Shown piece after piece: positions 1 through 64,000 of a stretch of DNA of 64,000 nucleotides (the first letter of the stretch is position 1; every line of letters starts with the position of its first letter). A model generated the notes under the pieces. It ran no database searches and was not told the DNA's origin. It saw only the letters and a program-made list of their open reading frames with translations. A program made the position numbers and the translations under genes. The DNA comes from Neoechinorhynchus agilis (Eukaryota > Animalia > Acanthocephala). The stretch spans positions 2,322,638-2,386,637 of the forward strand of contig CM121341.1 in the NCBI GenBank assembly GCA_051530055.1. The letters are read 5' to 3'.

Positions 1-1110
1 CCATCGGGCCTACGGCCGTCTAGTCGACAAAGGTGGGCGGGTTCCAGGATGTTCGGGAAGTTCGCCGTTCTCAACGCCCCAGAAATTGCGTTATTGATAT
101 CAGAATGGCGTGAGAACCTTCCTCCTGGCCTTCTGCAGACGAGACCGTGTCGCCCGAAAGCATCAACCAAAGACCCACATCGACAGCGATGGGGCGTGCA
201 TATCGGGAGACCAAGTCTTAAGGATACTGCGATCCTCGTTACCTCGTCAGTAAGAAGAGTTCCCACTGATGCCAGAGGAACAGCCTCCAATCACGCCCCA
301 GATTCTCGTGTTGAAACTGCCACCAGTCTACCTCGGACGACCCCATCGCGAGAACCTGAAAGTAGAGAGCTGTGAGCTCTCGCGACAAGAGGTCCGTCCC
401 AGATCGACTGTCTGAGGCCATTCACGGGAACATGGTTAGCGCCTGTCTCCTGGCACCATTCCTCAACCGCCACCACGAAATCCCGGTCAAGACAGAACTT
501 TTCCTTCAAAATGTTCTTCGAGACTGGTGGGCTCCCCTCAAACGATCCAAGAAAGGCCGGCAAAGCAAGGTCGACTAGTGCCCGAATTCCCAATCCCCCA
601 GATGACACAGGCAAAGAAGCTTGTCGCCACGCCTCATCTTAGAGCTGGACATTTAAAATACGCTCGAAGCATGCCCTCACCTTATTGTCCAGCTTTGCCA
701 ATCCTTTTTTGTGTTTGAAAAATGTTGCTGTGCGAACCTTGTACAATAATTTGGGGATGAAGAGCGCGTTCTTTATGAGAAACAAGGCTTCATGAGCCGA
801 GAGAGCGCACACCCTATCGCCCAGCAGCGAAAGTTTCGGTATGATATGGCCGATCTCATCTTCCACATTTGAATCGAAGACGCAACTGCCCAGGAGGCTG
901 AGTTGTTCCCGATTCACGAGTTTCAGGCCTGTAGCTACGGCCTCGAACCCAGCCATTGGTTCTTTGACTTTGGCGGCGCCTCCAATATTCAGTACAACCC
1001 GAACACTCAAGTTCCTTAAAGATCCTATTTTGCACTTCACGCGCTACAACTCGCCTCCACACCCACGCACATACACTCACTATGATTAGGAACACGCTCT
1101 CCTCTCGCAA
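1..1110 (-). mobile_element. CRE-clade non-LTR retrotransposon fragment (RT C-terminus and start of RLE region), frameshifted
   Basis: Minus-strand ORF pieces ...ALFLIKNALFIPKLLY..., SGGLGIRALVDLALPAFLGS, RLVAVSTRESGA match the CRE/RLE-type pol C-terminal region; runs off the window edge. Confidence 0.8.
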
Positions 1111-1178
1111 ACTGAGCTTTTGTATAGATTATTATAAGTGATTGCTGTCAACAGTAGTAGCAATGGTTATGGTGCCGA

Positions 1179-4100
1179 TTATTGTTGTTGTTGCTTCTGA
1201 GTCTGATTGGTAGTTGCGGATGGCATTCCTGCCGTTGCGGCTGTACTTGTTCCAGTGGTTTGCCCAGAACTAGTACTAATGTTCCCGGGCATTCTAGATG
1301 CACTTCTATTCAGATTCAGAAAAATACTTTCGATTTCGGGCAGCCACCGAATAAAATTGTTTTGCCAAAGTTGATAGTTCGAGTTTCGAATAAGTTCAAT
1401 AAATGTGAGCATAAGACCCCAAGGATGAGGTCGACTCACTAGCAACCGTTCAGTCAGCACGCGAGTAACGATTTCCGATAACAGTGGCTGTTGACTTGTT
1501 TGACCGTGTTGATAGATATGAAGCATTAATGAACTGAAAAATTGAGTCGGTCCGTTCGGATACCTGAGTTGGTTAGCAATCACCGTTAAAAGAATATAAG
1601 TGCCTTCGTCATCTAATGTCTCACTGAGTCGGACTAGAAGTCCAGCTTGAGGCGATTGACTCGCTGTTTCTGGTGTTATTGTCTTCGATGTCTCGATGTC
1701 TTTTAAAAAAGTGACACCGGCGTGCTGGACCATAGCCGATAATAGTCGAAGATTATACGGTTGTTCTGAACATCTTTCTTGATCGTTCGGGTCAGGGTGG
1801 AAGCGTAGATTTTGTTTTATTCGACCGAGAATTTCATTTCGTTGATCTGGACGTGAAAAGAAAGTTTCAATGTCGCATTTGAGTGACTCGGGCTGTATGT
1901 CATGCATGTAAGCAAACGACGACGGTTCAAATGGTTGTACGATTAAATCCAGTTTTATGGGATCCGCACAAGGGTCTGGTGGTGGCATTTGTCGGAAATA
2001 TGCACTCAGTACCATATTACGAAGCTGTATAAACTGAATCGGGATTGCGTCGATAAGTTCATAGCAATAGTCGCACGTAAACTCAGGAAAGTCATGAAGA
2101 ATAACAAGAAAAAGTCGCAAAGCCGCCGTGAATAGTTCCTTTGTAAAACTCCGCTCTTCGCTGTTGGTCAATCGAACGAGTGTGCTCATTTTCGGCGTAT
2201 CGGGGCGTACTACCAAAGTTCGCTCTAAAAATCTAATAAGAACTGTCAAAAGTATGGCATATGAGTGAAGGACACGCGCTGGAGTTTTTTGTTGAGAAGA
2301 ATTGAACACTATACCCAAGACGCTTCCATTGCCGACGAGCTCAAGCCATTGACAAGTGAACTTTGGAGTTCGTGAAGGATTCAAGTAGTAGAGAGCGTTC
2401 ATGAATGCATGAAGAATGGTGAAATTGACTTGATCCGATTGTGTATTTGGACTATCCACGTTTGGAATAAGTGAGATTGTAGTGAAATCCTTTAGGAGAG
2501 AGAAAATAATACGCTGGTACATTAGAGCTTTAAACTGGGTCGCCGTTTCATGGTCAACGATGCACATCGCAGCCACAAGACCAAATACCTTCGCAAGAAG
2601 TGACATTCGTACTTGGTTTGTTCTACTATCACCGGCATTTCTGATCAACATTGTCACAAACAACGAAAAAGCGTCACAATTCATCATAAGAACCGATCGA
2701 GCAGATAATGATTGATTTAACACGGGGAGGTCCGCGAAAGGACCTTCTGTATCATGCGAACTATACTCTTGACCACAACCTGAATCGTTGCTTAAATCCA
2801 AACACATTTCGATACATAGTCTAAAAAACCTTATGATATATACGTCCGTTTTGAACATGCCTGTCATGTTCATCTGACTCACGAATACATTGAATTGTCG
2901 ATTTAATGCACTGGCTGAAAGCATCCCATGAGTGGTGAAGGTAGTTTTGTACATTTTGACCCATTGTTGAAACACTTCTTTAGTTCGACGAATGTATGAA
3001 TCCGGAAGGTCCAGTCTGTTTTCTTTCACCGAATTGAAGCCAGACATAAAGTTGGAAAGAGTCCGGACGCCACTTTGATAGACGCCAAGTGGATTACGAT
3101 CGTCAGCGTTTCGTTCAAGAATGTCATAGTTCATGCGGAGAAGGTCTACTTTGCGGCAGCGGTGGTCCATGAAGACAATGGACCGACCACCGTTTACCGC
3201 ATTACAAGCTCACATGTCTTTTCTCTATAGTTGAAATTTATAACGCAATACGAGTACACATGCTGAACCGTGAGTGTGAGATCCCCTAGAGTGACCAATC
3301 CAGCGTGGTAAATGAGACAATGTGTGACGAAATGATGAAGATTTTCCAAGAAATCCGCTCTTTTTTGATCATTTTCAGGGGATGATAAAACAGTATCGAA
3401 AATCGAATCGAGCATATCGACTTTGATGACGTTCAGGTGAACCAACAGACAAAGAGCATCGAAATTGAACCTAACTGAGAAACCTTCATTTAAACATTGC
3501 TGTTCATAAAAGTCGCTTACAACATCACAGACCCATCGCTGACCCATAACGGTGAATTCTACTACTGAAGCGAAAAATGTGGAAGCACCATCGCGAAATT
3601 CGGTCATCTCCCTCCTGTATTGTCTTAGCAATTTGAGAACCATCTGCTCAATTAGTGATCTAAGATCTTCTACACCATACTTTGGTTCATTGATATCGAT
3701 TTCATTAAGTTCCTGGAGAATACCAAGTAAGTGTGGACAATTAAGAGCATTCAGCTTATCAGCGATTTTGTTTACCGTGTACTGCATGGTTTCGACGAGA
3801 ATGCCGCGAGTTCGCCGGAAACCAGGGATCTGATAACCGACTTCAGCGTACATTGTTCGGGTTTTTTCACTTAATCTCTGAGCCGCTTCTCCAACGAGAG
3901 CGCAAGAATGTCCCAGCATTTGTGAGTTTGTCATTGCCTCAAGCGTCCATGCGACTTTTGGTTCAATGTTTTTTCTTAGACTATAGTAAAGACACGACAA
4001 ATGCCGTTCGACGTCCTGCATAACTCTATGAATAGAAAATCTTGATAGATAGCAAAGAGATAAAGAAAAGTTCAGATTCACGAGCTGATTGATTATTTCG

Positions 4101-7100
4101 TTAGAAACGGTACGTGGGAATCGTTGTGAAAGAGATGCAGTCATATTCGTAAATAGAGCATCTCTAGCTTTTGACATAATGATTCCACTCGTTGTGTAGG
4201 CAGCGGCATTATGAGCAACTGTACGAATAACGTGCTCACAGGAAGCGAAACAGAAATCGTGCTTTAAAAGAAAATCAACAACCGGAATTGCGCTTCGTTT
4301 ACAGTGTTCAACCATTAAGCTTGAGAAGTTCCCAATGGTTTGTATGAGAACAATTGAGGCCACTTCAGCAAGGTCTCGATCAATAAGAGTACTCGGAAAC
4401 TCAAATGGTACTTTGGCATCTTCATCCATAGTTGGGGGAAAGTCTTGAAAATCGTAGTTGAACACTAGAGGTGCAAGATCAGCTGCCGAAGGTGCTGATT
4501 GTGCATTCGAAGGTGATTGTTGATGACGATCATCTTCTTGACCGATATGATCCGATAGTTGTTCGGTCATCGTAGCAGCATTAATAGAGTCGATTGTAGT
4601 CAAAGATTTATGTTGAACGGTACCGCACATTTGATGTTTTCCAGCTAAAATACTCCTTTTAACTGGGTCATTTTTTATAAGACGAGCTCGAGGCCATGCG
4701 TTAATGTCCATATTGACGTGTTTAAATAAAATTTCAATATCGAATCGAATTGGAGTAGGCACGGAAGGTTGGTCGAATATGTCGGCCAGCACTAAGAAGA
4801 TTCCTTGCGTCCATGGGTTTGGCAGATAAAAGAATTGAGGCATTGGAAGTGGTTTAGAGACAGTGTTGTGACTATCAAAGATTGATGTGACAAAGGGCAC
4901 AGCATATTCAAGATGAAACGGTCCCTTTTCGAAAGCTTCAATTACCAGCGACTTTAAATCGATTTCATCGGCCAAAATGGGTCTGTTTCGACCAAGGAAA
5001 AACAGCCCGAACCATCGTCCAATACTCTTAAGACTAAGCCGTTCTTGTTCAGTCATTCGATCCGATCGAAGAAGAGTTTGAGCTAGTTTATAAGATTCAG
5101 AACTTACCATAACATCAAGTGCAGCTTCGCCGAGAATATCGATGAAATTAACGTACATTAGATGATGATTTGGTTCATTTGGTACACGTCGAATGACAAT
5201 GTAGCGAGCTAGCCATTGCCATGCTTCTGAACGGATCACAGGAGACTGCGGATCGAGATTGTGGAATGATGTGCGAATAAACTGAGCGTGTTGAAGGGTA
5301 TTTTGATTGTTCAAATTATTGAATACAAATGATATTTGGCCTTCAGTTTCTTGTGGGATTGCGATTGGTCGTTGATGTGTTGATCCTGTAGCCTGATCGA
5401 CAGTATCCATTGAAGGATCAGTTTGCTAAAACACAAAAGGTCAGTCTGTGGTCATGTATAAAGAATTCGAGAACGATGTGTTCAAAAAGGACTTGTTTAG
5501 CTAGAAACTCAGAAAGAATTAGGCCTAGTTGCCCTCAACGCCCCTCCAAACCCCTCAAAACAACAACGACGCAAACCTAGAACACTTCAATGGGATTTTT
5601 TCGAAGAACTACAATTGAGGCGTTTGCACAAACGTACATGAACGAGAGGTTCAATTCGTGAACGTTCACACAACTCGTGAATCATTGACATTGAACATAT
5701 ATATGTTTTTCAAAAAAAATGCCTCAAATTCTACACACACAAAAAAACGACAGAAAAAATAGGAGCTTTTGTGCTCAGCATAGAAAGCACGGAACCAACC
5801 GATCAACACAAATATCTCCTCGTCTATATAAGAGCGTTCAGCCGTTGTTGTTTGTTTTTGCTAAAGTATTCGCTGATTTTTAAATTACAGGGTATCCTTT
5901 TTTATAACCAAAAAAGAATTGTGCAATGCAAAACTGTTCTACGGTGAGCAGATATTTTTAGTAGACTAAAGCGTTGATAATGTTCAATAAAAAAGAAGTT
6001 TTGAAAGAGTTCCAGAATCGTTATTTGGACAATAATTCGGCGAAAATCACTAACGATCAATTTCTAAGGCTCATTAGAACAATAGAAAACTGTTCTACGG
6101 TGAGCAGATATTTTTAGTAGACCAAAACGTTGATAATGTTCAATAAAAAAGAAGTTTTGAAAGAGTTCCAGAATCGTTATTTGGACAATAATTCGGCGAA
6201 AATCACTAACGATCAATTTCTAAGGCTCAATAGAACGGTAGAAAACTGTTCTACGGTCCATAGATATTTTTAGTAGACTAAAGCATTAATCATGTTCAAT
6301 AAAAACGATATTTTGATAGAGTTCCAGAATCGTTATTTGGACAATAATTCGGAGAAAATCAATAACGATCAATTTATAAGGCTCAATAGAACGGTAGAAA
6401 ACTGTTCTACGGTCAGCAGATATTTTTAGTAGACTAAAACTTTAATCATGTTCAATAAAAACGATATTTTGATAGAGTTCCAGAATCGTTAGTTTGACAA
6501 TAATTCGGAGAAAATCAATAACGATCAATTTATAAGGCTCAATAGAACGGTAGAAAACTGTTCTACGGTCCATAGATATTTTTAGTAGACTAAAGCATTA
6601 ATCATGTTCAATAAAAACGAGAGTTCCAGAATCGTTAGTTTGACAATAATTCGGAGAAAATCAATAACGATCAATTTATAAGGCCAAATAGAACGGTAGA
6701 AAACTGTTCTACGGTGAGCAGATATTTTTAGTAGACTAAAGCGTTGATAATGTTCAATAAAAAAAGAAGTTTTGAAAGAGTTCCAGAATCGTTAGTTTGA
6801 CAATAATTCGGAGAAAATCAATAACGATCAATTTATAAGGCTTAATAGAACGGTAGAAAAATGTTCTACTGTGAGCAGATATTTCTGGTTGACTAAAGCA
6901 TTAATCATGTTCAATAAAAACGATATTTTGATAGAGTTCCAGAATCGTTAGTTTGACAATAATTCGGAGAAAATCACTAACGATCAATTTATAAGGCTCA
7001 ATAGAACGGTAGAAAACTGTTCTACGGTCCATAGATATTTTTAGTAGACTAAAGCATTAATCATGTTCAATAAAAACGATATTTTGATAGAGTTCCAGAA

Positions 7101-10100
7101 TCGTTATTTGGACAATAATTCGGAGAAAATCAATAACGATCAATTTATAAGGCTCAATAGAACGGTAGAAAACTGTTCTACGGTCCATAGATATTTTTAG
7201 TAGACTAAAGCATTAATCATGTTCAATAAAAACGAGAGTTCCAGAATCGTTAGTTTGACAATAATTCGGAGAAAATCAATAACGATCAATTTATAAGGCT
7301 AAATAGAACGGTAGAAAACTGTTCTACGGTGAGCAGATATTTTTAGTAGACCAAAACGTTGATAATGTTCAATAAAAACGATATTTTGAAAGAGTTCCAG
7401 AATCGTTAGTTTGACAATAATTAGGCGAAAATAAATAACGATCAATTTATAAGGCTCAATAGAACGGTAGAAAACTGTTCTACTGTGAGCAGATATTTCT
7501 GGTTGACTAAAGCATTAATAATGTTCAATAAAAAAGTTATTTTGAAAAATTTATTAGTTACCTTCATAAATATTAAAAGTTACGCATTTTAACGAAAAAG
7601 TGTCCACTGGGTGATGCTCGTCGTTCGGAATTTTTCTATTATGCTTCAGGCAAGTAAAGCTTCTGGTATCTTCAAATTTTTAATCTAGGTATTTTAAGGT
7701 TGGTTCAAAGGGATCCGCTGGCCACAGCCATTTTGGAACTTCTCGATTTGCATCAACTTATCTCTAATTCAAACATTGAATTCTTGGAATATGAAAAAAA
7801 TTATTGGTTTCTCGTGAATTAATCACGTGAATCTTAAAGATTAAGGTATTATCGTTTAACAAATTTCCTTTACTGAAATGCCCCGAATATGATTTTAATG
7901 ATACTCTTATAATATCAATAAAATTACAAAGTCCACAACACGTTTCGAATACTTTTTAAAAACTTCTGAATTGTTAAGTGAAAACATTTAACCTTTTCAA
8001 GGTAGAAAGTACAAAAATGCGATTAAAGGACAGCAAGTTGATTGATTACAGCAAAAACTTAGAATTTTTCTTCGAATATTACCGGCTCTTTAGCTAAAAC
8101 AGCAAGGACTTATTTTGAAATATCACCAAAACCATCACGAATTTAAAATTCTCCGGCCTTAATTTTTATTTTACTGAAGATTGTCGTAAACGATACTATC
8201 TACAACCTGCCAGTGGAGAATGTACTCTTTTACAAGATGACATAAAAGCGACTCTTATAAACATGATTGCAAATAGATTATATCACGCATTTATCATGAT
8301 TGAGGTTAAGGTTTTTGTTCGATACGGCTACACTCCGATAATACTTCTGAGGACAAAATGAACGCTCATTAAAGGGAATCACTTCATTAAAGAAGAGATG
8401 AGCAAGTTTGTCGCAGCTACAAATTCTACACGATATCTTTGATGGTTATGAGGATTGGTCAAAATTAAAGGAGGTAAAATCCACGAATCTGTCCGGATAT
8501 TTGCTGCAATGAATTCTTAGAAAAATGGATGGGATTTAGCCGACCTGGCTCAAAATGGACGCTGAGATGTCGGAAAAATATAGACTACATCGGCATTTCG
8601 AGTTAAGTTCAACAAAAGTGCAAGTAGGTCTTGAGCTTTCAAGACTTCTTGATACGGTCATTAAGTCCTTAGATTAAGAATTGCTTAATTTCCGATACAG
8701 TGTAATGCAGAGTGAACAAAGCCGCTTCAAGAAAATCGAGTGTGCAGGGGACTTTGAGTGGTCGGGTTTCAAAAAACAACAACTTTAAGCTACACATTTC
8801 GTGAATCTTTTCAGTTAAATCAAAAAGCGTAATTGTTGTTCTACTTCAGTTCGAACTTAAAAATACACTGATGAAATGCATCTCTTTCAAGACTAAGTGT
8901 GAGGAATATCGATGAAAGCGTAACCACGGCACTTTAATATTGCTGACAATGAACAAAAGAAACAATAGTAATTAAAACAACAATAAGCATTGTGTTCTAG
9001 TTGGTTTCTTAACGCAAGTTACAACGAAATAATATTTAAAGTAAGATAAAATAATTTTACGACACAAAAAAGATTTTTCTGCGAAGATCGAGAAACTAGC
9101 TCTTACCGTTTGATTTATGGTCTCCACCGTAAATACTGGTGATAATGGTTGTTGTTGTTGTGAAGAAGATAATGTTTGTTGCACAACAACTGATTGGAAG
9201 TTGTAAACTTGCCCATTTTCTTGATTGCCTCCAACAAAATCCGAAATGCTGTTAGATTGAAGTTTGAGATACGCATCAGAGTCGAGTGAATCGTGAATCT
9301 TAGTACATTTTTGAGAATAAGGTCGTTTATTGGCGATGAATGAGGAAAAATCATCGCCGAATTTCGATGGTTTTTTTAAAATTGCTTCTCGGCACTTATC
9401 AAAACACGATATCATCACGAAATCGACTTCGTGTGAGCTTTGAGAGCATCCATCAAGAATTTGTACGAGCAGTGGCCTTAGAAGATCGATGTCGTTCACT
9501 TTATTTAATATGTATCCGCAGGCGTTACCGACTGCACTCAAAAATTGTTCGTCACAACTGGATAATCCGTTCAAAACCAATCTCATAGCTAAGACGGCTT
9601 TATCTAAGAACTTTGGTGACTCAATGTTTACAAGCACAAGTTCCCCTGTCGTAATTTTCTTATCGATTAAAGCATCAGATTGAGCTTTATACCAGTGTTC
9701 AAATCGTTCCATATACGATTTAGGAATACGGCTATGTTTAACGCATTCTTTATTTCTTAGGAAGTGATCAATTAATCGAGATTTGTAATCGCTGAGATGA
9801 TAATCGAATACAAATTCAAGGAGCTCAATCATGAACATTTCCTTTAGACCGTCGTCATTTAGTGCATATTGTTCAAACCAATCGTTCAATGAGCGTGAAT
9901 GACATTGACAGATGAAGATTAAACTGAACGTTGATGGAAGTGCAGGTGGTTTAGAAAATGCTACTGATTGAATCAGGCATTCACATTGCCAAACAAAATT
10001 CAACAATTCATCGATCGATGGATATAGATCGTTGAAGTACTCATTAAATAGTTCAAACACGTGTGTGGGTGTTGACTGTGAGAGAATTTCCCGCGCTTTC

Positions 10101-10678
10101 CGTCTTTGGTCGTATGCTTTTTTTAAAGCTATTCGTATAACTTCTTTAAGAACTGATGAACGGAATTCGCTATCGCCTTCGTTTATACCTTTTAGGACAA
10201 ATTCAAATTTGCCCATAATGTCAGGATCCAGTCCAGTTGTCCAGTCAGCTAATGATTGTAGAAATATTGTCCGTGATTTCTGATGGGTCCACTTATTACA
10301 AAAAAGTGACCATAGGTCATGAAATGAAATAATACCACCTTGGATTAAAGGATCGAACACTCGTTGTTTCAGGTTTGAGAAAAATGCGAATATTAAAGGA
10401 GGATCGGTGTCTAGTAGACGGAATAAGAGCTGGCTCCAGCTTCCTTTATAATCCATTAGAATTTTATGTCCAGATTCTACTGAAGGTGGAGCAACGAGTA
10501 AACGTAATTGATGAAGAGCATCTTCTTCAACTGGATCCAGTGTACTCAATGGAAAGGACTGCGGCGATATAGTAACCGTCGAGTGCTTATGATCGTCCGG
10601 TGATCGCCGGTAACGACTTGCTCCATATAGCTCATCTTCTATTTTGAGGTTCAATCCTGTGGTTGAAAATATGCTCAT
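1179..10678 (-). CDS. CNOT1: CCR4-NOT scaffold subunit NOT1; exons about 10678-9107, 5425-3214 (or -3203), 3148 (or 3152)-1179
   Basis: Middle ORF has the CAF1-binding MIF4G region (FVFNNL..., WLARYIVIRRVPNEPNHH, PNPWTQGI). Last ORF has the Not1 C-terminal motifs (RYPNGPTQFFS, VSRPHPWGL). Phase-0 donor ACG|GTAAGA at 9107/9106 and acceptor TTTTAG|CAA at 5426/5425 join exons 1 and 2 in frame. Confidence 0.9.
5930..7540. repeat. Tandem satellite, about 10 copies of a ~156-bp unit (some ~147 bp), inside CNOT1 intron 1
   Basis: AAAACTGTTCTAC recurs at about 156-bp spacing (5931, 6087, 6243, 6399...). Confidence 0.95.
7590..8830 (+). other. Possible decayed coding relic of unknown origin in CNOT1 intron 1
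   Basis: Protein-like reading broken by stops (e.g. GLNFYFTEDCRKRYYLQPASGECTLLQDDIK... near 8150-8360); no family recognised. Confidence 0.25.
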
Positions 10679-11298
10679 CTAAAAATTAGAAAAAAAATAG
10701 TTACTGAAAAATTTAGGATTTTAAGGTTGAAAAAAATGCGAGCAGAATCGTAGTCATTTTACACAAATACTACTTTGAAACTTTTTTTTAAAAAAAGCAG
10801 TAAAATATTTTTAAGTTTTTCCAAAAAAAAGGGAAAATTGCGCAAACTAAGACGAACAATAATTCTAGAAATGTTTTAAAGGTCATTTTTAATGTTTTAG
10901 TAAGAAGTTTTAGTTTGGAACAATTGGCAAAAACACAATCGTATCATAGGATTCTTTGAATGTTTCCAAAAAAAAATTAATTTTTTCATCGAAGTGATGT
11001 ATTTATTTCAAAAAAACCCGTCAAATTTAAAACTTCGCATTACAAAAATTAAAAAGGCTAACAAAATCCCAACTTGACAAAAAAAAAGAATTTGTATTTT
11101 CTAAAACGTTTTTTAAATGCCTCATCTAATAAATTCTTCATTTTTTCGCTTTAGTTAACGTGTTCAAACCACAATTTAAGATATTCTGTTATAAAAATTC
11201 TCCCACTTCTACAACGACAATAATGTTTTTTCTTGAGCAACATTATTGAAGAATCATACGAATCAATAACTCGAACACACGATAATTTCAACAGAAAC

Positions 11299-11483
11299 TG
11301 AATTCTCAATGGCGAATTGTAACACACTCGAGTTTTATTGAACTCTTCATTGCGAATTTTCAAGGCTTCTCAAGCATTGTTTCGCAGGTTAAACTCGAAT
11401 ATTTAAGCTGAGGCCTTGAAAATTCGCAATAAAGAGTTCAATAATAAAACTCGAGTGTGTAATAATTCGCCATTGAGAATTCA
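11299..11483. repeat. Long near-perfect inverted repeat (~70-bp arms, ~45-bp spacer), MITE/fold-back-like
   Basis: TGAATTCTCAATGGCGAATT...TTTTCAAGGC (11299-11366) is the near reverse complement of GCCTTGAAAA...AATTCGCCATTGAGAATTCA (11413-11483). Confidence 0.9.
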
Positions 11484-13209
11484 CATCCACTCGAAACAAC
11501 AATTGGATGGAAATAATCGTAATATTTTAATTTTTCGTAAAGTTAATATTTAAAAGAAAATTCAACCCATTTTTAAAATTAAGTTTTCAAACCGCACCCT
11601 AAAAACGCATTGAATCTAAAAATTATCTCATAAACGCCGACAACTACTAATTCCAAAATTCTGCTTGAAATCATCAGCGACGACTAAAACGCTTACGTTT
11701 CTGAGTGTGTTTGCAAACAACGAATTCTTCCATGTCCAGTAACTGGACGGATTGATTTGAATCGCTCAAATTCAGTGTTCAAAACAAAACACGAATGTTT
11801 ATTTTTAGTCGTGAACTTAAAGACTACGAAAAATGGATTCATCGGGTTAAAAACGTGAATCGAGTAGTCTGAAACATGAAAATAAAAAGACGAGTTGATC
11901 CCAATTTTCTCATTCTTTTTATGAGTTTTATTGATTTCTTTATAATGAAGAAAATTAAAAGCGTTGTTTTAATTTAAAACACAGGAAAAGAATACCTTTA
12001 GCGCCACTTATCAGAAATCGGCCTTCGATTGGAGATTAAAATTTAAGTCTAGAATTGGACTTAGCCTCGATCCGATCGTCCGCTTTTTTATGAACAAAAA
12101 AGAAACTAAATTCTAAATTGCATAAATCTTTGCTTGTTTCATCATTAGTTCTCATATGAATCGCTCAATTTTCTAAGATTTAATATCTCTTAATCCCTTG
12201 GATTTCGGAGAAAACACCCGAGAAAATCCATCGGGATTGTAATTTCTGACTTAAAGAGGAAGTTTTCAAATATGTGATCCGGATTAATCTCAGCCTTATT
12301 CATTGTTTAAGTGGTTAATAAATCAATTTAAATGAGAAAAAACCGTCAGGAATTTCGGTCCTCAGATATTATTTGTGCTCAAATCAGATTTTGCTTAAAA
12401 CTGAGAAACGTTTCAGGTCATGGAACTTGGGAAAACAGTTTGGAATCGTTTGACAAAATTCTACGAGTCTCCTTAATTTGCTACAATCTTAAACTTTGCA
12501 TTTGACGAACTTTATTATCAAAAAAACACACGAATGCCTGCAGTAGTGCGACGTATCTTTCAACGTTTAAATTTGATCATTAAAGATCATTTTTTTATAA
12601 ATTCTACTTCTCCAATTAATTTGTCCAAGTGACAGTTTTTAATTTTTTATTATGCCTAAATTTAATACTTTGTTTCAGCCATAATTAGTTAAGTTGTCGA
12701 TTTTTTTTCATTTTATGACAACAGAGAATCTTAAATACGATCAAATCTAAAATGTAACATTTTAACAATGTACTTTGCCGATGATTGCCTTTGCTTAACT
12801 TTAAATTAATCTTTAAGCTAACAAGTGATCGCCACATAAATTATTTCCATATTTTTCAGGATAATATTCTTTATCGAGGATTTATTAATTTTTAACTAAT
12901 TTAAAACGAGCCATTTTCATGATGCGATTGCTTTCGATTTTCTTTTTTTATACGTTTGTTGATAAGCAAGAAAATCGTCTACAAAATATCTTGTGTCGTG
13001 GATTTAAGAATCAAACAGCGAGTCATTCGATGGCTCTCCACGTTCAATGGTGCTTTTCTCGATTTTTTCGTAGGTTCAATAATTTTCTTAGGTTTAATAG
13101 AACTTGCGTATTTATCATATGTTCGGAATTAAAATTAGTGTTTGAAGATTGAACTATTCATGCTTGTTTATGGCGTAAAAAGTCGAAAGTGTCATAAGTT
13201 AGCCTCTCA

Positions 13210-13400
13210 GTTTTTGTTCCTTCCCTTCGGAGTCGAGACTTACGGGGCATTTGGATAGGCCGCAGCGGACGCGAGAGTGACGAAAGAGCTGCAGTCAATC
13301 ACTTTCTTGCGACAAAATTTGAGTCTGACGGTCCAGCGTGGGAACGCTGCCAACGTCCGGATGACATGTAAAGGGCCTAATGTAAACACATCATGAAATC
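13210..13400 (+). mobile_element. CRE-clade retrotransposon 3' terminal fragment
   Basis: Translates PFGVETYGAFG*...FLRQNLSLTVQRGNAANV, the RLE-domain C-terminal motif seen in the other CRE copies. Confidence 0.7.
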
Positions 13401-13454
13401 GTAAAAGTGATACTTCTGAATAAATATTATAACGCTGTTATTAGATTATATATA

Positions 13455-14420
13455 TTTTTCCCATACGCGGCCGAATGGACACACAGTCCACCGATTTCGG
13501 TCTGGGAAGCGCTCAATGCACCAAGACCGAACGGTTAAAAGTTTGACCATCCCTCCGGATCCTCAGGTGCCTCCGAGGAGGCGGGACTCATCAGTGAGTT
13601 TCCTCCCTTCAGCGGTATTTCGTTCCCTTTGGTTGTGCATCATCGGTGGTTACGGATTCGGGCCCTTTGACCGTAAATGGGGATCAGGAGCATTAGTCCA
13701 CTTGACCACCTCAGCACTAACTTCGAAAAGGTTTTCTGATTTTTAGAATTTTTATGAGTAGCTCAGCCGGTAGTCTTTTTTGATAGATTTTTTTCCCATA
13801 CGCGGCCGAATGGACACACAGTCGATCGATTTCGGTCTGGAAAGCGCTGGTCTGCGCTCAATGCCCCAAGACCACCGCCGATGACGCACAACCAAAGGGA
13901 ACGAAATACCTAGTTGAAGGGAGGAAACTCACTGATGAGTCCTGTCTACTAATCCGTAGGGATTCACTCGAGCTTAAAACCTGAATTAGAAAAACATATT
14001 ATTTTTTTAGATGACTGATGAGGCGAGGTCACCTCGCGAAATATTTCCAATAAATCAAGGACTGTGTGTCCATTCGGCCGCGTATGGGAAAAAATCTATC
14101 AAAAAAGACTACCGGCTGAGCCGCCCATAAAAATTCTAAAAATCAGAAAACCTTTTCGAAGTTTAAGAGGTAAATTTGTACATTCCGTAGTTGTGCTGAG
14201 GTGGTCAAGTGGACTAATGCTCCTGATCCCCATTTATGGTCAAAGAGTCCGAATCCGTAACCACCGATGACACACAATCAAAGGGAACGAAATACCGCTG
14301 AATGGAGGAAACTCACGGATGAGTCCCGCCTCCTCAAAGATATCTGAGAATCCGGAGGGATGGTCAAACTTTTAACCGTTCGGTCTTGGTGCATTGAGCG
14401 CTTCCCAGACCGAAATCGAA
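13455..14420. mobile_element. Cluster of rearranged copies (both orientations) of a ~300-350-bp SINE-like family with a tRNA-like head
   Basis: Shared blocks CCATTCGGCCGCGTATGGGAAAAA and GCTGAGGTGGTCAAGTGGACTAATGC recur at 13455-13720 (-), 13790-13975 and 14060-14418 (+). A-box-like TGGTCAAGTGG at 14202-14212; B-box-like GAGTCCGAATCC at 14245-14256. Confidence 0.7.
14011..14052 (+). ncRNA. Minimal type I hammerhead ribozyme motif (Penelope-type)
   Basis: CTGATGA-G-GCGAGG-tca-CCTCGC-GAAA-TAT-T; stem II perfect, stem I weak. Confidence 0.65.
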
Positions 14421-14607
14421 CTTTAAAACATCCATTGTCTGAATAGAGCAAAAACTCTTTGGATACAAAAATGACTAGTGGCGAATATGTGAAGCTGCAA
14501 GATTTTTTTAATTGGTTAAAATTTCTTTAGTGACTAATAGAAAAAAGCCACACTAAAGCCAAAAGATTGTTTTTCTACGAATGTTTGTTATCTTTTTCTA
14601 GTCCCCT

Positions 14608-15636
14608 CTAGTTCATTGATTTATCTAAAGCTTGTTTGATGTTGTCAAATGAATCTCGTCCCATGTAGTCGACGTTTCCTTGTTCCCATTCCCGTCTTGC
14701 GGACATATCATTGTCTTTAGTCTCAGCGTGGTGTTGGGCTTGTGTATGTGTGTGTTCAACTATTGCCGGCATTGAAATATAAGTGTACGTGTGAACGTAG
14801 TCCATGTTTTCATGATCCATAAGAGGCTTTACATGAGTGTTGAACATTGACCACCAATACGAATAGACTTCTTGTTGAGTAGGATCAACCTTCGTGACGA
14901 TACCTGAATTATTATCATAACTAGTTGCCCATGGTCTTGGAAAGCAGAATTGAACAATCTTCAGTGTATTTTTAAAATTGGCCAGGGCTGGCTGGTAAGA
15001 ATAGAATATATTTGGAGTTACATTGTAGATGAATGGCAACTGCTTTTGAATATCCTCATGTGCCCAGTTTGAATAGAAGTCGTTTAAAAGGTTGTGAATG
15101 GATTCCGAGCATGAAAGCTGTTGTTGATCTGAAGGCGCTAATGGACAAGCGGCCAGAAGATCCGGATTGGAAAAGAGTTTGCTCACTAAGGAACGGTAAG
15201 TGTCGAGGTTTGGACGAAAAACGAAAACTCCGGTGTTGAAATGGTCTGGCCATCGACTATCTGGAGATGCCGATAATTCCTCCCTTGAAAATAAATCATA
15301 AATATCGGAAACTAAGACGCACGTAGGTGCAATGTATACACATTTGGAAAATTGGACGCAGAGTTTCCAGCATTGTAATGCACAGACTGCTTGTTTTATC
15401 TCTTGTTTTCCGTCTTTAATGTCTTGTTCCGGAGAGAGGAAGATCACTTCGTCAAAGATTTTGGAGATCAGTACTAGTGATTTTTGCGACACGCTATCCC
15501 TGAGGATTAGGCAGCAGAGTTTAACGTCGGGATGATTAACTTTGCTGATTTGTTTTATCGATTGACCGAGCACCATTGCTCCGATCGCCTCGCCTTCATT
15601 GAGTGCAGTTGTGACATAGGCATTCTCGGTCTTCAT
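14608..15636 (-). CDS. GYG1: Glycogenin-like protein, probably catalytically impaired
   Basis: GT8 motifs EELSASPDSRWPDHFNTGVFV and LPFIYN; C-terminal glycogen-synthase-binding motif WEQGNVDYMGRDSFDNIK; the DxD position reads APT. Confidence 0.9.
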   Translation of the reverse strand: MKTENAYVTTALNEGEAIGAMVLGQSIKQISKVNHPDVKLCCLILRDSVSQKSLVLISKIFDEVIFLSPEQDIKDGKQEIKQAVCALQCWKLCVQFSKCVYIAPTCVLVSDIYDLFSREELSASPDSRWPDHFNTGVFVFRPNLDTYRSLVSKLFSNPDLLAACPLAPSDQQQLSCSESIHNLLNDFYSNWAHEDIQKQLPFIYNVTPNIFYSYQPALANFKNTLKIVQFCFPRPWATSYDNNSGIVTKVDPTQQEVYSYWWSMFNTHVKPLMDHENMDYVHTYTYISMPAIVEHTHTQAQHHAETKDNDMSARREWEQGNVDYMGRDSFDNIKQALDKSMN

Positions 15637-16242
15637 CTTGGGTGAGAGAACGAATAGAGTGTTTTAATTTCTTTTAGCAAAAGAAGGGAAGGATTTTAAT
15701 GAAATTTATCATAGCTCCGAGTCTAAAACACCTAAACTTGGGAAAGTGTACGATCTGTTCATGTAGAAGAAGTACAAGAGTCATTTGGTGTGAGACAAAG
15801 GAATAGACAGAGAAGTGATTCATAGTTTCTAAGAGTGACAGCGACGCCATTCTCTATGAGACAATTAGCTGGATTATCGAACTCTTTCACTGTCTGTTGC
15901 TTTTTGGGTTAGACTTGTCGTTTGAGCAAACTCCCCCCGCTCGCTATATATCTACTGACAGCGTTTGTGTATGTGTGAGAGAGTGATAATCGTACTAAAA
16001 GACTCAGCATCGCTCAAATACCGGATAGTGAACATCAGTGAGTTGGGATGATGATGAAGGTGCGTGTTTCCCAGGAAAACAGCACACACACAGTAACGAA
16101 ATGATCTGTTGGTGATGAGATTGACGGGGAGAAATGGTGCCGTGTAGCGCTTTATAGAAGAAGATATGTGGAAAGCAGCATGGAAGAGAAAGCATTATCT
16201 GTGTCTTTCAAACACTAGAGATACACGATGTATGCTACACCT

Positions 16243-18138
16243 GCATCATTATGGTTAGCCATTCTAGGACGATTTCTGTGTAAACATGGCTTAAATGGAG
16301 AATTTAATTTGAAGAACCAACCTGTTATAGTCTTATCATTGACAGTTGTGTCTAAAGGTTTGATCGCCAACGAATTATGGTTAGCCTTTTTAGGACGATT
16401 TCTGTGTAAACACGGCTTAAATGGAGAATTTAATTTGAAGAACCAACCTGTTATAGTCTTATCATTGACAGTTGTGTCTAAAGGTTTGATCGCCAACGAA
16501 TTATGGTTAGCCATTTTAGGACGATTTCTGTGTAAACATGGCTTAAATGGAGAATTTAATTTGAAGAACCAACCTGTTATAGTCTTATCATTGACAGTTG
16601 TGTCTAAAGGTTTGATCGCCAACGAATTATGGTTAGCCTTTTTAGGACGATTTCTGTGTAAACACGGCTTAAATGGAGAATTTAATTTGAAGAACCAACC
16701 TGTTATAGTCTTATCATTGACAGTTGTGTCTAAAGGTTTGATCGCCAACGAATTATGGTTAGCCTTTTTAGGACGATTTCTGTGTAAACATGGCTTAAAT
16801 GGAGAATTTAATTTGAAGAACCAACCTGTTATAGTCTTATCATTGACAGTTGTGTCTAAAGGTTTGATCGCCAACGAATTATGGTTAGCCATTTTAGGAC
16901 GATTTCTGTGTAAACACGGCTTAAATGGAGAATTTAATTTGAAGAACCAACCTGTTATAGTCTTATCATTGACAGTTGTGTCTAAAGGTTTGATCGCCAA
17001 CGAATTATGGTTAGCCTTTTTAGGACGATTTCTGTGTAAACACGGCTTAAATGGAGAATTTAATTTGAAGAACCAACCTGTTATAGTCTTATCATTGACA
17101 GTTGTGTCTAAAGGTTTGATCGCCAACGAATTATGGTTAGCCTTTTTAGGACGATTTCTGTGTAAACATGGCTTAAATGGAGAATTTAATTTGAAGAACC
17201 AACCTGTTATAGTCTTATCATTGACAGTTGTGTCTAAAGGTTTGATCGCCAACGAATTATGGTTAGCCTTTTTAGGACGATTTCTGTGTAAACACGGCTT
17301 AAATGGAGAATTTAATTTGAAGAACCAACCTGTTATAGTCTTATCATTGACAGTTGTGTCTAAAGGTTTGATCGCCAACGAATTATGGTTAGCCTTTTTA
17401 GGACGATTTCTGTGTAAACACGGCTTAAATGGAGAATTTAATTTGAAGAACCAACCTGTTATAGTCTTATCATTGACAGTTGTGTCTAAAGGTTTGATCG
17501 CCAACGAATTATGGTTAGCCTTTTTAGGACGATTTCTGTGTAAACACGGCTTAAATGGAGAATTTAATTTGAAGAACCAACCTGTTATAGTCTTATCATT
17601 GACAGTTGTGTCTAAAGGTTTGATCGCCAACGAATTATGGTTAGCCTTTTTAGGACGATTTCTGTGTAAACATGGCTTAAATGGAGAATTTAATTTGAAG
17701 AACCAACCTGTTATAGTCTTATCATTGACAGTTGTGTCTAAAGGTTTGATCGCCAACGAATTATGGTTAGCCTTTTTAGGACGATTTCTGTGTAAACACG
17801 GCTTAAATGGAGAATTTAATTTGAAGAACCAACCTGTTATAGTCTTATCATTGACAGTTGTGTCTAAAGGTTTGATCGCCAACGAATTATGGTTAGCCTT
17901 TTTAGGACGATTTCTGTGTAAACACGGCTTAAATGGAGAATTTAATTTGAAGAACCAACCTGTTATAGTCTTATCATTGACAGTTGTGTCTAAAGGTTTG
18001 ATCGCCAACGAATTATGGTTAGCCTTTTTAGGACGATTTCTGTGTAAACATGGCTTAAATGGAGAATTTAATTTGAAGAACCAACCTGTTATAGTCTTAT
18101 CATTGACAGTTGTGTCTAAACGTTTGATCGCCAACGAA
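16243..18138. repeat. Homogeneous tandem array, about 16 copies of a 120-bp unit
   Basis: TTATGGTTAGCC... recurs every 120 bp with only a few variant sites; explains the two 660-aa repeat ORFs. Confidence 0.97.
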
Positions 18139-19554
18139 ATGACTAAACGAGCTACAACATTCAATGTTTCCCCCCCCCCTTTCAACATTTTTACCACTCC
18201 CCCAACCCACACCTAAAAATGTTTCGTTTAACGCGTTTTCGATGCAACAATGGCTATCCGTGAAATGCGAGGAAAAATTAATTAGAACCTAATGTGTGAA
18301 TATTCAATTATCGATTAGATGAGATACGTATTTAGCAAAACTCACGGAAACAGAAGGTACGTTGAAGATAAATTTCTTCAAAACGAAATCGATTGCATCT
18401 ATGGGCGCCGACGAATGTTTACTTCTTTAAAAGCATTTGAGTGTTAGCAAGGCTCTAACAAGAATTTCGTCTAATCTATCGCACCGAGAAGCGGAGATTC
18501 TTAAGGGCATTTCGAACACCAAACTACAACCAAGCGAATTTAAGTGGTGTATTCCTAGCAAGACAAGAACTAAGACTTTCTCCCCGTCATTTCAAATAGG
18601 CCCTTGTTTAGCAACCTCATATCTTCCCTATGTTTTTTGAATGACAAAATCAACTCACGTCGACGAGCTCGAACGCAAGTTGACGCTCATCTTTGATTGT
18701 TGTGCGCCAACTTTCAGAAATGACATTTCCGCACTTTTCAATTGTCCCGAGACAGACAGAAGACGAAACGTATTTGAATAGTTCGCTTTTTTTCAAACCT
18801 AGAACATTCGAGATTATTGCTGGAGTTATTTTGTAGCGAAAAAAGGTCAAAATAAAAGAGCGATTTCACTAATTGAGTCCGACTGAACGCATTTTTGCTT
18901 AATTTGAAGTATGTGTTTCAGACGGAGCCTAATGATCAGTCGTTCACTTTATCCATTAAACGCTCTTCGGGAACACAATCAACACATCCATAATTTTAAA
19001 TTTGAAACATAATCTAGACGTACTGTTAGCAAAGCACAATCTTTACAAAACGAATCACTCTACAGTTTGTGCAAACATGGCAGTTCTAATGTTTTACCAA
19101 TATTTTTCTCTTTAATAAGTGCAGTCGAGGAGATGAAATAGAGTTTTGGCTCTTTGCATTGTTAAATTCCAGCTATCGACCAATAAAACATCAGAATGGT
19201 TCAAACGCAATGCTTTATAATTTTTCTATAAGCATTGTCAGAACACTTTTCAATGATAGACACTGCTCGGTTTTTTTCAAACCATAAGACTATTCGCTAA
19301 TTTTAGTAGCGAAAAAACGTTCTTTAGCTTTTACCATTGTGCATTACCATAACCTATAGCGAACTCGAATATAAAGATAGTACGGATCGACACTTTTGAT
19401 TAACTAAACACCTGAATGATTGTTGGTAAAAAAGTACATTTTCAAACTCCCAAAGCCATCATCGCCAAATAAATGTTTCCTTAGGATACAGTTACATTTC
19501 TACAAGATTAATGAATAACGGAACCATTCTTTGCTTATTCTTGAGAGTGCCACT

Positions 19555-20340
19555 ACTTATGTGCCATTCGGAGAAATAATCGTGTAGCCCAGCTTCTTGT
19601 TTCAACTGTCATATAAAAATTTCTGATTTTCAACCTTTTCCTTACCAAAAAGATTTTATTCACGCGCTGCACAGCCAAGCTTTTGTTTTGTCGGAGGAAT
19701 GCTCCTGATCTCGGATCGCCAGTGATTCGTTTAAGTCTTTCGACGGATGATACAAGAAAGATCAAATCGATCATTGAAGAAGCAGGTGACGAGTTAAACC
19801 TGCTTCTTCAATGATCGATTTGATCTTTCTTGTATCATCCGTCGAAATTTCATCCTGCTGGATACGAATGGCGTCCCAGAGAAGGCATTTTCCTTCTCGC
19901 CACGGGAATACTGTGACACCGTCCGGTCTACGGCCATCGATTCGGCAAAAATTGCCCGGCTGTAGGATGTTGGGCGCATTCACAGTATTCAGGGCACGAC
20001 TAAGAGAATTGCGTTCACTTCGGCGTGTCGTGAGTACCTTCCGCCTGATTGCCGATAGATGAGACCATGGCGTCCCGATGGTTCCACGGTCGCTCCACAA
20101 CAGCCCCGATTGGAAGCGCACATCGGTACTCCAAGTCTCAGCGACGCTGCAATCCTTACTGTCTCGTCGGAGAGAGGAGTACATGAGCCAAGCACCCGAT
20201 TCTCTTGTAGAGACTGCCGGCAATCGAGATCGGTTCACCAGATTACAAACTGTCGCACATTTTGCAATTTTTAAAAATCGCACTTTATCGTTTATTAAAA
20301 GATTCGAAGTTTTGGAAAATTCTGTTAGACACATACTTTT
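19555..20340 (-). mobile_element. CRE-clade retrotransposon 3' fragment (RLE domain), degenerate
   Basis: STRESGAW, RIAASLRLG, GRYSRHAEVN, DGRRPDGVTVFPWREGKCLLWD, ITGDPRSGAFLRQN.SLAVQR. Confidence 0.85.
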
Positions 20341-20399
20341 AGCCAATTACAAATCGCACGACTCTTTTCCTGGGTTTTTTATTTAAACAAAATCTATTG

Positions 20400-22724
20400 T
20401 CAATTGTTCGTGGTGGTGGTGGTGGTGGTCGAGGTCAAAGGCGCTCGTTGTCCCCTCCGTGGCCGTCGTCCTCTTTGTGCCCCCCTCGGCGGTGGCAATC
20501 CGACAACGCCACCTTCGGAATTCCTTAAATGAGGAGGTACATATCGTGGAGCATCAACAACTTGAACTATAGGTTTTGCTTTTTGCTTCGAACCTGGCCC
20601 ATTTTCGTTCTTTGCGGCATTGGCAGCCTTATTCAACATCTTATCTACATCGGAGTTTGTCAATGGCTGATACCTTCGCTGCTTGAACTGGACGTCATAT
20701 AGAGGCTCAGTGCATGCAACACGGTACTGGGAAACACCGGTCAAATCAAATAGTTCGTATTGATTGTCCTGTCGAAGACGGGGAGTTGTTGTGGCTGCGA
20801 TTAAGAACCGTCCACAGCTAGAGAATCGGAAACAGGTCGGCGTCGTTAGATTCCTAGCAGAAACGAGTTGATATTTGGCCAATAAGTAACTGTGTGGCTC
20901 GAGTTTCCCTTCATCGCTCGATTTTGGATGGCTTTTAGTTTTTCGGTGCCATATCTCCAAATACCCAGGAACATTACCGCTACCCGTCAATGCAAGACAA
21001 TGTCCATTGGGCGCGTATAATGCCCCGTTTCGCATCTTTTGACCTTCACGAACCAATGCTTGTTTCTTAGTGATATTGGGATGAACAATGTAAACAGCAA
21101 CCTTTGACTGAGCAAACACGACGCAAAACTCAGCGCTAAGTCCTGTGCCAAGTGGTCGCATCGCAACCGCATGGACGGTCCGCTCATTACCCATTTCTAT
21201 CGGTTGAAAATTCTCTGTCGATTCATTAACGTTTATAAAGTATAGACTCGATAATCCGTAACCAGAAAAATGCCTCAAGACAGATCATAATGTCGAAAGC
21301 GATTAGGCAAAGTGAGTTAAAAAACGAAGAACAAATTAGAATTATTGTTTAGAATTCTATACCGGCGGTAAATGATTATTTCGATTAAAAACGTTCAGTT
21401 GAACAAATTGATCAATTCGAACTCTATAACTTTTAAAAAGATCAGCTCCATGTACTCAACAGTTGAATATAAAGTTTACAATTAATGCGTTAAAATGTAA
21501 CCAAATTGGTTATTCGAAATCACATTTAAAACAAAAGAGCTAACTCAAAAAGACGCAAATCCCTAAATTTCCGTTTTCTTCGACATTAAATGATGTTAAA
21601 AGATCGACTCTTCATGATTTCGGCAACGATTCATGCATATCAGACGGTCCAAACATAAACGTAAAGTTATCGACCCGAATCCGGCGAGACTAAATGGTAA
21701 ACATTGTCGATAGCCCAATGTCAATTTGTAAATCCAAGATAAAAAAGGTTTAAAATGTCACTAAAATGGATGGATCGATGAAACGGCATTATTGAAAAAT
21801 AAAATTGAGGCACTTTTCATCCGTAATAGGATTTGGAAGAAGTTTTTGAGTTTTTGACAAGGGTCAAAACACCGGACCCTTCCGGTGTCCATTGGAGTTC
21901 CACTGATTCGATAATTGCAAGAGTCAATGCATTCATGGGCTTTTCCAGATCGAAATCAGCGCCGGGGACCCGTCTAACGATTTGGACCGTGGAATGCTGA
22001 GCGTTTTTTGGTGGCTGACAATACAAAGCAACGGTATTTGGGCACGTTGGAGAAATAGCGAAAGTTCTAAGGTTTTTAAGATGAAGACTCGTAATGCCGT
22101 CTTTGTCAAAAGTATCGTCTTTGCATCGTTTGAAAAATCTAAGGCTAGGTTCCTGATAGACGCAAAGTATTTGTTCATCCGTCGACCATATTGGTTCCCA
22201 GAGATTATCACTAGGCTGTTTAAAGCTCAGAACTGGGTTTAAATTGCTCCTTGGAGGGAAAATCAACAGATTGGGAGGACTTTCAGCCGTTGTTTTATAG
22301 ACGGTTTTGTGGAGAGCAATGTACGAATCTAACGGACTGAACACTGCACTGTCACAGCCATGAGTAGACCGGTGGATAATTTTCTTAGTTGCAGTATCCA
22401 ATAAAATTGTGCTAAAGAGAGAAAAGTGATGTTTAGTCTAAAATTAAAACTAACCTTTCATCGCCACCAATGAGTAAAAGACCGCCTCCATGAGAATAAA
22501 CCGTACATCTGCAATCTTTTAAATCTAACCTTAAGACGAGTTAAAAAAATTAAAAATCTTTAAAACCAAATTAAACTTACTCAGTCTCCGATACGTTATT
22601 TTCTTGGCTAAATTCGACGTCAGTGACAGTAACCCGGTTCTTGTATCGCGCTTAATTCAAAAAGCATTTAAATATCTTTCTTAAAGAACCAACACTGACC
22701 ACAAAACTGCGTCCTCGAATCCAT
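20400..22724 (-). CDS. EIF2A: Eukaryotic translation initiation factor 2A; three short canonical 5' introns plus a 565-nt atypical insert (about 21818-21254)
   Basis: SKSYYG...LYFI, ALTGSGNVPGYLEIW, AATTTPRLRQDN, YVPPHLRN. ATG at 22724; GT-AG introns near 22700-22650, 22580-22530 and 22455-22415. Confidence 0.9.
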
Positions 22725-23106
22725 CCTCCAAATTACGATGACAAAACTGAGAATAACGTGCTTTTTGCCTTTCTTTCGTATCTGAAACACTTCAATATTT
22801 TGGCGTTGGGCGCAATCGATTATAGCCAATTGGTGATTTTATCGCGTTTTGTGACGTGTGCGCTGTCGATTTTCGCACTGCTGGCCATGATTGTGAGCTT
22901 TTTTGTCCATGTCATGCAAATTTCACTAAATGGTCGAGAATCGTCAATGGTTTTTTATGGCGCAGAAAATTAGTGTGGATTAAGCGCTTTATTTCTTCAC
23001 CGTTTGCCTCAAGAAAGATTAAAATGAATTTAAAATCCGGTATTAGCACCTAAAAAAACACTGAAAAACAATTTTGTCGAATTATCTAGCAGACGATTTG
23101 ATCGTC

Positions 23107-23168
23107 GATAAACGCGTACAATCTTGTAAGCTTCCGAAACTAATCGGCAGTTTAAAATCATTTTAATC
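23107..23168. repeat. Dispersed ~55-bp element (second copy at about 28703-28770)
   Basis: GATAAACGCGTACAATCTTGTAAGCTTCCGAAACWAATCGGCARTTTAAAAT is present at both loci. Confidence 0.9.
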
Positions 23169-23225
23169 TTTCTTCGCATCAGAAAAAAATATGAACAGTT
23201 CAATCTTCAAATAATTTTCTATAAA

Positions 23226-23300
23226 AATAGAGACTGATTTGTTAATTGCCAATAACGTCCGACGGACGAAATATTGACAATTAATAAATCAGTCTCTATT
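23226..23300. other. 75-nt near-perfect hairpin in the eIF2A/RER1 divergent intergenic region
   Basis: AATAGAGACTGATTTGTTAATTGCCAATA pairs with TATTGACAATTAATAAATCAGTCTCTATT (one G-U, one mismatch); inner CGTCC-gac-GGACG. Confidence 0.85.
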
Positions 23301-23611
23301 CTTCTAATCACCAAAGAACACTCACTGTCTTGGCAATTTAAGAGGCGTCGTTAGCTATATTTCTCACAAAAATAGCGTTGAACTCTGTTCTTTAGGCTGA
23401 TTGCCTTTATAAAACAATTTTTGAATTCATTGTGGTTTTTTTGAACAATTTTTTTACCCATTAATTTTCGATTTTACGTGCTTTTATTCTTTTTTTTTGT
23501 AAAGAAATGGTTCAAAGAAGATTTTTTTTGCATTATCACCTACAAGTCTTGATTGCTTTCAAAATGTTTAGACAAACCATTCTCCCGCCTTGGGAGACTA
23601 TCTGATACAGG

Positions 23612-24274
23612 ATGCTTAATGACTACATGACAATTCCTCAGCAACCACCGCTAACTCCGGTTTCTCCAATCCCTCCGTCTCTTCAAACATCATCATCGTC
23701 GAAATCACCACCAGCGGCAACAGCCGTTGCCCCAAACGTCTTATATGCTCGATACCAATCATTGCTCGATCAATTAGTCGTGTTTCCGTTCTTCCGATGG
23801 ATAATGGTATTAGTATTGATCATAGCGTTCTTTATTCGGATGGTTCGTGTCCATGGATTCTATATTGTCGCATACGTGGCAGGAATATTTTTGCTCAATC
23901 AATTGGTTCAATTCTTAACTCCACGATTCTTACCATCAGCTGCTGCTTCAACCGGTAAATCGTCGGAATCGACCGCGATTCCCAGGAACCTCAGTGATGA
24001 ATTTCGACCATTTGATCGACGACTAAAAGAGTTTGATTTCTGGCTTGTGTCAATCAAGACCTGCATCGCCTCACTCGTTTGTACTCTATTTCCTTTTCTC
24101 GACTGTCCAGTCTATTGGCCGATTTTACTCATGTACTTTTGCACACTATTCTTCGTCACCATGAGACAACAAGTGTACTTTATGATCAAGTACCGCTATG
24201 TGCCCTTCAGCTACGGAAAAGCTAGGTATGGAACTGCTCAAAATTCAAAGAAAGGAAACATATTCATGTCGTGA
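23612..24274 (+). CDS. RER1: RER1 retention-in-ER sorting receptor
   Basis: DEFRPFDRRLKEFDFW, PVYWPILLMYF, MIKYRYVPFSYGK. Confidence 0.95.
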   Translation: MLNDYMTIPQQPPLTPVSPIPPSLQTSSSSKSPPAATAVAPNVLYARYQSLLDQLVVFPFFRWIMVLVLIIAFFIRMVRVHGFYIVAYVAGIFLLNQLVQFLTPRFLPSAAASTGKSSESTAIPRNLSDEFRPFDRRLKEFDFWLVSIKTCIASLVCTLFPFLDCPVYWPILLMYFCTLFFVTMRQQVYFMIKYRYVPFSYGKARYGTAQNSKKGNIFMS

Positions 24275-25380
24275 AGAAATCGTGAGCGAAAAACATGGGA
24301 GTTCATTGCTTGAATAAAGGGCCTAAGTCGTTTTCCAGGGAGATTTGGCTAATCCAATAAGCCAGGCGGTCGTAACAAGTCGTATTTCAAGAACCGTTTT
24401 GATCGGGGGGCGCTCAATCTTATCGCTTCTTGATCATGCTCGATTGCCACCATCTATTTTATTCTAATGAAAAATCTCAAATAAATCTATTGATGTCGTC
24501 AACTTTTTTTTTCTAAGTGCCGAAATTGTGGAAATGACACACCTTAATTTTTTGAAATAATATCTCTTTCCTTAGCCCCTAATTCCGTAGACCACCATAT
24601 CCGGGTGCAGCTTCAGTAGTCTTTTCGGACGAACTCTGTATCGCTGTAGGATCTCGGCGTTTGCTCCATTCACCTCAATTTTAACATTCCATGATAGCGA
24701 TTTTGGACGCTGTTCGCAATTGGACAGCTTTCGGCGGTAACAATACGAATCACTTTTAGATATATAATCGTTTCTGGTTGATCCGATTAATCGGTGATTT
24801 GACTTTATGTTACACTCATCGGTTCTTGAGAATTTGGCCCGGATTCGAATACCTTTTGGATTTAGAACAATCCTTTATACGTCGATCGTACGCCAATTGA
24901 TCGATCTAGCATTTTCGGATCAGTAGTACTCAGTCTGTTTGAAAAAACCTGAGTACATTTTTGGAATCAGCGCGTTGAGTTGCACTTAATGAACGTGACT
25001 ACAAAACATAAACGCTTTTTCACATACATCGAGCTTTGATTTGCTGTGTTGAAATGTGAAACATCCGTGTTTTCCAAACGCGCGTCTAAATTCAGGTGAA
25101 ACACACAAGCCATAAATCCGAATACACGATTTTGCTAATTTCAAAGCGAAGTGTTATTCTTTTTAATGGTTAGCCGGTTATATTGATCCAATGTGTTTTT
25201 TTAGAACATCTCTTACTCGACTTATTTTAACTTTTAAGTGATCGAATCACTTCTCTGATACAAGAGATCGGTTTGGTTGTATGCCCAAGGAAGAAGGAAA
25301 ATAAGCCGAGTAAGGGATATCGTAAAAAAACATTGAATCAATATAACCACTTACCAGTAAACATTAAAGAATTCAACACT

Positions 25381-25545
25381 TTTGTACATTTCGTAGTTGT
25401 GCCAAGAGGAGGTCAAGTAGACTTGATCCCTAAATCTCTCTTTTTCAAGGTCAAAGGGTTCAATATCCACAATCGTCTACGATTCCTAACTAAAGGAGGT
25501 AAACTCACTGAGAGGGGTACAAACTCAAAACCGCGTATGATTCAT
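25381..25545 (+). mobile_element. Diverged copy of the tRNA-headed SINE-like family
   Basis: TTTGTACATTTCGTAGTTGTG...GGTCAAGTAGAC...GGTCAAAGGGTTCAATATCC...AAACTCACTGA aligns with 14175-14310. Confidence 0.65.
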
Positions 25546-25670
25546 TCGGTTTAAGTGTGATTTTATGCGCTTTCCTGATGTAAGAGAAAGGTGTGGGTAG
25601 CCGAATAAACTAAAAGGAAGTAAAAAAGAACCGTTAATCAATTTTTATTGACATTAAACAAAAAGCCACA

Positions 25671-26114
25671 TTACATAATGTCGTCGGATTTATACATCCA
25701 ACTCGTTTCATCATATTTCTTCATAAATTCGTTTTTTAATTTTGATGAGAAATGGCTGAGATGCGTTTTTATGAGTGCTTCCGCTTCGTGATTACGAGCT
25801 AGCGACTCACTTAGTGCACAGGGCCAATCAGGAAGCTGAACTGTAGATTGATCTTCAGTAAACTCACTGAGTGGTCCTATTTCTGAAAGAGTTTCCTCGG
25901 TGCGAACTGTTACAACATCATCATGGAATCTGCGATACCGACGTTGCTCATCAGGAGGCAAGAGCGTCGAAACGAAATGGAGCAATGGGTCAGATTCGGT
26001 AGACGATTCCACTCTGGTACGAGGATTTGTGTTAGAGAACTCTGTTGATTGAGCAGAATCTGTTATAGTGCTAGAAGATGTCGGTGCCGTGATTGGATTA
26101 ACGTTGTCGCCCAT
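25671..26114 (-). CDS. Uncharacterised 147-aa protein directly downstream of the NDR kinase gene
   Basis: Clean ORF, acceptor-like TTTTAG directly before ATG, AATAAA after the stop; no family recognised. Confidence 0.65.
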   Translation of the reverse strand: MGDNVNPITAPTSSSTITDSAQSTEFSNTNPRTRVESSTESDPLLHFVSTLLPPDEQRRYRRFHDDVVTVRTEETLSEIGPLSEFTEDQSTVQLPDWPCALSESLARNHEAEALIKTHLSHFSSKLKNEFMKKYDETSWMYKSDDIM

Positions 26115-26262
26115 CTAAAACAAACGTGGATTCACGAATACGAAGTTGAAAAAGGATCAATGCTCGATCTTGATCGCTGCATGAGTGCGTTTGCGACTTC
26201 TGTCGAAGAGAAAAATGGTGTTATTCACTAAATAAGCAAAAATAAATCCTCAGTTTTTCTAT

Positions 26263-28469
<2,207 letters not shown>

Positions 28470-29321
28470 TTATATTATTCCACTGATTCTCTAGAATTAG
28501 AGGAGCCGAAAACAGTACAAAAAAGCAAATCAAACTTCGATCTGCATATGAAACTTGAACATATATTCTAGATTTGTTTTTGTTTGCCGTGAAAAATTAG
28601 ATGAATTTGCTTGAAGATTGAACTATGAAGAAAGATTCAAATAATTTTAAACTGCCGATTAGTTTTGAATATGTGAGTTTAAAAACTTACAAGCAACATT
28701 GTGATAAACGCGTACAATCTTGTAAGCTTCCGAAACAAATCGGCAATTTAAAATAAAATCATCATTTTAATCAGATTGATTTCGGAAACACACAATCTTG
28801 AACGCGCTCATCGAGGTAAAAACATGAAAAATTCAATCTTTAAACAGAATCTGTCAAATTTTAAAAATGAAGTTGTGTCTTTGATTTCAATCGGGGGGAA
28901 TTCCAATTTATTGATAAATGCAACCTTATTAACCTCCCCGATGACTGATTTGACGAAAATTCGTACAGATTCGTCACTCTCATTGGCTTTTTATAACAGT
29001 CATTCAGCAAGCTTTTTTGTCGATCTTTTTTCTTTGACAGAAAGGAAAACGAGTTACGTCACCACATAGAAAATATATATAAAATCGCGCTCAATATACG
29101 AAAGAAACAAACGAATTTAATGCGTTTTGGAGTTTAGTCGTTTGTTGTTTCGTTTGCGATAAACCTTTAATAAGTAGTCATTTACCGCCTGTGAAGAACT
29201 CTAAACAATAATTCCAATCACATTCCCCGGTATCTCCTTACATATCGACATTTTTACTCGTATTTAATTCGATCGTTTTTCTATTGAGGGTAATTTTTGT
29301 CGATAATTTTCAGAACGAGAT

Positions 29322-30442
29322 GTAAGGAGGTGACGTCACCACATAGGGAAAATGAATTTAAAAGTGCGCTCAATATACGAAAGAAATAAGAGCAAGAACT
29401 GTAACAGGAGAACTTTTCGTTTTTGGACGCGTTTTAGTGGGTTTTTATGTCGGAGCATCAAGGAGGTGACGTCACCACATAGGGAAAATGAATTTAAAAG
29501 TGCGCTCAATATACGAAAGAAATAAGAGCAAGAACTGTAACAGGAGAACTTTTCGTTTTTGGACGCGTTTTAGTGGGTTTTTAATGGTGTTGTTGGGTAT
29601 TAATATTTTTTACTGGTAAATCTGGACGTTTGGACACGTATCCATTTGATCATTCCGAGAGTTCCTTTTTTTTAGCATTCAGATATCGTAATGTCGGAGC
29701 ATCAAGGAGGTGACGTCACCACATAGGGAAAATGAATTTAAAAGTGCGCTCAATATACGAAAGAAATAAGAGCAAGAACTGTAACAGGAGAACTTTTCGT
29801 TTTTGGACGCGTTTTAGTGGGTTTTTAATGGTGTTGTTGGGTATTAATATTTTTTACTGGTAAATCTGGACGTTTGGACACGTATCCATTTGATCATTCC
29901 GAGAGTTCCTTTTTTTTTAGCATTCAGATATCGTAATGTCGGAGCATCAAGGAGGTGACGTCACCACATAGGGAAAATGAATTTAAAAGTGCGCTCAATA
30001 TACGAAAGAAATAAGAGCAAGAACTGTAACAGGAGAACTTTTCGTTTTTGGACGCGTTTTAGTGGGTTTTTAATGGTGTTGTTGGGTATTAATATTTTTT
30101 ACTTTTAAATCTGACGTACGTTTGGACATGTATCCATTTGATCATTCCGAGAGTTCCTTTTTTTTTAGCATTCAGATATCGTAATGTCGGAGCATCAAGG
30201 AGGTGACGTCACCACATAGGGAAAATGAATTTAAAAGTGCGCTCAATATACGAAAGAAATAAGAGCAAGAACTGTAACAGGAGAACTTTTCGTTTTTGGA
30301 CGCGTTTTAGTGGGTTTTTAATGGTGTTGTTGGGTATTAATATTTTTTACTGGTAAATCTGGACGTTTGGACACGTATCCATTTGATCATTCCGAGAGTT
30401 CCTTTTTTTTTAGCATTCAGATATCGTAATGTCGGAGCATCA
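29322..30442 (+). repeat. About 4.5 tandem copies of a ~246-bp unit made of the SPF30 upstream region plus its first codons
   Basis: ATGTCGGAGCATCA near 29692, 29937, 30184 and 30429; each unit carries the palindrome GGTGACGTCACC and a poly-T-AG acceptor. Confidence 0.95.
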
Positions 30443-31232
30443 GTCGTTATCGCTCCATCGATACCGTCATCAACTTGAACAGGTAGAGCTTGCTTTGCTT
30501 GAAGAGCCCACTAACTCGGATATGCTTTCACTCAAGTCTGATCTTGAAGAAGCGATTAGGCTCACTTCGGATCTTTTGGAAGCTTCTGGTGAAGTTCAAA
30601 TTACTTCTGTAGGTTCCGTAGACGACAACAACAACAACAACGATGATGTGCAAGATCTTTTGCGTAGATGGAAATGTGGAGATCGCTGTCTAGCGATATG
30701 GTCCGGTGATAAACAGTACTATATCGAAATGGAGATGTTAGATGAAGTGTGCCATTTGGAGGGGGGGGACGGGAAAGGAACACACCAACAACTGACAGTC
30801 TCGATGAATAATGCTACTGTTGATGAAATATTCGATAAGAACGGTATGTGCACTGTTGTTTTTGACCGCTACGAAACTACTGAAATCGTTTCATTGGCTT
30901 CCTTGAAGCCCATATCGTCCACTACATCGGGCGATCTACAGTCCAAGTTGACTTTGAAACAGCAACGTAAAGCCAAACGAGAGAAGGAATTAAGACAACG
31001 AGAAGCATGGAAAAAGAAACAGGCGAAAAAACTTGAGAGAATCAAACAACTTGAAGATGCTCGAGAGGCCGAGAAGAAGCGTTGGAAGGATTTTAATCAG
31101 AAGCTGGCTAGTAAGACCTGGAAGGGGGTTGTGAGTAAATGCCTTATCAAGAAGATTGGCCCTCAGGAAGAGATTAAAGGCGTTCTTGGTACATCACAAA
31201 CGAGATTTAAAGCCAACGGATACATCAAGTGA
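30429..31232 (+). CDS. SMNDC1: Survival of motor neuron-related splicing factor 30 (Tudor domain), with an 87-nt in-frame insert in the Tudor domain
   Basis: N-terminal YRHQLEQVELALLEEP...LKSDLEEAIRLT; Tudor WKCGDRCLAIWSGD..YY/NATVDEI; EKKRWKDFN. Confidence 0.9.
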   Translation: MSEHQSLSLHRYRHQLEQVELALLEEPTNSDMLSLKSDLEEAIRLTSDLLEASGEVQITSVGSVDDNNNNNDDVQDLLRRWKCGDRCLAIWSGDKQYYIEMEMLDEVCHLEGGDGKGTHQQLTVSMNNATVDEIFDKNGMCTVVFDRYETTEIVSLASLKPISSTTSGDLQSKLTLKQQRKAKREKELRQREAWKKKQAKKLERIKQLEDAREAEKKRWKDFNQKLASKTWKGVVSKCLIKKIGPQEEIKGVLGTSQTRFKANGYIK

Positions 31233-31333
31233 CGGGTGTGTGTGGCTTTTCACTCTTAGTACATAACGAATACTGCTTTCATATCCAAAAATTTTGGTCG
31301 AAGATTTTGGTTCCGTTAGAAAAGCGCTCTCTC

Positions 31334-31334
31334 G

Positions 31335-31369
<35 letters not shown>

Positions 31370-31371
31370 GG
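31334..31371. repeat. (TTG)n microsatellite
   Basis: About 12 TTG units read directly. Confidence 0.95.
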
Positions 31372-31474
31372 TCTAACGGTAGTGTCGAAAAATCAGCGCT
31401 GAAACGAAATTTTGATTTTCTCAAGTCTTTGGGGAAAAGAAAACCCTGAGTGTGAAATATCGTTTTAGATAACG

Positions 31475-33554
31475 ATGTGGCACGAAGCTCGTCGTCATGA
31501 AAAGAAGATTCGCGGAATTATGGTTGACATAAAACGACGAGCAGAACGACGAAAAGAAAATAATGAACGAAACGTTGGCTTGTTTTCATCTAATAATTGA
31601 AAAAGAATATTCGCAAAGGCCGCCCGCAATACGACTAATTCGTTGCAAGTTTTCGGTTATGCCAGTAAAATCTATAGAACCGAAAAGAACGACCAAACTG
31701 CCAGTGAACCAAATCTGTATGAGTTTTTTTACTCATTTTTTTTACATTTTTTAAAGTGTCAATTGGAATGGAACGGATATTGATCGATTTGATATTCGAT
31801 TTCATATTGATTCAATTGATATTCACTCTGGTCCTAAAACGCTTCTTGCAAACACCGCTTCGCTGATGGGGTAGGAGTGCCATTTGTGCACTTCTTTCAA
31901 ACCAAATTTTTAGAGAAATATCGCGGTGTAATTATGAACGATATCGAATATTGATAGAAAATGAAATTAAAGGCGGTTAGATAAAACTTAAGTTTATTGG
32001 CACGAATGCAGCTTATGTGTTTAGTTACTGACGAAGTGGATGTTGTCAAGAATATTCGATCGGTGATCCACCAGTCCAAGACGTAGGAATGATTGACGCA
32101 ATCGATTTTTTTAAATTCAATTTAGCACTTTAATGCAGAACCGCCCGTCGGATGAAATTAAAAAGAATAAAAATGAAAAAAGTTAGTTTTTTTGGTCATT
32201 TTTCATGAGAATCCTTTTTTTGGAGCATTTCGACAACCAATCAATCTTCATTTCTCGACAATTAACACACTCACCACCTCCCGCCGAATTCCAGCTTTTG
32301 TCCTTCCTCGACCGTGGCCATCACGCTGGCAGCGTTGCCCCGTTGTACTGCTAGCGAGATATTTTGTTGAAGGGCAAAAGGAAAAATTGAATGATTTTTC
32401 CCCGCCACTATAATTCAACCTTCTTAAATCTTTTTTTTTAATCTTAGGTGACTGGCGAAAGACTGCAGAAGGTATAGTTGAGAAGCATAGATTATGTGAG
32501 CGAACGTGTGCCAAGTACCAGATTCCTCTGAACGACTATCATGTGTATGTCCGAGAAGTACTCTCTTTAGACTATTCAATTCTTTTAATCATAGATTTGA
32601 AGCTGAAGAAAAGCAACAGGCGACCGAATTGGATCGACAACAAAGATGCGATAACGCGAAGAAGAGCAAAGAAGTTCGTATGGTTAAATATTGTCACTAA
32701 TGAGAAATGTTTTATAGAAAGTCCGGCGTATAACAACAAATACGACCACTACTACTTTGCGTTACCCTTTGAGTTTTGCGTTGCCATTCGCTGAAAAGCA
32801 GACCATTGGATTCGAAGAGAAAATATCTAAAAGTAGCACCAAGCATCGTAAATCTTCAAAGGAAGTATTCGGTAAAGAGAGACCAATATTTATTACTAGT
32901 TATGGCGATCCTGGAATGACTTTATCTAAATCTACGACGATATCGCCTTCTCATTTACCAGATCTACCAATAATAGAAACTACGAAAAGGAATGAAGGTA
33001 TTAAGAAACTGAGGATGAATTTGATGGTCAGTGAGGACATGCCGAAGATTCGGGATGGTTTTCAGTCTGAAAAACAGGAAAAGTCAGTATGGATCGACGA
33101 TGTGTTTGGTACCATTACCATATGGGTTTTCGGTATCATTGCTTTTTGCAATTTAACTATTATTTTTGCAGGGAATCAGACGATGAGTTTAAGGAGTTTA
33201 TGGAAAATGAGAAGAAAAAAGAGTATTTGAAGCCGAGAAAAGAGCAGACGTTTACTAAAGCAGAGAAACTAAAGAAGAAAACTCAAAGTCTTTTAAGGAA
33301 ACAGGGTTAGTATTTATGTTTCGGTCAAGACGAATTTTTCTTGCTTGGATATATTTTTAGCTAGAATCGATCGAGTGGATGATAGAAGAAAACAACATTT
33401 AGAAGCAGTAGCTAAAAGAGAGCGAGAGCTGTACTTTCAGTCTCGATCGATCAAGCCAAGCAGCGATTCCAAGACACAGCGGCATTGTAGGTCAAGATCT
33501 TCTAGTCGCACACGCGATGGCAGAATACCGCGATCTCGAAGTCCGAGACGATAA
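31475..33554 (+). CDS. CLASRP: CLK4-associating SR-rich protein (SFRS16/SWAP2), multi-exon; not every exon boundary resolved
   Basis: MWHEARRHEKKIRGIMVD.KRRAERRKE at 31475, IDRFDIRFHID, CNYERYRILIEN, RS-rich C-terminus; many short GT-AG introns. Confidence 0.88.
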
Positions 33555-33830
33555 ATCGATTTTCGAAGAGCGGTTAGAGCAAAAAATCGGCGAGAGTGTG
33601 TAGCATTGCATAAATACAGCGCCATTCTGATCGCAGGTTACCGAATTTAGCCCCAATTCTTAGACTATATTAAGATAATGAAAAACCTAGAAATTGATCG
33701 CTCCACGTCGTTTGCGTTTTTTTATACCGATGAAACCTTCTCAAGATCATCTTTTTTCATTAAGTTCCGGCATTTCCTTCCATGATCTACGCTGTGACTT
33801 TAAAAATTCTCGATTCAAACAATTTTTAAG

Positions 33831-34841
33831 ATGGCAGTTTTCAAACCGTTAAGTGGACGTGTGGTTTTTTTAAGGAGGCTGCCAAATGCTTTGAGTATCG
33901 CCTTACGTCCATTGGCATCACTCACTCCTACCGAAAAAGGCCTAATGGAATTTTTCGATAATGAAAAGAATTGGGGAGCGAACTACATCGTTCATGGCAG
34001 ATCCTGGCGTAAAGAGGAAATACGATTGAAGAGTAACATCGACATACAAAAACTTTGGTTTGTTTTTTGTAATTGGATTCTGTTTTTAAGATTAGATGTA
34101 TAGGTTCGTTCTTCTTAAAGAAAGGAATATGTTATTAACGATGCAAGAAGAGTATCGGCGTCAATATGAAGTATTTCCGAACCCTGAAAGGATAGATAAG
34201 GTGTTGGTTGTTTTATGTGAATTAATATTGTTGTTTTTCATTTGTATTGTACAATCGTAGGTAGAACTAAGTATGGAAAATATCCTTGAGGTTGTTAAAG
34301 AACGAGACGTTGCCGTTAACATGCTGAACAAAGGTAGAACAGGCCTAAATTTACCCTATAAAAGGTGCCAAACAAAATTAATAAACACAAATTCTCATCA
34401 CTTCTTTAGAATTAACAAGTTTGGATTTACTCAATTGTATTTTCCTTCGGAATATCTCGTTCCGTGGTATTTAAACGGTCGATGGAAAAATCTATGGTAT
34501 TATACTAAACTTCCGGTTAATATTTCCCATTTGGTTATTTCTTTTTGTTGAAAATTTCACAGGAGTGGTCCAAGAAATACTCTCTTGATTACGCTCAAAA
34601 AGTTGGTGGTAGAAGGCGAAGGGCAATCAAGTTCATTGAGAGTATTGTTCAGCAAAAAATCAAAGAAGATCCACAAATTGATGTTGAATTTGTTCGGTCT
34701 GAGCTGACAAAAAGGTTTCCTTATTTACGCCGAATGACAACTAAAAGAATTCTACGGCGGCCACTTCCCCAAGAAACTGTGGAAGGCGATCTTTATAATT
34801 ATATTTACGATCCTGACTATGAACCCAAAATTATTCGTTGA
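33831..34841 (+). CDS. MRPL47: Mitochondrial ribosomal protein uL29m, 5 exons
   Basis: [27 protein letters not shown]|[20 protein letters not shown]|[15 protein letters not shown], joined by short GT-AG introns. Confidence 0.93.
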
Positions 34842-35655
34842 TTTCTGTAAATATAATAAAATTCTACCGTTAATCTAAAGCTTCTGTAACATTCTTTCAA
34901 AAACTACGGTCTCCATTAATTTTATGGGTTGAATAATGTTGTTTATTAGGTTTTTTTATCATTCTCTTAGAACTTTGCGATATTAATGACCGAGTAAATT
35001 TCCTATAAAAATGTTAAGACAAACGTGTTAAACAATTGGAAGTTTAACATTTAAAGCGAGCTCACTAGTTCGTTTCTCTAGTCAAAATAAATTGCGAATA
35101 CTAACGTCGTTATTAATGGAAAAATATACGCATAGCAAGTCGATGTTTGAATTATACAAACATTTTAACACAATTTTAAGTATCTATTGTATCGGGAAAG
35201 CGATGCCCAGATCGAGGTGCAGTGAAGGCACGTCAGTACCCAAAACCCGGAGATCGTCTGGTTCATCCCGATCGTCTGTATATTGCTCAAACATCGATTC
35301 GTTAATGTCGGAGGTTGCTGCAGTTATACGAAAACACAGGTTAATTTCTAAATCCCTATCAAAAGTTGAGATGGGGACGGAAGGTACTAGTATTTTCTGG
35401 GTTCAAGATCAAAAACGTTGTCATGGCGGTAAGATACAACTTTTGATATTTGTGAAATCTAACGTCCGCGATGCACAAAGGCACGAATCAATTACTTTGC
35501 GAGCAATCCGTTTTATGCGACGTGTTTAATTTAATTCAATCAATATTCAAATTTAGACGCAAGAGCGTCGAAATGAATACTTTAAGGACTAATAGTTAGT
35601 ATTTTGGATTTGTAACAAAATCGAAAAAGTAATTTGCTTTACAGCAAACAAATCA

Positions 35656-36635
35656 ATGACGACGGATACAGACTTTTTGAACGATGATATCTTTAAACGT
35701 CGTATTTGCAAGTCTTTAGAGACAATCAGAAGAAAACTTTCTACATGTAAGTCTTATTGTGACTTTGGCTTGTCCGATTAAGTACGTAAACTATTGAGAG
35801 AAAATCCTTCGAGCAGTCATCTAAAATGCATTGAGCTTGTTTCTATCGTGTGGCTCGGGTACGCGAAATAGCCATTCCGGAGATCCGGGACAACAATTCG
35901 TTACGTTTTTCGTTGATTTTAACACGTCGCTGGAAGGTAGCCTTAAGCCAAACTTTGCTTCCATAGCTCGACAAAATCCATGCCATAAAAATCTACTTCT
36001 TGAGAGTCTTTTCAAGTGTGATCCCTTTATTGTGATACAACCAAACTCCAGTCTTCATAATCGAGATAAAATAATGAAGAGCTCTAACGCTTTCGAATCT
36101 AACGGACTTGATAGACGAATTTAGTTGTGTGGTCGGTAGTTGAATCTTTCGATTCCGCTGTCTATTATCCAGCGAGGATATCCTCTTCAAAGAATAAGTA
36201 GATTGCGTGTTATAGTTGTATTTCTTAAAAATTTACAGCTTAGATTTTTCTCAATCGATATTTGAAATCTTTAGACAGATTAGTCGGACTTGTGTACGGT
36301 GGAATCCTGGGAGTCTTAGTGAATGCTTTATTTCCAAGTGGCAAACTAACAATGATAGTAAGACGAATACTTTTATGTTACGGTTAAATAAAAAAACCGT
36401 TACAGAACACGGAGGGAAGACCTTTGAGTTGGAAGCAATTTGAAGAATATTTAGCAGAACGTATTGTTCACCAAGTTAGTATTCTTTTCCACAAACGTAG
36501 ACAATTTATACGCCACTATTGTCCTCAGATACACATTGGGTTCAACAAACACTCAATATCGCAACGACGACAGCACCAGAAGCATATGAATCGGCGTTTG
36601 TACAAGCGAAGCGACTCAAAAACATCTACAAGTGA
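35656..36635 (+). CDS. Probable multi-exon gene, product unknown
   Basis: Acceptor before ATG (MTTDTDFLNDDIFKRRIC...), donor GTAAGT near 35748, last exon ...EAYESAFVQAKRLKNIYK*; internal structure unresolved. Confidence 0.3.
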
Positions 36636-37493
36636 AGGGTTTGATCGCTCAGGATGGACCAATACAGATCACAGTAATTGTTGGTGGTTCTCGTCTATTC
36701 AACGTTTGGTTATACTTTAAAACTTTTAGGTAATCTGATGGTGAGAAGAGCATTAGCCAACAACTTTCTTTTCTTAATAGGAACGGTAAGATGAATTTGT
36801 GAAGCCTTAAATGGTTGCTTGTTTTATTTAAAAATTGGTTTCCAAAGTTTTCGAGATTATTAAGTATTTTGATGGATAAAATATTGATTAGTTTAAAAAA
36901 TCAATGTTTTTTAAAATCACATTAAAAATTCCATTTATTTTTAATATGTGCAAACATAAATATCAAAATAATAATGTAAGATTAGAGTTTTAGTGTTCTA
37001 AATCGTACTCTCTCAAGCTCAAATTCTGCTTGTTTAATTCCAATTTCTCTTTTACGGCTATTTCAGCTGTTTCCCGCTGTTATTTCAGTGATTTCTTCAA
37101 TTTTCTACTATTAAAGTTTAAACTCATGCCACAAAACTAAAACAATCTTCTATTAAGAATCTTGTTCCATACCAATCAACTCATCGCCACATTGATAGTT
37201 CCGAATGTGATTTAAAAACAATTTCACCAAAGTAAGCTTAAACTAAAAGTTCACTTAACATCATTTTCCCTTCTCAAAAAAGGAGTAATAAGTTTTCAGG
37301 GTCAAACGATGATAAAAACCAAGTTTCTACTCTTATTCAGCAATTGGAAAAACTTACCCTTATCCGATCACGTCGAATTTGTGATTCCTCATCTAGCTTA
37401 AGATCAAAAAAAGGTTGGTACGAGTTTGTAAATCATTTGCACCAGTTGTTTTGCATGCGCGACTTTTCCAACCATACTTTTTGATCAAGATTT

Positions 37494-39476
37494 TTGAAGA
37501 CTTGCTCTAAAATGAAAAAAGTTACAGACATTCCGTTCTTGATAATATTTGCGTCAAATCTATTCTTTTATTCCATCATGATCGGACTTGCTTGGTACTA
37601 TGGACACGGATCAAATCAAATTCCCGTTGATTCCGATGGAAATATTTGCGGAAAAGCGACGAACGAGTTGGTTGCCACAAAACCTTTGTTGTATTTCTTT
37701 AAACCGATTAAGTGTCTCGGAGCCATGATTACCCCATTTAATTGCTATTCCACTCAAATATGCGTTGAAAAATGCCCACTTCAAGGATCCGTTGTATGTC
37801 ATTACAGTGTAAAACTTGAGAACATGACCAACTCAAACGATGATTTGCCGAAAGGCTGTACAAGTGTTAAATTTCAAACTGTTCCTTTCTACGGTAGATG
37901 TTTCCCTGATTTTTTGTTCTCATTTACATCCAAGACATTGCCGATTGTGATTTTTTGATAGTTTTTAAGTTTCTCATTCTTCACCAAAGATCACAGTCAT
38001 AACAAACAAATTAAAAATGCCGAATTTTTTCAATCTTGTAACACAATCTTTTCTCAAAACATCTTGGATATTAATTACTATTATCTACGTAGCCATAACT
38101 TCAACACTCATTTACGTTGCACTCTTAAGATATTTTGTTCGTTGGCTGATTTTCAGTTCGATTTTATCAGCACTCATCTTATCTGTTATAATGTTCATCA
38201 CCTCATTGTTTCTGGTTGTGACCGATTACAGCAGAGTAATTCAACAGACAATAATTGGAGAATTAATCGATGAACAGTTTATAAAAATCCGAAATTTACT
38301 TGTAGTGTTTATTTGTATTTCTTCTATCGCCGTAACAGTCTTAATTGGGTTATTGTTTGGTCTCCGTAATCAATTATCAACGGCCGCAATCCTTATCACC
38401 GAAGCTCACAGAGCAATCTCAAACTCTCCTTCTACGCTTAATCAAAGATTGCAAGCTGGTACTTTAAAAGGCAAACCTTGATTAAGTGAACGCTCTGTTG
38501 GCCTTTGATTCAACTAATGGTTTTAGTGTCACTGATTGTTCACTATTTGTTTGCATGTAGCCAAATGAGATCCTGGTTCGAACACTTGCCTCATCTTGGA
38601 CTATTGCCGCTTAACAATTTCATCGGAATATCCATGCAAATCAGCGTCATTCTAATCACATTTTGGCTTATCATCTACTCATTCGCCATCGAACACATTA
38701 CTCTTTGCGACCTTTTCTGCGTTCAGTATCATTCGGACGATAGAATTATGAGACTTCCATTTGGTCAACTAATCATTTCTTACAAAGACGCATTGTTGTA
38801 TCATTCCGGATCAGCTGCTCTCGGTTCTCTACTCACTAATATATTAAGTTTTTTTCGAATATTTTTGCACCTAATTGGGCAACTAGTGAGTCGGATAAAT
38901 GCTTCTGGTCGTATTGATAAACTAGTCTTGATGTTTAAAAGCTTAACCGTCTTCGTTTGTACTATCTTAGAGAGGCTGACACCAACTGCCTACATATTGG
39001 TTGCAAAGGACTCTGAAGATTTCTTACCTGCTTGCAAGAAAACATTTGAGTACATCTTTAAAAGTGCCGTACAATATCCTTTGGTTCAGACAACTGCAAC
39101 CGTTCTGGTCGTGATCATCACAACTCTTGTTTCCGGCACAACATCTACATTTTGTTATACAGTACTGATAATCGCTCCGCATATTCATCCGATTTTCTCC
39201 GTTGAACGTAATTTACTCTACGTCCCCGTAATATTAAGCGCTGCTATTTCATTCGTCATTTGCTTTGCTCTCCTGAACGTTTATTGGATTGCATTGGATA
39301 CCATGTTTATTTGTTTGGTTCAAGATCTTGAAACGAACGACGGTTCTGTGGCGAAACCGTACTCAATGAGTGAACATTTGCTCAATGCGATGACCGTTAG
39401 TCAGTTGTTGCCGGAGGAAAAACTAGAACGTGCAAGACAAAGTATTAGGCAGAAAAACCTAAAACAAAATCAGTAA
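37494..39476 (+). CDS. Choline transporter-like protein (SLC44 family); true start uncertain; inserts near 37947-37989 and 38434-38489
   Basis: TDIPFLIIF, DSDGNICG, QICVEKCP, YHSGSAALGSL, AYILVA..SEDFLPACK, ALDTMFICLVQDLETNDGS..KPYSM. Confidence 0.9.
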
Positions 39477-39776
39477 CATTTCTAATACACGCACATTTCT
39501 GTTCGCATGTCTGAATTTTGAGCTTTTCTCGAATAAAAGCTATTCTCGTTTAGATGTGGCTTCATCGATGTCGTCACCACTTTCGAAGAGTGCACTGACT
39601 TTATCAAATCAACTGTTTTCTTCAACCGAATGCGACAGTTGGAGCTTTCAACCGGCTGCTGCGGCTAATCAATTAGGGGATTGTGCATGCCAATGGACTA
39701 GTCAATCTGAGCAATACTCAAAAGTTTATTGAAAAAACTAAAAACTAAAACTAGTAAACTATGTTTTGTTCCTGCT

Positions 39777-40127
39777 TCATGGGTAGTAGCAGCAACTGCT
39801 GGCCGGAGGTCTCGGGAATCCCGGCATGCACGGAAATGGTGGGCAGCATGGTGCTGGTGGCCCACACATCGGAGGAACGCACGGTCCACATTGTGGTGGG
39901 CAGCATGGAGCTGGCGGCCCACACATTGGAGGAACGCACGGTCCACATTGTGGTGGGCAGCATGGAGCTGGCGGCATCGGACAGCATGGTTGCGATGGCA
40001 TCGAACAGCATCCATATGATCCACAAGCTTGAGGTCCACATGGCGGTCCACAATATGGAGCACATTGTGGCGTCGGAATGATGCATGGGACGTAGTACGG
40101 AGTCGAGCAAGATGAAGAACCTCCCAT
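39777..40127 (-). CDS. Small Cys/Pro/Gly-rich structural protein with an internal 60-bp duplication
   Basis: CCPPQCGPCVPPMCGPPAP repeated; TATAAAT at 40175-40169 and AATAAA near 39730-39725 on the minus strand. Confidence 0.7.
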   Translation of the reverse strand: MGGSSSCSTPYYVPCIIPTPQCAPYCGPPCGPQACGSYGCCSMPSQPCCPMPPAPCCPPQCGPCVPPMCGPPAPCCPPQCGPCVPPMCGPPAPCCPPFPCMPGFPRPPASSCCYYP

Positions 40128-40305
40128 ATCGGTAAGTGCACTGTATTTTAAAGATCTTGATCTCCTACATTTATACCCTTGAAAATGTATACAACTCCTT
40201 CATGTTTGTATGCAGGTATTAATTTTGAACACTTTGAACGTATACAATGATTATAATATTGGTGAACATACTCCCGGTCATAACCTATTTGATTTTGATT
40301 TATAA

Positions 40306-40585
40306 GGGAAATATTTCGCGAAGAGGTAACCTCGCCTCACCAGTCATTGCTTGTAAGTTTTTTTCATTCCATACACGACCGAATGGACACACGGTCCTCC
40401 GATTTTTGGTCTGGGAAGCGCTGGTCTGCGCTCAATGCCCCAAGACCGAACGGTTAATAGTTTGTACGTCCCTCCTGATTCTCAGATACCTCCAGAAGGT
40501 GGGACTAATCAGTGAGTTACCCGTTGACTCTTAACTGGGAATCAGGAGCATTAGTCCACTTGACCACCTCAGCACAACTACGGAA
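40306..40585 (-). mobile_element. SINE-like family copy: tRNA-like head, body, tail, then hammerhead motif
   Basis: Aligns with the 13.5-14.4 kb copies; ends in CTGGTGA-G-GCGAGG-tta-CCTC(ttc)GC-GAAATATTT at 40348-40306. Confidence 0.7.
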
Positions 40586-40699
40586 TGTACAAACTTCGCC
40601 AATTTAGCCTGGATAAGCTTTCCGATTTTTTAGAATTATTATTTTTTTCCATACACGGCCGAATGGAAAAAATCGGACAGCTTATCCAGGCTAAAGTGG

Positions 40700-41180
40700 C
40701 GAAGTTTGTATATTCCGGCTTCTTTTCCTCCTGATTGACTGTAGGAGGAAAAGAAGAAATTTATCGAGACACCATTCATCAGTGATAGTTGGAATTCAAA
40801 AATAGACACCCTGATCAAACGAATCGATGGGGACAAAGTGTTCACTACGTATAGTAGGAAGGGCAGGACTCTCCAAGAAATACTCCGACCGAAGAATGAG
40901 GATGTTCCTGCTGGATGTGTCTATAGATTCCATGCTCGAATTGCAGTCTGTCATATGTGGGACAAACGAACAATCTAAATAGAAGAATTGTTGAGCACAG
41001 AAGAGCAGCTATCAAAAGTCTGATGTGAGCTCGGCAATAGTTTCTCACAACAATGGCAGTGGGCATGAAATCAATTTTGATGGCGGCGAGGGTCTTGCGA
41101 GGAGTAATGTAAGACGCTACAGAATGACTATGGAAGCCATCATTATCACGCAAACGGATACTTTTGTTGGCCACAAAACT
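40700..41180 (-). mobile_element. Ty3/gypsy-like integrase relic
   Basis: H...H..PRKTLAAIKIDF..VVRNYCRAH resembles the integrase zinc-binding region; GVSINFFFSSYSQSGG resembles the GI..S.Y.PQSNG core motif. Confidence 0.45.
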
Positions 41181-41245
41181 GACTACAAACTCAGTCTCTG
41201 AGTCCCACCGGATAAACTATTTGAAAATGCTTCTTTTAAATTGTG

Positions 41246-41290
41246 GATTAACTGAAGAAGGCCAACGAAAAGGCCGAAAATTGTCAAGAA
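41246..41290 (+). ncRNA. Degenerate hammerhead ribozyme motif
   Basis: CTGAAGA-A-GGCC-aacgaaaa-GGCC-GAAA-ATTGTC; stems I and III imperfect. Confidence 0.45.
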
Positions 41291-42012
41291 AAATCAATTT
41301 TCTTAATCAAAGATCGCTAATTGAAACTGAAACTATAATGAATAATTTCTTTGCAATATTTTTTCTGACGAAAATAGATGAAATTTCACCACTCGGTGAT
41401 TCTAGATAATAGTAAACAATCACAAAAAATTCAAATATTCTTTTTTCAAATGTTTTCATAATATTACGATGCAAATTCGAACCCCTAAAAACGCCGATAT
41501 TTTTCGTAAAAAAACAAACAAATTTAGACAGTGGAAATACAATCAGAGAAATTCGATTTTGCTTAATGAAATAAATATTAACGGTAAAAATCAATTTTTG
41601 CATGACCGTTACGCATTTGTTCTCTACACCACACTCCCCAATCAACTCTAATATAGTACAAATGTTTTTTCTTATATGGCAATCATAAACCAATAGTGCT
41701 AGAAGCGATGTTTTTCGTGATGAAAATTTGATTTCATTAAGACGAAAAAGAAAAAACTGGGACTTGATTGATGGAATTAAGATTAGAAGTAGAACACTTT
41801 TTGATTCGTTGTGTTACTAGCCATGAAAATAATGGATTTTTTATAGCCGTCAGTGTTCTCTGATTTTTTGCAAATGTTTTTTCTTATATGGCAATCATAA
41901 ACCAATAGTGCTAGAAGCGATGTTTTTTCTAGGACAGAATAAAAGATTGGATGTAATTGTTCGAATAGAGAATAAATGTTAGGTCTCCACTTGCGGTAAA
42001 TGATTATTTGGA

Positions 42013-42056
42013 TTAAAGACGTTTCGAACCTCGTCGGGCTCATCATCAGTTCTAAA
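42013..42056 (-). ncRNA. Minimal type I hammerhead ribozyme (Penelope-type)
   Basis: Minus strand: TAGAA-CTGATGA-T-GAGCC-cgacga-GGTTC-GAAA-CG-TC-TTTAA; palindromic ACGT stem III and a GUC cleavage triplet. Confidence 0.8.
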
Positions 42057-42670
42057 ATGCAAGTGGATAAGTAATTATTTCCCTCTCACACGCGCTTATG
42101 GCAGATTTTGTTGTTTCATTTTTTAGATGTTAAGACAGAGTTTGTAAGCTCGTTAGACATTCATGAAATAAATAATCATTCACCGCTGGTGTAGACTTCT
42201 AAACAATAATTCTAATCACATTTCCTGGTACCTCACATATCGACATTTTAATAAGCATAAGACCCGTTTCGATTATTTTTTATTAAATACAAATGAAACA
42301 ACTGGATTTCTTTGTGATTTTCTGCTTCGTGGCCGTAATCACATGGAAGTTCATTGTTGTTTATTATTTTAAATCAACAAAATTTCTCCTAGATTTATAT
42401 TTATTTTCTGCCAGTTCTGCGAGGTTGCAACCCACATGTGTGTTGATCCATGCAGAATTCGTAACCGTTTCGCGACGCACAATGCGCACTCAATAGCTCT
42501 CGTGCTTTCCTTGCAAATGGCAGAATACGAGATGGAGCACATGTAAACGAGGGAAAGTGAATTCGGATAAAGGAACGACGAATAGCAGGAGATGGCGACT
42601 TTAAACCAAGCTAAGGTTGGTGGTAATCATCTCAAAAATCATAAAATCTGTAAAAGTTCTTTAGATAGGA

Positions 42671-43330
42671 ATGTGTGGGAGATGTATATTGAACTTAGTT
42701 CTCTGGATTACCAGTGCATGCTTTTTTGTACTCGGAATGACGTTCATGGTAGCTGGTTGTGTGCTCAGGAGTTCAAAAGGTCGTTGGGTAATGATCGGCG
42801 TACTGAGACACGTGAGTGTTATTGTTGACGGCCTTCATGGTGAAGATTTCGCTTCTCTTCCGGACGTGTCCAAACCTACTTTTGTTTTATCCGGTATTTT
42901 CTTCATTTTCGCCATACTCGGATTGCTTTCAAGCTCCTGTGGATCTAGACGAATTGGTTACGTTTATGCTACAGCACTATTAATTGCGTTGATTTGCCAA
43001 TCTACGCTTGTGATGATTTATCTTATTAGCGCTAATACATTCGAGTCAATCATAACACATATTCTTCAATCTTATGCTGATCAGAATCAGAAAGCATTTC
43101 GATCTATGGTAATTAATATGGAGATCGGAGATTGGTGCTGCAGTTGGAAGTCAGGAAACAAAACCGTTGATGGTTGTGAATTAATGTTGAGATGGTGCGC
43201 CGTTAAGATTATTGAGATATTCAAGCGAAACTCACGAGTACCTACTATTTTTACCACTTTCATTTATATTCTGCAAGTGTTCGCAATGTCCGGTGCTGTT
43301 GCTAATGGTTGCGTTAGATATAGGCGTTAA
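42671..43330 (+). CDS. Tetraspanin-family membrane protein
   Basis: Four hydrophobic segments, ILGLLSSSCGSRR cytoplasmic loop, WCC...GC in a short large extracellular loop. Confidence 0.75.
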   Translation: MCGRCILNLVLWITSACFFVLGMTFMVAGCVLRSSKGRWVMIGVLRHVSVIVDGLHGEDFASLPDVSKPTFVLSGIFFIFAILGLLSSSCGSRRIGYVYATALLIALICQSTLVMIYLISANTFESIITHILQSYADQNQKAFRSMVINMEIGDWCCSWKSGNKTVDGCELMLRWCAVKIIEIFKRNSRVPTIFTTFIYILQVFAMSGAVANGCVRYRR

Positions 43331-43690
43331 TAAAAAAATACAATTTTTGTAATTTTTGAAGATGACTTCTTGAATGAGTGCGACCCAATTTTTTGTTGAT
43401 TTCTAGAATTTGTCGATTTTCATTCACATTTTTGTGAATAAATGATTTACAAAGTTAATATCACTTGTCATAAATAACGTAACTCCCGACTTTTCTTCTA
43501 CTTTAGTATCTTGAAAATCTGATGAGATGCGGCACTCATGGGAAAATCCAAAAAGTTGTGTCAGACTTTTGCTAAAGTAGCTTGAAAAGAGACGCAAAGA
43601 TGTCAACTCTGATTTTAAGTAATACTCGTTTCTAATGAAACATTTATGACTATCCCTTTCCTAGCATTTTCAAATTAATGTCATATATCA

Positions 43691-44400
43691 TTGTTTCTCA
43701 AAACAGCAACACATAGCGGCCATCGCAAGAAGAAGGAAACCACAAGCATCTCCCTCAAATACACCGGCTTTCGCCACATAAGTAACACAGCGACCAGAAA
43801 ACTGAGGCGTCTCAACTACATCGCTCCAAATCTTTTGATTTACAACAAACGGGGCGCATCCATTGCGGGTATTCTCAAGAGGAAAGCCAAACAAGAGACC
43901 AAATCAGGGATCTACAAAATTCCATGTGCGGAATAACTATGCAAGGGATCAAGAAACGGATTTTGCAGCATAAACAGGCTTGCAGGACATTCGACAAATC
44001 CTCAGCAATCTCGAACCACTAGCAAACAATCCAGCACAAGGTGGATTTTGAAAAGGCGAGATTCATAACCAGCGAACCGGATCAGATAAGAAGACTGATT
44101 CTTTAGGCCATTCACATCCGGAGAAGTCCAGCGACGGAATGCAACAAATCAAACCACACACTGGTGCTACCAAAGTTGCGTAGCATGACGAACAAATTAG
44201 TCGGCAACAAACCGCAAGAGGTGTGTGCGGATCGAACGCCCCACACTTCTGGTATTAGCAAACCCGCGGATCTGAGCTACATCCAAACGTGACCGGCTGT
44301 GCATGCTGTTTATATTGTCTCCATTTTAGATAGAGACTGAAGAGGCAAGGAAAACCTTGCGAAATATTTCTCAAATAAATGAGTAACGACAACACCGGGG
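43691..44400 (+). mobile_element. Penelope-like element 3' part: GIY-YIG endonuclease relic plus terminal region
   Basis: KSGIYKIPC, RILQHKQAC..SSAISNH..HKVDFEKARFI..RRLIL*AIHI; hammerhead directly downstream. Confidence 0.85.
44333..44372 (+). ncRNA. Minimal type I hammerhead ribozyme in the Penelope-like terminal region
   Basis: GAGA-CTGAAGA-G-GCAAGG-aaaa-CCTTGC-GAAA-TAT-T-TCTC; stem I GAGA/TCTC; AATAAA follows. Confidence 0.8.
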
Positions 44401-44484
44401 ACAGGACACGCCAATTACTTCACACCTGTATTTAAACAGTTACAGAACCTTTATTTTGGCAATGAAGTTTTAATGAATTTTTCA

Positions 44485-45091
44485 TTAATCTTTTATTTCA
44501 AATTTGTCGAATAGATAAAGACCAAGTCCTTGACCGACTCGTTTAATGTTCGTCAATTTCTGTGATATTTCATAGATTTCATCGTTCTAAATCAGGATGA
44601 ATATTTTCGCTTATAAAATTATTATCTTAACATTTTACCTGGTGTTTGAAAAACCAATCGAGCATATCAAGTAAATGATTATCGTGGTTTTTCTCAGCCT
44701 GGGCAGCCAACTCCTTAATACAAACGAATAAATCTTGTTCCATTTTTAGATGATATTCCATTACATCCACAGCTGAATTCCATGGTTCCTTTCGATCAAG
44801 GTTTAAATCTTCATAGAGAACCTTCGCACCTCGCGTTAGTTGGAATTTTATAAATTCATCAGCATGCTGTTTTTCACCGTCGGACTCCTCTTCGAAATAT
44901 TTAGCCAAATTCGGTAAGGCTACATCGTGTTGTTTAAAATAAGTAGCCATTTGCATGTACTGGTACCATGCTTTTAGTTCGAGATTAATTTGCCTATTTA
45001 CCAGTCGCTCGCATTCTGTACTGTAGTCGCAACGAATATCGGAGTTGGTCTGAATAGCAACCATTAGATGTTCGAGAAAAGATAGCAGCAT
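44485..45091 (-). CDS. Ferritin, 2 exons (start may be the ATG at 45064)
   Basis: ERLVNRQINLELKAWYQYMQMATYF, EEESDGEKQHA; CAG|GTAAAA...TTTAG|AAC intron gives NDEIYEISQKLTNIKRVGQGLGLYLFDK. Confidence 0.93.
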
Positions 45092-46399
45092 GAGGGAGAT
45101 TTTATATCTTTACTAAAGTTCATCGAGTTCATTGTTTTTAAAATTGAGAGCAAAGGTGAGCCGACTCAAGTCTGTAACAGAGACAATGATATTTTTCGTG
45201 AAATAAAAAGCAGGGTGAAAATAAAAGTCTAGACGTCGAAGAATACAAAGTGGCCACTTTGATCGATTATTGAAAACATTAGGCAAAAGCTTTAAAAATC
45301 ATTTATGAAAAAAATCCGCGACCTTCTCAAATCTGGAAATAGTAAGAAGATTGCGGAAATAAATATAAGAACTTTTTTAGGTTAACAATTGAAATCGACG
45401 AATCTGTTAAACGTCACTTTTTACTATCCTTAACAGACAATTTTTTAGGACAGATAAGAAGTTTAAACATAGATTTGGGTTTAATACTTACATTTAACTT
45501 CCAGCTTTATGATATAATCAAAATTATTACTGTTTATTCCAAACTTTGTCCTAATCGTTTTTAACTTACGCTGCCAGATAGTTGATTTTGGTTTAAAAAT
45601 GATTTTTGTTTTGCGCCAATAAATGTTCGACTATCTCGACGATTATTTTTTATTGCGTGAATATCGAGCGTCTATCATAGAACAATCGCTTAAGCACTCG
45701 CAACTTTAACGCTCATTTTAAACCTTTGCAGTGCTTCGGTTATAAATAATGGTTTTTATTAATTTATGATTGCACTACTACACTTTTATCGGAAGTTGCG
45801 TTCGAAATGATCATCAAAAATGATCTAGGTTGTATCCGGATACTACAAATTATTGATTAATTTCACTTTCGAAAACCGGAGCTCATTCTTGAGGTAACAA
45901 TCGGGCGATTGAACGTAGAACCTAATATGTATTGCGGGAATCTCTTCACCGAAATGCAGCCATTGTTTTAAAATTTGATAAAATCACTCATGCTTGAAAT
46001 TCCAGATTTATAGACAAGAAGCGAGAAGAGATATTCTCTTGTTAAATTCTTAAGTTTAAATTGGAAAATTTTCCCATTCAATGTGGTTGGACCTGAGCGT
46101 TACATTTGTCTGTTGTAAAGAACAAAATTTAATCTGGTATTATATTTATTTGGGAACTTATATTTTAGCAATAGAGAATTTGCATGGAAAATCTCATTGC
46201 GTATCAAAATACTTTATCGCCTATTGAACACTTAAACAACGCTAAAACTAAGATCAAAACGACGAACAAGATCACTTCGTTGTACGCGGGTAGGTATTCG
46301 CTCTTATCGATGTCTTTTTTGGCCTACTGTCTTGATTTCGTGATTTCAACGACTCCATCCACTATGAAATATCGAGTTCTATTAGAGGCCACGATAACG

Positions 46400-46820
46400 A
46401 TGCTGATGCACGTCAACTCGAACCCACCATTAGCAAAAAATTGAAGGTGCTTATACTCGGATTTCTCTCTTTGAGATAATCAATCCTTTGAAATCCAAAG
46501 AAAAAAATAAAGAGAAGTGGAGACAGCACAGCACTTTGAGGTACGCCTTTGGTGAGGGATAGCCTGATAGAACATTTGGAACGGCAGTGAATGTATTGTT
46601 TTGTGAAGATAAGATCCGAACCAGCGGATATGCCACAAGTTGAGACCAAAATCGAAGCAGGCTCGGAGAAGCAGTGAATGGTCCACTGAGTCGAATGCTT
46701 TCGATAAATTCGGTTGAATGAGGCGGGTGACATGGGAGGGATAATTGTCGAGGTTTCGTAGGAGTGTGTCATAAATGCAAAGTAGGGCATCGGTTATCGA
46801 ATTCATCACATGGTGCACTT
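46400..46820 (-). mobile_element. CR1/L2-like reverse transcriptase relic
   Basis: LSKAFDSVDHSLLL, WFGSYL, GVPQSAVLSPLLF. Confidence 0.85.
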
Positions 46821-46899
46821 CTAAAAAAGCTTCAAAATTAAATGGGGAAATATATGATCAAATCGACGGAGTTGTGTCGGGTCTTCCTTAAGACTCGCA

Positions 46900-47560
46900 T
46901 TAGCCGATTTCTACATGTCTAATTAGGAGAATTAAGTGTACAGTGCAACTTCGACAATTCCCAAGAAATTTATTAGGACCTCCAACCGCGACCCATCAGG
47001 GATTACCCCATTTTAAAGCTCCTTCAAAAGCAAACATCTAAGGCCCATCGCATTAACTTTCCAGACTTTCCCTAATTTACATCGCCCGTAAAAACTTCCT
47101 TTCCTCTAAAATTCATTCAGGTTGCAAATCAACATGGTGGCGGACCGTGTTAAGGACTTTCTTAGTCTACGCCACCCTGATCCATTTCCTAATTTGACCT
47201 CTTCTAAATTTAAACAAGTTCTAGAATCCATCAATCGGAACCTCTGCCTTGACTGAAATTACACTCTCTGCCCCACATCAACACCCCACCTCTTCCTTTC
47301 CTTAACCTCTAAAGAAATCACACACATAAAAGATTTCTGCACCAATCACAAACTCCACTTGAACTTCTCTAAATGCTTCGAAATATCTCCTCAATCTGCA
47401 GCAGCCCCATATCCTACCCCGATCTTTCGAATGACATTCAGCGAATTACCCTCGGTCAGAATTCTGGATCTCCAATTTCAACCAAATCGGAAATGGGACA
47501 ACACCTTCAAAATTTATCTTTCCAAAAGAGTTGTGGAGTATTATTTTATTTTTGAGTTTG
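46900..47560 (+). mobile_element. CR1/L2-like relic; related copy at about 54880-55260
   Basis: Block GATTTCTGCACCAATCACAAACTCCACTTGAACTTCTCTAAATGCTTCGAAAT is shared with 55030-55085. Confidence 0.55.
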
Positions 47561-47587
47561 TCAGTATTGTTGTCAAAACATTTTGGG

Positions 47588-47594
47588 TATAAAA
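47588..47594 (+). promoter_or_regulatory. TATA box of the secreted-protein gene
   Basis: TATAAAA about 60 nt upstream of ATG 47650. Confidence 0.55.
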
Positions 47595-47649
47595 GGAGGC
47601 GATACACCGTTCGAAAGTCAAACTTCTCTCTCTCCATCGAACCTTAAAA

Positions 47650-48246
47650 ATGATCGCTCTTCTCTTCTTGATTGCTTTCACTTCAGTTGATTGCCGTAGT
47701 AACCGTCAAGAAATCGAGATTTCAAACGAAGATGGAAACCGAATTGCTGATGAGAAAAGCCATGGACGAAACTTGACTTCGCCTGAGCCCGCTGTTAATG
47801 GTGTTCTAAATGTGCTGGTAGGCTACGAAAACCGGACGCTCATTGGAAATGGCCGTTTGAGGATTAACACCAAACGAAATGCACTTAAAGAAATAAATGA
47901 AAAACCGATTGTAGTGGTCTTTCACGAAGACAAAACTTTGGATGGTATTGAGGAACAAGGAAAAATATTTGAGGAGATGAAGAATATCACCCAACAGGAA
48001 AAGTACAACAGCACGATTCTTGTAATGAAATACGAAGATCTAAGCGACGGGTATAAGGCGAAAATTCCAAAATCAGTAACTATAATGGCTTACGTGAAAT
48101 CTTCAAATACTCTTCGGTTACAAAATGATTTTTCACAATATAATAAGACGGAATTTGAGAAAGCACTTGGCATTTTACACGATTGTTATGTTAGAGGACA
48201 TCTCAATGACAGTTGGGAGGTTTCTCCTTGGAAAAAGGCCAATTAG
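47650..48246 (+). CDS. Uncharacterised secreted protein, 198 aa
   Basis: Signal peptide MIALLFLIAFTSVDC, several NxT/S sequons, TATA upstream, intronless ORF. Confidence 0.75.
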   Translation: MIALLFLIAFTSVDCRSNRQEIEISNEDGNRIADEKSHGRNLTSPEPAVNGVLNVLVGYENRTLIGNGRLRINTKRNALKEINEKPIVVVFHEDKTLDGIEEQGKIFEEMKNITQQEKYNSTILVMKYEDLSDGYKAKIPKSVTIMAYVKSSNTLRLQNDFSQYNKTEFEKALGILHDCYVRGHLNDSWEVSPWKKAN

Positions 48247-49221
48247 TTTCGATGGTTGTATCCGTCGCTAGTAAAAAATAAATAGTTTGGCATTCATTTC
48301 GGTTTAAAGTTAATTGGATGGGAAAATGATCACGAACACATCTTTCAAAAGTTCTCAAAGAAGCATAAATCTTTACTGTTCTAAATTTAAATTCAATCAA
48401 CGCTTTTCGTATGAGCCTCGAAGTTATCGAAAATGAACAATAAGTAACAATTTGTTAAATTGCTTAATTTTTATGGGTTTTAAGGATGAACGAAAAGGAA
48501 CAAAATACTGAAATTCCAATAATTTATATCAACACAAAAAAATCCCAAAAAGACGCGATAAATCGCATTGATTACAAAATTTATTTTATAATTTCGATAC
48601 GAATTTTAGAGCACACCCAACAAACCCAAAACTCCTTAAAGTAAAAAATAATGTTTATATATCGGGAATTTTTTCTCAATAAAAAAGTTCATCGTCTTTT
48701 TTAGATATTTTTCGATGGAACATCCATGCGCCCGTTTTTTCTTTTGAAAGCGAAGGAGCAAAATTCTAAAATACCACTGCTTTGGTTCTAAAATCTGTGC
48801 AATTGCAGATTTGTTCTTTACGTCGATAAACAATTCGAAAAGTGGATTCTCCGATGCATTCTCAAAAGCAACCCTTTCGCTTATTTGTAGTCTTCTAAAT
48901 CACGACCCCGATCGATAAAGATCGTCAAATTTTATTGTTCGACTCTTTACGTACGCTAGTTGAGAACTTTATTAAACGTTCCTTTGATGACCTCAACGAT
49001 AAACTCATTCAACATCTAAGTTTTTTTACAAAGAACTTTCCAATTAGACGACAAGAAATTTACGAAAAAGCAAAACTGAAGCTGCAATTTGAAAGGACTG
49101 TCCGCACTTTGTCTGATGGCATTGTTAGTGGTTTGCTAGCTATATAGAAAAACGAAATTCCACGGACCTTGACAGATCTGTTTAAGTTCCTATTTCAATT
49201 ATTCGAACGTGGCGACCGATA

Positions 49222-50080
49222 ACCGTTGCGTCATTCGTCTTCTCGTGAATGTCACGACGAATACGTGATTGAGACATTTTATTCGCTAAAGTTGTCGTTG
49301 TTTAGGCGTCTTGGCGTATACGAATTAGCGGTTTACGATTATTTCTCGTTGTTTGTTTCTTTGCTTTCTTGTTCAATGTTCCTGTGAAATTCGGAATTAC
49401 TAATCCGTATATCGACGATGTCCACAATTTTAGAAGGGATGAATACTGCGCGCAACTTAATCGGTTTCAATGGTTGCGTCATTAGTCTTCTCGTGAATAG
49501 CACGACGAATACGTGATTGAGACATTTTAATCGCTAAAGTCGTCGTTGTTTAGGCGTCTTGGCGTATACGAATTAGCGTTTACGATTATTTCTCATTATT
49601 GTATCTTTGCTTTCTTGTTCAATGTTCCTGTGAAATTCGGGATTACTTATCCGAATATCGACGATGTCCGTTATTTTAGAAGGGATGAATACTGCGCGCA
49701 ACTTAATCGGTTTCAATGGTTGCGTCATTAGTCTTCTCGTGAATGTCACGACGAATACGCGATTGAGATATTTTATTCGCTAAAGTTGCCGTTGTTTAGG
49801 CGCTTTAGCGTATGCGAATTTGCGGTTTACGATTATTTCTCGTTGTTTGTTTCTTTGCTTTCTTGTTCAATGTTCCTGTGAAATTCGGAATTACTAATCC
49901 GAGTATCGACGATGTCCACTATTTTAGAAGGGATGAACACTCCGCGCAACTTAATCGGTTTCAATGGTTGCGTCATTAGTCTTCTCGTGAATGTCACGAC
50001 GAATACGCGATTGAGACATTTTATTCGCTAAAGTTGCCGTTGTTTAGGTGTCTTGGCGTATACGAATTTGCGCTTTTCGG
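49222..50080. repeat. About 3.5 tandem copies of a ~247-bp unit
   Basis: GTTGCGTCATTAGTCTTCTCGTGAAT near 49225, 49470, 49718 and 49966. Confidence 0.93.
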
Positions 50081-50842
50081 TCATTTGGCAACTAATCAAC
50101 TGGAACTCCCTCGATTTGCAATAAACATTCTTAGAAATTAGAAAATATCGATGAAGGTTTCGATCAACGGAACTCTGTCGAGTTCATCGTTAGCCGTCTC
50201 AGTTCACAGGATTCGTACCGATATTCAGATCCAATTGCAAACCATAAATCCATGCGGTCCATGGCAAAGATTTAATTTGAGACAATGGTAAGAATTGACT
50301 GTTTCAGCGGTCGCCGGAGTCTTAATTTGTCGGTGTTGGCCGTTTTTTTAGCCTTCGCTAATTCAAGATCACATTTTTGGACTTTCAGCGATGATCTTTT
50401 AGTCTACTAATGTTCAGGATTCGTAACCGACTTGTCCTGCAGCTGCAACGGCGAATTGCTTCGAAATCCCAACCGAAATTTCTCGGCTTAGCAGCCTCAA
50501 ACTTTAGCGTTTCTCACTGTTGAGAAGCGGTGTTTAATTTCTTATTTTTATTTTTTAATGTGCTATTTACCTTGGAATATTGAGCAGTCCAAATAAAGAT
50601 GTTTGTTTATTTTATACTTCAAAAAACTCCGATATAAACTGGAGATCGGAATTATCGACTAGCCACACATAAAAGAGATCCAATTTTATGTTTCCAAAAG
50701 ATTCTTAACGTGATTAATAACTCGGAAGGGCGTGATATTTTGTGGTGGTCGTATAATCATTATTGTGTTTTTGCATTTATGCACTAACTTCTTTTGGTTT
50801 TGAGATTCGTTTTGAACAGTTCAAAAAGCTCTGCTATTTCAG

Positions 50843-51649
50843 ATGCCTAATTTTGTTGGTAAACAACGTCGAAGGCGCTCAAAATCTTGGCTTCCCATGT
50901 ATATAAGAAGTCAAGTGCGCCGGCTTATTAATCGGCAGAAGAGCCTGTTGGCTGCTAGGAGTAAAATGATTCCATTTGGATTTGAGTATTCGGGTCTTAC
51001 GTTCGGCTTACGATTGGTAAGTTTTAATTTACTTGTTTACAATAGGGATCGATTTGGTCTTGAATCGGAGACCATTGTTATGCAAAGCGTTGCGCCACGT
51101 TTATCGAGGATAAATAGGATTCTTCGAGACGAATTAATATTTCCGAGACCTACAAGGACCCCATTTATGCGGACATCCCAATGTCTTGAGAGAATTCTAA
51201 TTCCTGAGGCGGTCATAGAAAAGTCATGTTCAATAAAGCGGAATTTAGAAGATTCACAAGTTGAAGGAAATTTGCAGGAGACGAAAGCTGAATCAAAGGT
51301 GTTTTTTTCCCGAAAACGGAGAAAAATCAACACGAACGCTACGAACAACAGTGTTATTTTCAATACAATGTCATCCGATTTTAATATCGCTTACCTTGAA
51401 CAACTTGGTAAAGTGGGTAATGCGCCGCCAATCAAATGGGCTGTATACCATCAAGAACAACAAGAAGCCGTGACTTCTGATTTCAGCCAATTCGCGGTTC
51501 CTACAAAACTGGAAGTTGTTGCCAATTTTGCGTCGAATTCACAGGCTTACAAATTTAAGCAAATGCTTAGAAGTACGGGAATCGATGAGTGTGCAAGGCT
51601 CAGTAGATGGAGACGTAGAGACGACGATGCATATAAAGCAAATCAGTGA
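50843..51649 (+). CDS. Uncharacterised 268-aa basic protein
   Basis: Long ORF in AT-rich DNA, TTTCAG directly before ATG, basic NLS-like stretches. Confidence 0.65.
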   Translation: MPNFVGKQRRRRSKSWLPMYIRSQVRRLINRQKSLLAARSKMIPFGFEYSGLTFGLRLVSFNLLVYNRDRFGLESETIVMQSVAPRLSRINRILRDELIFPRPTRTPFMRTSQCLERILIPEAVIEKSCSIKRNLEDSQVEGNLQETKAESKVFFSRKRRKINTNATNNSVIFNTMSSDFNIAYLEQLGKVGNAPPIKWAVYHQEQQEAVTSDFSQFAVPTKLEVVANFASNSQAYKFKQMLRSTGIDECARLSRWRRRDDDAYKANQ

Positions 51650-52693
51650 TTTGCGGGCATTAAAACGGTGTTTTTGAAAGGTAGTAAAAAGTTTAACAAG
51701 ACAGGAATTTATGAGAAAATGAAGCCTGAGATTGGTTTGTATGGTATTTGGTTTGTAGAGTTTTTACTCATTCCGTCTGAGGTTTTGTCTAAAAACCATA
51801 CAATGAGTTTTTTCTTTTGAGTATTTTTGCTTGCATAAAACTTAATAGCGGAAAATAAATTTTAATCAATACCGAAATGGCCGCTACAAATCTCGCTGCT
51901 TAATTCTTTTTCGATTTTTTCGTTTAAAAACAACAATTTATTAATATTCAACAAAATGAGTTTTTTGCAAAACAAACCCAATGATTTCCATCTTCCTTTA
52001 ATTCCAGAAAGAATGATTTTTGTGTAATTTTTCTCGTAATTTTCTAAGGGAGTCTTAATCGTAGATGTTAGCCGATTCGTGACAGAACGGAAATAAAATG
52101 CGGTTTTAAAATTCATCGATTTGTCTAAAGCTATTAAATGTCTAATCATTGAAATTATATTTGTATTGCTTTATTTATAAATGTTTTTAAAATTCAAATA
52201 ATATTCATAAGAAGTATCCAAGAATTAGTAAAGATTTCGTGTCGTCAAATAATAGAATTTCTTTGTATTTTTGTAAAGGTTTTGGTATTAAATTTCTTAT
52301 AAAGTAAATGCGCTTATATTTTATTTGTTTTCAACAGTACATTTAAAAAGCAATTCGTTAATTATATGATTCCCGAGTCGCTTTTAAGTCGAAGATTCTA
52401 TTTACAAGTCGATTTTCGGCGAAAGTTATTCCACTTTGACGATTGTCGCTTCATTAGTTTCCGTTGAATCGAAAAAGATGCGAGGTGATCATTAATTTGA
52501 GCTGATTTATGAATGCTTTTTAAGGGGATTTTAATTTCGACCTCTCAATAATGTTTCCCTCGCAACGCCATTTTTGTTTCAATTTTAGATTGAGCTTTAA
52601 AATCATCCAACATTGCATTAACGAACGAGTTTTCTTCATGTCAACAAATTAGACTTTGAATTTGTTTAAACCGATTGGTGACTATGGCAATAA

Positions 52694-53392
52694 TTGAAAA
52701 TACATTATTTGACAATGTTCGAGTTTGAAATGACTCATTTTTATCGACTTTCAAAGGAAGAAATTTTAAAGGAAATGAGAAGAGGAAAACGTGGACATGT
52801 CAAGGATCTCATTCGACTTGGAAAAGAAATGCTACAGCCTTCTGTGTTTAAAGATTACTTAAAAATATTTTCAAAGCTTGATCCAGCAAACAGTGAAAAA
52901 ATAACAGCAAAGTCATTTTACCAAGCATTGAGAAAACAAGGCTCCAGGGTGTCAGAAGAAGATGTAGCGGATAATTTCAAAGCAATCAGTTGTAATGGCG
53001 AGCCTGCTATTGATTTTGAGGAATTCATTGCTTTACAAGTTGACTACGAGAGGGTCTACGGCGAGGATCGTAAATTAAGGGAAGGTTTCTCAGTATTGGA
53101 CTATAATGGTGATGGATTTATCGAGTTAGATGATCTCAAAAATTGGATGTTTGAGAACCTTCAGTCTAGCCAATTAGATGACGAGGATCTTAGAGCTATG
53201 ATAAGAGTGGCTACTTCAAATCGTGGCAACAAAGTCTCATTCCGAGAGTTTGAGGCCATGATGAAAAGTCATCCTTCGAGGTTGGACAATATAAAGCAAC
53301 ATACAATACGAGAACGAGAACCATCGCATATTGCTATTGATTCGGATATTATTGGTAGAAGAACTACACGCATGACGAAAAATAAAATCTAG
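52694..53392 (+). CDS. Calmodulin/centrin-like EF-hand protein (start codon uncertain)
   Basis: Four EF-hand-like units; canonical DYNGDGFIELDDL, plus IDFEEF and VSFREF. Confidence 0.88.
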   Translation: MKIHYLTMFEFEMTHFYRLSKEEILKEMRRGKRGHVKDLIRLGKEMLQPSVFKDYLKIFSKLDPANSEKITAKSFYQALRKQGSRVSEEDVADNFKAISCNGEPAIDFEEFIALQVDYERVYGEDRKLREGFSVLDYNGDGFIELDDLKNWMFENLQSSQLDDEDLRAMIRVATSNRGNKVSFREFEAMMKSHPSRLDNIKQHTIREREPSHIAIDSDIIGRRTTRMTKNKI

Positions 53393-53539
53393 AGATAAAT
53401 CAACCTGACAGTGATCGTTATAGTCGAATTCATATTTTAACTGATTGAATCACTCATTATCAATTCAAATCAAAAAAAATAAGCACCAAAGGTCAAGCCG
53501 ACAAAAGGTAATTGGGGTGAAAACGTTGATTTGTTCCCT

Positions 53540-54340
53540 TCCATATCGTATTGGTCATTTCAATGTCGACATTCTTTAGTAAATCGATATCCCTCACAGA
53601 GAACTTCGGTTTTATCGAACCCAATTAAGTGTGGGTTCGGTTTACATGGATAATAAAGTTGTATTCACCGAGACGGATTTCTTTGGATAGCGCATTTACC
53701 TACGAATGCCATCTCACTGTCGTTGCAGCATACAACATCCAAAATAGTTTTAGCTGTGGTTTGGGTTTAAAGATGCCCGTGATAATCAGGGTTCTCTGGT
53801 AGATGGATTCAACTCCGTTTATCGTGTATTTCTAAAGTCTTATGATCTCGCCGATGCGCCGTGTCGATGTTTTAAGACTTACATTAGCCGATTTCTACAT
53901 GTCTAACGGGGGAGATAAAATCGTGGCGATACATCGACGACGTTTTCTGCATGTTCAAACTTAATCCTAGACTCCTTCCACTCACGCATCTATTCAACAA
54001 AAAAGATAAGACAATTCAATGGTCCATCTTTTACGAAGACAAAATTAAGACGATAAGTTTCCTCGGCGTTTGTGTAATGAGAACAAGTCGTCAAGTAAGC
54101 ACTTATACCGAAAACCTGAAATCTGTTGGAAAAGCGCATCGTTTAAAATCAACTCGCCTCAAGCCTTTAAAACAAACACTGCCTTTATTTTGGAGAGCTA
54201 TCAAAGTCTGAAATATTGATCATGAGAGAAACCTTGAGATCGATAATATCAAGAACATGTTCTAAAGGAGGGACTCTCCGGGTTAGACGATACGACAGGC
54301 TCACAAGAAAAAGTTGTATACCTGACCAAATCGACCGATC
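53540..54340 (+). mobile_element. Penelope-like RT relic
   Basis: FNVDIL (DV.SLF motif region) near 53560; later IQWSIFYEDKIKTISFLGVCV resembles the PLE RT C-terminal I.FT.E.E....+.FLD motif. Confidence 0.55.
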
Positions 54341-54399
54341 GAAATCCCATTAGTAACATTCAACCTGAATTCGGGTTGATGACTTTGGCTCTAATCTTT

Positions 54400-54700
54400 T
54401 ACGCATGACCCTTTGAAATTCGAAATACTTAGTTCGTTTATATCACAAGAGAACAGCGGCTATCACGGGAATCTTCAAACTAAAACCACATCTAAAAACT
54501 ATTTCCGATGTAGTATGCCGCATTCCCTGCAACGACTTTGAGATGGCCAACGTAGGTGAAACATTGAGCTGTTCAAAGCAGTCTCCGTAAACAAAAGTTC
54601 GCTTTACGATGTACCGCAGACTCAATTGGGTTCGACAGAACCGAATTTCTTTCCAATAACCGAAATCTACTCATTAAAAAAAGAGTGTCGACATTAAAAA
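54400..54700 (-). mobile_element. Penelope-like RT relic, inverted relative to 53540-53700
   Basis: LRYIVKRTFVYGDCFEQLNVSPTLA; TTAATGTCGACA...CGAACCCAATT aligns with the plus-strand copy. Confidence 0.6.
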
Positions 54701-55377
54701 GTACCAACTCCAATTCCCTTCAGCTGGCCTAAATACACCCAAGGAGGGCACCTTATGGGGTTGACGATTCCGGGTTCCCGAATCAAAACGAAATTAATAA
54801 TGTCGTGTGTTTGTGACCTTAGGTGCTTATTTTTCAGATTCGATAATGATTGAATCAATTAGTCAAAATATATTCTTCTTTAATGATCCTTCTCGAGTGT
54901 CGACAAGCGTCCTAAATAAGAACGAACTTAAACCTCTCTCGTCTCACTCTAAACTTTTTATATGCCGACGATCTCACCCAAATCACAAACGACTCTCTCT
55001 CCTTAACATCTAACGAAATCCGCCAAATTAAAGATATTTGCACCAACCACAAACTCCACCTGAATTTCTCTAAATGCTTCGAAATGATCCCCTCACTCTC
55101 CCGCCTTCCAAATTACATCCGACGAGTCACCTCCCTCAGAATTCTGGGTCTCCCAACCTCACAAACTGTCCTACTCCAGTGGTGTAAGATGATATTTTAA
55201 CCACACGCGGCTGAATTGTTCCAGAGGTACACGATTCCTCCACTTTGAATAAAGGGCTTCACGAACTATTCATCGCTGGAGGCCTTAATCTATTTTTGCT
55301 TCAATTTTTTTGGTCGTTTCATTAAAAATCTCGCATCCTAAAGTACGATGTAACTATCATTTAATTTCTAACCTTAG

Positions 55378-55701
55378 ATGTCATCAAATAAATTGAACGA
55401 ATCGCTAAAATTTAACAGCAGTTTCAGTCGTATACTTCACAGCTACAATGAAGACATAAACGGCTCAAATGTTGCGACGAGCGTCAACACGGATACTTTG
55501 CTCAGTACTTGCGAACAAATACTTTCAAAATCAGAGGCATTGTGTAAGGCCATTCAAATAGATGAACAAGATTCCAAAATTCATTGTGAGTGGATTAGGC
55601 GACGAAGAGAGCTACGCCAGCGAGTTTCTGAAGTAGAGAAGTTGCTTGAAGCTGAAAATAGCGCATCAATAGCTTCTCAAAAAAATAATGAATCCATTTG
55701 A
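55378..55701 (+). CDS. Uncharacterised 107-aa coiled-coil protein
   Basis: Acceptor TTTCTAACCTTAG directly before ATG; AATAAA downstream. Confidence 0.6.
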   Translation: MSSNKLNESLKFNSSFSRILHSYNEDINGSNVATSVNTDTLLSTCEQILSKSEALCKAIQIDEQDSKIHCEWIRRRRELRQRVSEVEKLLEAENSASIASQKNNESI

Positions 55702-56189
55702 AGCGATCATCTTTAAATTTTGTCTTTTATGACGCTTAGTGACCTAAAGTCAAAAATAAAATGCTAAAATGACGATCGGTATGGTAAATTGTTATTTTTT
55801 CCAGGAAACTTTTTATCAATAAGGAACAAAATAGTGTTAGATCATTCACCACACCACCGTTCTGGATCACTCGATGGCCGTCGTGGTGTAATGTTCGAAT
55901 GGAAGGAATATAGCCTTCCCCCGTTACACAGACTAATGTTTTGTAGGAGGAATGTTCCTGATCTCGGCTATCGGATCTAACTCAGAAGAAAAAAGATCGG
56001 GAAATCATGGCCATCATTTATTTAAACTGCATTTGGACGTTAGGAGCAAAGAAGATATCAAAGGCTTTTCAAAACTCAAGCATCTAGAAAGTGATTTTTT
56101 TGATGAGTTTTGAAAAGAGAAGCCAGTAAATTGTTGAACAAAAGACGTCGGAACTTCCGAGCTGAAATCGCCCAGGATAAAGTCTGGTG

Positions 56190-57000
56190 TCGAATTGGTC
56201 AAATCGCTTTCATAGGTGGAAATGAAGGACGGGATTTACTGCGAGTGAGAACGATATTGGGCAAAAAGGATTCCCTTGTTGAACTCCTCTTTCTGACCAC
56301 AAAACGTGATTTTTGAGCCACAAGGGAGTTGGCGTCCCATGAAACATTAACGAAATAGCGAAATGCTTCTGGTGCGTGATCTCTAACTTCTTCAAGCAAA
56401 TCTGCTCGGTGAACTGTGTTGAAAGCGTTTAAAAAATCACATTTAAAGATCACGCACGGCTTTGAGTTTCCGGTTATGAACGGGCGGAGTGAATGAACAA
56501 TCGCCTCTGCGCCACAAGGTCTACAGCAGCCCAACTGAGTAGGGCGAATCAGCATTCCTCCTTTTTTTGCGATTCTTTTAAAATTTTTGCCGTTAAGCGA
56601 TACAGAGTTGTTCCAATTGCAATGGGACGAATCCCACCTTTCTTTTTTAAGTTATTTAAGCGGTTGAGAAAAAATGTATTTTTGACCAATATTTTGGTTC
56701 CTTTTTGAGGGCCTTGAAAAACGCGCGCGATCTACAAAGGCAATCAGAACAAAATTAGTGAGGAAGTCAACTCATTACGTTGGTTGGACACAATCGTCTC
56801 CTCCCTACGATCATTCGTACTTTTAACCTCTTGCTCGATAAGCAAGTCTTCGTCCAATGGGTATCTCGCTTGGTATTTCACAAAAGTCGAAAGCTTTACT
56901 CCTTGACCCGGGTGGAACCTTGAGAGGTGTTTGACCCATGGTGTCGGCACGTAGGAGGCCGCATTTGCTTCACGGCGGTGAAGTCATTAGAGAACAAGAT
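56190..57000 (-). mobile_element. CRE-clade RT core fragment
   Basis: GGIRPIAIGTTLYRLTAK, GAEAIVH, DFLNAFNTVHR, SERGVQQGNP. Confidence 0.88.
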
Positions 57001-57383
57001 TGTTTCGTGAAATGATAAGCCAGCTCGATTTTTTGCTTCATTACCGATCCAAAATGATGTTTGGCATAAGTTATTCTGATGGGCACGATCGGTGGATTCA
57101 TTTGATTACCGCCGATTTGTCATCAAATGAATACTCGTGCACAATAATCGTTTTTAAATGTATTGTCGCCACTAAGCGAAATCGGACGCGAGAGTTGCCC
57201 GACATTAGACGTGGCTATATTTTTATTGCACTGATAGTTTCGAAGAAAGCTTCTTCGAGCATTAAGTGCACAATATCACAATGTTAAAATTAACGAGAGG
57301 CAAGTAGCGTAGAGCACTAATGAATCCATTTAGTAGAACACTAAAGATTAAACGATTGTTGCGGAGCTCGAAAAAGAGGCGAA

Positions 57384-57850
57384 AAGCCTACGAGAGATAC
57401 TGAGTGGCATAAACACAACCTGAAAAAAGAATGAAATCCCAATATGTAACGTTGTTATTTGGAAAGATGGTATGAAAGCGAATGTTGCTCCTCCGGGCCT
57501 TTTCCGATTTCGGTTCGATGAGTTTTCTGGATCGACAGTTTTCGGATTCTGAATCTACGTTGTATGCCGCAGATAATGCCAAATAATGCGATGAGTAACC
57601 AATTCGAAGCAGAGCGAGACGCAAATGGCTAATTCCCCTATCAATGGGAAGCTGATTGATCGAGGAGGTAGATCGGAAATGAATGTATCGTTGTCGATTG
57701 TGAAGATACGAGGACAGCCAGTGGATCGCCACGCGTTTAGACCGAGATCGGAGCAGGCCTGGAGGAGTAGTTAAAAGTCCACGGAGTCAAATGCTTTCGA
57801 TAAGTCGCGTAAAAGCGTGTCATAAATGCAAAGTAGGGCATCAATTCAGA
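57384..57850 (-). mobile_element. CR1/L2-like RT relic
   Basis: WLSSYLHNRQRYIHF; nucleotide block TGTCATAAATGCAAAGTAGGGCATC shared with 46768-46792. Confidence 0.7.
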
Positions 57851-58471
57851 AAATTTGGGACTTGAGCCGAATTACAAGGGCGATTGCTTTAGTGGAAGAA
57901 GGCAAGTTTCGAAACATTTTTCGATAATTTTTGAAAAACCTTGCAAAATGGATGTTGGACGGAATTATTCGGTGGAAATCGGATGTCCATTTTTTGGAAG
58001 AAGGATCATTTTAGCAGTTTTCAAGCATAAGGTGAAGACGTCATGTAGAAAGCTGTTATTTATAGTTCTTGGGAAAAATAAAGTTAAAATTTAAGAATTG
58101 GTCAACAATGTCGTCGTATAACCTCGAGTCACGTGGACAATTGAAGGTGGCAATAGTGCACCCGTCGTCCGCACTTTATATTTAGCGACTGGAAATTTTG
58201 GAATTCCTTGAGGAGCTACGTCCCATTGAGTTCATTATTCGAACACCATAAGCCTACGAGAGATACTACAACCTGAAAAAAGAATGAAACCCAAATATGT
58301 AACGTTGTTATTTGGAAAGATGGTATGAAAGCGAATGTTCTTAAATATTATAATTTCCCAGTCGAATATATAAAATCGATCTTACCGCTGACGTCCCTTC
58401 AAAAGTTTTCCAAAATCGAAATATGTTTAAAGTCACATACCTGTCGCTATACTTTATTTCCGCTTTCACCG

Positions 58472-58950
58472 TCAAACTTCTTCCCCGAGCATATAATGTC
58501 TAAACTTGTCCAAATTGTAAAAACATGCCTTGACGGACCTTCCACCGAAAAACCGTCCATTGAGATCAGCAACTGCCTTGTTGGCTGCTTCAATTTTGTC
58601 GAACTCAATAAATATCCGAACTGCTTCTTCCTGGGGAGCCCCAGGTATCTCAAATATCGTAACCCGTTTGGTTTGTCCGTATTTCCGTTCGCATTCCTCA
58701 CGAGTCTCAGTTTCTAGTTCCTTGTCTACTTCTCCCGGACCGACCATATTTCTAAGAAGAATTACTTTTGACGGTTGAGTTGCTGTTGGGCGAATAATAG
58801 GATCTTCAAGTATCTTTCCACCAAGACGGCTCGTCTTTTCAACAATAAGACTTCGTGAGATTCCTTGATTTTGTCGACCGAGTCCTTGACCTTGTTTATA
58901 CCCCATTTTCTCCATTATTTTATTAGCGACAGCGAGTTTGTCTTGAGGCG
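58472..58950 (-). pseudogene. RBM17: Isolated, intact-frame 3' half of SPF45 (G-patch plus UHM), inverted relative to the SPF45 gene
   Basis: LAVANKIMEKMGYKQGQGLG, VILLRNMVGPGEVD, DLNGRFFGGR; upstream sequence is LINE relic, not the SPF45 N-terminus. Confidence 0.75.
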
Positions 58951-59113
58951 GGTTTTGTTGTAGCTACGTCCCATTGAGTTCATTATTCGAACACCATTCG
59001 ATCTCGTTTCAATATATTCGAAACGTTTGTCAATATCACCATCTCGGCATTGCACTCCATCGTTGCTCGTTTTAATTCTATCCGTAGGACGTTTTCAACT
59101 AGCATTTCCGCTA

Positions 59114-59490
59114 TCATTTCGATTGACTAAAGCCATTTAACAATTGTTCTTGAAACTCTCTGTTGGTGGCTTTCAAGTGTTTATTTTCGCCTTGAAGCAG
59201 CTTCAAATGCCTACATTCGTCCTCAAATATCTCGATCCGCGCAAGTAGATAATGTTCGTTAGGGGTCACTTTGATGTTGCACACAAGAATTGGAATATCA
59301 CTGAGTAGCCGGGCACAATCTTTTATATGTCTCATGACGATTCCACAGTTTGAACAAATAGATTAACTCGAGATATTAGAGCAGTTATTTTTGGAATGAG
59401 AAACGAAGAAGTGCGTATCCTTCACTTTCAGTTGACAAGAAATGTAGATGTGGCCACTGATCAGACATTTCGAACATTGAGGAACTGAGA
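59114..59490 (-). mobile_element. Possible LINE ORF1 relic (PHD-like Cys/His pattern plus coiled coil)
   Basis: CSKC...H.YISC...CSNC followed by heptad-like sequence; surrounded by L2-like relics. Confidence 0.35.
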
Positions 59491-59550
59491 AGTCATGAAT
59501 GGATCGGTGGCCATGAATATGAGGGCAATAGCCAACAAAACAAATGGCTT

Positions 59551-60190
59551 TCAATCTCGTTTAGAAAGGTATTTAATGGGAATGAAATCGTGCTCCTCTC
59601 TCCAGTCGCCGCGTTGATTCGTTTCCCCAAGTCCTTCACGAGGAGGGCTAGTGCCGACCCTCCCAAGGTACGTTTCCACACCGAAGGGGACAAAATGGTA
59701 GTTTCGGATTAGCTCCCTGTATTTCGAGCATTTCCGCTCCTCTGCCGCCGTCGCCGCTCCTCCTGGACCCTTTTTCGAGTGGCTGATGTTGGAGCTTGCC
59801 AACGTGTCCACACACGTTGCATCCCACAACAAACATTTTCCCTCCCGCCAAGGAAATACGGTCACGCCATCAGGGCGTCTTCCATCTAATCTACAAAGAT
59901 TAGTGGGTTCTAGAATGTTTGGAAGGGAAAGCGTTTTTAGGGTCCTACTCAGAATGGCATTGATTTCAGCATGCCTTGGAAATCGTCCCGATGACGTCTT
60001 GCATATGAGACCGAAGAGTCCACTATAGTGCCGCAGCGGCAACGATGAGGGATGTAAATCGATAGACCTATACTCCAAGGATACTGCGATCCTGAAGACT
60101 GAGTCAGCAAGGAGAGTTCCAAGTTTCCCTACAGGGAGAGCATTCAACCACGCTCCCGACTCCTTCGTGGAACAGGCTACCAGCCGGACC
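59551..60190 (-). mobile_element. CRE-clade RLE-domain fragment
   Basis: GRFPRHAEIN, RLDGRRPDG, WDATCVDTLA, RKCSKY, FVPFGVET. Confidence 0.9.
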
Positions 60191-60244
60191 TTATGAGTAT
60201 TCGTTTAATGCAAAGAATAGAGAAAATTCCATGGACTTATTAAA

Positions 60245-60450
60245 GATTCAGACGTATGGAGCGCTCGGCAGCTCGGCACTCTCTCTGCTCAAGGATCTCT
60301 CGAAGAAATTGAGAGAGGCAACCGGAGACTCAAGAGCAGGCTTATTTCTTCGACAAAATATCTCGCTGGCAGTACAACGAGGCAATGCTCCCAGCGTGAT
60401 GGCGACGGTCGAGGAAGGACAAAAGCTGGAATTCGGCGGGAGGTGGTGAA
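60245..60450 (+). mobile_element. CRE-clade 3' terminal fragment
   Basis: TYGALG...ATGDSRAGLFLRQNISLAVQRGNAPSVMAT. Confidence 0.85.
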
Positions 60451-60758
60451 TGTAAAGAAAAGTAATTTCGAGAATAGTTTTGTTTAAAAAAAAATATATA
60501 TTGAAGGAACAAAGCAAGAGTTTCCCTTCAATTTCTTTTAGTTGGTCTAAATGCACTTATGAGCGCAGTCTACGGGGGTTGACGATCTCGGGTCCCCGAG
60601 TCAAACAAACACTCGGTTGACCTGCTAATTTTTAGATAGAACTGATATAATGATTCTGATTCAACCGGCCGAAATATACATACGATTTTAACGATTCCTC
60701 TTGGGTGTGTGCATACTAATTAAAGAGTCTAAAGAATTTTATTAAAACAAAGATTCAG

Positions 60759-61211
60759 CTACTGCGATGGGCGAATCAAATTTCCACGTTCTATTAGAGT
60801 TTTCGTTATTTGCATTTGAACCAACGGGAAATATCCTTTCATTTTCTCAGCCATATCACTGCCAGCGGCGGATGATACAATCTCGGTCAACTTTTCGGGC
60901 ATTGGACTGCAAATGGCAGCTACTGCATAATGTTGAGCAGCCAAATCTTCATCACCGTCGGCCAAAGCCGAATCCGCGTCAATAAGATGTTGTTCAAAAA
61001 ACCGTTGCATTTCCTTAAGGTCCGAGAGAGCTGGGATATTTAAATTTAAGGTTAACTTTGTCGTAGATAGTTCTTGTTGTTGACGTGCTCGTCGTTCTTT
61101 AAGCTTTCTCCGAAAATCAGGGGCCGAGCGTCGTCGATAGTCAAAATAGCCACAATAAGCTACGAAACCAACTACGGCTAAACCAGCCGTCGCTAACAAT
61201 CGATAGGACAT
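60759..61211 (-). CDS. TOMM20: Mitochondrial import receptor TOM20
   Basis: N-terminal TM segment followed by YCGYFDYRRRSAPDFRRKLKERR. Confidence 0.93.
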   Translation of the reverse strand: MSYRLLATAGLAVVGFVAYCGYFDYRRRSAPDFRRKLKERRARQQQELSTTKLTLNLNIPALSDLKEMQRFFEQHLIDADSALADGDEDLAAQHYAVAAICSPMPEKLTEIVSSAAGSDMAEKMKGYFPLVQMQITKTLIERGNLIRPSQ

Positions 61212-61639
61212 TTCAAAATTGTTAAATGTCGTAGCATACTCTATTTTTTAAAGAAAAAAAAGAGAACGCTCTGTGACGTCATAAAACACAGGTTTCTTTC
61301 GTTGCTATTTCCAACGCTTGTTGAGTTTGACTCGTTTGTGTGGAAGATTTTGTGACATCACGTCGTTGGGATCATTGCTTCGAGAAATCGAGACGGTTTT
61401 ATTAATATATAGAAGGTCGACCCCAAGAAAATGAAATCTTAAATTTCGATTCTTTCTTTGAAAGATTTTTTGGCATGCACACTGTTCGTGTTTCGAACGT
61501 TGTTCCAACGCTGCTCGCCTCCTTTAATTTCATTGTTAACAGCAATTTTTGAGCCGTGTATTTTTTGATAAATCCTGTGAGTTTGTTCAGGATTGGAGTT
61601 ATGGCGATCATAATCTCTAGCCGCCTAATAACCTTTGGA

Positions 61640-63285
61640 ATGAATACGAGAACGCAACTTTGCGTATTCGTAGTTTTTTGTAGGCGTCCAAACGGACGAT
61701 ATCAAAAAATTGAGGAAGCGCGATTTGCCGCTTTTCTTGAAAGATTTCCTATCAAATCGATGTTTTGTGCAAAACCCTTTTGAATAAATACGAGAACGCA
61801 ACTTTGCGTATTCGTAGTTTTTTGTAGGCGTCCAAACGGACGATATCAAAAAATTGAGGAAGCGCGATTTGCCGCTTTTCTTGAAAGATTTCCTATCAAA
61901 TCGATGTTTTGTGCAAAACCCTTTTGAATAAATACGAGAACGCAACTTTGCGTATTCGTAGTTTTTTGTAGGCGTCCAAACGGACGATATCAAAAAATTG
62001 AGGAAGCGCGATTTGCCGCTTTTCTTGAAAGATTTCCTATCAAATCGATGTTTTGTGCAAAACCCTTTTGAATAAATACGAGAACGCAACTTTGCGTATT
62101 CGTAGTTTTTTGTAGGCGTCCAAACGGACGATATCAAAAAATTGAGGAAGCGCGATTTGCCGCTTTTCTTGAAAGATTTCCTATCAAATCGATGTTTTGT
62201 GCAAAACCCTTTTTGAATAAATACGAGAACGCAACTTTGCGTATTCGGCGTCCAAACGGACGATATCAAAAAATTGAGGAAGCGCGATTTGCCGCTTTTC
62301 TTGAAAGATTTCCTATCAAATCGATGTTTTGTGCAAAACCCTTTTGAATAAATACGAGAACGCAACTTTGCGTATTCGTAGTTTTGCGTCCAAACGGACG
62401 ATATCAAAAAATTGAGGAAGCGCGATTTGCCGCTTTTCTTGAAAGATTTCCTATCAAATCGATGTTTTGTGCAAAACCCTTTAGAATGAATACGAGAACG
62501 CAACTTTGCGTATTCGTAGTTTTTTGTAGGCGTCCAAACGGACGATATCAAAAAATTGAGGAAGCGCGATTTGCCGCTTTTCTTGAAAGATTTCTTATCA
62601 AATCGATGTTTTGTGCAAAACCCTTTTTGAATAAATACGAGAACGCAACTTTGCGTATTCGGCGTCCAAACGGACGATATCAAAAAATTGAGGAAGCGCG
62701 ATTTGCCGCTTTTCTTGAAAGATTTCCTATCAAATCGATGTTTTGTGCAAAACCCTTTAGAATGAATACGAGAACGCAACTTTGCGTATTCGTAGTTTTT
62801 TGTAGGCGTCCAAACGGACGATATCAAAAAATTGAGGAAGCGCGATTTGCCGCTTTTCTTGAAAGATTTCTTATCAAATCGATGTTTTGTGCAAAACCCT
62901 TTTTGAATAAATACGAGAACGCAACTTTGCTGGCGTCCAAACGGACGATATCAAAAAATTGAGGAAGCGCGATTTGCCGCTTTTCTTGAAAGATTTATCA
63001 AATCGATGTTTTGTGCAAAACCCTTTTTGAATAAATACGAGAACGCAACTTTATATTTGGCGTCCAAACGGACGATATCAAAAAATTGAGGAAACGCGAT
63101 TTGCCGCTTTTCTTGAAAGATTTCCTATCAAATCGATGTTTTGTGCAAAACCCTTTAGAATAAATACGAGAACGCAACTTTGCGTATTCGTAGTTTTTTG
63201 TAGGCGTCCAAACGGACGATATCAAAAAATTGGGGAAACGCGATTTGCCGCTTTTCTTTAAAGATTTCTTATCAAATCGATGCAT
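61640..63285. repeat. Tandem array of a ~144-bp hairpin-rich unit (about 11-12 copies, with deletion variants)
   Basis: AATACGAGAACGCAACTTTGCG recurs at 61643, 61787 and onward; source of the spurious repeat ORFs. Confidence 0.95.
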
Positions 63286-63501
63286 TGCTCTTGTCGAAGC
63301 TACAATAAAATGATTTTTAACCGGACGCCAAAGTCAAAATTTACCATCCCGACGGTCGAGCGGTTCCATTAGTAGCGAAAACGTATTTATTTGTTCTGAT
63401 CAATTGACGATTTTTGTGCAGTCAAATTTACGGAAATGTATATTGCATTCTTTACGCGCTCAATATTTTGGTCCATATAATTTTTTTCTTGTTCTTCAGA
63501 T

Positions 63502-64000
63502 ATGAGCTTGTACGAAGGTCTTCTTGATGACCCGGAAATCACCAAACCTTTATCGATCGCCACAACCACACCCTCTACAGTCCAGCCATCTGCACCCCCT
63601 TCCATCAAAAAACCTCAATTTCAACCGGACACTCAATCTATACAAATGCTGAGGACCCAACTCCGTGCTCGGAACAGGGTAAATAGGTCTGTCTTCGGCG
63701 GTGGTCTTGGGTGTTTGCTTTATATACTTGTACCCCGGATCCGAAATACTGCTGCCCTCGTACTACAGCCAGCGTGCCACAGTTGTCCGAGCTCCTCCTG
63801 TAGTGGATTTTGGTCGAAAACGACAAGGACTATCCGATTATATTCTTGCACCCAAAACTTCAATGCACAAACAGTCATCACAACAACACAACTGGATAAT
63901 TCCTGGAAATTTTGACGGGATGCAGAATGTATTTCAACCGATGATCCCAAACGAGTACGATCCACTCGTACCAAATGACTATGATGCACTTAAGAAAGCT
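63502..64000 (+). CDS. RBM17: Splicing factor 45 (5' part; runs off the window), one GC-rich intron near 63675-63772
   Basis: MSLYEGL, IQMLRTQL; after the intron APPVVDFGR and NEYDPLVPNDYDAL. Confidence 0.88.

Follow-up and report, generated by a model that had tools for sequence, protein, structure and literature searches.

Known non-canonical intron systems

The sole animal precedent known to us is Fritillaria, the non-canonical introns of Fritillaria borealis having reportedly been described by Henriet et al. in 2019. This tunicate carries MITE-derived non-canonical introns, with 95% of introns being non-canonical, AG/AC and AG/AT classes and a duplicated U2AF (Soo et al. 2026, PMC13326754). 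In Amoebophrya, a dinoflagellate parasite with >60% non-canonical introns and an apparently missing U1, introner elements feature inverted repeats of 8–20 nt, direct repeats of 3–5 nt and a variable splice position (Farhat et al. 2021, PMC7789003). The nonconventional introns of euglenids provide a further precedent (PMC11282704).

We analyzed a 64,000-nt stretch of the acanthocephalan Neoechinorhynchus agilis (GCA_051530055.1, CM121341.1, positions 2,322,638–2,386,637, forward strand), hereafter the window, to which all coordinates below refer. It was chosen for its oddness, which introduces selection bias. The evidence base is genome sequence, and in the collections searched these proteins occur on one genome contig only. 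The window holds about 18 genes, and recent segmental duplications in the region point to a dynamic genome. In a phylogenetic tree, the NDR kinase encoded here clustered with bdelloid rotifers (97% bootstrap), a grouping that ruled out a tunicate host; the genome is that of a fast-evolving, rotifer-related animal. An earlier note on this DNA had listed inserts in eIF2A, NDR kinase, SPF30 and SLC44. All four were found in place, in host genes without any other lesion, but they differ in anatomy and splice-site readings and do not form the one uniform class that had been proposed. Searched against Rfam, the window gave no match at or above the gathering score of a family, neither a group I or II intron nor a self-cleaving ribozyme.

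Inserts in eIF2A and SLC44

The eIF2A insert (21254–21826, minus strand) comprises 557 nt between two perfect copies of the 8-nt direct repeat ATCCGTAA (21254–21261 and 21819–21826; P = 1e-4), spaced at a period of 565 nt, which is the length of the removable unit. Its terminal arms, GAAAAGTGCCTCAA and TTGAGGCATTTTTC (21265–21278 and 21805–21818), form a 14-bp stem, with pairing that exceeded expectation from 4,000 random segments of the same length (P = 0.0015), and three extra bases lie between inverted repeat and duplication at one end. An in-frame TGA stands directly at the start of the insert. Joined across it, eIF2A is a single open frame that aligns without gaps to a 50%-identical homolog at ...SYYG/LSSL... 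(slashes mark junctions); exact removal, giving TCTTCCAAATCCTA/TTACGGATTATCGA, yields a Pfam score of 89.3 bits across the junction versus 66.5 bits for the C-terminal piece alone. An exhaustive scan within ±60 nt found no GT–AG, GC–AG or AT–AC pair that restores the conserved stretch. The description of this insert as flanked by direct repeats, stem-ended and not conventionally removable is solid.

Bases 21335–21395 of the insert match a repeat family also present at 41983–42196 and 29166–29218. The first of these is a palindromic intergenic element (no strand assigned) with 27-nt arms, and its arm sequence (..GCGGTAAATGATTATTT..) recurs at 29166–29218 and in the eIF2A insert. Because the arm sequence is common to these loci, the insert contains repeated, MITE-like DNA. 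In the 78 kb of genome read, it alone shares a module with other elements; the small inserts have no further copies in the window. A protein search returned no second eIF2A from this genome, a weak negative in that the window's own pieces were also unlisted.

In SLC44 (38434–38494, plus strand), the 5-nt repeat ACGCT (38434–38438 and 38490–38494; P = 0.008) delimits a removable unit of 56 nt (38434–38489). Its 18-nt palindromic arms (38435–38452 and 38471–38488; P = 0.0025) mismatch at three of 18 positions, and an in-frame TGA occurs inside at 38479. Identical ACG codons lie 56 nt apart, with the hairpin and the stop between them. Without the 56 nt, SLC44 aligns gaplessly to human CTL1, and exact removal (CAAACTCTCCTTCT/ACGCTCTGTTGGCC) scores 112.9 bits and keeps a P-x5-P hydrophobic segment. 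The sole conventional reading in the ±60-nt scan, a GC–AG intron at 38471–38526 that is shifted by 37 nt (junction TGGTACTTTAAAAG/TGTCACTGATTGTT), is well formed (AAG/GCAAAC...ACTAAT...TTTTAG) but reaches only 105.0 bits, a loss of 7.9, and destroys the conserved P-x5-P membrane segment. The SLC44 insert is probably of the same non-conventional kind as that in eIF2A. It may not be brand new: the arms have mismatches at 3/18 positions in an otherwise intact gene, which suggests some age, although the arms of transposons need not be perfect to begin with.

Both inserts combine inverted repeats with a duplication (14 bp and 8 nt in eIF2A, 18 nt and 5 nt in SLC44), as in an insertion of a TIR transposon or MITE. 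Seen directly are the anatomy and the lack of usable conventional sites, as well as the fact that only exact removal yields the conserved protein. Exact removal gives collinear eIF2A and SLC44, whereas cutting at conventional sites would damage conserved protein in both. The two inserts are either rare unconventional introns or fresh gene-breaking insertions.

Conventional readings in NDR kinase and SPF30

The NDR kinase gene (minus strand) contains two hairpin-type sequences, N677 (27039–27720) and N48 (27892–27942), the second of which was absent from the earlier note. For N677, the homology-optimal removal is 27719..27043. A GC–AG reading of the same length (27715..27039; GCGATT...CACATAG) is shifted by 4 nt, changes I→T and costs 0.5 bits; the sequence reads equally well as a GC–AG intron. 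N677 contains a TGA and a tandem array (170 nt × 2.9, 27105–27603), lacks a T-tract at its 3′ end and is ~10 times longer than ordinary introns. Its 12-nt end arms (27709–27720 and 27046–27057) pair modestly (P = 0.025). With the register set to restore the frame, the direct repeat measures just 1 nt and is not significant; ‘ATA’, previously put forward as its flanking repeat, was rejected, since taking out ATA together with the insert fails to restore the frame. N48, with 50% G+C, no T-tract and stem arms at 27924–27937 and 27897–27909 (8–14 nt of pairing), is best read as a GT–AG intron (27939..27892; GTGACC...GATAG) that yields AHVKAERD, an R→K change costing 1.5 bits.

N677 and N48 must be spliced, given the 70% identity between the kinase and its rotifer orthologs over 450 aa. 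Neither Didymodactylos nor Brachionus has an intron at either site; a canonical Didymodactylos intron lies 12 nt upstream of the N48 site. G+C content is 0.35–0.50 in N677 and N48 and T runs reach 1 nt at most, versus a median of 0.27 and longest runs of 3–7 in 12 ordinary introns. Their direct repeats (1–2 nt) are not significant, and the pairing of inverted repeats with a duplication seen in eIF2A and SLC44 is absent from N677, N48 and SPF30.

The extra segment in the SPF30 Tudor domain (30727–30839, plus strand) is in frame and stop-free over the 87 nt proposed for removal (30727–30813); its ends show no pairing (P = 0.46) and, in that register, it lacks a direct repeat. Alternatives are a GT–AG intron of 93 nt (30747–30839) and an 81-nt removal from 30741 with the 6-nt repeat GATGAA. 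Pfam Tudor scores were 30.6 bits for the intact (split) domain, 44.2 after removal of 87 nt, 32.7 after removal of 81 nt and 28.5 for the GT–AG reading; against human SPF30, the 87-nt removal gave 51.2 bits and the GT–AG reading 45.0, so that the conventional end costs 6–16 bits. Exact removal of 87 nt fits the Tudor family best, with the 93-nt GT–AG intron and plain retention as possible alternatives.

Across the four inserts, several earlier observations were, thus, borne out in part. In-frame stops do occur in three (TGA in eIF2A, SLC44 and N677). Reverse-complementary ends hold for eIF2A and SLC44, and to a modest extent for N677, but fail in SPF30, and the direct repeats claimed for three withstand scrutiny in eIF2A and SLC44 and not in N677. 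Removal restricted to non-GT–AG ends applies to the same two genes, given the GC–AG option in N677 and the GT–AG option in SPF30. The listed GT–AG or GC–AG alternatives proved usable in N677; none serves eIF2A, and those for SLC44 and SPF30 carry the costs given above.

Comparison with ordinary introns

Ordinary GT–AG introns make up at least 12 of about 17–20 introns in the window, and hairpin-type sequences at most 2–4 of about 20. As noted before, the 12 ordinary introns used for comparison are AT-rich and without such stems; they also carry T-tracts. Their median stem score was 6.5 versus 9–16 in hairpin-type sequences (Mann–Whitney P = 0.005), their median G+C content 0.27 versus 0.33–0.50 (P = 0.0075) and their median T fraction in the last 20 nt 0.45 versus 0.20–0.45 (P = 0.037). 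Terminal pairing exceeded chance in the four homology-defined inserts, a set that includes N48, later read as GT–AG (Fisher's combined P = 1.2e-5). These data uphold one part of the proposed structure-defined, MITE-derived class, namely paired-end, G+C-richer sequences distinct from ordinary introns and MITE-like DNA in the eIF2A insert, but not the membership of N677 and SPF30. The suggested AT/AC...G-N boundary consensus is post hoc and non-unique, since the same sliding ambiguity lets each insert just as well begin with TA or end with AC or AT. Neither a common boundary motif nor a fixed stem-to-cut geometry was found (summed stem–cut offsets, 2 to 11 nt), and sense and antisense duplex energies showed no consistent difference and, thus, no strand asymmetry.

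Comparison with described systems

As in Amoebophrya, inverted repeats of 8–20 nt pair the ends (here 14 bp, 18 nt with three mismatches, 12 nt and 8–14 nt), the distance between hairpin and splice position is variable, with no terminal dinucleotide rule and some canonical members, and G+C content and length are unlike those of canonical introns. Short direct repeats, which span the intron borders in Amoebophrya, do so in eIF2A (8 nt) and SLC44 (5 nt), while those in NDR kinase are 1–2 nt and not significant. In contrast to Amoebophrya, the host is an animal, canonical introns form the majority and one direct repeat reaches 8 nt.

Inverted and direct repeats of transposon type and lineage-specific positions are shared with Fritillaria, whose introns are removed without GT–AG. 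A 3′ AC or AT end is writable in all four inserts, three of them after exonic TAC or TAT; the AC/AT ends, a post hoc observation, have a chance probability of ~0.03. The Fritillaria YAY triplet, located before the 5′ site and at the 3′ end, is complete in eIF2A (TAC/TAC) and N677 (TAT/CAC) and half present in SLC44. Unlike in Fritillaria, a 5′ AG is unavailable in eIF2A, SLC44 and N677 (it is available in N48), canonical introns dominate and the host groups with rotifers. Euglenid introns resemble the present sequences in their coexistence with ordinary introns, variable length, paired ends and junction repeats and in lacking GT–AG and a polypyrimidine tract. Excision as circles is a further euglenid trait. 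They differ in their protist hosts and in the CAG (+4 to +6)/CTG (−8 to −6) motif, which is absent here in every register.

Inverted repeats, target-site duplication, lack of coding capacity and a module common to other elements in the window are traits shared with TIR transposons and MITEs, among which hAT-type transposons have an 8-bp target duplication. Whereas a plain MITE insertion into an exon inactivates the gene, the conserved genes hit by two inserts here are otherwise intact, and one of the two inserts, at just 51 nt, is shorter than usual MITEs. Ciliate internal eliminated sequences are likewise short, transposon-derived inserts in coding sequence, with direct-repeat pointers and terminal inverted repeats, and precise excision makes the gene whole again. 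This excision takes place in the DNA as the somatic nucleus forms and, to our knowledge, is known in ciliates only.

Possible origins and removal of the inserts

We consider transposon-derived non-canonical introns the best reading, at close to even confidence. The genome would then contain a minority of insertion-derived intervening sequences, richer in G+C, devoid of a T-tract and with base-pairing ends, all of them removed from pre-mRNA. Terminal inverted repeats would pair after transcription and bring the two junctions together, upon which the insert and one copy of the flanking repeat would be excised exactly. Sequences with conventional ends by chance (GT–AG in N48, GC–AG in N677) would undergo ordinary splicing, while the eIF2A (565 nt) and SLC44 (56 nt) inserts, with unconventional ends, would be non-canonical transposon-derived introns. 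That the inserts are removed, that this happens at the RNA level and by which enzyme, we infer; a tolerant U2-type spliceosome aided by the stem is our tentative favorite, and a separate structure-guided activity a rather improbable second candidate. The intron reading is favored because N677 and N48, which must be spliced, share paired ends, G+C content and the missing T-tract. Against it, a true need for non-canonical removal exists in just two inserts, both have perfect duplications, the signature of recent insertion, in genes that may be dispensable, and normal signals in the ordinary introns give no impression of a spliceosome that is relaxed overall.

A serious, if minority, possibility is that plain recent MITE-like insertions break eIF2A and SLC44, being heterozygous, strain-specific or newly fixed, with ordinary splicing or, in SPF30, a translated loop accounting for the rest. 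Perfect target-site duplications (8 and 5 nt) with near-perfect terminal inverted repeats fit this explanation, as do the recurrence of the eIF2A repeat module elsewhere in the window, comparable palindromic elements in intergenic DNA, the dynamic, recently duplicated genome and the resolution of the NDR kinase cases to GT–AG or GC–AG within 3–4 nt at near-nil cost; the loss of eIF2A or of an SLC44-like transporter is plausibly tolerable. However, two broken exons in ~18 genes far exceed what purifying selection usually tolerates, both genes are otherwise lesion-free, the SLC44 arms have already diverged (3/18) and the same odd anatomy recurs in two NDR kinase sequences that must be spliced. 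The protein search without a second eIF2A weighs weakly in the same direction.

Precise cutting of germline inserts from somatic DNA, with the direct repeats as pointers, is improbable. Variable-length repeats of which one copy is retained, along with terminal inverted repeats, match transposon-derived eliminated sequences, and precise excision would restore the genes; ciliate eliminated sequences are reportedly derived from transposons according to work on Blepharisma. Yet a whole-animal assembly contains the inserts, the unequal repeats (5 and 8 nt) speak against a single transposase-type cut and the NDR kinase sequences of like anatomy have conventional splice ends. We know of no DNA-level elimination system of this sort in animals.

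Still less credence is given to an assembly or sequencing artifact or a conventional reading throughout, with SLC44 spliced as GC–AG and eIF2A mis-assembled. The well-formed SLC44 intron would suit such a reading, and a break in CNOT1, if a 1-nt homopolymer error accounts for it best, suggests that the assembly may have errors. A 557-nt insert that combines 14-bp inverted repeats with a clean 8-nt duplication is, however, no error pattern, the SLC44 alternative sacrifices 7.9 bits and a family segment, and chance alone should place roughly one conventional pair of matching length within ±60 nt for each insert. Translational bypassing of the kind seen in phage T4 gene 60 and in yeast mitochondrial ‘byp’ elements can practically be dismissed for these inserts: the matching ACG take-off and landing codons of SLC44 around hairpin and stop would suit it, but the 565-nt gap far exceeds any known bypass, and we know of no bypassing in nuclear genes.

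The CNOT1 break itself coincides with a hairpin (3159–3196, minus strand; arms 3178–3192 and 3160–3170) between frames 5425–3194 and 3209–1179. A 38-nt intron and an assembly indel or frameshift account for it equally well, leaving the case ambiguous. Homologs carry a linker of ~13 aa at the site, and a single G added to the GG run (ATGCGG/TAAAC) would give in-frame read-through of the correct length.

Host lineage and ordinary introns

The NDR kinase encoded in the window shares 69-71% of its residues with bdelloid rotifer orthologues, compared with 60-67% for orthologues from other animals. A neighbour-joining tree places it with Didymodactylos and Rotaria (97% bootstrap support), Brachionus being the next to join. 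The window genes are animal genes, and their other products are strongly diverged; a word search with eIF2A returned two relatives only. The kinase tree, which ruled out a tunicate, and the protein divergence mark the host as fast-evolving and as belonging, or related, to the rotifer/acanthocephalan lineage. A literature search turned up no description of unconventional introns from this lineage.

Chaining of reading frames against known families placed 12 ordinary introns in the window (three in eIF2A, four in CLASRP, three in MRPL47 and one each in ferritin and SLC44). All are GT-AG, 29-76 nt long and 17-37% G+C, with a T-run ahead of the YAG acceptor in nearly every case. Their earlier description as AT-rich GT-AG introns devoid of the stems seen in the inserts was borne out in these 12 (median stem score 6.5). 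One GT-AG intron in MRPL47 (34534-34562), 29 nt long, has the minimum length so far reported in animals.

Inserts in eIF2A and SLC44

On the minus strand, the eIF2A frame (...TCC TAT TAC GGA T/GA; slashes mark borders and junctions throughout) meets a TGA directly at the border of E565, the 565-nt insert at 21254-21826. TTACGGAT recurs 565 nt downstream, and the reading frame resumes after this second copy. With the insert removed (predicted junction TCTTCCAAATCCTA/TTACGGATTATCGA), the gene, which carries no other lesion, is a single open frame that aligns without gaps over the junction to a 50%-identical homologue (SKSYYG/LSSLYF versus VQSYYG/SSTLRF) and gives one Pfam eIF2A hit across it (89.3 bits). 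When GT-AG, GC-AG and AT-AC pairs were scanned within ±60 nt of both borders, every solution deleted at least 13 conserved residues. Immediately past the repeat, 14 nt pair with a 14-nt stretch close to the far end, one G-U included, and three unpaired bases separate this stem from the second repeat copy; compared with 4,000 random segments of the same length, p is 0.0015 for the stem and 1e-4 for the 8-nt repeat. Bases 21335-21395 match a repeat module (..GCGGTAAATGATTATTT..) with another copy at 29166-29218; at 41983-42196, the module makes up the arms of a palindromic element between genes. E565 shows the anatomy of a MITE insertion, its target duplication being 8 bp long.

The SLC44 insert S56 (38434-38494, plus strand) comprises a 51-nt near-palindrome between copies of ACGCT, its arms CGCTTAATCAAAGATTGC and GCAAACCTTGATTAAGTG being complementary but for three mismatches (p = 0.0025 for the stem and 0.008 for the repeat). 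Exact removal of 56 nt (predicted junction CAAACTCTCCTTCT/ACGCTCTGTTGGCC) yields ...SPSTLCWPLIQLMVLVS..., which is gapless to human CTL1, keeps the P-x5-P hydrophobic segment and scores 112.9 bits. The sole conventional alternative of the same length in the scan, shifted by 37 nt, is a well-formed GC-AG intron (AAG/GCAAAC...ACTAAT...GGTTTTAG/TG; predicted junction TGGTACTTTAAAAG/TGTCACTGATTGTT) that turns the hydrophobic segment into NQRLQAGTLK and scores 105.0 bits. Because chance alone should give the splice-pair scan roughly one conventional pair of matching length for each insert, the existence of this pair has little weight; for the coding sequence, the non-canonical reading is the more likely one, short of proof.

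Probable conventional borders in the NDR kinase gene

Comparison with six orthologues revealed two extra segments within otherwise invariant stretches of the NDR kinase, both on the minus strand: N677 (27039-27720), which interrupts TQFY/IAE, and N48 (27892-27942), absent from the earlier note, which interrupts AHV/RAERD and contains a TGA. Removal at non-GT-AG ends, proposed earlier as restoring family spacing, survives for E565 and S56 but not for N677, where a GC-AG pair of the same length lies 4 nt downstream (G/GCGATT...CACATAG/CC) and yields TQFYTAE for a loss of 0.5 bits (predicted junctions TCAATTTTATACCG/CCGAAGCGGCCCTT for GC-AG and TGACTCAATTTTAT/ATAGCCGAAGCGGC for the homology-optimal borders). 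N48 was likewise dropped as a non-canonical insert after the systematic scan gave a GT-AG pair 3 nt downstream (AA/GTGACC...GATAG/A), which yields AHVKAERD (R→K) and costs 1.5 bits (predicted junctions GTTGCTCATGTTAA/AGCTGAAAGAGATA for GT-AG and CAAGTTGCTCATGT/TAGAGCTGAAAGAG for the alternative). Two same-length conventional pairs at most 4 nt from the homology-optimal borders have a chance of about 0.005, and because this paired coincidence is improbable, we take both segments as conventionally spliced at the predicted sites.

Neither segment has a T-run; their G+C contents are 0.35 (N677) and 0.50 (N48), and their ends pair with p = 0.025 and p = 0.10. N677 is tenfold longer than a typical intron and contains a 170-nt tandem array. 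At the two sites, the NDR genes of Didymodactylos and Brachionus have no intron; that of Didymodactylos carnosus has a canonical intron at REQ/VAHV (1093-1163), 12 nt upstream of the N48 site, and that of Brachionus has one intron in total.

SPF30 and CNOT1

The extra segment in the SPF30 Tudor domain (30727-30839, plus strand) consists of 29 codons without a stop, a flanking repeat or a terminal stem (p = 0.46). If retained intact, it leaves a split Pfam Tudor match of 30.6 bits. A 93-nt GT-AG intron at 30747-30839 gives 28.5 bits for Tudor and a gapped 45.0 bits against human SPF30, and falls two residues below family spacing; an 81-nt removal flanked by GATGAA gives 32.7 bits for Tudor. The 87-nt removal of the earlier note reaches 44.2 bits for Tudor and a gapless 51.2 bits against human SPF30. 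Homology favours this last reading, yet the anatomy of the other inserts is absent, and retention, the GT-AG intron and the 87-nt removal all stay candidates. Predicted junctions are AGATGTTAGATGAA/AACGGTATGTGCAC for GT-AG and ACAGTACTATATCG/CTACTGTTGATGAA for the alternative. Directly upstream lies a 245-nt tandem array (×4.1, 98% identical, 29447-30442; also 29324-29583), every unit of which contains the opening ~15 nt of SPF30 coding sequence (ATGTCGGAGCATCA); the start of the gene thus belongs to the repeat.

In CNOT1, a strong hairpin (3159-3196, minus strand) marks the meeting point of two long reading frames, which the annotation treats as separate genes (738 and 663 aa). A reading of the hairpin as a 38-nt intron was dropped: in distant homologues, a linker of about 13 residues occupies precisely this site, no stop interrupts the downstream frame across the hairpin, and one added G in ATGCGG/TAAAC (GG run, 3197-3198) gives read-through of the right length. 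A GC-AG pair 50 nt upstream would remove the conserved T-x-E-x-x-M-R motif. The frame break (3159-3209) is most simply explained by a frameshift or by an indel in the assembly, and it was not counted as an insert. CNOT1 as a whole (1179-10678) is extremely diverged, its Not1 domain reaching at most about 35% identity among 1.8 billion representatives; the conserved part begins at the CAF1-binding domain, and the 3.5-kb gap upstream contains a 156-nt tandem array (×10.5, 5930-7547).

Shared features and competing readings

Stem scores of the four homology-defined inserts, that is, E565, S56 and the two NDR kinase segments, were 16, 10.5, 9 and 14.5, exceeding those of the 12 ordinary introns (Mann-Whitney p = 0.005), and Fisher's combination of their four per-insert stem p values, N48 included, was 1.2e-5. 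G+C was higher than in ordinary introns (p = 0.0075) and 3' T content lower (p = 0.037). Reverse-complementary ends, claimed earlier for all listed inserts, hold for E565, S56 and N677 (p = 0.025) but not for SPF30 (p = 0.46). Among the three direct-repeat flanks reported, the 8 nt of E565 and the ACGCT of S56 stand; the ATA assigned to the NDR kinase does not, since taking it out with N677 would shift the frame, and in exact register a single A is all that is repeated at the flanks. The proposed terminal consensus (AT/AC..G-N) is not unique: no common dinucleotide is forced, and within the sliding ambiguity the inserts can equally be written as all starting with TA or all ending in AC/AT. The latter endings are reminiscent of the tunicate Fritillaria, a likeness noticed post hoc with a chance of about 0.03.

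Working eIF2A and SLC44 genes require exact removal of E565 and S56, which offer no acceptable conventional sites; the NDR kinase sequences are certainly spliced and have unusual composition and end pairing in common with them. Together, these observations fit a set of intervening sequences that would derive from insertions and have conventional ends in some cases and not in others, the same mixed pattern as in Amoebophrya introner elements, which are insertion-derived with conventional or other ends (PMC7789003). We give removal at the RNA level slightly less than an even chance. Fritillaria is the only animal in which such introns have been described (PMC13326754). If E565 and S56 are spliced out, the host would represent a second independent animal lineage, its genome, unlike that of Fritillaria, remaining one of mostly ordinary introns. 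Exonic transposon insertions would then be neutralised as non-GT-AG introns, which bears on the origin of introns from mobile DNA and on the sequence freedom of the splicing machinery, both open questions. Standard annotation cuts short or splits such genes; the gene calls on record for eIF2A, NDR kinase, CNOT1 and SLC44 are each broken.

A serious, if lesser, possibility is that E565 and S56 are plain insertions, making the window an ordinary case of recent MITE activity. Non-canonical removal is truly needed by these two cases only, their target duplications are perfect, as in fresh insertions, eIF2A and SLC44 may be dispensable, and the window was chosen for its oddity. Empty-site comparison found segmental duplicates without insert differences. 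Exact-protein look-ups returned only the genome contig CM121341.1 of GCA_051530055.1, of whose 19.4 Mb the window takes up roughly 2.32-2.39 Mb, and no RNA-derived contig, and a literature search on the accession numbers gave no match.

Structure-guided excision without splice-site dinucleotides, through either a spliceosome-independent RNA route of the euglenid kind or a developmental DNA route of the ciliate kind, seems improbable; it would work beside a normal spliceosome serving the ordinary introns. Fixed cut geometries relative to the stem (RNase III-like 2-nt overhang, bulge-helix-bulge and euglenid offsets) did not fit, with summed offsets of 2-11 nt, and sense and antisense duplex energies revealed no consistent strand asymmetry of pairing. 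DNA-level excision of the inserts is very unlikely, and an artefact, or conventional readings throughout, is harder still to credit.

Other repeats in the window

An Rfam search of the whole window gave no match, and a window-wide scan for hairpins at ORF junctions was too noisy at stems of 7-8 bp. Intergenic palindromic MITE-like elements (23011-23174, 23220-23306, 25176-25348, 28590-28870 and 41983-42196) have arms of 24-35 nt with 86-96% complementarity, and the first has sequence in common with about 28620-28790. An inverted duplication around TOM20 (51904-58964 versus 64150-71211, 99.7% identical) and a direct one (-6084 to -1089 versus 49225-54248, 97.8%) account for the two or three copies each of an EF-hand gene, a 268-aa ORF and an SPF45-like G-patch gene. 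Both strands of a 126-nt satellite (×15, 16248-18138, 99% identical) have an open frame of 666 codons, which is a repeat ORF artefact and no gene. At 39698-40147 (minus strand) lies a G+C-rich, Cys/Pro-rich repeat ORF (PPCGPQ... motifs) with several frames open on both strands. A 330-nt inverted repeat pair (13492-13823 versus 14060-14418, 87% identical) contains degenerate retroelement-like frames, and non-LTR retrotransposon fragments occur at 1-1040, 19771-20346, 56199-56555 and 59551-60147.
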